A DNA stretch of 64,000 nt from Phoronis australis (lineage: Eukaryota; Animalia; Phoronida). The stretch lies in NCBI GenBank assembly GCA_002633005.1, contig NMRA01000826.1, positions 62,001 through 126,000 on the forward strand, given 5' to 3'. Both the position numbers and the translations under genes were made by a program. Below are positions 1 to 64,000 of the stretch, piece by piece. Numbering within the stretch: position 1 is the first letter of the stretch; every line of letters starts with the position of its first letter. The notes below the pieces were generated by a model, which saw only the letters and a program-made list of their open reading frames with translations, ran no database searches and had not been told where the DNA came from.

Positions 1-1858
1 TGTTCAGTTTCGTAAATAATTCACATAAATGGTTCGTGCACATTATTTCTTTGGCTCACTATTATAGTCTTTTCGTGGCTGCAGGAGGTTTGGTTTCCAA
101 CTCTAGCTGGTTCATGTCCGTGCCAGTCCCGGCGGCCGCGACAGGCTTGATCGGATTCCGAGCCACTTGTCGGGATAACGAGTCAGTCCGACCGTGACCC
201 CGGGCCTAGTGATTGGGTTCCGAGCCACTGGCCAGGATAACAAGCGTTTTGTGTGTTTAGAACTAAAAAATCACTAGTATAAACAACACAGATCTAGGTT
301 CTCCTGTCTGTGTTTTACGGAAGAATACTTCGAATTTATCTCCGAACAGACTCCAAACCCCTCTACGGACCTTGAAAAATTGGCCGGCTGCCGAACTTTG
401 TAGGCTATGGTGTGTCCAAAAACCAGTAAATCCGTAACAGCGAAATAAAGCAACACGTTTTTATAAGAACTCGGTGTCTTTTTAAGGGTTTTACATCGAA
501 GTTTGATGATTTATTGGTGTTAAACAATGACTTCAAGCGATAAGCTCACACCAGTAACCTGTGTTGTGAACTGCTGACCAGACTGCGTGTGAAACCGATG
601 ACGTCATTGGATAATTTCAACACCTCCGTCTGCCGTCAGGTGTCGGGTAACGCAACCGTACATGTGGTTATGGAGTAGAACTACTCGATCTAAATTGATA
701 CAAATTAGGTTGTTTTTTGGGTGGCATGCTCCTTTAAATCTCTTTGGAGGTATGAAACAAAGCCGGGATTTGATTTTTACATATTGAGAAAAGGCGTTTT
801 TTGAAAACTGAATTTGTTGTGTAAAATGAGAGTGACACACTCTATAGGCTGCAGGTCAATTTTAAACCACGCGCGGTCGTTTGTAGTGTGACGTGATGGG
901 TGCTAGCCTGAACTGTGGGCGCTTATTTAATAATTGTAAATTCTCAAAAGTTGAGGGGGGACGCTTAGTAGATCAGTGAGCGCTTATTATGAAACACTTC
1001 AAAGGTAGGGAGTAGGCTTGTGGGTGAGCATAGTCGTTAACCTGAGTGTTTGCAGTAATAAGATATTAAAAGACTGCAATGGCAAGAAACATAATAATAC
1101 GATTTTGCGAGGCAAACTCCGTCTTGTAGGGGTGACTTTCTGGATATCGTTACCACATACACTGTACCCTTTTTAGCCAGCCGGAATAAGTTTGTTTTAA
1201 ATTGCCCGCTTCAGCTGGAACAAGATTGTTTCTATTGGAGTCTGAACATTTTATGGCGACGGTGATGTGGGGAGTGAAAATTTGCCGGGGGAGGGGTGGG
1301 GGGTGTATGAAGAGAAGAATAAAATGTTTGCTAACCACAATTTTGCATCTAGTACCCGTTTAGTTGCAATAGTCGGCTACGGCCATAGAATACAGGGTTT
1401 AGAGAACATCTACCTCGGGAAACATCGTCAAAGAATGAATATCAGTTCTGGGTTATATCGGTCCCGGGGAATATCGTAAAGCATCGGGTCGTTTATAACC
1501 ACCGGGAATCTATGAGTTCATTTTCAAATTAACCAGTGGCATGTACTCGGGTGCTTAACGGAGCCAAGCCGGTTTACTCTTTCATTCAGGACGGTCGCTG
1601 GTATCTTTTGATGTGCAGCTTTGAAGTGGTGCGGATGCGCGAGTTCTCGCACTTGAATCGCTGGAGTAGGCCTACGCTTTACGTTGGCAACAACGTCTGA
1701 AAGACAAATCATATTTCGCGCACGTAGCTCAAGAAACAAGTAAAGGGATTTGAGAATTTCTTGACAACTGAAAGTAAAGATGTGGCCGTCGTTTTGGCGA
1801 TTAATAGTGTTGTCATTTTCACTTTGGCCGTCATCGTCGAAGCGTTTTCTGGGGTGGA

Positions 1859-1969
1859 GCTTGCAATAGGTCAATTGGTTATTACTTAAGACAAGGCTTG
1901 CGATAGGTCAATTGGTTATTACTTGAGACGAGGCTTGCAATAGGTCAATTAGTTATTGCTTGAGACAAA
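1859..1969. repeat. 37-bp tandem repeat x3
   Basis: gcttgcaataggtcaattggttattacttaagacaag units. Confidence 0.9.
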
Positions 1970-2198
1970 GCTGCAAGCTGCTTTGTCACAGTGTGTTAAA
2001 GCTAAGAAATCTCTTCTCAGAAAGGAACAGATTGAGACCAAATGTAAGTGCTCTAAGTTAAATATTTGCTTGTTGGATGGCATGTTTATATAGTGGTTTT
2101 AAACTTGAAGGTTCACAAGATTATTGTGAGGTAGCTCACTTTTGACAATCAAACAAAGCTTTCATTCTGTATGATCATGGTGTTATCATTTAATCAAG

Positions 2199-2322
2199 GT
2201 GGGTGTTGTCTGAAGCCAAGAAGGATGAAACAGATGAAGACATTGCCAAGTATGATGGCAAGTGGTCGGTGGAGGAGCCACAGGATAACCCTATGGATGG
2301 TGATCTGGGGCTGGTTTTAAAG
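2199..2322 (+). CDS. CANX: Calnexin exon [41 protein letters not shown]
   Basis: caag| acceptor, |gtag donor; matches the start of the calnexin lectin domain. Confidence 0.93.
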
Positions 2323-5300
2323 GTAGTTTTATTCTTGATCAACGTTAGCTTGTTTGTTTGTGACTAATACTCCAGTTAAGATGAGTCTACCTTATGGCGA
2401 GCTCTATTTGATAGCAAAAAAACGAGGTGGTGCTCGAGTGAACTGAAGCTTACAATATCAATAACAGCACAGGGTGCTCAGCGAAGTCAGCTATGAAAAT
2501 CACCGACTAGCTGAGCCACATCTGCTGTGTTGGGGAAAGTAGATCCAGAACCCCTAATATGTAATTCCTTGAATTTAGGATGGCCAACATTGCCAATTTC
2601 TAGAATTGTAGAATTTTTACCGCAGAAGTTTCAAGGAAGTTGTGTTTTTCGTGGAATTGAGGGTAATATAGCATGGAATATAATTTTGATTGCTGCAAAT
2701 ATGTGCTAAATTTAAACCATTGAGGAGTTAATGAGCCCGGAAAATATTGGACTGAATAGGAAAATGTTTGAACATAGAATAGCAGTATTCTGTATGTGCA
2801 GTGTAATTACCAAGTTACGTGGATAGTGTCGATTTCAGTGTTCAACTGTTGGTCTGGCTGAATTAAAAAGTCTGCCTGAATTTCAGAAGGTCCCGGGGTC
2901 GAGTCCCATGTCGGTAATCTTTTTGAACTCTTGATATGTCCAAGCATCTACTTAATGCAAACTAAGTATTTGCTTGCGAAAAAACAATTTAATGATTCTT
3001 TCAGTCCAAAGCCCGCCATCATGCCATAGCTGCTCCCATGGATAGGCCATATGACTTCTCAGGGAATCCTCTGATTGTGCAGTAAGTAGTTGACATTCTG
3101 TTGCTTACTAATAACAGTGACTAGTAAAAGTATGCTTGGCAGATTACAAACGTGTGGGTCTTTAATTGTTGGAACCTGGTTGAGAAAAGGTATGATTGAT
3201 TTTACACAGCACACAATTCTAAACACTTTAATTATCTCTTACAGTTACATTCAATGATTGTCTTTATTTACCATTTTCTGGTTCCAGTTTTTTGGATATG
3301 ACTGCAGTGGAACTCCTGCTGAGCCCCACCTGGCTCTGTTTTGTAAAATGTTCTGAGTTCGAGGCCTAATCAGGGCAGCATTTTTTTCAAACTTGTAATT
3401 ACAGATCTTGGAATTGTCGTCTTTTGGTTTCGATTTCCTCTTATTTGATTTCCAGTTTCCTCTTTTCTCGTCCTTTTTTATCATTAGTTTGACTTTATTC
3501 CTGCTAAAATGTATATTTCAGTTAAATTTTACAACACAAATTGTTTCTATCACTCAAGCCTGTTTGTTGTGGAATGATACCTCATTTTGCCTCTTGTTTG
3601 TCATTGGTCATTCCAAGCTTTGTAATTGCTAGGCAATATAATGTGACCTTGTATGACTAGGCTACCTGCTCTATACATGTATTTTCGTTGTCCGTGATTA
3701 TTGTCAAAAGTTTGTCCGATTTTAGTAGAACCTGACTGGAGTGCTTGTGGCAGTTATGTGCTGTTCATCCGGTCATTTTTCCAATGTTGACTCTATTTTT
3801 GCAAAAAAGTCCATCAATTTTTGGTGCAAAGCCATGTGGTAGGAATTTGCCGGCAACAGTTGATTTTTGGTTGGATTGATTATCATGGCACCCGGTAGCA
3901 GTTTCAGTGTTTGCAGTAAATTCTTTGTCTGTTGATTTTCGCCGAAAAGATGACTTTTGGAAGCATTCGCTTTTTGAACGAAGTCAACCACCACATCATC
4001 ACCAGTGGGTATATGTTGCAATCAAGCCTTATTTTGTCTTGAATAATATGTATTGCATTTAGCTTATGACACAATGAAGGGCAGCTGACCAAAATTAATG
4101 TTAGTAACCAAAACAACAATGTTTGTGATTAGTGATAATGAGACTAGAATATTGTGAAAATTCAGATACCAACTATGCATTCATGCGTTTGTTTAAACTG
4201 AAATGCAGTTAGCCATTTAGACCTAGCTTTGATATCATAGTAGCCAAATAAGCGTTCTTATGTTTACATGATACTTATAAACAGCCTCAAGTGGACCATT
4301 TCAGTATTCTCATTAATTCCTTCATGGAGTTTTTGCCCAAGCCCATCATGCAGTCTTGTGTTTTAATCATTGTTTGAACATAATTATGTAACAACACATG
4401 AGTGGCCATTCACCTCTTGTTTTAATCATTGTTTGAACATAATTATGTAACAACACATGAGTGGCCATTCACCTTTTGTTTTAATCATTGTTTGAACATA
4501 ATTATGTAACAACACATGAGTGGCTATTCACCTTTTGTTTTAATCATTGTTTGAACATAATTATGTAACAACACATGAGTGGCCATTTACATTTTGTTTT
4601 AAACATTGTTTGAACATAATTATGTAACAACACATGAGTGGCCATTCACCTCTTGTTTTAATCATTGTTTGAACATAATTATGTAACAACACATGGGTGG
4701 CTATTCACCTTTTGTTTTAATCATTGTTTGAACATAATTATGTAACAACACATGAGTGGCCATTCACCTTTTGTTTTACTCAGCAACACAGCTCATCGCA
4801 TACCTCTGGCAAAATAAATTCCGATAATTTTAACTCGTTAAAATCTATTGATTTTGATGGTTTTTCTCTATGCCATTTCAGTTTATAATCACTGCCATAG
4901 GGATCATTTCTACTTATAGCCACCATGTATTGTACTACTTTTATGTTCACACACCTCCCTATTAGTGTTCTCATTGGTCAGTTAGTCCACCTTTCTGCAA
5001 GTACAGTGTGTGGCCTATCTCATTCAACCATCTCCATCACTCATTCAAGTTGTGTTATATTTGTCAACATTTTTCCCCACCCACCATCCCGTCATTTACC
5101 CCTCTCCAATTTTAACCATTTTGTTACGCTTTTCATGTGTTTTGGGTCATTACTTCTTATTCCGTCTTACTCTGGGTTCTTTTACGCACACGCCCTAAAC
5201 GATTTTCCTTATGCCTATCTTGCAGTTTTTTGTGTGTTCATTGTCTGTACATACATCATAATACATATCAACATGGTTCAATGATCCACTTCTTATTTTA

Positions 5301-8300
5301 CATTGCAACATGGCTTGTTGCATACTCCAGACAAAATAGATTCCAATAACTAATGTAACGTGATACTTACAAACAGCCCTAGATTTATATGGTTTGTAGT
5401 GCAGTCGTGGGCGTATTTCATCTCTTTGTATAGATCTTGTGACATGAGTTGCTGTGAGAGGTAAATCTGAGCCTTGGTGTCATCTTGTGTTGCAGGTATG
5501 AAGTCAAGTTCCAGAGTGGTATGGACTGTGGGGGCTCTTACGTCAAGTTGCTGCAGCAAGACCCTGGCCTAGACTTGGTATGTACAACCCCATAACATCC
5601 ACAGGCATAAACATTTACCACTAATCTTGCAAACTTTCTTTATTGATTATATTCACTACACAAGTATGTGTACATTTTTCTTTAAGGTCTTTTACTTTAG
5701 CTCCCAATACCGTGTTTGTAAATAACAAACAATTCCACCAAAGTCTTGACAGCTGAGGTTTTTGTCTGAGAGGTCTTGAAAGAAAATCAAACTCTAGCTT
5801 TCTTACTTAAAGTGTTCCATCAAAGAATGAGACGAACTATCACTCTATCACTATAAAGAATGTCTCAAATTATTCCTGACTCAGCAAAGATTAAGACCAT
5901 GACAGTGTGTGCCCTTAATCAAAAGTTGGTTTTTGTTGAGGAAGGCTGGTTAACTATTACTTCAACAGAACAAATAAACAGAATTTGCAAGTTTTGTACA
6001 AGAATTTTCATGCCTGAAAGTTATGATGATCTTAAAAAAACAGTTTTTGTCTCTAAAAACGTTTGGACATTATTTCAGAGAGCATAGTGTTGTTGCTGGG
6101 CTCATTATGGATTTTAAAATATTTTTGATGGGACCAAGCTCAGTGTTTTGAAAAATGTGCCTCTTGACGTTTGGTTTCATAGGCTGTTATTTACCTTGAG
6201 CGGTTTATTTGGGTTTGGCTGCCAGTATTTGAAAATCTGTACAATACCGATACTGTGTGGTCCTTTAACCACGGGAGTGTCATCTGCATATTTTGATAGG
6301 GTGCGCCTCTGGGAAATTGGGATATTGAGCCTTTTAGAGAGTGGTTTACTGACTGTGAGCTGCACAGTTTGTTTCCCATCTTGTTTGATTGAATTGAGAA
6401 ATAAAGCAAGAAATCCTAAATGAGTCACACAGCTCTAAATGTAATGATTTTGGCACAGCACTTTTCATGTTGATACCATACTAGCATTTTTCATTATAGT
6501 ATTTGGTACATCACCGGCACTTCTAAAATATGTCCAACTACTAGACTTTACCGGGATTCACCCATGCATAAAAGTAGTCATCGGGGAATATTGTTAATAT
6601 GGCTAAAATACCACAGAATACCTGTCATCAATTTAGTGTTGCAGTTTTGAAGATATTCACTAGGTGGTGTACTGTTGGGAATGATCTCTTGAATAAAGTG
6701 AGAACAGAAAACTGTTCCTCTGCATTTGTGTCAGTCCAACTTGTTTCAATACCACCACCTAGTAATCTCATTTTGACAAGAATCATGCAATGCAAGTTTA
6801 CTTCCTTTACCAGCTCTGAATCTCTCAGCCACAGTAAATTTCCGCTTGTTTCCAGAAAAACTTTGTGGACAAGACACCTTTCACCATCATGTTTGGACCT
6901 GACAAGTGTGGCACCGATGCTAAGCTTCACTTCATTTTCCAGCACAAAAACCCCAAGACAGGGAAATATGAGGTAAAAATGTGCTCTAGTCTGTGTGGAT
7001 GTGCTTTAAACATGGCTGTGGTAGTGTGTGTGTATTAGAACGGCTTTCTTGTACACTCTGCAAAGTACAGCTATATTAAATGTCCTTTTTCACAGCAGCT
7101 TATGGTTACTCTATTTGTTTGTGTTTGGACGGGGACAATATGTACTCACTGCTAATATATGTGTGCGTTTAGGCTCACATGCCTACATGTGAAGCTATGC
7201 CTATATGTAATGTGAAGTGTGTATGCCTATATGTGAAGCTATGCCTATATCTGAAGTGAGGTGCTTCTGCCAACATGCTATAACTGTATCAGAAGTGAGG
7301 TACCTGTGACTACACGTGAACCTATGGCTATATCAGAAATGAGGTGCGTGGGCCTACATGTTTAGCTATGTCTATATCTGAAGTGAGATGTGTGTGCCTT
7401 TACGTGAAGCTGTGCTTATATCTAAGGCTAAGTGCTTGTGCCTTCATGTGAAGCTCACTGACCACTTGCTCATCTTGTCCCTTGGTCAGGTGAGAAGTGA
7501 TTTTTGATCTTGACATGCAAAGAACGAATGGTTTGTTGTTACTCGAGATCATGCCCAGTGCATAGAATAACACACCCTGACATGTCAACTTGTAAAGCTC
7601 GTCCTTGAGCAATAAGAAACTGCCAATTCTTTCCAATCCCACAAATCACATCTGTTTTACTAAGGAACAATTTGAAATCAATTTCATAAAGGTCCGTGGT
7701 CTAAGCGGGTTAAGTTGGGTTAATAGCCGCTTTAATTTAATAAGTGTTTTCATTTAAAGTGTTTAATTCCCTGTCAAACATTGATTTAGACCATGAAGTT
7801 GTGTCATCACGTCCATACACACTTGTCACACTAATGGCTCTTTTTGACAGGAAAAACACGCCAAACCTCCGACCAAGAAGTTCAGTGAAGCGTTTGACGA
7901 TAAGAGGACTCACCTGTTTACACTCGTGTTATTTCCCGACAATAAGTTTGAGATCTATGTAGACCAGAACCTTGTTAACTCTGGCAGTCTGTTGGCAGAT
8001 TTCAGGTAGGCAGTACATTTGTAGTTCATAACATGAGGCGCCTTGAAGGCAGTTGGTTGTCATAATTGGACACAACTTGCTTCTTGCCTAGTTATGAATT
8101 ACAGGTTGTCTGAACATTGTGTGCACATTTCAAATCAAATGAACAACATTGTTTAATGACACAGGAATAAGATTATTGGTTTTTACGAGGTGACTAAAAG
8201 GAATTAAATCTTTCAACTAAATGTATCCTTTGAAAAATAATTTTCTGCATTTCGTCAACGTTTTTGAGTTTTTAGTACCTGTTACTACACACAGAAAATT

Positions 8301-11300
8301 TCTTTTCTCAAAAACTGAAATATTTGTTTATCATTCCAGCACATACAGAATATGTGACAGGTGTCACACGTACTCTTGCACCAAGTTGTAAACATGCAGG
8401 TGACCTGGTCACAGTGTACCTGGTCACACTGTACCTGGTCACAGTGTACCTGGTCACAGTGTACCTGGTCACAGTGTACCTGGTCACTGTACCTGGTCAC
8501 AGTGTACCTGGTCACTGTACCTGGTCACAGTGTCCTGGTCACAGTGTCCTGGTCACAGTGTACCTGGTCACTGTACCTGGTCACAGTGTACCTGGTCACA
8601 GTGTCCTGGTCACAGTGTCCTGGTCACAGTGTACCTGGTCACTGTACCTGGTCACAGTGTCCTGGTCACAGTGTCCTGGTCACAGTGTACCTGGTCACAG
8701 TGTCCTGGTCACAGTGTCCTGGTCACAGTGTACCTGGTCACAGAGTGTGATCCATGACAATACTGCATTGGAAGTACTTACACACTGTATTATAGAATAT
8801 GTATCCTCAAACACTTCAAATACCTATTTTGATGTGACATTTCATAAATATAGACATTGTTGTGACAATTTAAACAACAATGGATATCTGTTGCTTGGAG
8901 GTTTTGTGTTATGAAGACATTAGCTGCTAAGGTTGTTTAGGACCTTGATAAATGACTTCAACTCTTAAGTGAAATATCGAAAAAAAAACTCTGCTTTGTT
9001 AACCATTGAAAGTACATATTTTCTAAAAGGAAAAGGATTGAGTATTGTAAGGGCTGTTCCAGCAAAATCCGTATGGGTGGGGGAGGCCGTCAGCAGAAAT
9101 AAAAATTCATGGATGGTGGCCTTCAGAAAAAAGCTCAAATTATGGTGGTCGTTCTTGTAAGAAGTGAAGCATTAAAAGTGGGTGGTATTTTTGACCTGTA
9201 AATGTTGACAGGTTGGTATTACACATCTCAAAAGAAATCCAAACTCATCAAAAATTCACTTGGCTAATACCCTAACATGTCCAAAAAACAAATAACACCA
9301 TGTTGCCAGTGTACAGAGTGCAATATGTACACTAAGCCATTAATCAAGTCATGGGCAACTTGATTACAAGCACAAGTTTAACTGCAGTCATATTAGAATG
9401 AAAATGTCTGCAACACTAAATTGGTGTTAACACATATAAGAAAATTGATGATTTTAAAATAAAACGTATGAGGGGTACGATAGACAAGTTCCAATATTCA
9501 CCTGACATACCAGAATAAAAGAGCTCGTGGAGACAGTTTTAGATTCACAGATCCATGAAATTGAAAAAAACTTTATTGAAAGTACAGACACATGGTAACA
9601 GAGACACCTAGTGGCTGCCAAAAGCATTGCTCACAGGTGTCTTTGAAAAGCACATTTCTGGTAACTGATACGAGTTGTGATCTCACATGGAATTTTTCTG
9701 CACCCACAAAAACTTTGTGGTCGGTCCGTCTGTCATTATCCTTTCTTGTCCATCAATTATCTCAAGAACCGCTTGGTGGATCATGATGAAATTCGGTACA
9801 GAGGTACTTCGCAAGGATGCACCTGCACCAGTCGATTTTCCGGGCGGGTTTGGCAACTTTGGTATCCCATGTTGGCCGCTTTAGTTTTCGACAAGTCATT
9901 CCTTGCATGTTGATTATCTCTTCACTGATCACTGACAATGAAAGACGAAATAGAAGTATATCGCAAGAATGTGCTGGCACCAGTCAATTTTTGGATGCTG
10001 GATTCAACTACTGTGGCACAACTGGAAATTTGGCACAAAAATATGTAGCAGGGATGAATGCGTTGACAGAAGTCATTTTCGTTTTGATTTGACCACCCTC
10101 TTGGCTACTTTAGTTTTGACAATATTGGACAAGACAACTAGTTCTTGTCTGTCAACAGGTCATCCTGGAGGCAGTTTGTTTGCAAGTGTTGGATTTTATA
10201 TTTTAACCTATTAGTTAAAAAATTATGGGTCATGGGTTGGAGAAATAAATGAAAAATATGGGCGGTGGGTACAAAATAAAAGTGCCTTCTCCCCTCCCAT
10301 ACAGATTTTGCTGGAACAGCCCTAAAGTTATGCTTCTTATTACGGTGTCTTTATAATTGTCACGTGACCCCATTTTTTAAGTAAAATTTCCATGTGCAAG
10401 AAAGGTACATTCATAGCAAAATAACCCCCGGCTAATTATACTATAACTTTCTTGTATGAAAATTGACGTTGTGTCTCCAAAACACTGTTAAGAATTTTTT
10501 ATTGTTCACTTAGTTCGAGGTTTATGCCAAATTAAGTTGCAAAACACCCAAATTTTTTGTAAAAAAACAACAGCGATATTGTTCGGTACACATTTTAAAG
10601 GAAAATTCTTACAGCATTTCTGAGACATAACAAAGTTTTTTATAAAAAAAATTAGCAAAATCGATTGGAGGTTTATTTTGCTATGAATGTACCTTTGTTG
10701 CACATGAAAATTTAACTTGAAAAACGTGTTCATGTACTAGTAATAAAGACACAGTTGTAAGAAGCGTATTTTTAGAATCCTCGGTCTTTCTCCTTTCAGT
10801 AAGTACATACTTTTAATGGTTGACAAAGCATAGTTTTTTCGATATTTGACTTGGAGATGAGGTCATTTATTAAGATCTTAGATAATCTAAAAACAATTTG
10901 TTGACTAATTCCAGCCCAGCTGTCAACCCTCCTGCCGAGATTGAAGATCCCAATGATAAGAAGCCTGTTGACTGGGACGAGAGAGAGAAGTATGCAACTT
11001 AGCAACCCCTCCAGTCGATCAGCTGTCAAATTAGAACACCTGCAAACTATCTGACGATATGTTGATTAGCTGATATCGAGTTACCTCCATTTATCGATTG
11101 ATTCATACTACATAGAACTGGGACAATCAATTACAGCATTAGTCATCCTCCAATGTGTAAAGCATGAAAAGCTTTTCTTCTATTTTCTCATTTTTGGAAT
11201 GTTGAATACATGTGATATGCAGTGTTATTAAGGGAGATTTAATAATGCTGACAATTTAGTCACTTGTCAAAACAAGGTAAATGGTGATTTTAAGGTCTTT

Positions 11301-14300
11301 AATGGTTACAGTGATGAAGTTCTTGATATTTTAGCTGGAATGACTTCTTTTCCAGTCCTTAACAAAGACATGCAACATTTAATGCCCATAGCTGTATCTG
11401 ACATAAGCTAGAAGTTTAATGGGTTCTACATTATTACTGGCACAACCTCATTACCCTGTAAAGTTATGTGTTTCTCTTGCAGAATCCCCGACTCTGATGC
11501 AAAAAAGCCCGAGGACTGGTAGGTTATGTTAGGCTTGCCTGCATTTTCCTTAATGATAGTCTTTCTCAGAAATAACTGGGAGTTACTACCTGTCCTGTAC
11601 TCTACTGTCCTGGTGTATTTAGTGGGTACCTAAGCAGAGTTTGCCTTCCACTTCCAAACATGGACCCACCTTCCAAAAATATTGGGGTTCAATTTGGATA
11701 TCTTGGTGTTTGGAAGCAGTCCAGAAATCATGACACTAGAAAAGAGTGATGTCCAAATTGCATTTGGCAAACCAGGTGGTGGGTCTTTCTGTGCAGGGCA
11801 CTCAGTCACCTGAAGGATAGATGCTTTATCTTATGAAAGGAGGATTTTGTGGCATTTTTTTACTAAGGCTGTAATTTTCTTGATGTTTATTTACTGCACT
11901 GTTTTTTGTGACAATAATCCTTTATGCATTCACAAATAAGCAAGTATAAACTTGAAGGTAAATAATTAGAAGTGAATAATTGTTAAATTCTATGCTGTGT
12001 TATATCCTGTGTCACACATACTCCTTAACATTCACTGCTGTATATATCCAGTGTCATAGCATCTATATCCTGTCACAGTGACTGTGCTGTGTCACAGTGT
12101 CTATATCCTGTGTCACACAGTCTCATACTCCTTAACATTCACTGCTGTATTGATCCTGTGTCGCAGTGTTGATATGCTGTGTCACTCTACACATACAGCT
12201 ACATTAACTGTCCTTCTTCACAGCAGCTCGTGGCTAATGTTCGTGAGTCTGTGTTTGGACGGGGGAGACAAATTATGTCAGCCTCTGTGTGGAACTAATT
12301 CATACCTCTACCCCAGCGGTGTTATTTAGGATTGAAACGGATGACATCACAACTTAAGATTTCCCAAGTTTTTTTTAAATTTTTTTATCATATCAATTCT
12401 TTTTCACGACATCTTACATTGATTAGCTTCTTTCATCAATTAAAATAGGTTTTTCCTGTATGGTATAAAAGTTGAAGCAAAGCTGCATTTCTGTGTAGAA
12501 ATAAAAAATGGCCAGTGACTAACTTAGGGCTGTTCCAGTAACATCTGTATGGGAGGGGGGGAAGGCACCTATTTTTCGCACCCACCACCCATATTTTTCA
12601 TTTATTTCTTCAGCCTACCACCCGTAATTTTTTATAAGTTTGAAATGCAACCACCCGTAATTTTTTTTGTTCTTGTGGTTGACTGCACAGACGCTTGAGT
12701 TTATCTGTTCCTCCATCACCACTGATGTCATTCATTACTAAGAAAACACATGTTTCTTATATATGGTTATTAGCCATAGAGAAATTCGAGCACCTGTGGT
12801 TAAATGGTGTTATGGGCATGCCGATGAGGAGATCGGAGGGAGTGAAAAAGTTGCATTTTTGTTTCAGTTTTTGATTCTGTGCGGATTGTTTATAAAATTT
12901 ACTAAAATTACCCACCATCAAACATTTATGGCCCAATGAAAGAACAACGACCTGTGAATTTTTATTTTTTTGAAGTACGACCACCAGCCATTTTGAATTT
13001 AAATCAAACACAACCACCCATAAATTTTTATTTCAGTTGCCTTCGCCCCCCCCTCCCACACAGATTGTGCTGGAACAGCCCTTAGTAAAGTTATTAAATC
13101 CGTGACCAGTTACAAAAACTGCTTCTTTTCAGTTCCAAAGATGAGTAGGATTCCTGGTTCAGTTGTGTCTACTTCTCAATGGTATTTCATTCCATCCCTC
13201 TATGAGAAACGTAATGATTGTGTCGCCAGTCTCAAATTGTTTTGTGAGATGGTAGCCAGAGTTTAGTGACGGGTCACACACACGCGTTGAGACTACCTCT
13301 TCAACCAAACATAATAAAACGTGGTCGCGTGAGCCTCCCGGTCATTTTGCATTTTTTCCTCAATGCTTGCCTCCACCTTCTGCTGGTGATTGTCAAAGTT
13401 TATTTCAGGGACGAGACATTACCAGAAATGATTCCTGATGAGAGTGCTGTGAAGCCTGAAGGTTGGCTAGATGATGAGCCTGATTTGATCCCCGACCCGT
13501 CTTCAGAGAAACCATCTGATTGGTTAGTTCATCACTATTATACCACTGACGTCAGGCCTGAATAAGTTTAGTGCAGGATGGTACTAAAACCATTCAGAAC
13601 ATCATATCTGCCGTACTCGTCCGGATTACCACTCATGCTTGGCTAACCGTCCACCCCAAAATTTTCATTTTTAAGCGCCCATGCTCGGCTTACCACCCAC
13701 CCCCAATTTTTTATGATCGAAACCTTCTTAAAAGCGTGTGTGCTTTTGTGAATGTTCGTCTCGCAAAACTAAGATTTCAAAACGTGTGCAATTCGCTTAC
13801 TTTTCAATGACAATCAGTTTTAGCAGAACCGGGAACTTGCCTTACTATGGCGGTAAAATAACCATATTCTCATGCTCTACTAAAGTAGACACAATATTGT
13901 TTCCTTTGGCTCACGTGCAGAACTCGTGTCAGCATGTACTGAGACAGCTCTTGTCGAATGTATTTCATTGCCGTGGAAAAACCAACAAAGTGGTACTTGA
14001 CAAGAATTTCAAGTCCGTGGCCTACCTTTCTGGATAACCCTGACTGAACACGAAACATCACCTTGAGCAATGAAATATAAAAAAAAAACACGAGCACACT
14101 TGGATGATACATGACCATCGATTTTGGAAACTCCACCGGCAATATTTTGGATGCATCGTTTTGAATACAAGCCAATACGGGCCATATTTCCGTGTCTTCA
14201 TTATAATCACGTTTTTAATGGCTCATTCCTGAGACCAAAGTGGAAGCGCCCAACCAAAAGCAACGGTGCAAGAAATCAACTTAAGCGCTAGTCGAACATT

Positions 14301-17300
14301 CTATCCACATCTACGTGGTCAAAACTTATTTTTTTTTGAACTCCTGATTTGCTTGTTGACTTTTTGCGTGATGTGTTTTTGCTTTTTACATGCGTTTTTG
14401 CTTCATTATTTTCGCAGCCGACTGACCACCCCTATTGCCTAACAGTAGTACCGTCTGATTGTTGATCACGTGCTTTGAACAAATTCTGGGAGGTCGGTAT
14501 TGGCTGTTCAACACAGAAAGAAGTATACAATGCATATAAAATGTAACATTGTTCAAACTAGGTTCAAAGTATTTAGAAGAAAGACCGGCTGTCAATCATT
14601 AGCACGTGTGGTTGCCAAAGTAATTATCAGCAGCATATCTTTACAAAATCACCTGCTTCCAGAGCAGTACATGATGATCTCGCGTAGTCTTGCGTGATTT
14701 CGCTTTTCTCAAGAAACGTGCCCTACTGAAGGCACGTCTATCTGTAAGAATACCTCAGTTCCATGACATGACGAGCAGCGACCGAAGTACGTAAAAACCC
14801 AATTATGCTCGGGATCACAGCGCCACTGTATCCTGTGCGCTATTCCACTTCAGCCCGTCGAAGTCCATTACTTCAATCTGCCGACGTATATTTCAACTAA
14901 CGTGCTTGAAGTCCGGTATCAGTGTACCTCCGTGAGGGTAAAATCGGTCTTTTTTGCAGTAAGCACCCACTCCCGACTTTTCAAAAATGTCAATTTTGAC
15001 CGCCCATGCTTGGCTTACCGCCCATGCTTGGCTTACCGCCCACCCTGTTTTTTAGATTCCCACTTTAAGCGCCCTGGGCGATAACCCGAACGAGTGCGGT
15101 ATGTTCTTTAGTTTAACTTTTTGTGTTGGAAGGTTGATTGCATTAAATTCTAATATTTGTTTGACACTTGCCTGCCATACTGTGTCACAAGCAGAACCTG
15201 CGTTTTGGTTTTGCAAGTTTATTTCACCGAGACCTCTGTTGTCCTATTTACACTGTTAATGTATCTTGTAGGGACGATGACATGGACGGAGAGTGGGAAC
15301 CAGCCAAGATCTGTGAGTATTTTATTGGTGTTCTTGGGTTTGCTATGTTTTGAAAATCAAATATTTGTATGTGTACTTGTTGGCAGCATGGATACTACTG
15401 ATATGCTTCTGAAAGTCATGGAAATATTGAGGTATCTTGTATTAAAATACCTGTCCTTGATTTATGTGGCTCAAGACTGAATGCTATATGGTAATGCTAT
15501 ATGGTAATGATATATGGTAATGATATGTGGTGGTAATGCTATATGGTAATGCTATATGGTAATGATATGTGGTGGTAATGCTATATGGTAATGCTATATG
15601 GTAATGCTATTTTGTACTGTGTTTCAGCCAACCCCAAGTGTGAAGCTGCTCCTGGGTGTGGCGAATGGACACGACCTCAGATTAAGAACCCCCTGTACAA
15701 GGGCAAGTGGCGTCCACCTATGATTGCCAATCCCAACTACAAGGGTACATGGAAACCAAAATTGATCGCCAACCCAGACTTCTTCGAGGACAAGACACCA
15801 TACAAAATGACTCCCTTTGTAAGTAGTCCATTTTTAATACAAAACAAATTTTCCCTGTATTGTGTACTAGTCTGGTTATTGACTTCCTCCAGCACACCTA
15901 TCTTCTTTCGTTACAATCAGTAGCTATAGTTACTGGGTATCAGATTTTTACTTGTTACATTAGTTCTACTTATAGAACCTTGTTAACACTCATTTTTCTG
16001 CATTCCTTGAGAATGAGGCCTGCTTAATTCTAAGTTAGAGAACTGTTTCAGTGGTTAAATGGAAGTGCATGTGAAGTCAGAGGCGACAACATTTGCTCAT
16101 TTGCATATTGTCCATTAATTTTCAAATTAAATTGGCCAAAGTTTGACAGAGAACTTTGTCAGACTCTGCCAATCTTGCACGAACTTGTTGTTATAGTTAT
16201 TTGGCAATTTACTCAAATCTGTCGTAATAAAATAGTGTTTTTGTTGAAATTTAGTCAGATATTAATGACAGAATATTTCGTGTAGCCACTAATTGTTATT
16301 TGTGAGTTGACCTGCAAAGTTGAGTAATTTTGACAATCTGCATGGAGTGACACCTGTTGAGATTTTGTGGAGATTTAGCGAGAATTGGAGTGGGTTGTAT
16401 TGAAAACGAAATGGAGTCATGGTTTTGTGTATGAATTTAGACATTGTCCAGTGTACTTTGGCTCAATTGGTATTTTATTTTTTAATGAATGTTACATAGC
16501 AGCCTAGATTTTATAGGATTTCAAAAATGAAAATCGTGAAAGTTATAGATGATTTATTTGCTCCCCTGTCAGGTGGCTATTGGTCTTGAACTGTGGTCCA
16601 TGTCTGACAACATCCTCTTCGACAACTTCATCATCACTGATGACAAGGCAGTTGCAGACAGTTGGGCTGGTAAAACATGGCTACTCAAGAATCGCTACGA
16701 GACGGCTAAGGCTGCATCCAGTGGCAAGGTACATTTGACCTCGTAGTAACTGCTGTGTAACTTGTTTTGATCATGTATTCAACAAGGTGGTCACAATTTA
16801 AATAAGAATTTCCTGCCCAGTGTCGCTGTGGTAGATCTAATGTCCCAGGCAGTGCACAGTTTGTGTGATGGATGTGAATCCAGGCTTTGGTGAAATTGTA
16901 CCTGGCTGATAGCACTGTCTCCAGCAGAAATTGTTTCATTCGAACTTGGACTGGTTCCGTTTTCATACGTGCACATGACTTTGTATAAATATGTGTGCAT
17001 ATTGCTATCTTGACGTTCTACATATTGGTCGTAATTGACTATCACCCTGCAGTATCGAGATCCATTTTTAACTACAGTGAGGGGGGCAAGTTTATCGAAC
17101 TTAATACTAAAATCAACAGCATGCACACAAGTTGTGTTACCATTTTCTTTGTTTTCAAATGTTAGCAATGCCATCCTCACTTAATGATGATCACGAAGAC
17201 ACTCACCAGGTGGTGCTAATGTGTGATGTATACACTGTAACAGTAAAGCATAACAGTTGTGACAGGTGTGCATGTTTTATGAGGAAAACAGTGAACCTTT

Positions 17301-20300
17301 CATGTAACACTTCACTAAATTAAATGCAATAAGTAACCAAGAAAGTTTATTTTTAAAAGTTGTTTTAATTTAACTGGCGTTAATTGAACTTGATGATTAA
17401 TATATCACGAATTAGTATGAGCGCCTAACACAATGTGTGAAACTTATTTCAACTCAACTTCGGCATGTGTGAAGTGTGGGTCACCAAATAACAGTGGGCA
17501 GTGTCACTTTCGACCTGTCGCACTTCAGCTTTCTTTGTCAAGATTGCTCATGAGCCAAAATAAAAATTTCTTCAATTTTAAATACAAACCATTATCGTAT
17601 ACACCATTGGTATAGTATTGGTCAGTGAACACAAACCATTATCGTATACAACATTGGTATAGTATTTGTCAGTGAATACAAGTAGTTAAAGTAAACTTAC
17701 CTAGCTGCAGCACTATCAGCATCAATGCTTGACCTCATTTCTCTTGTCATTCAGTAAACCATTCCTCCAGAATTCAGTGATTTTGTGTCATCAAAGTGCT
17801 TCCCAAGAACTAAACCTACGAGTTAAGTCCAAACTGCTTGAAGAATTATAAAGCCAGTCTTACACAAAACAGTTTTGTTCAGTGTTGGTTAGTGATGCTA
17901 TTTTATTCCAATTCAAAAATGTTGAATAATTTGTTTGCAAGACCACGTATGGCCCATAGGGTTGACTTGTGTCATTCAACTTGTGTGCATGATTGTGATT
18001 GTGATTATGCTGCAAAATGGGACTGCTGCAAAGTCCTTATTTTTGTATACTTAGGTTCAACAATTTTTTGGTATTCATTTAATTTTGGTCATAGAAATGA
18101 GTATTTTAAATTGAACCCTATGTCGACCTGAAACAAGCGCATGATTTCTCTGTCCATCAACTATCTTGTTGTCTAATTTTATGTACTTTCATTGTCATAT
18201 GAGTTGTTTGACAACAATCTGATTGTTTTCCAGCTGAATTTTTTCCAAAAACTGTATCACTGGACTAAAGAGAAGCCTTGGATGTGGGCTGTCATAATAC
18301 TGGCTATTGTGCTTCCCACTCTGCTCTTTATTGCGTTTTGCTGCATCAAAACGCCACATGGTAGAATCAAGGTAGTGCAGTGTTGTCATTATGCATGCTC
18401 ATCCCGGCCAGGTGACCTTCATGTCATCTGGAGAAGCTGGTGCTGGATAAATCCCTGCAATTTTCAAGGATGTGGTTGACACAGCTTTATGAACAATTGA
18501 GTAGTGTTCTTAGTGTCAACCTGCCCCTGTGTGTACAAATATTCAACAGAATTGTGTGAAGGTCACCGGGCCATACATGTCTTATTTCTGTTCACTTTGT
18601 TGTTGTTGCAAGCTAACGTTTGTCTTCATCAGGGTGGTATCAGTGGGTTCTTCAGCATGCTGCTAGACGCTGCCAATGACCGCCCGTGGCTGTATGCCAT
18701 CTACCTCGTCGTTGTACTCCTCCCTGTTGTCGTCCTCTCCATTTTTCTATGTCCGTCCAAGCCACAGATTCCAGAGGTAGACAGTTTTCTGTTAACATGA
18801 ATGTCTTTCAGCTATGCAGGATGTGATACGTGAGCTTTAGCCAAGTTTGAAGCAGTATGCAGTGTTGACTTACTCTATGTGTTAGTCCTGCCTGATAGGT
18901 TTACAGTGACACTTAAACATGTACTTGCATGCTTCTAACTATGCTAATGTACAGCAGGAACTAAACGACAATGCTATTTGAACAACTGTGCTAAATAAAG
19001 AGCAGTTGTATTCACTTGTAAATGTGAAAACAAAAAACTCTGCAAATAGGTGACCTTTGCACTTATGGGGCTCACATAGCCCGCATCATGCAGTGTTATT
19101 CCCCAACACCACGTCGCGATACTTATTGGATACAGTTGTGTGATTTACAGCGGATCATTATCGACACAAAACTCATTCTTAAAAACATTTGGCAATTTTC
19201 AACCTACTTCATATTCTCATCATCGCTATATGTTGTGTGTCTAACTAATTTGACCGAGCAAACACAGAGATATGGAATTAGTGTGCTAGTTCAACTTTAA
19301 CTTGTTACCATGTTTATGTACAGCCCACATGTACAGTGTAGTAGAACTCCAGTTAGGGAAAAATTAATAACTTTGCCCTAGACCAGAGCTTGTACTAAAT
19401 TTTAGAAATAGGCACTACTGACTGTCCCAAATTCAAGAGTCACCAGAAATACTTAAAAATTAACTGCTAAGTATGTTTTGTCGGACTGTCTTGATACAAA
19501 ACCCTATGTCTGAAATTTGAGAAATGTAACGACTGCGACAATCGCCCATCTTCAGAATCAAGGAAATTCAATCTCTGCCGGAACATTGGTGTCCCAAATT
19601 TTAGAAACTTTCCCAAATTGGAAAATTTGCACCAGTAATCAGTATCGTCTGTTACTCCTCGTAATTACTAGTGGAATTCTCCATCACAACTTTTGAGCGC
19701 AAACAGAATTCACGGTCATCGTTACCATCTTGGCGGGGAGCGACTGTTGAATTTTACTAGAGTTAAGATCTAATCAAGTGTAAACAAACATTGTGGCAGA
19801 TACAGCAAGGTGCAAACAAAGAAATACGATGCATACTTAAGTTGATCACACATGGTCACACTGCTACATGCTTGAGTGACCAGTTGTGCTTCAAAATTGT
19901 ATTGGGTGGCGTAGTTGAATATTAAGGTCTTCCTTTGGCTATGAAATGCACTGGCAGTTGTGTTAACATATGCATGTGTACATTATTCTTATGTGAATCT
20001 TGACGACAAACAATTCTATGCATGAAACTGTCATATAATCTAGGACTCCCTATCATTCACTGCTGTATGTATCCTGTGTCACAGTGACTATATGCTTTGT
20101 CATAGTGACTGTATCCCATATCACAGTGTCTGTATCCTGTGTCACACAGTCCCATACTCCTTAACATTCACTGCTGTATATATCCAGTGTCACAGTGTCT
20201 ATACCTGTCACGGTGACTATGTGCTGTGTCACACAGTCCCATACTCCTTAACATTCACTGCTGTATATATCTAGTGTCACAGTGTCTATACCTGTCACAG

Positions 20301-23300
20301 TGACTATGTGCTGTGTCACAGTGACTATATCCTGTGTCACACAGTCCCATACTCCTTAACATTCACTGCTGTATATATCCAGTGTCATAGCATCTATATC
20401 CTGTCACAATGACTATGTGCTGTGTCACAGTGTCTATATCCTGTGTCACACAGTCTCATACTCCTTAACATTCACTGCTGTATTGATCCTGTGTCGCAGT
20501 GTTGATATGCTGTGTCACTCTACACATACAGCTACATTAACTGTCCTTCTTCACAGCAGCTCGTGGCTAATGTTCGTGAGTCTGTGTTTGGACGGGGACA
20601 ACATATCCTTGTTAAGATAGTGGTTGTAAACTTAGTTGGATTACCATTATAATTTATTACAATATTCTGAATCTCGGTAACATTTTACAAGAACACCACG
20701 GTATGTTGTCTTGATCGTTTTAGCTATTGAGCTGAGCTGTGTAACCAATTGTATATTATTACACAATGTTAGGTTGCCTATTGCATGATGAACTCGCCAC
20801 GAACTTATTGTCTAGACATCTTCTTGTCCTAATCTCCCTGGATATCATTATCTCGTGTTTCTTAACCAATGCACACAATTTTTGTCAGGCTGAAGATGAT
20901 GCAGGTGAACGAAAGAAGACTGATGAAGCAACGGCAGACGATGCAATAGACGAAGAGGAGGAGGAGCCTGAACAAGAAAGTGATGAGGTAGCAGCGGGGG
21001 CGGGTGATGCGCCGGAGGTGGAACAAACCAAGAAGAAAGGCAAGAGTGCCTTAGATGCAGAGGTGAGTTAAGTGTCAGGCAGTGGCTTTATAAAGAGATG
21101 AGTCATTGGGAGGGGTGGGTGGATTGGTTTGTAGGGGAAGTGTGTAGGTTAAACGGACAGATGAGTTGCTGGGACAGGTTGGTTTGTAGGGGAAGTGTGT
21201 AGGTTAAACGGACAGATGAGTTGCTGGGACAGGTTGGTTTGTAGGGGAAGTGTGTAGGTTAAACGGACAGATGAGTTGCTGGGACAGGTTGGTTTGTAGG
21301 GGAAGTGTGTAGGTTAAACGGACAGATGAGTTGCTGGGACAGGTTGGGTGAAAGCGTGAGCAATTTGTGATTCGATGTTGTGCAAGGTCATAGCAGTGCT
21401 TTGTTGTATAACCTGCCGTGTGCACTACTTATTGTATTTGTTGTATAACCTGCTGTGTGCACTACTTACTGTATTTGTTGTATAACCTGACGTGTGCACT
21501 ACTTATTGTATTATTGCTCACTTGTACCCATCTCCAATACTGATTTAAATACTGAAAGCGATGCCACCAAAAGTGTGCCATTGCACTTAATCAATGCAAA
21601 CTGTTGGTCTAAACAACTCATTCCTTACTTATATAGATGAGATGTGATTTCTGAGTTAAGATTTGACATCTTGTTATTCATGGAGATCATGCTGGGCGTA
21701 TCAGATTACAAGCCAATATGTAGAGCCTGATCTCAAGTAATAACGAAATGTCATTTCTAAGGAGGTCTAAAATAACCTTCAATTTACTAAGGAACAATAT
21801 GAGACCAATATCACAATGATAAGCAGGGACTCATCTAGCGACCGTCATTGGATGCCACGGCAATGATGGCATGGCCAAGACAGAAAAGACGGCAAGACAA
21901 CCTTGGCGAAAATGACAGCTAAATGAAGAATTTTAGCATTTATGATCAATAAATTTTATTGAAACTCACAATCCATTGTTTTTAGTTTGATAAATATTCA
22001 GAAATAACTCGACATTAGAGACTATTGCTGTCTATTTCTACTATAAATGTCACAATGACTCGGCAAATACTGGCAGCCATGTTTTTTGGGGAATACCTTC
22101 CTGTTGTTTGTGATGTCAGGGTGACCTTATATGGAATTTCCAGCATGGCGAGTGGAGAAATATTGTATCCAGCGCTAACTAACCGTACATGGAACTTAAT
22201 GTTTGCCGTACCCCTAATGCTCGTTGCCGAAATAGGAGAACCTTTATGATGAAAAAAATGATACCTGTCGACTGACCTGCCGTACAAATGCCACGAGTGT
22301 CGTTGAACATGCAAACCAGATAAAACTGAGCGCCAACTTCCCTAATTTGTTTGCACTGTTCCGTTGCAACTCGAACGAATAGATGAAAAAATTAATACAA
22401 AATCTGCTCATGCCGAACGACATATATTGATGTGCGAGAACACAGTGCAAACTTGACAGTCACGAAAAAATGAAATGTTTCATCTAATGTTGGTTACCTG
22501 TCCAATGACTAACTTAGCATGTAAGTAAAAGCCTTGATTTGAAATACTTTTTGTGAAATTCCACGATTATTGGGCGATTCGAGTTTGCTCTGTGTGTGGC
22601 ACTGCTGTATATGGAAAACGGTCACCCAGTCACATTCACAACACCTGTTACTTCGGCTGTGAAGCAGGCCGCGATTTGGGTCTTAAAACTGCAAGAAAAT
22701 AATGGTTCTTTTTAGGAATATATTTGTTGTAGCATAGTATGAAAAAGTGGTTGATTTTGGGCCTGGTAAGTGTCAACAAAGCATCCATTTACAATCCACT
22801 GCAGAAGACGCTAAAAACCACAATGTCCCCGGCAACCACTGGCGGCACTTGTAGCCAAACTCTAGGCGACTCCAAATTTTGCGATTAAAACACTCGGAAA
22901 AACGATTGGAAAACGTCAAAATATGAGCACCTAATTCAAACACAGTTCTGACATGTTTTTTTTTTGTCATCATCTTACACGAGGCCAAGTCTGGGTACCG
23001 AAGCGCAGGTGTAAATATGCCGTCACTCCTATTTTCGAGCGGAGATTTTTGCTTGTGTTGAGTGCCGGTGGGCCTGAGTTGTGAATTTCTTGAGGATATG
23101 TGTCCACATTTTCACAAATTTAATTTGGACCCCAACTTTTCAAATCGTAGATGAGTGCCTGATGATAAGTGAACTAAATCAAAGGTGGATTTTTATAACA
23201 ACAAACACTTAAAGTTCTTGTTCATGTTTACAAATGATCAATTAATTAGTTAATTGATGTTGATTGATTTTAAGGAGGAAGAAGAGGAGAATGAAGGTGA

Positions 23301-23367
23301 AGGAGAGATTGACGAGGAGGTCACACGGAGGTCATCACCAAGGAAGAGGAAACAAAGGAAGGATTAG
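2199..23367 (+). CDS. CANX: Calnexin gene (5'-partial; 15 coding exons in window, including two alternative TM exons)
   Basis: GT-AG exons join in phase. They encode calnexin motifs: [30 protein letters not shown]-domain repeats ([17 protein letters not shown]), IGLELWSM, a TM segment and an acidic tail ending [10 protein letters not shown]. Signal-peptide exon(s) were not found in the window. Confidence 0.97.
3005..3081 (+). CDS. CANX: Calnexin exon [26 protein letters not shown]
   Basis: ttcag| acceptor, |gtaagt donor; phase 0-2. Confidence 0.95.
4361..4778. repeat. 59-bp tandem repeat x7 with palindromic core
   Basis: Period 59 (4361, 4420, ...); each unit contains ACATAATTATGT. Confidence 0.95.
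5496..5577 (+). CDS. CANX: Calnexin exon [27 protein letters not shown]
   Basis: tgcag| acceptor, |gtatgt donor; calreticulin/calnexin family CGGxYVKL signature. Confidence 0.96.
6856..6972 (+). CDS. CANX: Calnexin exon [39 protein letters not shown]
   Basis: tccag| acceptor, |gtaaaa donor; IMFGPDKCG signature. Confidence 0.96.
7178..7455. repeat. Degenerate ~39-bp tandem repeat
   Basis: Recurring gcctacatgtgaagctatgcctatatctgaagtgagg-like units. Confidence 0.7.
7851..8005 (+). CDS. CANX: Calnexin exon EKHAKPP...[32 protein letters not shown]
   Basis: gacag| acceptor, |gtaggc donor; phase 0-2. Confidence 0.95.
8404..8743. repeat. 13/15-bp minisatellite (cctggtcacagtgta)
   Basis: More than 20 near-perfect units; source of the spurious ORFs at 8285-8914. 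Confidence 0.97.
9051..10322. mobile_element. PIF/Harbinger-type MITE
   Basis: TIR GGGCTGTTCCAGCAAAATC.GTATGGG at both ends; TAA target duplication. Confidence 0.88.
10322..10775. mobile_element. Foldback-like MITE with long inverted arms (related fragment near 52890-53150)
   Basis: ctaaagttatgcttctta...tgtctttat pairs with ataaagacac...aagaagcgtatttttag; internal aggtacattcatagcaaaataa is inverted near 10673-10695. Confidence 0.7.
10915..10989 (+). CDS. CANX: Calnexin exon [24 protein letters not shown] (P-domain)
   Basis: tccag| acceptor, |gtatgc donor; type-1 P repeat. Confidence 0.95.
11483..11518 (+). CDS. CANX: Calnexin 36-nt exon [11 protein letters not shown]
   Basis: tgcag| acceptor, |gtaggt donor; phase 2-2 P repeat. 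Confidence 0.93.
11995..12268. repeat. Dispersed satellite-like repeat, near-identical to 20330-20600; its tail also occurs at 7068-7140
   Basis: Shared catactccttaacattcactgctg units and terminal cacagcagctcgtggctaatgttcgtgagtctgtgtttggacgggg. Confidence 0.85.
12527..13081. mobile_element. PIF/Harbinger-type MITE (second subfamily)
   Basis: GGGCTGTTCCAG...CTGGAACAGCCC termini; TTA duplication. Confidence 0.9.
13409..13522 (+). CDS. CANX: Calnexin exon [37 protein letters not shown]
   Basis: ttcag| acceptor, |gttagt donor; P repeats. Confidence 0.95.
13611..15099. mobile_element. Non-autonomous Tc1/pogo-like DNA transposon
   Basis: Imperfect TIRs CCGTACTCGTCCGGATTA / TAACCCGAACGAGTGCGG, TA on the right flank, subterminal cgcccatgcttggctta repeats. 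Confidence 0.7.
15272..15312 (+). CDS. CANX: Calnexin exon [13 protein letters not shown]
   Basis: tgtag| acceptor, |gtgagt donor; P-domain tip. Confidence 0.94.
15481..15611. repeat. 13-bp minisatellite (atgctatatggta) abutting a splice acceptor
   Basis: About 9 units. Confidence 0.9.
15628..15818 (+). CDS. CANX: Calnexin exon [13 protein letters not shown]...[16 protein letters not shown]
   Basis: ttcag| acceptor, |gtaagt donor; type-2 P repeats. Confidence 0.96.
16573..16728 (+). CDS. CANX: Calnexin exon [22 protein letters not shown]...AASSGK
   Basis: gtcag| acceptor, |gtacat donor; phase 0-0. Confidence 0.95.
18234..18371 (+). CDS. CANX: Calnexin transmembrane exon A ([46 protein letters not shown])
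   Basis: tttccag| acceptor, AAG|gtagtg donor; 138 nt, phase 0-0; PWxW-TM-FCC pattern of the calnexin TM segment. Confidence 0.85.
18633..18776 (+). CDS. CANX: Calnexin transmembrane exon B ([48 protein letters not shown])
   Basis: gctaac branch point, catcag| acceptor, GAG|gtagac donor; 144 nt, phase 0-0; AA.(D/E)RPWL-TM pattern. Confidence 0.92.
20050..20600. repeat. Tandem/dispersed repeat (same family as 11995-12268)
   Basis: Repeated tgtgtcacacagtcccatactccttaacattcactgctg units. Confidence 0.88.
20889..21062 (+). CDS. CANX: Calnexin acidic cytosolic-tail exon ([12 protein letters not shown]...DAE)
   Basis: gtcag| acceptor, |gtgagt donor; KKTD motif. Confidence 0.93.
21124..21347. repeat. 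55-bp tandem repeat x4
   Basis: Identical ttggtttgtaggggaagtgtgtaggttaaacggacagatgagttgctgggacagg units. Confidence 0.95.
21401..21512. repeat. 37-bp tandem repeat x3
   Basis: ttgttgtataacctgccgtgtgcactacttattgtat units. Confidence 0.9.
21824..23161. mobile_element. hAT-family non-autonomous element
   Basis: TIR CAGG(G/C)ACTCATCTA; perfect 8-bp TSD ATGATAAG on both flanks. Confidence 0.92.
23275..23367 (+). CDS. CANX: Calnexin last coding exon [30 protein letters not shown]
   Basis: ttttaag| acceptor; SPR site and basic ER-retention tail as in vertebrate RSPRNRKPRRE; TAG at 23365-23367. Confidence 0.92.
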   Translation, partial: EEEEENEGEGEIDEEVTRRSSPRKRKQRKD

Positions 23368-24786
23368 GTTGTTGTGCTGTCGTCCAGTTGGAAACCACCT
23401 GCAGGAGCTATTAAATTCTATAAGCAATCTGACGAGCATACTTTAGTCATAACATTGAATAATTGTGTTACAGGTATCATAAAAAACAAGCCTTGTCATA
23501 GGACTTACACTCATACTTGTTGTTAAGTTTATTTGTTGCAATGTTTATGTTAAACATTTATCTCTGTCAGTGGTGTGTACATAATGTCCAATCCAACAGT
23601 TTTGTACAGTACAGCACTGCTATGTATATCTGGTGTTACACGATCTATGGTCATCTTTTACTGCTTTAATGATGTTATTTGTGACCATTAACGAGTATCA
23701 GGTTAGATAATTTGTATTTTTTTGTAACAACTGTTAGTGTGGAGGTTGTTTGCTCGATTCTCCTGGACAAGTGAACGTAAATGTGTGAGAAATAACTTCA
23801 CAACAGGTATGACTTGTTGGGAGTGCTACACTTAGTACTTGTGCTAGTTGAATGTGCTTCACTTTCTTACCACATACTCACATTCGATCCAAACATTCAG
23901 TTAGACTACATGACCTTCAACTCTTCTAAACTATTGTGTAACACTTAGGTCAGCCTCTAGGCTTATATTAATAAAACTAAAAAAACATTTGTAGTTAACC
24001 AGACGTTGTGGAAGGTGTGTGGGTGGTTGATATATGTGTTGGTCTTGCACCAGTAGTTTAGTCAAAGCTTTAATTTTGAACATTTCAAATTTGGTCACTG
24101 GTAAACAGGTAGTGCATGCGGTTGTTGACTTGTGCGAGTTTACGTGTACTGGCTAGCAGTAGTACACAGCAGACACTGCCAGTGGACCACTCAGCCAGGA
24201 TAAACAGGACTAAGGAAATTGTTTCTAGTCAGTGTTTTGTTTCTGTAAGTAAGAATTGAGTGCAGTCGGCAGAAGTGATATGGCTAAACCACTTCATTGC
24301 TCTGGAGTGTGTTGTGATGGTAAATGCCACTTCCTTCAGAGTTGCACACGCTCATATCACAGCTTACTGCTGTATTTTGGTTTCCGTCTGTGCACAACTC
24401 CTGGGTTTATTAATATCCGGAATAGTTTCAGTTATGTTGCTCTATTAATCCTTCATTTTCTTGTAGGATTTTAGTTGGACAGGAAGATTTTGGAGGCAAG
24501 TCACTGATTTTCTTAGGCAAGCAAAATTGTGTAATTGAAAATCATAATTTTGATTGATGTAGAGCAAACGTTTAGTAATGTTGGTACCTTGCTCATTTGT
24601 GCAACACGGTTTGGGCTGTCCATGAGCTGTTGATTGGTCTAGTTAGCAAGTTAGATACTACACTGTATATTTGTACATTGTGTTATTGATTTTTATTAGA
24701 TTAACACAGGGAACCCATCAGTTTTTATCTGATTTTGATCATTGTTGTATATTTCAGTTCCTTTACAAGTTGTGTATTTCAATCAT

Positions 24787-24792
24787 AATAAA
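24787..24792 (+). terminator. Candidate calnexin polyadenylation signal (alternatives at 23970, 25431, 25603)
   Basis: AATAAA followed by GT/T-rich sequence. Confidence 0.35.
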
Positions 24793-25988
24793 TGTTACCT
24801 GTTTATGTTTCTGTCCTTTGCTGCTCTGGTTGCAGGGCCATTCACTGAATGCCTCTGAAGGATGATTTAGAATGCAAGCAAGTGTGAAAACAGATTTTTT
24901 GCTCTTTTCCACAGGAAGAGCGAGAGTGAAATATTTCAATACATATTTTGTTTGTGTACTTTTCCATGGTGGTATGAATATAGTGTACTATTATTCCATC
25001 ACTGATCTGGTTACAGAAACTTTCAATATACCAAAGTATATTCTATGGTCATTTTGATACCAGTCATCTGCTGCTACCAACGTTTTATTGTTGCATTGTG
25101 ACCTGATGTATAATAACTGACCAGCCTAATCTTTCTGGAACTGAGGTCGATCATACCATGCATTTTTCTTCCCCAACAAAAACAAAAATATCAAAATTGA
25201 CTGCATAACGAAATTGTAAGCCTCCATTTGCTTCAGTGTCTGAAAAAATGAAAGTCCAACCTGGAGCACTGATCCCACCAAAATAAGGCTCACAACTTGA
25301 CAATTATAGAACTTCATTTCTGTTGAACATGAATAATGCCAAGAGCATCTACAAACCAGAAACATTTCAGAACATCACCAGGCTAACCTAAAAAATTAAA
25401 ATTGACTGCATTCACCGAGTGGAGCAAATGAATAAAGGTTTTCTATTAAAATGCATGAAGTAGATCAACAGTAAACGTTTATCAGCATTGTATTGTTGAG
25501 GACTACATGTGATTACCTTTTCAACAACCTATTGAAGTGTTCAGCCAATCACAACTTGGTTGTTAATTTTTCAGTCTAACCTTTGTTTCCACTTTTTTTT
25601 GTAATAAAACTGAAACATTGAAAATTCTACCTGTAATTGTGGACCAGTAGATGACGTATGCTGTAGTTTTCTTTTGTTTCTCTATTTATAACAGAATTGT
25701 TCAGTTACATTTCTTGCGTATTTCTATCAAGAAAGTGCAATGTCGCAGCATCAAAAGCCTTAGTCTCCAATACCTCATGTGCCCAAGGTTGATTTTATAT
25801 TGTTAGTTGGTAGGGCGTGATTAACCATGATTTTATCTAATCACAAACAGTGGCAAACAACTCTGGCCTAATTTACAAAAGCTTTACAACCTAAAATTTC
25901 GAGAAGATGACCTTTGTTGTGTTTTTCAGCAAGCAAAAGTAATTTAGTGAAGTCTTACATTTTTAAAAATCGGTGAGCCATAAACTTA

Positions 25989-27091
25989 AACAAGAGCAAC
26001 GCAGAGCGTTGAAATGCGCCCACAATTGCACCGCCAACGGTATCCTTCTAGGGTTGTTTATTGGTACCATAAAGTGGCCAGTAGAGGGCATATATGTAGT
26101 ATGTTGTACTTAGCAAAATGGAAAGGCATGGTCATTGTCTCCTCAATAGGCTAGGGGCAAAATGTGAGTAATCTTCATAATACAAGCACATCCTATACAC
26201 CAGTTGCTTAAAGCACCACAGAAACATAGAATTAAAAACAAATTTACCAACATACAAGATTAGCACAGCATTAGAATGCCAGAAACAAATTTCTACTTGG
26301 AACTTTTCCTTCACAGTCACGAAGTAACACAAAGTATACACCTGAAGACCTATGAAAATACAGAGGTCAATGTAAAATNNNNNNNNNNNNNNNNNNNNNN
26401 NNNNNNNNNNNNNNNNNNNNNNNNNNNNNNNNNNNNNNNNNNNNNNNNNNNNNNNNNNNNNNNNNNNNNNNNNNNNNNNNNNNNNNNNNNNNNNNNNNNN
26501 NNNNNNNNNNNNNNNNNNNNNNNNNNNNNNNNNNNNNNNNNNNNNNNNNNNNNNNNNNNNNNNNNNNNNNNNNNNNNNNNNNNNNNNNNNNNNNNNNNNN
26601 NNNNNNNNNNNNNNNNNNNNNNNNNNNNNNNNNNNNNNNNNNNNNNNNNNNNNNNNNNNNNNNNNNNNNNNNNNNNNNNNNNNNNNNNNNNNNNNNNNNN
26701 NNNNNNNNNNNNNNNNNNNNNNNNNNNNNNNNNNNNNNNNNNNNNNNNNNNNNNNNNNNNNNNNNNNNNNNNNNNNNNNNNNNNGTCATCTCACTAATAG
26801 GTGCCAACATACCAACTTTCATGAAAATTCGTTCAGGACTTTTGAAGATACAAAGGTAAGCGTAAAAAACTAAAATTGCCACTAGGGGGCACACCGGTAG
26901 TCGGATCCGTCCGAAAGTTCGCACATGCAGTCCCATTCATGAATGGAACATATGTGCCAAATTTCATGAACGTATGTCAAAGGGTTTTGGAGATAGAGCA
27001 GCGGACGCCGACCGGACGGACGGACAAACGGACGGACGGACAGAGATGACGGCATAATGCGTCCACATATAAATATGTGGGCGCATAAAAA
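25989..27091 (+). mobile_element. HINE/DINE-1-like (Helentron-associated) element spanning the N gap
   Basis: aacaagag + hairpin CAACGCagaGCGTTG + subTIR ATGCGCCCAC; other end has an (ACGG)n microsatellite and palindrome atgcgtccacatataaatatgtgggcgcat; A-rich flanks. Confidence 0.85.
26379..26784. other. Assembly gap (406 N); single-N joins also at 36524, 43424 and 45664
   Basis: Runs of n, all inside or at repeats. Confidence 0.99.
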
Positions 27092-27753
27092 GGCACCGGA
27101 AAGACTTTGGCTTAGTGACTGCTGTTTACATTAATTGACTTCTAATTAGATTTCCACCTCAATCCAGAGGTCTCTAGTCTACATACAATAGAGAGGTCTC
27201 TACAGCTCTACATACAATAGAGAAGTTCAATAAGCAGTGCAAACCAGTTTAGATTTTCAAAAATACTTTGAGGGTAACAGACTGTAACTGCAGAAAATCT
27301 TGTGCATGGGTCAAGTGTCGGACTGACTTGAGATTTGTGCCAGAAACTCTCCTGATTTGAATGATGTTGACTGTTCAAGTTAGCCTTGGTATGACATGTA
27401 CAACTCCATGTAATATATTCCTAAACTTCAGACATAAACATCCAGCTGACTCGCCATCGCCCAATGCGTTGTTAAATGCATGTCCTCGGAAAATGTTGAT
27501 TAACTTATAAACATCCAATTGGCTGCCATCTTCCAGTGTGTCTCTTTAAAAGCAGGTCCTCAATCAATGTTCATAAATGTATCATCCCAAGATAGTAAAA
27601 TGGTATCACCAATTGCAATGTGACGGTAGGATTTTGAAGCATTACCTTGAACACTTGTGTGGGCTCATGTCAAGAGACAGCACTGCACTGTAAAGCACTG
27701 TAAGCAGTATGGATGTCCACAGCACAATAATAAAGAGTGTGAGGTTAACTTAT

Positions 27754-27919
27754 TCAGCCCGGCTGATGATTCTGTCTTAGTTTTCTCCATGAATCAGATT
27801 GTGACCTTCTCTCGTTATCGTCTAACCACTGGAGTAGCGCAGATACAATGAAAGTTTCACAGTTCAACATAAGGCCTACTGCGTAACTGGCACATGCGAA
27901 GTCTGCATCTTCTGTTCCA
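27754..27919 (-). CDS. Putative terminal exon of FANCF-like gene (GTEDADFACASYAVGLMLNCETFIVSALLQWLDDNERRSQSDSWRKLRQNHQPG*)
   Basis: ttttgtag| acceptor, phase 2 matching the exon at 31148-31273; S.W..L near the C-terminus resembles FANCF SIWTDLL. Confidence 0.5.
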
Positions 27920-30221
27920 CTACAAAATATGTAAAGATTTAATATGGCTGCCACTAGGAACCACTAACACTAATTACGACACACATGCCCACAAAATCCT
28001 TTGCACACAATTTCAAAACATTGCACCTGCTCAACTTAGGATGTTACGGTTTGCCAAGAAAGATGGACCATTGGAAACTTGTCCCATTTCACAGTACCTT
28101 GTACTGCATCAATAGATTTGTGCAAAAACAACGGTTGTCGAGAAGCTTGTTCATAAGGAATGCAAATTTAAGGTCCTGTATACAGCTCAGCAATTTCAGC
28201 ATTAGCGATGATTTCAGAAAACTGCTTTAAAATATAACTTCCAAAGTTATAAACCAGAATCACTTAGTCAATAAATTGTAATGTTGACTGCTTCTATGAA
28301 AACTTGTTACGTACCATTCCCCTGGATTGTTAAAGCCAAGAAATTTCCAACATCAGGATCTCGTCTAGTATCACATTCGATAATCATTAAACTTAACAAA
28401 CAAGCTTAATGCTGTGGCAGAGTCAGAGCTTACAGTCACACAAAGGAATTGGCAGGTGAAAGTTACAATCTAATTTCGCTAAAACTCCACTGTTTTTGTC
28501 CATCCGATGTTTTTGGTGATAGTATTTTATACAGAACGCATCTTCATCACGACATTTGTTGAACGTCGTTTGGAACTAGGGTTAGTGACAGGAGCACTGT
28601 TTACAACATGATTGGTGGATTACACGATCTTATCAGACGAACGCAGACAATGAGAGAGTTGGACTACATGTAAACATTGGTTTGACAACTTTCTTCCGTT
28701 GCTTTCGCTTTTGAACTCGTCTGAGAACGACACTTGTGTATCCTGACCAGCTCATCAGTGAAATCGGGATACTCATCCCACAGCACGGGGGCATAACGAT
28801 GTAACATTTTATTCTTTCACTTTTTTTACTTCATCAAGAGTCAAATCCGCTACATATGTATCACTGATGTCAACTTTACCACTGCACCACCAGCATGTGC
28901 CCCCAACTAAAAGTCTTAATCCCTTCTTAGTATTTGATCATGATTCTGACATCACTTTTGTTTTTAAATAACCCGTAAAATATAAAGTACTAAGTTAATA
29001 CTACATCAAGTCCCACCTTCCCAATGTTGCACTGCACCACCAGTACTTAGTGAAAGTGAATAATTGCATAACATCGAGCAATAAATTGGTGATTTTTAAA
29101 ATTGTTAAGCTTCTGAAATTGAATTTCTCCAAAAAGTTAGGTTAGGATTATTTCTACCAGAAGATTTTTTGTGTACTTAATACGTTTAGTCACTTAGATA
29201 TCATGATTGGATGAGGCTGGGGGTTAGGGAAGCCCCAACTACAATACACACTCTTACAATAATAGTTATATGAAAATTATTACAACAAAAAGAAGAACAT
29301 ATTAACAAAGCAATAAAAATAAAATAATAAAATTGGGCGTAATATAAAATTAATATACTATCACTATGAATAGGGGTGAAAGGAAAGGGGAAAGGGGAGG
29401 ACTTTCAACACTCATTCACACTCATACTCAAACTTGAAGAAAAGTAACTGTACAATAACTTCAAAAAACAATATACTAACTTTCTAAAATAGTTATTCAA
29501 TGCAAAAAAACTGTTCCATTATTCAGAGAGATGCCTGCAAAAACCCTCCACAGATCTACAGTTTTGTCCGAGACATTGATGGCAGTACTATTTACTGTTT
29601 CAAACAGTTTGAATTTAAACATATTAAAACAAGGTGGAGGCCCCTTGGAGACCCCTGTCTTGATGGAGTATACAATGAGATATAGTATCTGGGAGTAATA
29701 TGATTATAGTCCTAGATAGTATTGAGCATGGGTGTACAGGGTGTTGAATACTTCACATTCTCCTGAAAAGTTAGGTTGGGATCACTTTTGCCTGAAGAAA
29801 TGATAGCACACAAGAGCAACACTGAACATTAATAAGCACCCACTGTTTAGATTGCATAAACGGAGATATAAAAGAAGATCATTATTTAAAATCTTTCCAC
29901 TATAGGCTAAGGCCATAGCCCCAGTCACATCATCCTGTGACCAAGTCAGGGAAGAAACTTCAATTTTTGTGCGGCTAGATATATCTTCAAGCATTTGATA
30001 TTCAAAACGTCCCCCCAATTAAAGTAACACATTTTTTCCACGCTCTCCTAATATAACATCAAACAAGAGGTGGCAGTGTGCTACATCCTTAGCCAATCAC
30101 AAGAAATGATGAAAAAATTGTTAATCAGGTGGCCAGTTGCAAAAATAAAATTTGTATAAATCTTGTGGTGATTGACAACTCTACCAATTTCGCAGAGAAT
30201 ATGACTTGACAGCTTTTTTGA

Positions 30222-30665
30222 AAAACATGCCAATTTTCACAATCATCCTTTGAGCGGTTTGGTTGATAGAGGGGTAGACGCACAAAAACAGAGTCGAAAA
30301 CACTAAAAATGGCCACTAGGTGGCGCAAACTATGTGGAATCCATCTGAAAACAGGAGGATAGCGTCATCTCACTAATAAGTGCCAACATACCAAATTTCA
30401 TGAAAATCCGTTCAGGACTTTTGAAGATACAAAGGCAAGCGTAAAAAACTAAAATTGCCACTAGGAGGCACACCGCTAGTTGGATCCGTCCGAAAGTTCA
30501 CACATGCCGTCCCATTCATGAATGGAACATATGTGCCTAATTTCATGAATGTATGTCAAAGGGTTTTGGAGATAGAGCAGCGGACACCGGACGCCGCCCG
30601 GACGGACGGATGGACGGAGATGACGGCATAATGTGTCCACATATAAATATGTGGGCGCATAAAAA
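30222..30665 (+). mobile_element. Truncated HINE copy
   Basis: Near-identical to 26785-27091, including the ACGG repeat and terminal palindrome. Confidence 0.85.
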
Positions 30666-30766
30666 GGCGTGGATCCATACACCGCAAGACAAAGCTTGCA
30701 CTTGCAATAAAAAATCTTTGCTTATGGAACAAGCTCACTGACCAAGTACTTCAGGGTCGCCATATT

Positions 30767-30930
30767 GCTAGGATATAGGCTACGAAGTTAGGATACACGC
30801 TAAGAAGTTAGGATATAATCTGAGAAAACTGATCATAGACCGGAAAGCTAGGACATCGGCTAAGAAGCTACGATATAGGATAAGAAGCTACCATATAAGC
30901 TAAGAAGCCAGGATATAGGCTAAGAAGCTT
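30767..30930. repeat. Degenerate ~20-bp tandem repeat (gctaggatataggctaagaa)
   Basis: About 8 diverged units. Confidence 0.75.
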
Positions 30931-31147
30931 CTGAGTATACTTGCGAAATGTGATATTGCGAAATCTTGCTTTTAAGGAAGAAATTAGGCTAATGGAACAC
31001 ACTCGTGTTTGTGACTAACTGGCTGTAAATAACTACTTTAATGGTTTTATAGAGCCTCAGTTGACATCCATACTGAATAACTTCATGTGAGTTCACAAAT
31101 CCAATAAATTGCTCCTTAGGCTAGTGTTGAATACTGGGTGTACTTAC

Positions 31148-31273
31148 CTTGAGTCAATTATCCTTGCCAAATACCTCAAGTAGGCTTGGAAAAATGAATG
31201 GTACTTCGTTGACATGGCAGTAAGAATTTGGCCATCAATCTTCAGCAGGACTTGGGTATTGCCGTGGTCAGAG
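31148..31273 (-). CDS. Exon of FANCF-like gene (SDHGNTQVLLKIDGQILTAMSTKYHSFFQAYLRYLARIIDS)
   Basis: cttgacag| acceptor, AG|gtaagt donor; 126 nt open, phase 2-2; resembles FANCF LPAGLLTLVTSRHPALSPVYLGLL. Confidence 0.6.
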
Positions 31274-33134
31274 CTGTCAAGGTAAACTTTAACTTAACAC
31301 ACTTTTGACATTTCATTTGGGACTTAACTGTGTTCTCAAAGAAACAGTACTGTAATGACTTGATGAAGACAAAACTGTATAACGTAAACTAAAATACTGT
31401 CCGCAGATTTCTGTCGTTTACCTTTTTCTAAAAGCGATCTTACAGAAAAATCAGTTTTCAGGGGAAAATGGTCAACTGACTACAACTCTGGGTATTACTT
31501 TGTCCTGATAATTCCAGCAATCATCAAAGATACATAAGGTACATGGTGACCAAAAACTTTATGTTTTTGCCTCTTAAAATTATTCTTTCAGGAACCTCTA
31601 CCAAACTTTACATATAAAAACTGCTATGAGTGAATGACATTTCAACCAAATTACAAAAATAAAGAAGGTTCTTTACCATCTAACTGCCTCTTCTGTTCAC
31701 CATTGTGATGCAAGCACATGCATGGTCAGGTAAACTCAAAGAACAGTCTTGGTCTACCGCACCTCCCAATTATGAGGTACAGAGACCTTAGTACAGCATG
31801 GGCAGCTAAACCAAAACATGGCATTATTGGAATCATTAGCTCACTTGATCAAGCTCAATTCTGAGCGTCATGTTGTTGAGCTTGAGAGGTTTTAATGGGA
31901 AATGGGTGTGTTAGAGATTAGCAGTGGTACCAAGATGGGTCCATCCCAATACAGCTTATGTAACACTTAAATTTAGGCTGTAATGTGTGTACTATGTTTA
32001 GGTCTTTACCGATGGCAGCAGCTCTCGACTGAGTCAGTCCGTGCCTAAAGGCCAGATGTGTAAAACATAATGCATCTATGTGAGTAATGCATAACTCTTA
32101 GGTTTACCTGTTGTATCTGAAAGATAATCTTTCTCAGGTGTGTAAAGCACTCATGTTGCTTTGCGTATACACACATATACCTTTGTATGTTTACCCAAGT
32201 TGGGTGCGTTGCCAGTGCGACTTGAGCTACAGCCAAGTAGTCTGTAACTAGACATACATGAAGAGTCGGTTACCACTGAAGTATGACGCTGTAAACTTAT
32301 TTTCAGTTTTATAAGTGTTTTATTATCAGTTTTGTATAAATAATTATATTGGTTTGTCGAGTTTTATAAGTGTTCTATTATCAGTTTTGTATAAATAATT
32401 ATATTGGTTTGTCGCTTTGGCTCATCTCTGTGTGCACTTGTTCCATGCTCCCAATTTTACAACAGTATCAAAATGTTGATATTACAGATTTGTGAGGTAA
32501 GTCATGACCTGAAGGCATGACATTCAACGGACAGCACTCTCAACAGATTCAAACTTATTTTATGCTCACTTACAAGCTCACTTTAAATACTGTGTTACTT
32601 TATACAAATAACCCAAGCAGTAGCTTAAACAGGCTATAAAATGGTAACAAATAGAGATTAATTTCCAACTTTTTTTTGTAAAATAATAGAAATGCCATCC
32701 ATTCCTAGTGTGGCTGGACAATGGTACAAAGATCTCTTGCCGGTCATGCGTGTAAAGCAACATTTATTATGAAAAATATGGCTGTCACTATTGAAAAAGA
32801 AAATATTCCCAATCCTTAATTATGGTGCTGAGGAGATTTCATCAGGGTAAAGTATGTAGAAGCTGTTCAAATAAGTTTTGTAAGTTCTTACTAAAACTAA
32901 GAATACGTCAAATGTAACAGCAAGGGCAGGGCGGGGATTGGGAAGATGCAGGATGCATTTTCAAAGACTGCAAAGTCATTAAATACTGGTTAAAATTGAC
33001 ACCTGAAGCCAAAAGATAAGGCTAGAAGTATGACTAAGTGTTACTAATTTTAATACGAGATGGGTCACCCAGTAAATAGTTTCATAGGTTGAAAGCAACA
33101 TTAGGCAAGCTTATGCCCATCCAGACATGACCAA

Positions 33135-33338
33135 ACAGGGACAGGCATACCACGTGGCATACCACAGGGACAGGCATAACACAGGACAGGCATACCACAG
33201 GACAGGCATACCACAGGGACAGGCATACCACAAGGACAGGCATAACACAGGACAGGCATACCACAGGACAGGCATAACACAGGACAGGCATACCACAGGA
33301 CAGGTACACCACAGGGACAGGCATACCACAGGACAGGC
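33135..33338. repeat. 16/17-bp minisatellite (acaggacaggcatacc)
   Basis: About 12 units; source of spurious Cys/Val ORFs. Confidence 0.95.
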
Positions 33339-33627
33339 ATTAAGTTTTCCAGGCCATCACAAGTGTCTTTCTTGCTCAATACTGTGTCATTCACCACAAA
33401 AGAAAATTTAAATTTGACTAGAAGCACAAAAGTGATGTACGTGTACAAAAAGTTCTTATCCACATATTGTGGGTAGGTTGTGCATAAGTTTTGGAATAAA
33501 TGCATAGAATTGATACCAAAAGTTGTGGAATAGGTTTTCAAACTCCGTTCAAGTAAGGTACCTCCACGTACTGAAAGCAGACATGACTGCAAAAGAGACT
33601 TATGATTCTATTCTTGTACTCACATAC

Positions 33628-33749
33628 CTCGTAGACAGGTCATCCACAACACTGATGATGAAATGTAGCAAGATCTTCCTTGCAGCAGCACCATCAACTT
33701 CACTGTCACTGCCATCTTCTGTCAGGAGACATGACTGAAGTAACAACAC
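33628..33749 (-). CDS. Exon of FANCF-like gene (VLLLQSCLLTEDGSDSEVDGAAARKILLHFIISVVDDLST)
   Basis: ttggcag| acceptor, AG|gtatgt donor; phase 0-2, compatible with the next exon. Confidence 0.6.
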
Positions 33750-34619
33750 CTGCCAAAGTACCATAAAAAGCCAGTTTACGTCCTAAGTTGTGAAGAAAAA
33801 TTTGGTCAACTGAGGTCATTTCAAGATTAATTGTATTTCGTCACTTGATTTTTCAAATACAGGCAGACATTTTGAATAAGAAAAATGGTTCTCATCAACA
33901 ATCAGCACGATTTCTTAGTTAACCGTACTTTCAATCTCTCCAATGTTGAAAACTGCCACTAACAATGTCTATGAGTCTATATTTTGAACATCTAAGTGAC
34001 AATTCACACCGGCAATAAGACCAGAAACTTTCAGTCTGCAATCCAGTTTCAAGTTTAAATCATCAACACATTACAAATAAATTATTAGACCCATAAAGTG
34101 GCTATAATCCCATCTTACATCATAAGACCCACACTTTTGTTATCAATTAATTCATACTATTCTCAAATTACTGACTGCATGTGTCCCAAAAAGAGAACTC
34201 CATTCCAGTACCTTCAGAAAACTGTCACAAAAATCAGGCAAAATTGATGGTTTTGACACCAACTCTTATTTGTCAGGGAATACTCTCTCATTGCACGCAG
34301 GTAGGTGGTCGAAGGCTACACTCTGTATTTTAAAGCAGGGAATATTCCCTGCACAGTGTTCCCTTACTTCAAGCATATAATTACATAGTTAAAGGCTAAG
34401 TTTCACCCATGCCATTTATTCCCTATGCTATTGGAAGTACTGAGAAAAGTTAAAAATTTTATTAAAAAAATTGCAGGTGGTCTGGTACACGTACCAGACA
34501 AGAGCAAGCCGCGTATGTGGGCCCATTGCACTCATCACCTGGAACCATTTTTATGCTTTATTAATATATGGTTAAAACTGAACAGAGGAGCTAGAAACCG
34601 GACTCAAGGATCTAGCTGT

Positions 34620-34695
34620 GTGGCCCAGAGGAACTCGAACCCACAACCGTCTTGAGTAAAGAAAGCGGGCACCTATCGCAATAGGCCACATTGCC
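34620..34695 (-). mobile_element. tRNA-derived SINE head / degenerate tRNA-like sequence
   Basis: Minus-strand A-box-like TGGCCTATTGCG and B-box GGTTCGAGTTCC. Confidence 0.45.
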
Positions 34696-35907
34696 TCCTC
34701 AAAGTTAAACATTGGATACCCTATAATTTTGAAATTCAGTTAATTTTGCTTTTTTTGTTTCTAAGATCGAAACCTTGCTTTTGCTTTTCAAATAAAGGGA
34801 TACTATATTCCCTTTTAGCTTATAAACTGTGGTAACTACATCACAAGTCCTTAAAAAATAATGCTCTGCAATCATAGTCAACTCACAAAAGTTTGGAACA
34901 CATTGGACATATAAGTGTGCTTCACTGGTGAGTGTGACCAACATTTTCTTTCAATTAGACAGCTTTTAGGAAAAATCAGGAAGTTTTCTATCTGACTAAC
35001 ACTTGTATGTAGGAGGTGAGATAGCAGGTGACAGATCCAGTTTGTGATGAAAGCACCTAAACAGGATTGTATACTTTGTTGAAGATAGTAAACAAATGAA
35101 GCTAACGTTAAAAGTTTAATATCAACAACATACCATGGTACATGTATTTAAGTACATCAATCACATCAATTGAAAGGTTTTCGCTGTGCTTCCGCAAGAG
35201 CAAATGACTGCATGATTTATTAAATGATCTTGTTTATATCTTAAGACTACCTGCACATACTGAAAGCATTACTACACTATCCTACAAGACTACTAACTTA
35301 AAAATAAGAATTCCTTTTAAAGTTAAAAGCTAAATTTATCAGTCATGATGGACTGCTTTAATCAATAATGTCTTGTATGATCTCCATAAACTACAAAGTT
35401 ACACTAAAAACCCAATGGCTATAACCCAGTTTCGCGTGATTGCAAAACGAGAAATGAACTGTAGACAAAAATTGTTAATTTTGATGGAAAAAGTAGTCTG
35501 TGTGGCATCTTAAGGCATCTTTTTCTTCTTCCTGAAACAGAAAATTGAACCATAACGTAAAGACCTTGTGCTTGTGCTTCACATACTATATATAGTTAAA
35601 AAACACAAACATTGAATGAAACTCATTATACTGCATGAATTTAAAGAATTTTGTGCTTGGTTTGCAAATGATTAGGACTGTCTGATATTCTTGAATTTAC
35701 TATGAGTTCAGGATGGTTTTCACAAGCTTCAATGTGATAAGCAACTTTTGGGACACTCATGATTCAAATTAACTGTCCTTTGAGTACGAAAAAGGTATAC
35801 ATTTTCTGAATCCTTGAGTGAACACTTAGAATACTAAAATCTTGCTCCTGATCATCAGATTGAGACTTTTGTGTTAAAGTTGCTTTTTCTCCAAGCACGA
35901 ATTTCTG

Positions 35908-37956
35908 AACAAGAGCAACGCAGAGCGTTGAAATGCGCCCACGAATGCATCGCTAACGATGTTCTTCTAGGGGTGTTTACTTCGAACATAAAAATAGCAA
36001 CCAGATGGCGCAAAATGTCAATTCCATCTAAGAACTTGCATGTATCATCAAAACTATTTACCAAATTTCATAAAAATCCGTAAAGGAACTTCTGAGAAAA
36101 CAGGAAAATGAAACAAGAGCAACGCAAAGCGTTGAAATGCGCCCACAATTGCACCGCATACGGTATCCTTTTAGGGTTGTTTATTGGTACCATAAAGTGG
36201 CCAGTAGAGGGCATATATGTAGTATGTTGTACTTAGCAAAATGGAAAGGTATGGTCATTGTCTCCTCAATAGGCTAGGGGAAAAATGTGAGTAATCTTCA
36301 TAATACAAGCACATCCTATACACCAGTTGCTTAAAGCACCACAGAAACATAGAATTAAAAACAAATTTACCAACATACGAGATTAGCACAGCACTAGAAT
36401 GCCAGAAACAAATTTCTACTTGGAACTTTTCCTTCATAGTCACGAAGTAACACAAAGTATACACCTGAAGACCTATGAAAATACAGAGGTCAATGTAAAA
36501 TACTAAAATTGCCACTAGAGGCANAACTTCATGAACGTATGTCAGAGGGTTTTGGAGATAGAGTAGTGGACGCCGGACGCCGCCCGGACGGACGGACGTA
36601 CGGACGGACGGACAGAGATGACGGCATAATGCGTCCACATATAAATATGTGGGCGCATAAAAATGAAAATGCCACTATATAAGCCCAAAAAACATAACTG
36701 CCACTATGAGGCGCCAAGGTAGATAACGTCATCGGAAAATCATCATCAGACTTCCTCTTCACATTTTAATAGGAATATAAATGCCAATTTCCACAACCAT
36801 CCTTAGAGTGGTTTGGTTGACAGAGGGGCAGACATCAAATTACAAGACTCGAAAACAGTAAAAATGGCCACAAGGTGGCGCAAAATGTCTCCAATTTTAC
36901 CAAAAAGCAGATGATAACGTCACCTCACTAATAGATGCCTAACTGCCAAATTTTCTGAAAATCGATTGACGACCCATTAAGATACAGACAAACGTTAAAA
37001 ACTACAATTGCCACTAGGGGGCACACGAGTAGCCCGATCCTTCCAAAAGTTGTCATCCTCTGTTGTCACATTCATATAAATACACCAGCAAAATTCAATA
37101 AAGATCCTACAGAGCGTTTAGGAGATACAGCAATGGGCGCAAAAACAAACAAAACTGCCACTAGGACGCGCCATAGTATTCGAAATCTTCGAAAATCATC
37201 GTTAGCCACCGTCTTCACATTAAGAACATATGGTTGATAGAATGGCGGATACCAAAAACCAGACTCAAAAACAGTAAAAATGGCCACTAGGTGGCGCAAA
37301 GTACCACAAATCCGTCCGAAAATGGGAGGATGGCATCATTTCACTAATAGATGTCTAACTGCCTTATTTTATGAAAATCCATTAAGGACCTCCAAATCTA
37401 CACTGGAGGTAAGCGTAAAAAAATTAAAATCGCCACTAGTATTCGCAGAGGTCCGAAATTCGTTGTCATCGGTCTTCAGCTTAATGGGAAAACATCTGCC
37501 AAAGCTCATTAACATCCTGTGAGGGGTTTAGGAGATGCAGTCTGGGCGCAAAAAACAAACAAAACAATCACCAGGAGGCGCTAAAGTTGTTGACGTCTTC
37601 TGAAAATCATCGTCAGTCGCCCTATTCACAGTAACAACATATATCAATGCCAATTTTAAAAATCATACATCGGTTTTGTAGATAGAACAGCGGACACCAA
37701 AAAACAGATACGTAAACAGTAAAAATAGCCACTAGGAAGCGCAAAGTATCCCGAATCCGTCCGAAAACCGTAGTCGAAGAGGTCCAAAACTCGCCATCGT
37801 CCGTCGTGAGCTTCATAGGAACACATCTGCCAAATCTCATCAAGATCCTGGGATGGGTTTAGGAGATACAGCTGCGGATGGCGGATGACCGGATGCCCAG
37901 ACAGAGATGACGATAATATGTGACCACATATAAATAATTATGTGGACGCATAAAAA
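35908..37956 (+). mobile_element. Long HINE copy with diverged internal tandem repeats; contains a nested copy
   Basis: Both termini present; internal aaattgccactag-containing repeat units. Confidence 0.85.
36112..36662 (+). mobile_element. HINE copy nested in the element above (near-identical to the 25989 copy)
   Basis: Own start aacaagagcaacgc and own terminal palindrome; host sequence resumes atgaaaatgccacta. Confidence 0.8.
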
Positions 37957-40693
37957 TCAGCAGGTAACACCCATGTTTGAAGTATTAAATACTGAATATT
38001 TTTTACAAACAATGGAGGTACCAGCCATAAAAATTACCTCTTGAAACCAATTCCACAAGTTAAGTTTTGTTGGTTTTCATTCTTAACGATTGATATTTTA
38101 ATTTAAAATAAAAATCTCAGAGAATTGCTTCTCTTTGCCACAGACCATAAAATGAGTATACCAGTTTTGAGCAAATGTCCCCACTTATAGAGAAAAATGT
38201 TCAAGACTCCTAAATGTTGAAAAGGAAGTAACCAATAAAGATATTTGGTTGAAGTTGTCCAAAACATCTCGCACGTTTGGCACATAAAAGATGTGAATAA
38301 AGTCCTCATCTCAAAGGGCATTCTAGTTCAAAAAAATTATTATGAAACATGGCATAATGTTCTTATTTTCTGTTATCAAATTAAAAGCTTTTTTAGCACA
38401 ACTTTGTACATCGGACGAGATCGGAAAATCATCGACTATTCCTATCTATTTCCGTGACCTGAGTTCCTGTGTGTCAGTTCAGGAACGATTCTTAAATGAC
38501 GGTCATATTGTCCTTGAAAACGTATTGACATCACCGTGAGCGTAAATGTATTGTTACTTTGTTTGGTTGCTTTTGATTCCCATTTTGGTTCTTTTTATAC
38601 AAACTTGATTATTTAAAGTCCAAATTTTACTTGTTCTTTGTATATGACGAATGGTATTTAATGCATAATCATAAGTTTGTGAAGTACCGTCACAAAGTCT
38701 CCCATAGTCAACACTCGGCTACTGAGGTCAGCCCTGACTCATCGCGAGGGTAGGTCAAATTTCAACAACAGTACCCGTTTAGGTAGTATATCAGAGGAAA
38801 AAAGTTTCTGAGTCAACAAATGTCTTATCATTAAATTGATGCAAAGTACCAGCCTGAAGTTAGCAATTGCCGTGTCACGGTGACTACCCAAACGTGTGAG
38901 CGCAGTGTGTAATTGGCAGCAAATCGGCACCAGTTTTACTGGCTGTTTAAAAATGTAAAATAAAAAAGAACATCCACATACGGCGATGTTTCGACAATCA
39001 AAAACAAGTTTTATCTCAAAACTGACAGTGAGCTTTACATCTGTGCTTGATTTTGCTGTCAGGACACAGAAACCAGCGAAGTAATTCGTCGCGACTCTTC
39101 GCCGGGAAAATAATCACTTGATAAATTGGCTTTGGTTTTCAATCATCACTGACAATATATTTCCAAACCTCACACAAAAAACTTACAATATATACCTCTG
39201 TTGTCTAAATATAAAAATTCCGCGCCGCAAACCGGGGCGGGGGAGGAGTGTAGAGGATTTTCGTCAATGAGCTGAATGTCAGCGATGGGAAAATATTGGT
39301 GTTAGGAGCATGACACAGTATTTTTTAATCTCTTTGTCACAGGAATTTCACTCATTCAGAGCCGGGTAGCTAATTTTCATCTTGCTACATGGAGCAGACG
39401 TCCGACCGCGTACCATGGCAGCGTTTTCCCGTTCAGTGACTTTACCAGACGTAGGGGGTTCTGAGCATGCGATAAAATCTAGCTTCTTTGTTGACTGCCA
39501 AGCACACTCTTTTATCTGTTATGACAAGTAGGCCAATTATCTACCATGAGGCTTATTACAGACCACGTGTGAACACAGTCAAACTCAGAGTGACTTGGTG
39601 TATTCGGAAAGAATAGATTGTCGTACCTTCATTTGCAGTAAGGCCATTTTGGCGATTCAAAAACTAAACATGATCCCAATTTGATGAAGACTTCAGAAAT
39701 ACTACTGGTTTATGTTCAAGTATGTTATAACTCAACTTTTTGTTTTAACAGCACAGCCCAGTCAGGGTAGATAGGAACTTATTGGAGATTAGAGCAATTA
39801 TCGAACAACAGAGAGCTGGCTCTCCAACCATAAATGCCAGAATGAAGTTAATCAGTCGTGTCAGATATTGGCTTCTGGGGGTAAACTTCCCAACTTGTTG
39901 TTTGGCTATAGAATCGAACAAGTTGGGAGCAACGAAAAAACGCCGTAATGTGGCAGGCCAGGCAGTCCGGCTTTGTCGGCTAGCAGCGTATACGAATGTT
40001 TCTGCCCAAGTGGGAATTATTCCTTTTACTTTAAACTCGTTAATACTTACAGTACCATTTGGAACCATGGCAAGTTTTCCACCTGCAGTTATTTCGCCTC
40101 CAAATTGTATTCTCTTGGCACTCAGCCGCCCGGCCGTAGCCGCCAAGTCGCGTCTAAATTCATTTTCCATATTCACGCAAGTTTAACTGTAAGGATATTC
40201 TAACTGTATAACAATTTTATTCAATATTTGATGTTGCGTGTTCGTTGTTCTGTTTATACTGTTTGTTTACCAGAGACTGTTAAACCCAGCAAAACACGCT
40301 TATCGTAGCCCGCCATAGGCCCGTTATTATTCAATCGTTGCCGCAAAACTGTTACTAGTCCTTAATTTTATACAAGAGTCGGAAACTATTTTGGTATGTA
40401 CACGGCATTCATGATTTGAACCATTTATTCCGATAAAACACTGGGACGGCATGCCTTCATCTTTTGTCAGTGCGAGTGGTCTGATCGGTCAGCACCAGGT
40501 CATTGGCTGCAGATCCAAGCTCGGCAAAATAATTTCTGCCGAAATTTATTTTCAATTGACACATTTTGTTAACATTTTCAATACAAATTTTCCCTATTTT
40601 GGTTTTAGAAAAGTTGAGGTCCGCTATCGATTATTTTATCCCCGTTTGGAGGCTGGTAACGGACTCTGCTCCAGTCGCACAGCTGGCGTATCC

Positions 40694-40706
40694 TTAGCCT
40701 GGGTTC
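40694..40706 (-). CDS. Putative terminal micro-exon of the ParB-like gene (NPG*)
   Basis: cattcag| acceptor, phase 2; TAA; AATAAA about 145 nt downstream. Confidence 0.4.
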
Positions 40707-43700
40707 CTGAATGAATTGTACTTCTGGCTTCGCAGTTAGTTCAAAATGGCAGTGTGATCTTCCAATCGGAATTATGAGTGATGCGTTTATTTAAACTTTC
40801 TTCGACTACGGATTGTGTATTGGTTACGGGATAAGTACTGAATGGTTGCTAAGAATGTCCTCGAACCACTTAATAAGGGTTAAAAAACATGTGCTTCTAG
40901 GACTTTAAAGAATTCCTTTTGAGGGTAGCAATTAAATCTTAAGACCTTATTTTAGTAATGACGCACATGTTGCATTTCTGAAATAAGAACTCTACTTACG
41001 CATATGCTGTAATCACCTGGACAAGATTATCGGGAGGAGTTATGCAGCCACCACATAACTGGCTTGGCAAAGACCCAACAACGTAACTTGGGAACACCTG
41101 GAGGGTATGCATTCTCCCCTTGCCTAATTGCAACGACCCTTCACTTTCTGACATTGTAAATTTTCCATCTTCATCAACGTAGCCAATGGGCTTTTTACAA
41201 TGTTGGAGCGAGTTTGGTCCAACCCACCGGCCCAAGTAAATAGCACCTCTGCTCCACTCCACAATGCCAATAATTTCCTAAAACAATGCGACATTAACAT
41301 AATTCAACAACATTATGTATCAAAGCTCTAAAAACAAGAGCAATGCGGAGCATTGAAATGCACCCACGAATGCATTGCAAATGGTGTGCTTTTAGGGTTG
41401 CTTATTTGTGTCATAAAATGGCAGCTAGATGGTGCAAAACATACAATCTGTCCGAAAGCGGGAACATGTCATTGCTTCTTTAATAGAAAGCTAAACTCCA
41501 AATTTCATAGAAATCGGTCATGGAACTTCAGAGAAACAAAGGAAATCAGAATAAAATGAAATTGCCACTAAGGGGGCACAGTGTTCATTGGATCCGCCTG
41601 AAAGTTGTCATTGTCTGTTGTTAGCTTCATATAAATAAACTTACAAAATTTAATAAAGATCCTGCAGTGGGTTTAGTAGAGGCAGCTATGGGCGCAAAAC
41701 AAAACAAAACTACCACGAGGAAGTGCAAAAATAGTCAAAGTTGTCATCATCAACCGTCCTCTTCACACTGAGAACATACACGCCAATTTTCAAAACCATC
41801 CTCAGAATGATTCGGTTTATAGAGAGGTAGATGCCAAAAAACAGATTCAAAAAGAGCAAAAATCACCACTAGGTGGTGCAAAGTACCTTGATTCCATCCG
41901 AAAACAGGAGGATAGCGTCATCTCACCAATATATGCCCGTATTCAAAATTTTATGAAAATCTGTTGAGGACCTTTGAAGGAAAACGTAAAACTAAAATTG
42001 CCAACAGGGGGCATACGAGTAGTCAGATCCATCCCAAAATCATCATCGTCCGTTGTCAACATCATGTAAACACACTTCTTAAATTTAGTAGTAAAGATCC
42101 TGCATATGGTTTAGTAGATACAGCCATGGGCGCCACAGTAGTCGAAGTCATCGGAAAGTCATTGTCAGCAATACACTTCATAGTAAAAACATACACGCCA
42201 AATAACAAGACTTGAAAACAGTAAAAAAGGCTACGAGGTGGTGCAAACTAGGTCAAATCCATCTGAAAACGGAAAGATAGCGTCACCTCACTAACAGAAA
42301 CCTGTATGCCACATTTTATGAAATTACGTTGAGGACCTTTGAAGATACAGACTGAAAACGTTAAAAAAAAAATTACCACCAGGTGGCACACCAGTTGTCC
42401 GATCTGTTCGAAACTCGTTGTCGTCTATTGTCAACATCATATAAATGCACTTACTAAGTTTAGTAAAGATGCTACAAATGGTTTAGGAGATATAGCCATA
42501 AGCGCAAAACAACAAAACTGCCACTTGGAGGGGCCACAGTAGTCGAAGTTGACAGAAAATCATCGTCAACCATCCTCTTCATAGTAAGGACATACATGCC
42601 AATTTTCACAATCATACTTAGAGCGATTTGGTTGATAGAGGGGTGGACGTCAAAAAACAGACTCGAAAAAATGGCCACTAGGTGGAGCAAACCAAGTCGA
42701 ATCCATCCGAAAGCGGGATGATGCTGTCGTCTTACTAATAGATGCCTAATTACCAAATTTTATGAAAATACGTTGAGGACCTTTGAAGATACAGAGGTAA
42801 ACATAAAAAACTAAAATTGCCACTAGGGGGCATACCGGTAGTCGGATCCGTTCGAAAGTTCGCTCATGCTGTCCCATCAATGAAAGGAACACAATGTGCA
42901 AAATTTCATGAACATACGTCAAACCATTTTGAAGATAGAGCAACGGACACTGGACGCCGGACGGACGCTGCCCGGATGGATGCAGATGACAGCATAATGC
43001 GCCCACATATAAATATGTGGGCGCATTTTATACGTGGGCGCATAAAAATACTGCATCAGTAATGAGGGTATCTTGAAAAAGCTACCAACATTTTACGCAA
43101 TTACATACTCAGACAACTTACATCAATGTGTTTTTCCTTCACCCTCTTGGCACGAGGTTCATTCGCCTGTAAAAGTTTCATAATTTTGGTTACAGTGAAG
43201 TTAGAGCTGTTCCAGTAAAATCTGTATGGGAATGGGGGAAGGCACCTTTTTTCGCACCCACCACCCATATTTTTCATTTATTTCTTCAGCCTACTACCCG
43301 TAATTTTTTATAAGTTTGAAATGCAACCACCCGTAATTTTTTTTGTTCTTGTGGTTGACTGCACAGGCGCTTGAGTTTATCTGTTCCTCCATCACCACTA
43401 ACGTCATTCATTACTAAGAAAACNTGCAGATTCTGGTTATAACAAATTTTAGCAAAAAATATAACTTTGTGTAAGTTGGCAGCAAATTTTCTTCAAAGCA
43501 AGGGCAGTTGAACCATTGTTTTCATGTTCACAGCAGTTCTGTAGATTATACTACTCTTAACAATGACAGCTGTGTCCAATCAAAAATCCATGTGGCCATC
43601 TGCGTCTTTTCACTTCATTATTACAATGAACATCAGGCACCTGTTGAGTTGTGTCTATACAAAAGCGGGTGACATTCTGAACTTATGAGAGGACTATAGG

Positions 43701-46700
43701 GAAGCAAAAATCAACAGAAGCCAGTGTAATATTCAATAAAAAACACATAAAGATAATGACACAAGTTGCTGCTCAGATGCATCAGAAATTTTGAAGCGGT
43801 GACATCATGATTACTATATTTGATAATGTTTACATACTTTGTCAGACTTTCGTTTGTTGTTAACTGGTTGGCTACTGATGGCACCCTGTCTCAATTCATC
43901 CTGAAAGGTGAAAAATACACTGCAATAAACTGCACAATTACGATAAAAGCAACCCTGCTAATTGTAACAAAAAGCTTCACTGGGTTGGAAAATAATGGTA
44001 AGCAAATTGCTACTTAATTAAGTACACATCAGAATTTCGACATCCCAAAAGTGTAGTTATTTCTTTTTGATGCATTCAACAAAACTTACTAAAAATAGCA
44101 CAGAAGCGTCATGGTGAATAACTGGTTGCCTATTAAAATATACAAAAGTCATACAAGATCATCTAAATTCAGGCACAAAACAGTTTATTTGCAAGACGCG
44201 TTTCCCAGAAAAACTACATTTTCACCAACTTTCTTGTGTTTAATAAGCGCACATACTGTGTTTCTTACGTGGAGAATTTTATTCTCAGTCCAAGATACCC
44301 ATTGGTTTACAAAAAACATAATCACAGTTTGTCAAAACAAAATACCACTTTGGTGTCTGCCCGTGTTGTGTGCTGAACCCAAACTTGATGATCCAGCAAA
44401 CGCAAAATATTCACGCATTTCCAGTTTCTGTTCTTAATTCATCATTCATAAACAAGTACAAAAAACAGACAAATACATCCATTCACACCTCAGAAAAGAC
44501 CATTCTTGTATCTCATATAAAGTAAACAACTGGTACATTGAGTTAAAGTAAACACTAAAATTTTCCCATTTCCCAGAGAAGCTGTCACACACAAAACTTT
44601 TAAACGAAACTAATTTTTCATGATTATAGTACTCATGAGTATATGTAACAAACTTGTGAATATTAGGAATATTTTTGTGACATCTCTCCTCATAAATGTA
44701 CTGTTTCGCTGGTAATAGCAAAATGTTAAATAAAAAATCATGTGTCTCATAAAGTCCAAGAATAAGACAAACAGTTGGGAAGTTGAACGAGACACTTTTA
44801 AGAAGTTTCTGAATTCCTTTCAAAAACCTTCTACAGGGCGACATTCCCAAAAAAGGTATGACAGTGTCTCTGGAACTTCATAACAAAAGGAACATAAATT
44901 AGAGTCCCGAAATTAGATTTTGACTACAAAAAAGTATTTGTCGCAATAATCCTGTAGAGTGTAATACTCTAAATTGGAAATATGTAAAGTTGGGATCCTT
45001 TGTAATTTCATAAGGCAATGTGTATATTATGTTCTTCCAATCTATACTAACTCAATTTCCCAACAAATATGTGTGACGGGACGTTCGTAACTTTACGCTT
45101 ATTGTTATTCTTATTTAGTTGCAAATGTTCAGTTATTCTTATGCTAATGTCTTTGTTGCGTCTCAGTGCGCCTTTGTTACGTGGGCATGCGGGCGCGACT
45201 GTATGTGTCGGGCACTTCACTAGCGACAGGCTTAGGAGAAGGGTGTTTGCCTTCCTTTGCCTACATGAAATTGATCGTCATCATGTGTAACTGAACTGAA
45301 CGTATGCCTGATGAGGAAAAATACACATTTTTGATGCTCAGTGGAGACTTGCTCTGTTACATATGTCTACAACCCTTCACAATTCCAGGTTGATGACTGC
45401 ATCCACAAAAAATCACATCCACCCACCCAGCAGTTAGGGAGATTTTAAAGATATTTACCAGTATAAGCAGACATTCTCGCCTGAGTATACCCAACCATTC
45501 TAAAACAACCAAAGTAAACAAACGCCCCTCGCACTGAGGTATGGCTTGCGCTCTTGCCCCGGCATAAACTGCTTCTGAGAAGGTGCATAATGAAGGTAAA
45601 GGGACTCCATAGCCTTCATAAAGCATATTAAGCTCATTTACATGAAAATTAAATCTCATGAGANTTTACTGGAACAGCCCTCATACTTTTTATTTAAAAA
45701 TCATCAATTTTCTTACATGTGTTAACACCAGTTTAGTGTTGCATAACTTTTCAATTCAATAGGACTGCAGACAATCAGTTGGCTCAAATCAAGTTGCCCA
45801 TGACTTGATTAATGGCATAGTGAACATATTGCACCCTGTTCACTGGCAATATGAGCTTTTTTATATTGGGATATGTTAGGATATATGCCAATTGCATTTT
45901 TTTGAGTTTTGACGGCTGAAGAAACCAACTTGTCAACATTAACAGGTCAAAAAATACCACCCATTTTTAATGCATCACTTCTTACAGGAACGACCACCCA
46001 TAATTTGTTTTTTTTTCTGAAGACCACCACCCATGAATCTTTATTTCTACTGCTGTCCTCCCTCCCTCATGGATTTTACTGGAACAGCCCTCATGAGAAT
46101 CCATTAAATCTCAGGAGAATCCATTAAATCTCAGGAGAATCCATTACATCTCAAGAGAATCCATTAAATCTCAAGAGAATCCATTATATCTCAAGAGAAT
46201 CTATTAAATCTCATAAGTATCCATACCTGAAGTCTTTTCAACAGTCCAGTGAGTCGGGCAATTTCATTCTTTTTTTCCTCCAATTCATTGGACAATACGT
46301 TGAATTGATCCTGTAGACATTTGTGGGCTGTTTCAGCCTCTCTGCGAAGGTGCTTCTCAATGGACAACCTTTTCTGAATAGCTCGTATTTGGCTTGTAGA
46401 ATTCTGCAATAAGATGATGAGATTGAATCGTAAGTCGTGTGATGTTGAGCTTCTTTTTAGTAGTCATTTTCTACATCACCAGTAGGCACCAAAATAAACT
46501 CTTCATTAGTTAGAAAACATGGCCCATTCCAAGAAAACCAACTTAGCTATGACAAATCTTAAACTTCAGTCAATTCTAAGATAAAACCAGAATTTGTCTC
46601 AAGACCACTTCAAGAGGTCTTAAGTTTGACTTAATTTTTTTACTGAAGTTTTGTCTTAAGTTAAACCATATTACTGGATGTGGAAGTTTCAAAGTTTGGA

Positions 46701-49700
46701 AGTTGAGAAATAATTTAGACTTAAATAAAAATGAACTTAAGTCAGTTTTTTGAACGGACTGAAAGTTTCTTAATTTCCTTTGACAATCAACCTGAACTTT
46801 AAAAAGGTAACCATTTGAATAATTCACCATTAATTTTTGCACCATACACATAATATTAAAGATATAATACATTACATCTCCTTCCTTCCGCTTTCTTTCA
46901 TACATTTCGTTTTCAAGCTGTTCAAGCTCCCGCTCTGCTTTGTTTGCTCTTCTCTCTGCTTTTTCTAATTTCTGCTCAGACTGTTCCAAAGCCAACTTCA
47001 TCTACAGCCGATATTTTAGTTCAGTCAAATTGCAAATTATTGAGTGTCCAATTGATCGAATCACTTGGCTACTTCGTACAATATATAAATAGTCATATGA
47101 CTCAGTCTATACTTTATTTCATTCAAATTCCATATCATTGAGTGCCAGATTTATCAAATCACTTGGTGTTACTGTATTGTGGATGCACGTCTCTCCGTTG
47201 TTACGTATTCTCACCAGAGGTCAATTTGGGTTTTAACCAATGTTAAGTTGTTGACCGGGCAGTTCAAGTTGGTCTGTGACAACGTGCGGATGTGAGTGGA
47301 AATTATTACAATTAACACTGATAAATTGTTAGCTAGTCACTGGTGCTGAACATTCTAATGACTGGTTATATGCAGTCAAACTACTGATTAAGTATTTTGT
47401 TGATAAGGTGAGCGTATTCAACTGTGTAGACAGCTATGTCTGCTGTTGTGCGTGGAACACGTCTGTAATATTTAGTGGGAAGCTGTGAATCATGTGGGTA
47501 CAACCAGATGATGACGATGACTCGAGATACCACAAGCTCAATTGGTGGTGTTCGTCCCTGTATTATGTTATGTATAACCACTTGTCAAATATTAGTATGT
47601 TTAAGATGTAAACATTGCACAAAATAACTAGAGAGGTTGCTATACATAACATGTCAAGTTTTAAAACCGTAGTTATTTTCTTGAATTTATGCTGCTACTT
47701 GCTATCATGGAAATATATACCTGGCTATGAAACACTTAAAAGACACCTTACATTGAGAACACAACCTGCCTACATTTTTAAACATTGTTTGTAACCAGAC
47801 ACAATCACGAACCACCAACCTACCTCTGTTACATCTATCTCAACGTCACAATCTTTCTTTCCAGTCTCAGCAGATTTGAATGTATTGCTCCTAAAACAAA
47901 AAAGGATGTTTTTGATAAACTAGCATTTCCACTCTAACAGTCTGAGAATATTTATTGTTTGTAATTACATTTTTTATGGAAAAGTAGGGTGTAACTGTAA
48001 AATGACAAGTAAAATGAAAAATATCAAGAACTGTTTGCAAAGCATGGTCATATTTTTTCTACAGACAGGAATCTTTTACTAACATTTATTTGTTTATTTA
48101 TTCATTGTAATATTTACAATGAAAGTGGCCTCTTCAGTGATAGCACTGCTTTCCGAGAGGGCGCTTAGCAACAAAATATAAAACAGTACATGTAGGACAG
48201 GCTACCAGAACAACAGGTCTTGGGAACACAACATATCTCCAGACTTATGAACACGGCTCAGACAAAAGTTATTTAGGTTAACGTTGGACCGTAGAAAAGC
48301 ATCATCCTACTCTGGATAACTTTTAAGCATCATATCTGAGAAATGGCTCAACGGATTCAAATCTTTTTTGTGCTATTCTCCACAAGAGGAGCTATCGAAA
48401 GAGGAATTTGATGATCAAAAAATCAAAAGTTGCATGAAACGAAAAGGAAATAGTCTTTTGAAATTTGATCATGGCTTTGAAATGAAATTTGGTTATGTAT
48501 CATTCTTTATAACATTGACTAGCCATGGAAGTACCTCTTTTTGCTAGATTGCACTAAAGACATGGCCATGTGACTCAATCACAGACAAAAATGTACTATA
48601 AAATCAAAAACCGAATCTTAAATTACATTTTCTACTTTCAGAAAATGAATACTCTAGCTATTTGCTTGAATGCATAATAAATAAATGGTGAAATGTGAAA
48701 GGACTTCACGATGGTAGAAAAAAGATTTCCGAATGATATAGACGAAGTGCGTTGCTAAAGATCCAATAGGAGAGTTTTAAGTTACCTCTGTTGTGGGAAT
48801 GAATATTGACTTACTTTGAACCTTGGTCCTTCAACTTTTCTTTAAATTGTTGAAAAGTGATTTTTCGTTCATTTAGGGACTTAATAAGTTGCAGACTTGA
48901 TGTACTGGCATCCACATTTATAAATGCATATTGCGTCAAGTCCTGCTTCAGAGGCTGACCTCTGAGCTCCTTATTTCTCCAGCGCTGGAAGGTTGTCAGT
49001 AATTCTTTGAATGTGTCTTGTGGGAGGCAAGCCACTTTCAGATGAACTTTGTACTTGTTCCGCAACTGTTGTATCTAAAACAATACCATCACTATTTGTG
49101 GGCAATGAACGCTTGTAACCTCCACCATTATAAATTCTTCCAAACTATTTAGTGTTAGCTAGTTGACACTGCAGAAATAAAAGAAATTTATTTTGCCAGA
49201 GAAAAGTCAAAATTTTATAATTAAATTTAGATTTTCAAAAGCTATCTTATTCACTGTCAGCTGCAGCACTACCAAAACACTGAAAACAACACATCTTTAC
49301 TTCTTTACCATGATCGCGGACTTAAATACAAAGTCCACGCTAAAATTGACACAGCTGCTAATCAGGCTGTGTGAGAACATTTTGGGCGAACATGCGTGGT
49401 ATTGCACAATTTCAAAATTGCATATTAATGCATTTTAGTTGCATAGCAGTACTAACTTGTATTGAATGAAAAACACAATTGTTCCAAAATGAGGGAAAAA
49501 ATAAATTATCTCGGCCTTCCAAATTTTGCAAGCAAATTTGTTGGACTAGACTTATCAAAATGTCACCTTTTCTATGCGGAGAATTTTTGCCAAGTTGGTC
49601 CTCAATTCCGATTTCAATTTCATTTCCATTCGTTCAGGAGATGAGTGCAGCTTGACAGCTTCTTTTCGGAAAAGTATGACATAATCTTCAAAAGTCATTG

Positions 49701-52700
49701 GTTTTGATACAGTCGAAATAACATTGCTATCATTTCCCAGTGTCAAACACTGTTCTGTAGTGAGGCCCCAATATATGTTGATGGGCCATTCCTTGAAGAT
49801 ACTGTTCTCCTTGGCCAGATCCTTAAGTGCCAAGTGGGTATGGTTACCCCCTATAATTTGGACGGGTATTGAAGAACTGATGATTTCTTCGTAAGAAGGT
49901 TTTTTTGAGACGTCAACGAGCCCCAACAGAGCTGTTGTTCTGGTTTCCGGACGCATCAAGAGAGACTCTTTCAAAGCTTTAACATGCTTTGCGTCAGCAG
50001 TACGGCACATGATGCCATTGTCTGGCTGTCTCATTTGAAGCACTGGGATCATGAGATAGTTACCTATAACAAAACAATGTTAGACAATCACGTTACACTC
50101 AGTAAGCACTTCCGGGTATTGTTCATTTCAAGCAAATGACAAATCTTAATGTGCAACAAGCATTAAACATAAAAGTATCAGAATTTCTACCCTAACAATA
50201 ATTAGTTAACAAAAGTGACAGTTGCAGAACCGTTCCGCATGCAGAACCATTCTGCATGGGGAGCGATTTCCTAAACAGAATGGTTTTGAGGGATATTCGT
50301 TTTGCCTAATCAACTTAAAATGCATTCCATTCCCATGCCACTTGAAAGTATCAATGTGACATGGCTGTTGCGGAACCATGCGGAATCTGAGTGACAAGAT
50401 GAACAACACATCTATAAGAGGAAACACATTTCATACAGGTCATAACTGTGATGGCGTATCTAGCACATAACTATCCTAAGAAAAATTCTGTAATTAGTCA
50501 ATAAGGCTCCGAGACAAACAGACAACCGCATCAAAACTTAGTGTGGCCCTAGCTCTGGGCTCATGTAGGAATTGCTTAAACTTTCGCCATAAAACTTGCT
50601 TAGCTATTTTTGTCCGCCTTCAAAAACCTTGAAAGTCTGTCTCCTAAACCTGTGATCTGGCATTTAGCTGTCAAGCATAACATCCCGTCTGATAGGTCAC
50701 AAAGTGTGCACTGTAAACTTGAAGTTATTCTAAACTTGGAGCACTCTAGAGACACATTGTTGTGCAGTTCTATCAGTCTGCGTACTACTCATGATGATGA
50801 GTTTTACCAGGACCAGTTGTTTTTGTAATCGCTTCTACTTAATCATTCCCACCTGAAAAAATTCAGTTTTGTCACCCAGACATTTTCTACTCTGACATCT
50901 TGCCCTGTGCTTGACATGGGCATCCAGTCATATTAAGTTATTAACCTCCAAAATAATCCCCCAACTTAATGGCTACAATATTATGTCTGTGTAGGTTCTG
51001 GACTGTACTACAAGATAAATTGCCTGATCAGCATGTCTATGAGTGATGTCTATGTGGAATCAGCTTCATCCATCTGGTTTTGTTTATGCTCTGGTTTCAA
51101 CTCACCATGTAGCAGATTGAAGGTGCCTGATGAAGTGGTTGTTTGCTAGAGTTGTTCACTGGTACTGACTTAAAATTGATAAACAGTGACTGCTATTTTA
51201 AGAATCTGTGCAGTTTAAGTTTCATGTTCCTGGGTCAGATAAGAGGTGTAGTAGTAATGGTTTGTTCAACTACAGCACTTACATGATGAAAGCAGTCAGA
51301 CAGATTGTGGCTGACAACTTGGTTACTTTGTTTTATATATCTGAGGTTACTGTAACTCAGATCTCATGACTGTTTATAGTGTTGTCAGCTAATTCAATAT
51401 TTATGTTCTAAAACTGGCTTGAAATGTTTATCTCAAACATGCTTTATCAATTAGTTGTCAAGGTTACAAACTTGAAAGCAGCCTTTTCAAACTGGTTGTA
51501 ACTCCAGAACTAAGAACAGCTGGATATATAGGTAAGACTGAACAATGAACTTAATGTTGAAATTTGCTATATAATGATTAGATTACATTTAACAAGGAAT
51601 AATTAATTTATAAGTGTTCAGTCACATTAATTTTGTAGTGGAAATATCTTTCAATTCTGCGCAAAATTAATTACTGGTATGTTTTATTGCCATTACCAAA
51701 AGTACATACCCCCCCAACACAGTTGACCATTCCCTTACAGTAAAAGAGCAGATTTCAAGGGAATGACAGGCATGAAATGGAACATTCACTAGCTATTTAT
51801 AGCACTCAGAATCCAAGTGAGAAATGTCGTTTTGCAGTTCGACTATTAGAAGTGAGTGTTGAGTCGACACGAGAGTAGGTTTCCCGAAATTAATTCATTT
51901 TGTCAAGTTGTGAAAGCATTCGCCACTTTAACATATGTACTGCACTCTAACATTGCCAGTGGCGCTCACAATTGGCCAATGGCAAGCTGGCGAGTGGCTA
52001 GTGCAAGCCCAGGAAGGTGACAGAGTTCACACAATATTCCTTAGTTGTAGTCTACACCTTCATGCAGCAACATGAGAAGCTGTAGAAATGGCCAGGATTC
52101 AACCCTTTCATCGTTTTTTGAGAGTGAGGCCAACGTGTAAGGAATATTCCCTCAACTCTCACACGACATGAGGAGTTGTCACGAAGCGCAGGAAATATTC
52201 TCTGCTTGAAGATATTAAGCATAGTATTTGGAGAACTACCTGCTTGCAGTGATGGAATGTCCCGTCACAAAGAATAATATTATGCATAAAAATCCTCAAT
52301 TTTGCCTTATTTCTTTATCAAATTTCTATAATCTGCAGTCACACCCAAAAAGGTGCTGGAACAGATATTCCTTTTTTGAAATAGAAACAGTTGCCGCCGC
52401 CAGGCTACAGATACAAAAACTGTTGTTTTAAAGTGACATACACATTGTTTCATAATGTGACTTTATCATGCTACTCATTCTGAGCAATGTACTCTACACT
52501 TACATACCAACCAATTTGTCTGAAAGTGCACCATCATGTTCCACATGTGAAGGCAAACTTGCAGCCTGAAATTAACAGATTTTCATAAAATAAAATACTC
52601 CTTCTATAATACCACAGCCAATGTTAACAGCAGTATATTCAATACTAACCCTGTTACATTTAGTAAGTATTAATCAGTTGATGATAAAACAAAGCAGTTG

Positions 52701-53865
52701 ACTTAAACATTGCTAGTTAAAGGTTATCTCCAACCATATTTAGTGGTCTCCATTCTAACTCGTAGATTAAAAAAACTAAGTTGCCAACTGGTAAAAGTCT
52801 ATATTTTCTGAAACAAAAAATAGCTGGGAATATAGAAATCTGTTTTGTATTTATGTACCATTATTATTTTTACGTTACTTTACAACACCCTTTTAAGTCA
52901 AAATTTCATTTTTAAGAGGGGTACATTCATAGCAAAATAACCCCTCAGTCTATTTCAATGAAAGATTTAGTTCACCAGTTACCTAAAAACGCTGTTAGGA
53001 ATTTTCGATTAGTCCTTTCATTTGGTTTTCATGACAAATCAAATCGCAAAAAATAAGGAATTTTTGTAAAAAATAGGAGTCGAATTCGTCTTTGTTAGAT
53101 TATGACAAAACTAGGGCTTTTTATTGAAACTCCTAACAGCATTTTTGAGATTGATGAATTAATATTAAGTTTGGAAAGTTTCGGCGAATTCCACCAAGCC
53201 CTTTTTGAAAACTCGTGTTCTTAAGTTCAATTACAGTTGATTTGCTGAAGCCGAGAAAAAGCTGATTAAACTGGGACGAGCAAAAATGTCAAAGTCTTCG
53301 GTATACTATTTGGTGAAAACTTGTTTTCAGTAAATATAACCTATACATGCCTTAACCATGTTAGCTATTTCAACATTCAATCACAATCTTATGTCAACTG
53401 AATTTGCAGTGTGTAATTAACTTAATTATCATTAAAAGTACCGTCCCCAGCCAACTGAGACCTACTTTGAAGTAGGTCGCAGCTCATTGTTATTAACATA
53501 GTCTGTATGCATCACGTACCGGGAGACTGATAGGACACCTACGGTAGTAAGAAGTGGATAACAAAAATCGAGTTGGTGGTTAAAGTTTGTCCTTAGCATG
53601 AGATCAAAATAGCGAAATGCCAATGTACTTATTGAGTTAATTTAAGGAATTTGCATGAGGATTTATCTCATTTCACAACTTGTTGTGTTCGTGACCACAA
53701 AGGCGTGAGGCGACTCGTAGAACTCGTTCTCAACAGTCGTATGCATGTATACGCACAACTCTTCAGGATCAAAACTAAGTTAATGTCTTTGTTTTCTCCG
53801 CCACTGTTCTAACATAAGTTCACCTCATGGACTCTATTATGGCGACTCGGTGAATGAAAGGGCAT
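40694..53865 (-). CDS. Uncharacterised multi-exon gene: ParB/sulfiredoxin-like domain + coiled coil + NLS-like segment + beta-rich C-terminal domain (~570-580 aa)
   Basis: Phase-consistent, stop-free GT-AG exon chain: (53865-53824?), 52565-52508, 50063-49567, 49074-48815, 47890-47824, 47001-46876, 46403-46227, 45260-45181, 44129-44090, 43900-43838, 43166-43122, 41277-41000, 40706-40694; AATAAA at 40550-40545. Confidence 0.75.
41000..41277 (-). CDS. ParB-like gene C-terminal domain exon (EIIGIVEWSRGAIYLGRWVG...VQVITAY)
   Basis: tgttttag| acceptor, |gtaagt donor; 278 nt open, phase 0-2. Confidence 0.75.
41333..43048 (+). mobile_element. Full-length HINE copy in an intron of the ParB-like gene
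   Basis: Start aacaagagcaatgcggagcattgaaatgcacccac; end palindrome with duplicated gtgggcgcat. Confidence 0.85.
43122..43166 (-). CDS. Micro-exon ANEPRAKRVKEKHID (NLS-like)
   Basis: ttttacag| acceptor, |gtaagt donor; 45 nt, phase 0-0. Confidence 0.7.
43204..43423. mobile_element. Left arm of Harbinger MITE (12527 subfamily), cut by an N join
   Basis: Near-identical to 12527-12746; TTA flank. Confidence 0.85.
43838..43900 (-). CDS. Micro-exon DELRQGAISSQPVNNKRKSDK
   Basis: cctttcag| acceptor, |gtatgt donor; 63 nt, phase 0-0. Confidence 0.65.
44090..44129 (-). CDS. Micro-exon QPVIHHDASVLFL
   Basis: ttttaatag| acceptor, |gtaagt donor; 40 nt, phase 2-0, restores the frame. Confidence 0.55.
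44520..45050 (-). mobile_element. Degenerate 3' fragment of an L1/Tx1-type non-LTR retrotransposon ORF2
   Basis: Frameshifted DWKNIIYTLPY..FQFRVLH/RII..CSFC..ETLSYLFWEC (zf-RVT-like), then NILLLPAKQYIY...KWENF. Confidence 0.8.
45181..45260 (-). CDS. ParB-like gene linker exon AKEGKHPSPKPVASEVPDTYSRARMP
   Basis: tcatgtag| acceptor, |gtaaca donor; phase 0-2 (read-through gives an immediate TAA). Confidence 0.6.
45665..46090. mobile_element. Harbinger MITE (9051 subfamily, reverse orientation) preceded by a second TIR end
   Basis: Reverse complement of about 9051-9470; CTGGAACAGCCC ends at 45680 and 46090. Confidence 0.8.
46095..46213. repeat. 20-bp tandem repeat x6 (gagaatccattaaatctca[g/a])
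   Basis: Directly visible. Confidence 0.92.
46227..46403 (-). CDS. ParB-like gene coiled-coil exon (NSTSQIRAIQKRL...LTGLLKRLQ)
   Basis: ttattgcag| acceptor, CAG|gtatgg donor; 177 nt, phase 0-0. Confidence 0.8.
46876..47001 (-). CDS. ParB-like gene coiled-coil exon (MKLALEQSEQKLEKAERRANKAERELEQLENEMYERKRKEGD)
   Basis: ctgtag| acceptor, |gtaatg donor; 126 nt; heptad pattern. Confidence 0.8.
47824..47890 (-). CDS. ParB-like gene exon SNTFKSAETGKKDCDVEIDVTE
   Basis: tgttttag| acceptor, GAG|gtaggt donor; phase 2-0. Confidence 0.7.
48815..49074 (-). CDS. ParB-like gene helical exon (IQQLRNKYKVHLKVACL...KITFQQFKEKLKDQGS)
   Basis: tgttttag| acceptor, |gtaagt donor; 260 nt open, phase 0-2. Confidence 0.82.
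49567..50063 (-). CDS. ParB/Srx-like domain exon (RTADAKHVKALKESL...VQIIGGNHTHLALKDL...INIYWGLTTEQCLTLG)
   Basis: tgttatag| acceptor, AAG|gtgaca donor; 497 nt open; motif order matches the ParB N-terminal/Srx fold. Confidence 0.85.
52508..52565 (-). CDS. ParB-like gene exon AASLPSHVEHDGALSDKLV
   Basis: atttcag| acceptor, G|gtatgt donor; phase 0-1 fits the next exon. Confidence 0.65.
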
Positions 53866-53913
53866 AGGGTATATACGAAGCTGCTCTATACCTGGTGCGA
53901 GATTCGATTTGAG

Positions 53914-53926
53914 TGACCTTTGACCT
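53914..53926 (-). promoter_or_regulatory. Perfect nuclear-receptor DR1 (AGGTCAAAGGTCA) near the putative 5' end of the ParB-like gene
   Basis: TGACCTTTGACCT on +; TATA-like and TCATTC Inr-like sequence just downstream on -. Confidence 0.3.
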
Positions 53927-54598
53927 CGGATAAGTAGTAAACAAATATCCACGCGGTTGTGCGGTTCTAAGGTGGTTCTGCTAAATCTTTTTTCTCGCTA
54001 CACTGTATATATTTTGTATTTGAAGTTACCCCAGAATAAAGATAATGTATTTTGCTAGACACATGTGAAATATTTTTGAAAATGGCCAATTTTTGTGAAT
54101 AAGGTTTGAGATATCCTTAAAAGACAAACACACAACTTGTGGCAAAAGGGGATGACAATAATAACAGTTAGTGTAATAAATAATAAGTCAATAATAATTC
54201 ATCATTAAGAACACTTCATGTAGCAAAAATACAATGGTGGTACAGTACAAAACAGTGCCACATATCAAATGAGGGCGAATTACCGAATGCAAGGATTGAA
54301 GATATGTGAGTGGCAATTAGAAACTGGCAAACATGAAGCAACTTCATGCAAGGGGAGAGTATAAAAAGATGACTAATGGAGATCATACAGCAAATAATTT
54401 AATAACTTCTGCTTTTTTCTACTAACATATTAACAATTCATTTTTGGAACAGAGCACTTGCTGACAAATCAAACTCTCAGGTAAAGAATTTCTCCAAAAT
54501 TAAGACAATTCATCTTATACAACTGTTGTAAAATCATACTCACAGCATGACTTTCTGTAAAATCTTGATCAACAGAAGCTTGGTATTCTGGAAACAGT

Positions 54599-55214
54599 AA
54601 CAAGAGCAATGCAGAGCATTGAAATGTGCTCACAAATGCAACGCAAACAGAGTGATTCTAGGGTTGTTGTTCTTGTATCATAAAAATGGCAACTGGAATG
54701 CGCAAAAAAGTCCATTCCATCCGAAAACGAGAACATGAACATACCCACAGGCGTCCTCAGCTTTTGATCGTCCACAATACACTATATAATACTACAAGGT
54801 ATGACACTCCCGACTAGAAATTCCACGGGTGCTTCACTTCAGCCGTCCATAGCAAACACAAAACTCAATAAATTTACACAAAACATAGGTTCAACAAACC
54901 ATGAGGAATTGTTCTTTCTCCCAACACCATTTACAGTGTCCTGCTTCACCCAGTTCGCAAGAAATTTGCGGTCAAAGCACAAAATCTTCCCAAAAAGCCC
55001 GTCCGGAGAAACTCCTTTGTAAATGGAAGTTAAACGACGATAGGGAATCATCCAATGAGTTACAGATGAACAGCAGTTGCCAATTTGTCACGGAAAGTTA
55101 AGAAATCGTGAAAGGTTTAGAAATAGAGCAGCAGATGCCGGACGGAGGGACAGTCAGAAGGACGGACGGAGATGACGGCATAATGCATCCACATATAAAT
55201 ATGTGGGCGCAAAA
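54599..55214 (+). mobile_element. HINE copy with unrelated internal sequence
   Basis: Both termini recognisable; about 54740-55080 is not shared with other copies. Confidence 0.75.
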
Positions 55215-55668
55215 CAATTCACTTGTTTGGGATGGCGAAAAATTAATTATTTTGCTCAAAGTTGGAGATCGTACCAAATTTTAGAAATATGCAAAATTGG
55301 TCATCCAAAATTCAAGAATTATGAAACGAATTTAGCTATGGCAGCTATTTTAAATGATTTCATCTCAGAGTTGATACAAAATGCAGTGTCCAATATTTCA
55401 GAAATATGATGAATGCTTTAATTACCAACAACCTCGTATTATTTTGGCTTGAATTTCAGTGTCCTGAACTTTAGAGACTGTCCCAAACTGGAAAACTTTT
55501 GTAGCATATTTTCAGTTGACACATTCCCAAAGTTGTTCTCTATCAATTGTGGTTTGTCTTGTGCAGGAAACGTGCCGACTAAAGCCACGTCTGTCGTGAA
55601 AATGGCAAATTTATTTGATCACTCATTTCAGCTATCAAAAAGCATAATGGCAATTCAGTTGCACTTAC

Positions 55669-55750
55669 CTTGAACAATCGTTGCCCACTTTTGAAGAAAT
55701 AGTGTTCTGGATAATCCTTTGAAACAAGCAGAAATTGCATTTTTGTCAAC
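55669..55750 (-). CDS. Candidate exon of the host minus-strand gene (frame unresolved)
   Basis: tctacag| acceptor, AAG|gtaagt donor; open in two frames. Confidence 0.35.
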
Positions 55751-57130
55751 CTGTAGATTTTTAAATTGTACACTGATCTGCTTGCCATCACTCAGTGTCA
55801 CCTAAAATAGTAATAAACTTGCTAATGCCCAACAGCATTTTTAAACAAAGTGAGGAGAGAATGTTGAGAGAATCTTCACTGAAAATTTATGAATTGTTAC
55901 CAAATAGTTTGACTTAACCATAATTCAAGCCACATCTTGCAAAAAATCGTGCTGATGAATATCATGCCATTCACAATGAGCATTGTACAGTAAAAACTGG
56001 TAAATACTTGACACTTGCATTTTGCAATTTGTTTATCCTGTATATCCATGATATCAGCAGGAGAGTATTGGAAAAAAATATTGTATTCAGCTAATTTCAA
56101 ATCTGCTTCCAAATATCAACTATTCTTGTTGCAAATAGCCAATATTTTGTGAACATGAGTTGCTTTGAGCATGAATTTCTGAAGGTTCTGAAGGAAGCAA
56201 CTGAAAGGTCAGAAAGCTCACATTTCAAATCTTTTTTACTCATGTTGATAGTTGGATAGGTGGGTCACTCCAATAACTCCAAAACTACAAATTAACAAGA
56301 TACCTCACCCAATTCGTCTATAATTAATGTCAGTCCACGTAGTGGCAGAATTCAGGTCTGACATCATGTTCAGTTAATATCAGGACCCAAATACAAGACA
56401 CTAAAATCCATCTGCAGATGCCATTTTCATCAACAACCCGTTTGCATCCCCCTCTGTGATCAGAATTTTGACATGTGAATCATGAAACTTCCAATCTTGA
56501 CAAGTAGTGCTGATGCAAAATCCCACGATTTCTGGAAATTTCACGTTTAAATGCCCGTGTTTGGTTAACTGCCCACCTCCAAATTTTTGAGTTTGCCAAT
56601 TTAACCGCCCAGGGCGTTAACCTGAACGTTTACGATAAATGAGATGAACTCCTTTTTCTCCTTTCATTATACACGCGCCACAGTAAGAGATGGCACATTC
56701 CAACCGAAGGAGTCTGTGAGAAAAGGCAGCCTTCAACCTACAGCAAAATGACAAGCAACAAGAGTTAGTTTGCAGTTGTAGTACAGTTGCAAAATAACTC
56801 TTAGCCATTTGAAAATTTTCACTCCTAAATTAGTTTACAAATTTACTGTTACTACTTCAACTGACTGTTCAACTGGGATTTATTTCAAGTGGTGTACCAG
56901 CTCCAACTTGAATTTCAAGTGTGGTTCAGCAGACAGAAAACTAGGATGATTTCAACTGGCCTTGAACTAGGATTTCCACTTTTTTCAGTGTAAAAAAAAA
57001 CAAAGAAACGTTTGAGTTTATGCTTCAAAATCTGTTGATCCCAAGACTAAGAAAGGATTTTGTAAGCTTGCAGTCACTTAGTCAAGAAATCTGCCAAGGG
57101 TCAGTTCTTATGATCAAAATACTAGTTAGA

Positions 57131-57540
57131 AACAAGAGCAACGCAGAGCGTTGAAATGTGCCCATGAATATAACAGCATCGCAAACGCTGTGCTTCTAGG
57201 GGCGTTTATTTGTATCATAAAAATTGCCACTAGATGGCGTAAAATACGTCGAAATCATCCAAAAACGGGAACATCTCAGCATTTACCAAATTTCACAAAC
57301 ATACGTCAGAACAAAGGAAAATGGGAAAAACGTAATTGCCACTAGGGGGCACAGCATTCATCAGATTCATATGAAAGTCGTGTCCATTGTCAACTTCATA
57401 TGAATACAATTGCTAAGGTTGCCTTCGCCTTTAAGAACATTATTGCCAATTCTCAAAATCATTCTCAGAATGCTTTGATTGATACAGAGGTGGACAGCAA
57501 AAAAAGAGACTTTGAAACAGGAAAAAATGGCCACTACGTG
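57131..57540 (+). mobile_element. Truncated HINE copy
   Basis: aacaagagcaacgcagagcgttgaaatgtgccca start; microsatellite end missing. Confidence 0.75.
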
Positions 57541-60500
57541 CATTTTGCGTCTAAAATTTTGACCTTTTAAAAACGTCTGATGAGTCAACAGTTAAGTAAT
57601 TGGATTATAAGCATCAAACACACTTTTTACAGACTTTGCAATAAAGAATTCCACTAAAAGGGCTTATAAAGCTCTGGAAATGGTCATTCAGTGCAAAGGT
57701 TGTCTAATTTTCTTACATTCTTCAAGGAATTTTCAATTTCAGCACATATGCCAATCAAATACACTACTTTACTAAGCAATCAGACCATTCAATCAGATAA
57801 AATATGTCAAAGATCATGAAGTGTAAATTTTAAACTATAGACACTTCAGATTTACCCATGTGATTGATGCATGAACTGGAGTTTTAATTCCAAAGCTTCA
57901 GGTCATTTGGTGCAACCATGGAGTCAGAGAACATAGCTGGACGGAGATCACATGATTATAGACCACTCAATGTTGAATTACTGATGAGTTACTGAATTAT
58001 GGAGGACCCAGCCTACCATCTGTTCAATTATAACTAAATTCATAAAGTTCTTTTTCTATATTTTCCTCAGATACAATTTAACTCATTTATTCCTGAAATA
58101 GGAAAAGAATGAAATGCTATTTTAGACCAACTTGAAATTTCAGTCACAAAAATCACACACGAATAAATCAAATTATACTCACCCTCACAAAACCAACAAG
58201 TCTGTCAGTTTCAACAGATTTTATATGTGGACACAAATGGGATGAAGGAGTATCGATATAAATATTGTTGTTCTCCAGAGTAAACCACCAACTTGATGTA
58301 ATGTAACAAGCACTCATGTCTCATGTGCTGCGGAGTGTATCAACTAACTGCTGCAATGACAACTGCAACTACAAGACATGTGGGAGCTTTACCAGCACTG
58401 GCCACTCCTTCTACATAAATACATGGATTGCCTGTTTACACAGCGTGATGGCCATTAGGGCATTCCTGTGAACTCAACCTCATCTATCGCTTTTGTTTAT
58501 GCTTACCATGCAACACATTGAAGTGGAAGTTAGCTAAGGGGATGTCACAAATAAAGAGGATCTTGTTGCATCTCCTGTATGTGATTATTACCACGTCAAG
58601 GTTATGTACATTGAAGGACTCTAGAAAAATGGCTGAACATGACTAAGTTCAGAACATCATACCGGTAGTTTTATACATCAGGAATGGCTCATTGGATTCA
58701 TGTGAAACTTCCCAATACTATGATTTGTGCACTACTCTCCAATACAAGTAATTGCTTAGAAATGCTCCACTTTTTATGAGGGCATGTTAAAAATACATCT
58801 TGTAAGTTCAATGATTTCCATGATAAAAGTATTTTAATACTTAAAAGTTGCATAAAACGCAAATGATATAATTAAAAAACACAGTTTTTGAGATTTCAAC
58901 TTGTACGTTTAAATCAAATGAAATCTGGTCATGCCGTTGCTTTGTTATCTATGAAGTTATCTTTTTGTTAAGTTTACCTAAATCATTTAGCAGGCTACTT
59001 AGTACTTCACAAGGTTAGCAGGATACTAGGCCTAGATTGTTTACACAACTAGTAACTCCCCAGGATCCAGACTGATGACACCATCTGTATGATAGGCCAC
59101 AGCAGTGCTGCTCTTCAATAGAAAGCACTTATGGACAAATGTGAGTTGATTTTGACCAAAAGCGTGTGATCAAGATAAGGTAATTTATAATTAACTTTCA
59201 AAATTAAATGAGAAAAACACAACAGTTGGAATGCTCAAGCACTTTCCACTCACAGTCAGCAGACAGCTTATCACTGTCTACATCTAAGTGGAAGTTGAAA
59301 TAACAGCAGTAATCTACCCTAACTTGGACATGGAGGCAGGACTTCAGACACTGAGCCACTAAGACATGTCCAAATTAATTGCCATGTTATTGACATGGTT
59401 GCTTAGCTATCTTCTCAATAAATTTTCTAAGGCACGGCCACATGACACAATCAATGACAGACTGATAAAAAGCAAAAAGCTGCTTTTGCGTTAAGAGTTC
59501 TTGTAGATATTTGATATAAATACAGACATGTGGATAAGGCCTTTTACATAACACTTAAGAGCTCCTTAAACGACAGTTAGAGGGTAAAAACAGTAAGATA
59601 GACTCACACTTAGCAGACCCAGTCCTTAGACAAGGTCAGACAGGAATGCAAACTTCAAACTGCAATTAACAAACACTGCCACAGTATGACCCAGAAGCAA
59701 CAAAAGGTCCAGTGTGCCTTCATGTACAACTCGCCATATTGCAAATAAAAACATAGAGTTATTCCCCATTCGTGAACCAAAACTGTGATAATAAAATCTG
59801 CAAGTGTAGCGACACATGCTATATCTGGAGAAAATATAACTTTCATTTAATCCACATGATAATAGAATTAAAAATAAACCTTTTGAGATTTAAATTTTTT
59901 GTAGAAAACCTTAGGAATTGCCCCTACGAAAACACCATATTTGCCACAAGCATGTAGCAAGATTAGTGGCCAGCTGCAATCCAGCATCATGCATTGCTGC
60001 AAACACTTTGTTTGCAGGGATGTTGCCAGGTTGAGGGGGGGGGAAGTTGCACCCAAATTCAAAGACTTAAAAAATGTTTGCAGAAAGGTTGGGACATTTG
60101 ATGAAATAAATTAAAAATTTAAATTTGAGATCAAAGATTCTGCATGGTGGTTTGGTAATTGTCCCAGTTATGTTGCACACCCAGCAAACTAATAAGGAAC
60201 ATATTATTGCAAGATTAAACAAACCTTCAAACCTTTTAGATTGTAAAAGTCACATTCCTTGTCCAATTTTCAAAATTTAAAAAATAAACACCTGTGCTTT
60301 TAACAAACTATTCAAATATGCTATTTACAAAGTTTTAAAACAAAAATTTAAAAATACTGTTGTTGCTCCTAATGTGATCATGATTGTCTCATTATCTAGG
60401 GGAACATAACACTAGCAGCCTGAGGCGATTTAATTAACCACAACAGCATGGTGTTTTTGATCTGAACCAGCTAATTCTGTGGAGGCAAACCCATCTCCAC

Positions 60501-61200
60501 TGGTTAGGGTGACAAGGGATTCTTTTCATGATGTGACACAACAGTGTGCCATTGTTTATGTAGAGATTCATGGTCTACAGACAAGTTCCTGTACTAGCCT
60601 TGTTCTGGGATAGGAATGTGAGTCATACATAAATTTTGAGAAAAGTTTATAGCCAAGTACCACTGATCATACAGCTTTGCTTGCTCCCCATTGGCTAAAC
60701 TTCAGTGGATTATGTGAGTCTCTGACACCCACCAGACATTCAACTGCAGAATTTTCATTACCTGTTAATAGATGGAAATAATTAATCAACATTAGCAGTA
60801 AAAGCAGGGTAGGATTGCCATTGCAGTGGCAGATTTAGGGGGAGGCCAAGGGGGCCAAGGGGGCCATGCCCCCCCTAAAATTGTACCCCAAATACCATGA
60901 TGACCGTTATCGACAAGTCTGCACATTCAGGTATTATCTACAAAACTATAAAATTATAACTTGGCAAAAGTAGTACTTTCTGAAAGTAGAAAACCAAAAC
61001 TGATGTCTGACTTTATGCTAATCTTACATTGATTGAGACACGTGACCATATTGTTTTAGGAATTAAAATTCAGGAGAAACGAACTTTACGCAAAAACAAA
61101 GGCAATACAACCACGTTTTGTTTGATATGTACTTAATATTAAACAAGAAATCTCAAATGTGTTGTTTTATGCCTTTGAAAATATTTTGTTTATATTTTAT

Positions 61201-61702
61201 CAGGGCTTGGAATGACCAATGACAAAAAACGCGGAAACTTTTACGGCCCAAATCATGCGCACTACCCAGCCTTGAAATGGTGGATGTGTACCTTTCCCCG
61301 ACAAAAATCAGGAAGACTAAAAAAAATGAAAAAAAAAAAACGTTACCACCATCAGTAGCATGCGTGTGCGTCCTTTTAGCTCGTCCGTCCACTCCCAACC
61401 CACACATTTTTGGCTGCAGGGCCGTAGTATTTGTCGCCGCGGTTTACAATAACACGAGACGCCATTGAAAATCCCACCACGCTATCCCGGGCAATTTTGA
61501 CAATTTACGTTCCTTCGAAACATAAAGAGCAACTTCCGCTTTTCGAGGTGAATGTTGTCTGCAACGCCCCAGTAAGAAAGGAATTTGCCGTGGAAATTTT
61601 ATATCAAATCCGTTTTTTTTGCGCGGAAATATAATAAAATACGCAGACAGAACATATGAAAAAAGCGGAAATCCGCGTTTCCGCGGAAAATTTCAAGCCC
61701 TG
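61201..61702. mobile_element. hAT-like MITE
   Basis: CAGGGCTTG termini in inverted orientation; ttttat on both flanks. Confidence 0.6.
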
Positions 61703-62381
61703 TTTTATGCAACTTTAATTTGTTTTTTTACAAAGATCATAGAAGTCTTATTATGAAAGTACCGCTTCACCCCAGCCAATATGCTAATTTTTGTTAATTA
61801 CTCAATACTTTTCAGGTCAATAGATGTCACGTAACAATCTTGTTGCCCCACCCATTGGTCAAATAGCAAATATTGGTTTATTAAGCAGATTTGTCGGGTA
61901 AATAGCATCAGCTTTTTCATAGCTTAAAAACAGCGTTTTGTAGAACAGTGTACGGTAAGTTGATGTTTAAGGCAGAGGAGTCATTTCTGAGATGTGATGT
62001 TCCGAAGTTGTTCAAATTTTGACATTTTTCTAGGGTCCAACATAACCTTAAGACCAGTATTTTAACACGACTGTGTAAATCCGGCTTTATTACTTTACCT
62101 CCTTCTACAACACGTCTGCGCATGCGCTGCGTATGCCTAACACGAAACCGTGGACTGCAGGCCATGCACCAAAACTAAAAACTGAAGACATATCAGCATA
62201 ACAAAGTAAAACACACCATAGCATGAGTAGGTAGGGCCCATCCTTCATGCAATTAAATTCAGGCACAGGCAAATGTGTTCACTTCTCTAATGTTGTACAC
62301 AGTAGTTGGTTGCAAACAGCTGTTGTTGGTTTAGTGACAAGCATAAGCATCAGAGGAGGCAGCAGGACATCTATCACTCAC

Positions 62382-62476
62382 TTGACAGTAATGGTCACAG
62401 GGATTGGGAAACATTTGATAAGATTGGCACACAAAGAGCTTCTGGCACCATCAGCCAAAAGCTGTGTCCAGACAGA
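62382..62476 (-). CDS. Candidate upstream exon of the FANCF-like gene (SVWTQLLADGARSSLCANLIKCFPIPVTITV)
   Basis: atttgtag| acceptor, |gtgagt donor; only one frame open; linkage to the downstream exons is unproven. Confidence 0.4.
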
Positions 62477-62502
62477 CTACAAATAGGAGCAAGTCTCACT
62501 CC

Positions 62503-62864
62503 AAAGTGCCGTTTACACTTACAAAGTTGACACAGATCAGCTGACACAGAACAAATTGTTCCAGAGTGTAAACGGACTGAAACAGCGCAAATTGACACCG
62601 CGGTGACAAATTTTTGCCACCCGTTTGTGAGGTAGAGAAATTTGCTCCCGAACATCTTGCGCCATGTTAATTATAAGTCTAAACGCGAAACTGGAGTAAG
62701 GTGGAAAGGATCATCTCTACTGCGCTTGTGCATTGACCTACATACAGGTTCTTTGTCTCTGCAACTCTCGTCATTTGTAAACCTGCGCATGTGCGATCCA
62801 GGCTTTCCAGCCATTAATTTCCGTCTTGCCACAGTTAGTGAGCTGTGTGTGTAAACGGCCGCTT
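62503..62864. mobile_element. Probable MITE
   Basis: gccgtttacac / gtgtaaacggc inverted termini and internal inverted tgacac motifs. Confidence 0.5.
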
Positions 62865-64000
62865 GACACGTGTCAATTTGCTCTGTGTCAGTTGCGCGGG
62901 GCCAAAAGTTGATGTCTAAACGGGACTCAAAAGACATTGTCCCAATTAGCAGGCCAATAGCATGGTGGAATCAAATACAGCTTAATTGCATTTCTCCAGG
63001 GAAAGTGTAAATAAAATAATATAAAATTACCAGCAGTCAAATTAAGAACTGTAGGCCTACTCATGATTGAGTAAGCAAATGAGTCTGAAACTAAAACATT
63101 ACCAATAGACCTTTACTTTGCAGATAGTGCAGTTGCAGTGAATGATCATACTGATTTGTCACCTTTGGGCACTACGGTGATACAAGAGCAAATTCAGTCA
63201 ATTTAATTTTAGTTAATTTTGAAATAAATTGTTCTCCTTTCAGAGTAAACACAACTGGTCTCACTTTGCTTTCTTATTTACTTATAATTAATAAAAATTT
63301 TGGAAATTTCCAGCTGGCTGACTAAGTATCTATGGGGGCTATGTCTGGATGCTATGAGTGGACACGTCATGAGGTTTGGAACATAAAATGGGGGGCAACA
63401 CTGGAGGAGAAAATGGAGAACGATGTGGATGGTAAAACGGGTTGTCTGTTTGGAAGCTAGTGCTTTCTAATTGGGACACCTCATTAAGCCAGCAAATTTA
63501 TTTACTTAAAATAAGAACACACTTTCTGATGTGAAGTTCTTTAAACTAATTTCAAGTAGAACTTATTCACGAGATGCTCTTACAACACAAAATCACAATC
63601 ACAGGTCTATTGACCTCTTCACAAAATGACATCCCACATACAGAATAGAGCTGCAAGCTCAAAATATCTGCAGCAACTGTTGGGTCTTTAGCCTATATGG
63701 AAAAGTTGGGATTATTTCAGGTGACAAAGAACAATACAGTAAACCAGCCACAAGCACATAAATCTCACTGTTGGACTCCAGTCATAGTCTCCACTTGAAC
63801 CCTCTACACAGCCTCCACACATAAACAGCTTCCAGACATAAGGGTCAGAATTTTACGCTATTATTTGCCTGTAGATTCAGGTTCAAAATATTTAGACATA
63901 CATTAGCAGCACCAACTTCTTGGTCTAAGCCTTTCATTCCCTTAAAATTTTATTTAGAGTTGACATGGTCAAGGTATTACTCTGCCATCAATGACATGAC

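Follow-up and report, generated by a model that had tools for sequence, protein, structure and literature searches.

Evidence for mutually exclusive splicing of two tandem membrane-anchor exons in a calnexin gene of Phoronis australis

Results

Two homologous anchor exons

A calnexin gene on the + strand of the window (the whole 64,000-nucleotide stretch of Phoronis australis DNA analysed here) carries two tandem, homologous exons, A (18234–18371) and B (18633–18776), and RNA reads make it very probable that the two are spliced in a mutually exclusive manner, most transcripts having B and roughly 5–14% having A. Both exons were delimited by translation and by RNA joints. Exon A, the minor alternative cassette, is 138 nt long (46 codons), is preceded by ...ttttccAG and followed by GTagtg, and translates without a stop; exon B, the major cassette, is 144 nt long (48 codons), lies between ...cttcatcAG and GTagac, and is likewise stop-free. 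They are both phase 0-0, have lengths that are multiples of 3 and are 261 nt apart. Since no codon is split at the end of the upstream exon or at the start of the downstream one, inclusion of A, of B, of both or of neither would in each case be in frame. Each cassette encodes one 22-residue hydrophobic stretch. As judged from the translations, the anchor encoded by A is of the canonical type (KPWMW...LP...FIAFCC), with two adjacent cysteines, and that encoded by B is of a second type, hereafter called B-type (RPWLY...LLP...LSIFLCP); the cytosolic end of the helix is thus marked by CC in A and by one C and then a P in B. When compared with each other by BLASTP (a single comparison), A and B are identical at 11 of 41 positions (E 2e-5). 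Being adjacent, homologous, similar in length and of the same phase, they have the features of a mutually exclusive pair. The sequence agrees with a first-pass annotation of this DNA, which had described exons of 138 and 144 nt, phase 0-0, open and correctly bounded, with a PW...LP transmembrane pattern in both; A and B each encode a calnexin-type juxtamembrane and transmembrane segment.

Splice joints in RNA reads

Exon usage was assessed in raw RNA reads from three runs of one study on the same species (X1, X2 and X3; about 18–19% of each run was read). A joint was listed when supported by 3 reads from 2 starts, so that rarer forms (1–2 reads per run) would stay hidden. Four joints were obtained, all of them GT..AG: from the upstream exon to A (16728>18234; 4, 0 and 0 reads in X1, X2 and X3, respectively), from the upstream exon to B (16728>18633; 53, 33 and 19 reads), from A to the downstream exon (18371>20889; 5, 8 and 0 reads) and from B to the downstream exon (18776>20889; 97, 50 and 20 reads). 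No other joint was listed in the three runs. At the threshold of 3 reads, this holds both for a joint from A to B (18371>18633) and for one that skips both exons (16728>20889). The loose ends of the reads gave the same picture: at the A donor, 14 reads out of 14 continue into the 20889 exon (5 in X1 and 9 in X2, agreement 1; stretch 18150–18850, likeness 90), and at the B acceptor all 110 reads come from the 16728 exon (53, 37 and 20 in X1, X2 and X3, agreement 1). Overall, the loose ends at exon A comprised 5, 5 and 9 reads, with agreement 1. That none of the 14 A-donor reads enters B bounds co-inclusion among spliced A transcripts only below ~20%.

Exon A was joined to the shared flanking exons in two of the three runs and fell below the listing threshold in X3. 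Its depth was about 6.7 in X1, 10–11 in X2 and 2 in X3, that of exon B 60–105, 50–77 and 21–30. On the donor side, the share of A was ~5% in X1 and ~14% in X2, B being the major form. The first mate of every read was on the − strand, as expected for a stranded library and a gene on the + strand. In a further run, X4 (Logan contigs, 2015), nothing matched the stretch 18150–18850. The mutually exclusive use of A and B that the first-pass annotation had put forward is therefore supported at the level of splice joints: the four informative joints that it had named were all found at exactly the predicted coordinates, exon A is spliced on both sides in the reads and not, as had been considered, never spliced, and constitutive co-inclusion through an 18371–18633 junction was not borne out in the three runs.

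Calnexin is a single-pass type I protein. It can reasonably be expected that co-inclusion of A and B would flip the tail into the lumen and that skipping both would give a soluble form; neither form was seen. The view that transcripts normally contain both A and B, which would make a two-helix hairpin anchor, draws on the read-through models WAQ99047.1 (Mya arenaria), A0AAG5DH16 (Anopheles atroparvus) and A0A182HPG0 (An. arabiensis), and the frame would hold since both exons are multiples of 3. It is, however, already contradicted for the three RNA samples, where the 18371>18633 joint is absent from the listed joints and where the 110 B-entering and the 14 A-leaving reads disagree with it without exception; moreover, the Dreissena and mosquito RefSeq models carry one cassette each. 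I regard normal co-inclusion as extremely improbable.

It might also be argued that the exon A reads stem from a second, near-identical calnexin copy with an A-type anchor, the gene in the window being B only. In Dreissena, a single chromosome-scale contig does carry two calnexin-like loci (the second being that of XP_052250397/-398/-399), but both forms are found at each of them. Furthermore, 164 of the 169 reads aligned to the stretch 18150–18850 in X1 and 113 of the 117 in X2 are at least 99% alike to the window, the letters beyond exon A match the flanking exons of the window locus (agreement 1), and the window itself has both exons with intact splice sites. A second copy is thus a very unlikely source of these reads, and exclusive splicing of A and B from the gene described here accounts for them better.

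The surrounding calnexin gene

The upstream calnexin coding exons, which encode the luminal lectin and P domains, were placed between 2197 and 15818 (+) by searching the window with calnexins of Owenia and Dreissena (tblastn). The pieces, which are approximate and all in frame, comprise 2197–2322, 2999–3079, 5494–5577, 6856–6975, 7851–8003, 10907–10990, 11484–11519, 13410–13523 and 15627–15818; the list lacks the first exon and one small exon near 15250–15300, which was not delimited. The constitutive exon that precedes the cassette (16573–16728, +) encodes the end of the luminal domain (...AKAASSGK) and ends in phase 0; reads stop at 16573, and their loose letters match the end of exon 15627–15818. 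The constitutive exon that follows the cassette (20889–21062, +), defined by the joints from A and B, encodes the acidic cytosolic tail. The last coding exon (23274–23366, +), identified from the sequence and the ORF, ends with the stop TAG at 23364–23366. Beyond 21063, the loose read ends agree with the sequence from 23275 on, their letters matching uniquely at 23284–23296. The end of the downstream exon, earlier placed at 21063, is hence corrected to 21062, the G at 21063 coinciding with the base that opens the last exon.

PF00262 (Calreticulin family) scored 98.7 bits on exon 15627–15818 and 51.7 bits on 6856–6975 (cut-off 25), and 20.4 bits on exon 16573–16728, over the last 20 profile positions only (same cut-off). 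Full-length calnexins align along the gene, and the calnexin of the window is 53–69% identical to calnexins of many phyla, none of them close (335–377 aligned luminal residues per comparison). What separates calnexin from soluble calreticulin is a single anchor and an acidic/basic tail. In the product of this gene, the luminal domain is followed by one hydrophobic anchor and then by an acidic tail ending in a basic motif.

The intron between A and B

Several ways in which exclusion might be enforced were considered. Steric hindrance, whereby the 5' splice site of A would be too near the branch point of B, was rejected: the A–B intron (18372–18632, +, GT..AG) is 261 nt long and its likely branch site, CTAAC at 18613–18617 (identified by eye), lies ~244 nt from the A donor, while the AG at 18611–18612 argues against a distal branch point. 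U2/U12 incompatibility was rejected on the grounds that all six sites are GT..AG and none is a U12-type donor, and a frame shift leading to decay of transcripts with both exons or neither on the grounds that both exons are multiples of 3. RNA pairing is a mechanism described for Dscam clusters in PMC8042237. Docking/selector pairing of this DNA via 18554–18579, which takes in the 3' arm of the hairpin described below, with partners at 17944–17955 and 19049–19062 (12–14 nt), was set aside because matches of this size abound in 4 kb, where 21 pairs were found, and are at chance level, and because the two upstream blocks are out of helix order and 19049–19062 lies inside a repeat.

The A–B intron contains a hairpin (18406–18572, +) whose arms, 18406–18421 and 18557–18572, form 15 of 16 possible pairs around a 135-nt loop. 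It is present in both the MFE and the centroid fold of the intron, and such a repeat occurred in none of 300 dinucleotide shuffles. The arms are not a multi-copy repeat within the window. Only this local hairpin is unusual, the fold of the whole intron being unremarkable (z −1.14). Read depth over the intron was 3–6 in X1, 0 in X2 and 1–2 in X3. The hairpin and the intron-retaining reads together suggest that the A–B intron is hard to remove; its retention leads to an in-frame stop at 18477–18479 (ORF 18177–18479). In X2, an intron depth of 0 beside an exon A depth of 10–11 indicates that exon A is cleanly spliced in this run.

Homologues and age of the cassettes

A HMMER scan of 1.84 billion representatives with exon A alone retrieved 53 proteins at E <= 0.001; 51 of them carry the calnexin PW...LP...CC anchor segment, and the other two are unrelated repetitive proteins. 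The vertebrate matches in the protein search all have one canonical segment and no alternative cassette. Vertebrate calnexin has a single constitutive transmembrane exon, and its PW...LP...FCC anchor is common to cassette A. Word-indexed searches in which the peptides of exons A and B were compared with longer proteins gave no match, which is a weak negative.

In Dreissena polymorpha, two RefSeq isoforms, X1 (XP_052249549, A-type) and X2 (XP_052249550, B-type), differ at 26 columns, all of which fall in one 45-column block. The site is that of the window's cassette, between ...TTG and KQEDL..., and the types are the same two (...IAYCC for the A-type, ...LSICLCP for the B-type). Window B is identical to Dreissena B at 27 of 46 positions, and window A to Dreissena A at 18 of 45. 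The cassettes differ in that window B has one cysteine whereas mollusc B cassettes have C-L-C(-P), and the evidence differs in that the Dreissena pair consists of database models whereas the exclusive use in the window is read directly from joints.

In the phylogenetic tree, window B, Dreissena X2, Mya B, a Pomacea cassette and the metagenome contig L001 form a B-type clade (support 100/99), and a tree holding window A and window B together was rejected (p-AU 0.0087). On this tree, the B cassette of the window is orthologous to the B-type cassettes of bivalves and a gastropod. L001, the single locus obtained from a B-type alignment scan, encodes a full-length, intron-less calnexin with the B cassette alone; being intron-less, it shows a B-only transcript, and no orthologous intron. 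The Mya arenaria model WAQ99047.1 has an A-type followed by a B-type cassette in tandem, an order that is also that of the window. The B orthology and the Mya order support the earlier proposal of an old duplication kept by selection, and the A/B pair would have been kept since before the bivalve–gastropod split.

Window A has a long branch (1.13), and its grouping with proteins P0125 and P0126 (89/41) is unsupported. The long branch and the unsupported placement among A-type cassettes make it possible that A is under relaxed constraint in this lineage. One could go further and suppose that exon A is a remnant of the old duplication in the course of decay, spliced as occasional noise, and that only the B form works in this species. 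This would fit the low share of A (donor-side values of ~5% for X1 and ~14% for X2, unlisted in X3), its long terminal branch, a luminal half unlike that of other A-type cassettes (best identity 21/39) and the fact that part of the exon A coverage in X1 comes from molecules retaining the A–B intron. Yet the exon A frame is open, the PW, the mid-helix P and the terminal CC are all kept, and the splice sites of A are used precisely. Furthermore, splicing of A to the downstream exon always leaves B out; the absence of B from 14 of 14 A-donor reads is not what independent noisy inclusion predicts. In addition, Dreissena and Mya have both retained the A/B pair, with the A form annotated there as an isoform. 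A mere relic is hence improbable, and the data are better accounted for by A and B being genuine alternatives.

Similar pairs in pancrustaceans and in Dscam1

Calnexin pairs are also annotated in pancrustaceans, where one gene gives two proteins distinguished solely by their juxtamembrane and transmembrane cassette, located at the same site: Anopheles funestus, An. nili and Toxorhynchites rutilus (X1/X2), Drosophila ananassae (B/C) and Homarus americanus (XP_042207234 vs KAG7154634). The second pancrustacean cassette is of an aromatic-rich type (KPGYWGAYFVYCSIPLIAYIWFLW) and forms a clade of its own (93/93), apart from mollusc B in the best tree, although a joint clade of the two was not rejected (p-AU 0.275). 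Where pancrustacean models read through both cassettes, the canonical one follows the divergent one, which is opposite to the order in the window and in Mya. The pancrustacean pair is, on these sequence comparisons, likely to be an independent duplication.

Exon 17 of insect Dscam1 comprises two mutually exclusive transmembrane exons, one per transcript (PMC1397879). The likeness lies in the tandem, homologous transmembrane exons, which provide swappable anchors on an otherwise constant protein; the gene is unrelated, however, and encodes a cell-surface receptor instead of an ER chaperone.

According to the first-pass annotation, the swap was not known to be described for calnexin. In databases it is already annotated, in Dreissena, mosquitoes, Drosophila ananassae and lobster; no paper that discusses it was found. 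Full-text literature searches directed at calnexin and Cnx99A returned no paper on the cassette swap among the matches listed; supplements of mutually-exclusive-exon catalogues, which may list the fly gene, were outside their scope. The scallop calnexin paper PMC9680081 has no occurrence of isoform, splic- or exon, and PMC3852387 mentions Cnx99A in gene lists only.

Discussion

The calnexin membrane anchor is usually seen as a passive tether. The switch would produce two type I calnexins that differ only across 46–48 residues in and around the membrane anchor, both presumably retaining the lectin/chaperone domain in the lumen and the acidic tail in the cytosol. Since the two isoforms would share the luminal domain and the tail, the switch likely alters only membrane-embedded and juxtamembrane properties, which would be how the helix packs against clients or partners and which cysteine motif stands at its cytosolic end. 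The switch is accordingly predicted to tune placement in ER sub-domains, partner choice or turnover.

The transmembrane domain of human calnexin ends in Cys502 and Cys503, both of which are palmitoylated by DHHC6 (PMC4765739). According to the same report, this palmitoylation is needed for human calnexin functions and raises the half-life from 5 to 45 h; the mammalian work thus has the cysteines at the end of the anchor set where calnexin works and how long it lives (PMC4765739). By analogy, the A/B switch may act through palmitoylation and ER sub-domain placement. A contrast of two sites against one would be valid for the window only, since mollusc B cassettes keep two cysteines (C-L-C).

A bolder hypothesis is that the swappable anchor of calnexin is ancestral to protostomes. 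A single ancient duplication would then be common to molluscs, this organism and pancrustaceans, and its retention over more than half a billion years would be due to the two anchors sending the chaperone to different ER territories or partners (translocon-bound and contact-site pools, for instance) by way of differences in helix packing and acylation. I consider this hypothesis rather unlikely.

Gene models that read through or skip both cassettes (Mya arenaria, Anopheles atroparvus, An. arabiensis and An. merus) are likely to be erroneous and are open to correction. With regard to splicing, the frame-neutral pair raises a clear-cut question, as exclusion is strict and yet the steric, U2/U12 and frame-decay mechanisms do not apply. 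A protein that comes with either of two anchors and is otherwise unchanged amounts to a natural experiment on the role of the calnexin anchor, and the parallel anchor pair of arthropods, Drosophila species included, would allow this role to be tested directly in a genetic model.

Two anchor exons in one calnexin gene

A calnexin gene lies on the plus strand in the opening 23.4 kb of the window; annelid and bivalve calnexins match its successive exons (tblastn). Two of its exons match Pfam PF00262 with 98.7 and 51.7 bits, far over the cut-off, and its luminal domain is 53–69% identical to calnexins of many phyla. The upstream exon considered here (16573–16728, plus strand) encodes the end of the luminal domain and closes on a whole codon; the downstream exon (20889–21062, plus strand) opens on a whole codon and encodes the start of the acidic cytosolic tail. 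The end of the downstream exon is corrected here to 21062, since the G at 21063 is shared with the base that opens the last exon, 23274. Between these two exons, exactly where the first-pass annotation had located them, lie two plus-strand exons for the membrane anchor, exon A (18234–18371; 138 nt, 46 codons) and exon B (18633–18776; 144 nt, 48 codons). Both reading frames are open, and a pyrimidine tract with AG stands ahead of each exon; A is followed by GTagtg and B by GTagac. Each encodes a hydrophobic helix of 22 residues, with ~17 juxtamembrane residues ahead of it and ~8 residues past it, and both helices carry the calnexin hallmarks: PW at the start, a proline in mid-helix and a cysteine at the end. 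A and B are 27% identical (11/41; E 2e-5 for a single comparison). With exon A as the sole query, 53 proteins were found at E <= 0.001 among 1.84 billion searched; 51 of them have the calnexin anchor segment and the other two are unrelated repeats.

Tandem repeats occupy calnexin introns at 4355–4782 (59 nt x 7.3), 8403–8743 (15 nt x 24), 20045–20513 (a 21/109/195-nt array) and 21124–21347 (55 nt x 4.1, 100% identity), and translations suggest that the stretch 20360–20620 recurs in another intron, at ~12060–12330. The run of N at ~26380–26785, an assembly gap, reads as X in all six frames.

Spliced mRNAs with one cassette each

Splicing was assayed with three RNA runs of the same species label, X1, X2 and X3, all from one study; ~18–19% of each was read and aligned to 16450–21150, a joint being listed from 3 reads with 2 starts. 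Four joints were listed and no others, all GT..AG. The upstream exon is joined to A (16728>18234) by 4, 0 and 0 reads in X1, X2 and X3 and to B (16728>18633) by 53, 33 and 19, while the downstream exon is joined to A (18371>20889) by 5, 8 and 0 and to B (18776>20889) by 97, 50 and 20. A second alignment, to 18150–18850, agrees at fine scale. Depth was ~6.7, 10–11 and 2 over exon A and 60–105, 50–77 and 21–30 over exon B. The read letters running past exon A (5 reads in X1, 9 in X2) all correspond to the start of the 20889 exon, and those ahead of exon B (53, 37 and 20 reads) to the end of the exon closing at 16728, in both cases with an agreement of 1. Spliced reads leaving A skipped B in 14 cases out of 14, and all 110 spliced reads entering B came from the upstream exon. 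Measured on the donor side, the share of A is ~5% in X1 and ~14% in X2, X3 falling under the listing threshold. If weak A were included independently next to strong B, mostly A–B joints would be expected; at the threshold of 3 reads from 2 starts, none (18371>18633) was listed in X1–X3. Of the five junctions that the first-pass annotation had proposed to count, the four that link A or B to the flanking exons are found, and its proposal of swappable anchors from one gene is supported: the gene yields two mRNAs, with one cassette apiece. A further run, X4, gave no alignment to 18150–18850.

At 20944 every read of X1–X3 has T in place of C, and at 20954 G in place of A (147/147 and 136/136 among X1 first-mate-on-minus reads); rather than editing, these are probably differences fixed between the individuals sequenced and the assembly. 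RNA reads of both strands cover the intronic segment 18934–19220, where variant letters are many, a single 1-base gap occurs and each side has loose ends. The segment resembles a dispersed repeat whose transcripts come from elsewhere, and does not look like part of the calnexin mRNA.

The intron between the cassettes

Several ways of enforcing mutual exclusion were considered. Steric hindrance fails, the A–B intron (18372–18632, plus strand) being 261 nt long with a good candidate branch site, CTAAC (18613–18617), near exon B. Incompatible splice-site types do not apply, all sites being GT..AG, of the U2 kind. Since both exons are multiples of 3, frame-dependent decay could not mask A–B or null forms. 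The A–B intron contains a strong hairpin with arms at 18406–18421 and 18557–18572 (15/16 pairs, 135-nt loop). When the intron was dinucleotide-shuffled 300 times, such a repeat never occurred; within the window the arms belong to no repeat family, and the fold of the whole intron is unremarkable (z -1.14). In X1 the A–B intron is covered at a depth of 3–6, with 0 in the intron ahead of A and at the first bases past B; coverage amounts to 1–2 reads in X3 and none in X2. The X1 coverage is consistent with molecules that retain the intron between A and B although both exons have been defined, and this intron may be hard to splice. Because of an in-frame stop at 18477–18479, such molecules would not yield full calnexin. 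These features suggest that the A–B intron is made refractory to splicing.

Age of the pair

I surveyed anchor types among matches to the conserved P-domain exon and to exon A. Lophotrochozoan calnexins have two: a canonical one (...RPWLWAV...LP...IAYCC), like A, and a second (...RPWLYAVYVVV.LLP.VLLSICLCP), like B. The Mya arenaria model WAQ99047.1 has A-type then B-type in tandem, the order of the window, and models of Pomacea canaliculata have the B type. In Dreissena polymorpha, what separates RefSeq isoform X1 from X2 is 26 alignment columns, every one within a 45-column block at the cassette site, A-type versus B-type, and a second locus has a matching pair. A metagenome-collection contig, L001, encodes a complete intron-less calnexin (33–1886, 617 codons) with a B-type anchor only; it is bivalve-like, 75% identical to Dreissena over the compared columns. 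A tree built from 37 anchor segments unites all five B cassettes (window, Dreissena, Mya, Pomacea, L001) in one clade (support 100/99), a tree constrained to unite A and B of the window is rejected (p-AU 0.0087), and window A has a long branch and no supported partner. By the B clade and the rejected grouping, the duplication, already called old in the first-pass annotation, is older than the split of this organism from the bivalves and the gastropod, and no recent local event.

Arthropods have isoform pairs that differ solely in the anchor cassette: among members of the matched protein clusters, Anopheles funestus, An. nili, Toxorhynchites rutilus, Drosophila ananassae and Homarus americanus (mosquitoes, fly and lobster; annotated proteins P0056/P0185, P0075/P0190, P0082/P0200, P0088/P0196 and P0049/P0217, outside the window). 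In each pair a canonical cassette is exchanged for an aromatic-rich one (KPGYWGAYFVYCSIPLIAYIWFLW), which is unlike the mollusc B type. A single older origin shared with the mollusc and window pairs is the less likely reading: a joint clade of the aromatic-rich and mollusc B types is not rejected (p-AU 0.275), but in the best tree the aromatic-rich cassettes form a separate clade (93/93) apart from the mollusc B type, and arthropod read-through models place the divergent cassette first, opposite to the window and Mya. Judged from these sequences, the arthropod pair is likely an independent duplication. Both cassettes are read through in models of An. atroparvus, An. arabiensis and Mya, and neither is present in one of An. 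merus; given the read evidence from the window, these models are probably errors.

Predicted consequences of the anchor swap

A device of like kind is Dscam1 exon 17, with two mutually exclusive transmembrane exons (PMC1397879). The first-pass annotation knew of no description of such a swap in calnexin. Among the papers listed by full-text searches on calnexin or Cnx99A isoforms, mutually exclusive exons and splicing or on bivalve and oyster calnexin, no description was found, and a molluscan calnexin paper mentions neither isoforms, splicing nor exons (PMC9680081); however, RefSeq and GenBank already contain cassette isoforms of several species. The calnexin anchor swap is real, read-validated and old; it is biologically suggestive and not categorically new.

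The swap would give two type I calnexins that share the same lectin/chaperone domain and tail but differ in the linker, the helix and the cytosolic juxtamembrane residues. The human helix ends in Cys502/Cys503, whose palmitoylation by DHHC6 is needed for the roles of calnexin at the ribosome–translocon complex and ER–mitochondria contacts and prolongs the half-life of the protein from 5 to 45 h (PMC4765739). At this position cassette A has CC, window B a single C then P, and mollusc B C-L-C-P; cassette B further differs in its luminal linker and by a serine within the helix. From these differences and the roles of the human cysteines, the switch is predicted to tune the geometry of acylation, the packing of the helix against partners or membrane clients, the placement of calnexin in ER sub-domains, or its turnover.

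Follow-up and report, generated by a model that had tools for sequence, protein, structure and literature searches.

Results

Exons A and B of a calnexin gene are homologous, in-frame, tandem exons encoding alternative transmembrane segments, and they are mutually exclusive in RNA reads; the short intron between them is predicted to close into a strong local hairpin of arm U and element M. Our preferred reading, held at about even confidence, is that the two exons are used singly, that the single-copy U-M stem probably keeps M from pairing with a downstream element, D, and that a pairing switch is probably not what chooses the exon. The docking/selector switch proposed for these exons in the initial annotation was unsupported and is likely not there: D has the letters of a repeat consensus, the M-D pairing is no better than those of shuffled sequences, and the U-M pairing spans no exon. 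The features are listed in Table 1 by their positions in the window, the 64-kb stretch of DNA that was analysed as a whole.

Table 1. Features of the calnexin locus around the alternative exons.
Feature	Positions	Strand	Basis or remark
Constitutive calnexin exon 5' of the alternative pair	16574..16728	+	Joints 16728->18234 and 16728->18633 in RNA reads
Element X, 5' of exon A	17944..17955	+	Complementary to 18568-18579 (3' edge of M); 12 nt, 92%
Exon A, minor transmembrane exon, 138 nt, 46 codons, phase 0	18234..18371	+	RNA joints; calnexin alignment
A-B intron, 261 nt, GT..AG	18372..18632	+	Sequence, RNA joints
UGCAUG word, candidate site	18392..18397	+	20 nt past exon A 5' splice site, 8 nt before arm U
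Arm U, 5' arm of the hairpin	18406..18423	+	18406-18421 plus two G-U pairs added by the fold
Nested perfect 9-bp stem (18474-18482 / 18513-18521)	18474..18521	+	In minimum-energy and centroid folds
Element M, 3' arm of the hairpin	18554..18572	+	60 nt 5' of exon B 3' splice site
Exon B, major transmembrane exon, 144 nt, 48 codons, phase 0	18633..18776	+	RNA joints; calnexin alignment
Very high-copy interspersed repeat, intron 3' of exon B	18913..19300	.	Contig depth, loose ends
Element D, proposed downstream selector	19049..19062	+	Within the repeat; letters are the family consensus
Constitutive exon 3' of the pair	20889..21063	+	Joints from both A and B; translation

Alternative transmembrane exons of calnexin

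Calnexin is a central chaperone of the ER. Exons A and B are identical at 11 of 41 residues (E 2e-05), and in alignments both fall on the transmembrane segment of calnexin. Their use was followed in three raw-read RNA runs (X5, X6 and X7) with the same species label as the window, with a listing threshold for joints of 3 reads and 2%. The joint from the upstream exon to B was found in 53, 33 and 19 reads and that from B to the downstream exon in 97, 50 and 20 reads of X5, X6 and X7, respectively; the corresponding counts for A were 4, 0 and 0 upstream and 5, 8 and 0 downstream. The share of the joints was approximately 86–100% for B and 0–14% for A, with few A-including reads in total (4 upstream, 13 downstream). 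Neither an A-to-B joint nor a joint skipping both exons was found above the threshold in the three runs. The RNA joints and the calnexin alignment confirmed the initial annotation of A and B as alternative calnexin transmembrane exons, and confirmed that they are used exclusively of each other in these reads. The A share of the downstream joints differed from run to run (5/102, 8/58 and 0/20), but was not taken as regulation, because the read numbers are too low.

The upstream exon ends at a codon boundary (...AASSGK in translation), and the choice between A and B exchanges the transmembrane and juxtamembrane segment in its entirety. The A-type exons close with CC and the B-type exons with one C and then P, a difference that is also found in the relatives; the window's exon A is of the CC type (…IAFCCIK…) and exon B of the C-P type (…IFLCPSK…). 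In mammalian calnexin, the juxtamembrane cysteines are palmitoylated and direct its ER location, and therefore the A and B isoforms could differ in localisation. Literature searches found no description of this calnexin exon pair.

Several simple mechanisms for the exclusivity were considered and rejected. Frameshift with nonsense-mediated decay does not apply, because the lengths of both exons are divisible by 3. Steric hindrance was discounted on spacing: a branch-point-like CUAAC (18613-18617) in the A-B intron is 244 nt from the 5' splice site, or approximately 78 nt with the hairpin closed, and both values are above the minimum of about 50–60 nt between a 5' splice site and a branch point. 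U2/U12 incompatibility was discarded since both introns begin with GTAG... and both 5' splice sites are of the GT type. No other mechanism enforcing the A/B exclusivity was evident from the sequence in terms of frame, intron length or splice-site type. Because frame and intron length cannot enforce the exclusivity, the strong hairpin between the two exons offers a concrete target for experiment.

The exon pair in other animals

The peptide of the upstream exon found 23 related loci. A-like and B-like exons were in tandem in the genomic locus of a distant relative (L005) and in P0121, and a further animal (L013) had three such exons. Exon B was closest to the B-type Pomacea sequence P0052 and to fragments of the same type in other animals. 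Judging from these sequences, the exon pair is older than the repeat insertion, being tandem in L005 and P0121. Two cDNA-like sequences, L002 (B-type) and L004 (A-type), were rejected as isoforms of one species, since their DNA was just 78% identical. Neither exon B nor exon A had a match in word-indexed searches of longer proteins, and a metagenome scan with exon B was also negative.

The A-B intron of L005, the only orthologous one obtained, is 128 nt long, and the window's is 133 nt longer. Pairwise alignment of the two introns showed no real conservation. The L005 intron contained neither elements like U, M or D nor a comparable stem, its fold was not stable (z-score +1.56) and no inverted repeat joining its ends was found. 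At this single evolutionary depth the result goes against the proposed switch, for which the initial annotation had named a lack of conservation as refuting; the L005 upstream exon is 67% identical to the window's, and at such a distance this absence says little about lineage-specific elements. L005 also had no counterpart of element X.

A strong hairpin in the A-B intron

The coordinates and letters given in the initial annotation for U, M, D and the nested stem, including its nine perfect base pairs, agreed with the sequence. Arm U (18406-18421) reads GGCCAGGTGACCTTCA and M reads GTGTGAAGGTCACCGGGCC. The pairing of U with 18557-18572 was counted as 15 of 16 positions, as had been claimed, and the full stem as folded was 18406-18423 / 18555-18572. 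The energy of the U-M duplex was -32.1 kcal/mol, a value that no dinucleotide shuffle of the partner (0/200) reached in either direction. Across 10000-24000, U was the best partner of M, and M was the best partner of U. The stem appeared in both the minimum-energy and the centroid folds of the A-B intron and of 18372-19100, and 17 of 18 checked U-M positions were paired in the minimum-energy fold. By these predictions, U-M is a real, strong local stem beyond chance and is expected to fold; for the entire A-B intron, stability was unremarkable (z -1.14). With both arms inside the A-B intron, the U-M pairing encloses no exon and does not qualify as a selector for A.

The hairpin is single-copy. 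The unique contig alone covered 18150-18887 at 80% likeness in four DNA runs from one sample, and no second copy was found in the 64-kb window. Its interpretation as a MITE or foldback transposon was rejected on these grounds and because no target-site duplication was seen at its edges. Rfam covariance models, consulted for known structured RNAs such as an intronic miRNA or snoRNA, had no match in 18372-18632.

It is conceivable, though on balance rather unlikely, that the U-M stem is a neutral by-product that leaves splicing unaffected, for example an inverted copy made by template switching or what is left of an old palindromic insertion. Inverted-repeat 16-mers with at most one mismatch within 700 nt formed 9 clusters at approximately 6–7 loci in the window against approximately 0.5 expected by chance (an estimate), and therefore such inverted repeats arise often. 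The extra 133 nt of the window's intron can be set beside the 167 nt spanned by the hairpin; L005 keeps the exon pair with its shorter, hairpin-free intron, and the fold of the whole window intron is unexceptional. However, the single-copy state and the edges without target-site duplication do not favour a neutral origin, and U-M is the most G+C-rich inverted repeat of the window (10/16) and occupies the very intron in which regulation would be looked for. Had it been old and neutral, more than one of its 16 positions should also have decayed.

The downstream element and its repeat

Element D (19049-19062, GGTGACCTTTGCAC) sits 273 nt past exon B within a very high-copy repeat. In DNA run X1, the summed contig depth over 18913-19300 reached 182,359, compared with 47.6 in the unique flanks, and 3,750–5,496 contigs per run matched this interval (5,496 in X1). 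Loose ends with random flanks and low agreement (0.35–0.39) marked the repeat ends at 18913 and 19300. The consensus of the other copies before 19067 was AGGTGACCTTTGCAC... (agreement 0.67–0.71, 49–85 contigs per run), and the window's copy is internally deleted after 19067. RNA reads covered the repeat on both strands and had many variant letters. The 64-kb window contained no second copy; the sole Rfam match with E up to 1 was snR41, at 23.8 bits against a gathering score of 50, on the minus strand within the repeat, where ARAGORN detected no tRNA.

The pairing between M and D proved to be as described: all 14 positions of D pair without interruption with 18554-18567 (12 Watson-Crick pairs, 2 G-U), 11 of the M bases (18557-18567) are common to both pairings, and exon B would be looped out, since 18633-18776 is between M and D. 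The M-D duplex energy was -24.8 kcal/mol. Of 200 shuffled versions of the downstream intron, 71 contained an equal or better partner for M, and similar energies were obtained elsewhere in 10000-24000 (-25.2 kcal/mol at 20200 and -24.9 at 22105). Contiguous 14-nt helices within 2.5 kb formed 41 clusters in the 64-kb window, many of them in repeats; as a clean contiguous helix of this length, M-D is uncommon, rarer than it is by energy. Thus, the idea of competing pairings stood in so far as one element is complementary to two others via overlapping bases, but the complementarity exceeded chance for U-M (0/200) and not for M-D (71/200).

In the fold of the region, U-M was present as described above, and forcing M-D had a cost of 4.1 kcal/mol in 18372-19100. 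When U was blocked in this fold, M paired with D at all 14 positions. An alternative M-D conformer would be feasible, because the forcing cost is only 4.1 kcal/mol and D takes M in the absence of U. Duplex prediction of whole intron against whole intron (duplexfold) yielded unrealistically extended interactions. The sequence common to U and D is just the 10-mer AGGTGACCTT, and the flanks are unrelated; therefore, U and D are not duplicated selectors.

In the model of the initial annotation, U-M is the default state in which B is usable, and a minority M-D pairing loops out B so that the weaker A is used, with the repeat-derived D having been co-opted. We consider this model improbable. The overlap of both pairings at M 18557-18567, the capture of M by D when U is blocked and the small forcing cost are all compatible with it. 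The B-dominant ratio fits the stronger U-M, and a minority M-D looping out B would fit as well; contiguous 14-nt helices are uncommon, and no other exclusivity mechanism is evident from sequence. These points are opposed by the shuffled introns and the other windows that give M similar energies, by the identity of D with the consensus of a very high-copy repeat, and by the restriction of the likeness between U and D to the 10-mer. In addition, the exon pair predates the insertion, as the tandem arrangement in L005 and P0121 indicates, the elements are absent from L005, and U-M neither activates nor loops out any exon. A narrower version, in which D is a selector brought in by a transposon that vies with the older U for M, so that B is looped out of a minority of transcripts, seems slightly less probable again. 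If it were true, a mobile element would tune an ancient, mollusc-wide choice of calnexin anchors that differ in their juxtamembrane cysteines.

Other candidate partners and sites

Element X, 5' of exon A, could compete with U for the 3' part of M, such that X-M loops out exon A (the major outcome) and U-M is the local alternative. We regard this as very unlikely. The X-M duplex (-28.7 kcal/mol) makes X the second-best partner of M in 10000-24000, and the best M partner in X's intron (-29.0 kcal/mol) was equalled in 4 of 200 shuffled versions of that intron. The X-M complementarity covers 12 nt at 92%. The layout resembles that of ATE1, one pairing across an exon and the other local (PMC7797038). 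On the other side, X was found post hoc as one of six tests, it has no counterpart in L005, and its overlap with U-M is limited to the outer 4–5 pairs. Moreover, U-M is stronger and nearer, and X-M should be rare, yet the skipping of A is the major outcome.

The initial annotation cautioned that the word tgacctt recurs in the window. This was borne out weakly, with TGACCTT occurring 9 times on the plus strand and 4 times on the minus strand against approximately 8 expected by arithmetic. We take AAGGTCA/TGACCTT to resemble a nuclear-receptor half-site, and the word is present in U, M and D, but a reading of these words as protein-binding sites in DNA instead of RNA pairing partners can hardly be correct, since 13 copies are no clear excess over approximately 8, one of them is merely repeat consensus, and the U-M complementarity (17 pairs) is far longer than a 7-mer site.

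Discussion

We return to the preferred reading, in which the local U-M hairpin forms and a pairing switch is probably not the exon chooser. U and M are transcribed before D and are the lowest-energy pair, and the hairpin would close co-transcriptionally. The closed hairpin would reduce the 261-nt intron to approximately 94 unpaired nt, namely 34 nt past the exon A 5' splice site and 60 nt before B. The stem may bury a 5'-splice-site-like AG/GUGACC in U and keep M from long-range pairings, and the 3' region of exon B would be left free, which is consistent with B as the default exon. The minority use of A might then be set by splice-site competition together with trans-acting factors on the short A-B intron. 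UGCAUG is a candidate site for such factors; it is a weak lead, given 25 copies on the plus strand of the window, and one copy lies in the L005 A-B intron (at 4185). The effect of the hairpin is not explained by the simplest rule, because a stem joining the intron ends should aid A-to-B splicing, which was unseen. More generally, a G+C-rich stem arm readily finds a second partner by chance, and this partner may be a repeat consensus.

Among known systems, inverted Alu pairs in primates provide repeat-derived complementarity that loops out exons, through pairings of hundreds of nucleotides between two copies. The present locus is similar in that an interspersed repeat supplies D and the pairing would loop out B; it differs in that the pairing would join a unique element to no more than 14 nt of a single repeat, which has no second copy in the window.

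In insect Dscam1 exon 6, 14-3-3zeta and Mhc, the docking site is outside the exon cluster, the selectors are beside their own exons and the elements are conserved (PMC6071210). The tandem homologous exons and the complementarity of M to two intronic elements via overlapping bases recall these genes. However, here M separates the two exons, nothing is looped out by U-M, D is a repeat consensus pairing at chance level, and the one available orthologous intron is without the elements. The same article presents the model of Ivanov and Pervouchine, in which an exon and one intronic stem arm are duplicated jointly in tandem, which generates competing structures (PMC6071210). The tandem duplication of A and B and the similar words in U and D, 3' of the two exons, would suit that model, but it predicts similar flanks of U and D, and here the flanks are unrelated and D came with a repeat insertion.

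Human ATE1 exons 7a/7b, where R1 and R4 compete for R3 (PMC7797038), share with the calnexin exons a two-exon cluster with a shared partner in the inter-exon intron, one pairing being local and the other across an exon. The arrangement of U-M and M-D would be roughly the mirror image of that in ATE1. It differs in that U and D have only 10 nt in common and D is inside a repeat, 273 nt past exon B.

Alternative transmembrane exons of the calnexin gene

The + strand of the window carries a eukaryotic calnexin gene, one exon of which (15627-15818) gave 164 protein matches at E ≤ 1e-5, with a calreticulin-family domain in all 120 of the matches listed. We derived an exon model by mapping three stranded RNA runs labelled with the same species (X5, X6 and X7) to 16400-21150. 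At a listing threshold of 3 reads and 2%, the three runs showed neither an A-to-B joint nor a direct joint of the upstream to the downstream exon. The share of exon A in the downstream joints was 5/102, 8/58 and 0/20 in X5, X6 and X7, respectively. These results show that exons A and B are mutually exclusive alternatives, and that B is dominant.

Exons of the calnexin transmembrane region and RNA reads across their joints
Feature	Position	Strand	Basis	X5	X6	X7
Upstream exon	end 16728	+	RNA reads			
Exon A	18234-18371	+	RNA reads			
Exon B	18633-18776	+	RNA reads			
Downstream exon	start 20889	+	RNA reads			
Joint upstream to B				53	33	19
Joint B to downstream				97	50	20
Joint upstream to A				4	0	0
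Joint A to downstream				5	8	0

Both exons align to the calnexin transmembrane region and are homologous to each other (11 of 41 residues identical), and both have GT-type 5' splice sites. Exon A is 138 nt long and exon B 144 nt; because both are phase 0 and multiples of three, a frameshift cannot enforce the exclusivity. Nor is the A-B intron too short for splicing, since it has 261 nt with a CUAAC word 16 nt 5' of exon B. The RNA differed from the assembly at 20720 (T>C), in its few covering reads (4, 5 and 1), and at 20944 (C>T) and 20954 (A>G), in all reads; this is probably variation between individuals.

A dominant stem in the A-B intron

The initial annotation had described two pairings that share bases, and this observation was confirmed in the sequence. 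Within the A-B intron, element U (18406-18421) pairs with element M (18557-18572) at 15 of 16 positions, and a perfect 9-bp stem (18474-18482/18513-18521) is nested between them. M (18554-18567) also complements element D (19049-19062) in 14 contiguous pairs including two G-U; both pairings use the same 11 bases of M, and the stretch from M to D contains exon B.

With short flanks, the duplex energies were -32.1 kcal/mol for U-M, -24.8 for M-D and -14.5 for U-D. U-M was present in the minimum-energy and centroid folds, both for the intron alone and for 18372-19100, and 17 of the 18 positions checked were paired in the minimum-energy fold. None of 200 dinucleotide shuffles of the partner region reached its energy in either direction, and U and M were each other's best partner across 10000-24000. 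When DNA contigs from four runs of one sample were compared at 80% likeness, 18150-18887 showed only unique depth (47.6 in run X1), from one contig in which no other letters occurred. No further copy of the hairpin was present in the window and no target-site duplication was seen at its edges, and with the unique depth these led us to reject a transposon. The fold of the whole intron is not unusually stable (z -1.14), and inverted repeats of similar quality occur at about 6-7 loci in the window. The folding predictions and copy-number data make a solid case for U-M as the dominant, single-copy local hairpin.

Element D lies in a high-copy repeat

D is located inside a very high-copy interspersed repeat at 18913-19300 (about 388 nt), which was found in 3,750-5,496 contigs per run with a summed depth of up to 182,359. 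Random flanks from 18913 and 19300 on bound it in the DNA contigs, and RNA reads cover it on both strands with many variants. The copy in the window has an internal deletion after 19067, and between it and the listed pieces of further copies, about 200-285 nt long, there are 19-46 letter differences. No tRNA was found in the repeat, and its sole Rfam match (snR41, E 0.41) was far under threshold. At the place of D, the consensus of the other copies is AGGTGACCTTTGCAC..., which D matches, and therefore its letters were not shaped at the calnexin locus.

More repeats lie in the calnexin introns, with similar reading frames at 12029-12330 and 20040-20620. A tandem array (21100-21430) follows the exon at 20889-21063, and inverted element copies (8947-9070/10808-10858 and 10217-10330/12520-12660) flank about 9-12.6 kb. 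The assembly has a gap of 406 N at 26379-26784 and single N at 36524, 43424 and 45664.

The proposal that U and D compete for M, and thereby govern the choice of A or B, is improbable. Clean helices of 14 nt are not common (the window has 41 clusters within 2.5 kb), M pairs with D when U is blocked, and forcing M-D costs only 4.1 kcal/mol. However, M-D is no better than chance, as 71 of 200 shuffled downstream introns gave M a partner of equal or better energy; partners comparable to D also occur elsewhere in the gene (-25.2 and -24.9). Moreover, D has the consensus letters of its repeat family, and the U-M pairing neither loops out nor activates an exon. The alternative exons and the U-M stem of that proposal hold, but an M-D pairing above chance and a tie of U to an exon do not, and D is a weak candidate for a competitor.

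Related loci in other animals

Scanning metagenomes with the upstream exon as query yielded 23 related loci. One of them, L005, is genomic and has a tandem A-like exon (about 4003-4131) and B-like exon (about 4260-4388), each of 129 nt. P0121, a protein found with exon B that resembles a Dreissena protein, has A-type and B-type segments in tandem; Pomacea P0052 is B-type, and only one transmembrane exon is present at each of eight worm-like loci. From the tandem pair in L005 and P0121, it follows that the exon pair is much older than the repeat copy at 18913-19300.

Folded over 4133-4260, one base off the final boundaries, the 128-nt A-B intron of L005 gave no stable structure (z +1.56). It also lacks the GGTGACC word, its two ends are not joined by any inverted repeat, and it shows no alignable similarity to the A-B intron of the window. 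At 67% identity in the upstream exon, L005 is a distant relative, so this absence does not settle whether the stem may have a lineage-specific function.

L013, a metagenome contig from another animal, apparently has three tandem transmembrane-like exons (650-780, 950-1075 and 1225-1343), 3' of the conserved upstream calnexin exon. The two exon types differ at their ends, where A-type exons have two adjacent cysteines (...CC...) and B-type exons one cysteine then proline (...C-P-[KRS]...), a distinction kept in several animals (exons A and B here, L005, P0121, P0052 and P0123-P0129).

Proposed mechanism and comparison with known systems

The best explanation, to which we give about even chances, is that the exons are used one at a time, that the U-M hairpin likely keeps M from D, and that the switch likely is not what chooses the exon. 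The hairpin would close once M is transcribed, when D is not yet made. It would shrink the A-B intron, leaving about 94 nt unpaired, and bar M from long-range pairings, consistent with B as the default exon. The minor use of A may be set by splice-site competition and by factors binding the short A-B intron. A stem joining the intron ends should promote A-to-B splicing, yet none was seen, a point against the proposed mechanism.

UGCAUG occurs at 18392-18397, 20 nt after the 5' splice site of exon A, where it is predicted to pair with positions +5 to +8 (UGCA) of that site, and also in the L005 A-B intron (4185-4190). Because the word is common (25 copies on the + strand of the window), we take it as a lead only, and it may be chance. 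Element X (17944-17955), in the intron 5' of exon A, is complementary over 12 nt with one mismatch to 18568-18579 at the 3' edge of M. It was found post hoc, with 4 of 200 shuffles as good; this pairing would loop out exon A.

The calnexin pair belongs with tandem-duplicated mutually exclusive exons, here accompanied by an intronic stem. Full-text searches listed no publication that deals with alternative calnexin transmembrane exons. The U-M-D layout is like that of docking/selector control, but here M-D is within chance and U is tied to no exon. In the Ivanov-Pervouchine model (PMC6071210), the selectors are duplicated, whereas the likeness of U and D ends at the 10-mer AGGTGACCTT, their flanks being unrelated; they thus are not duplicated selectors in that sense. 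The layout of U-M and M-D is like that of human ATE1 as a mirror image, and X-M together with U-M would resemble the layout of ATE1 (PMC7797038).
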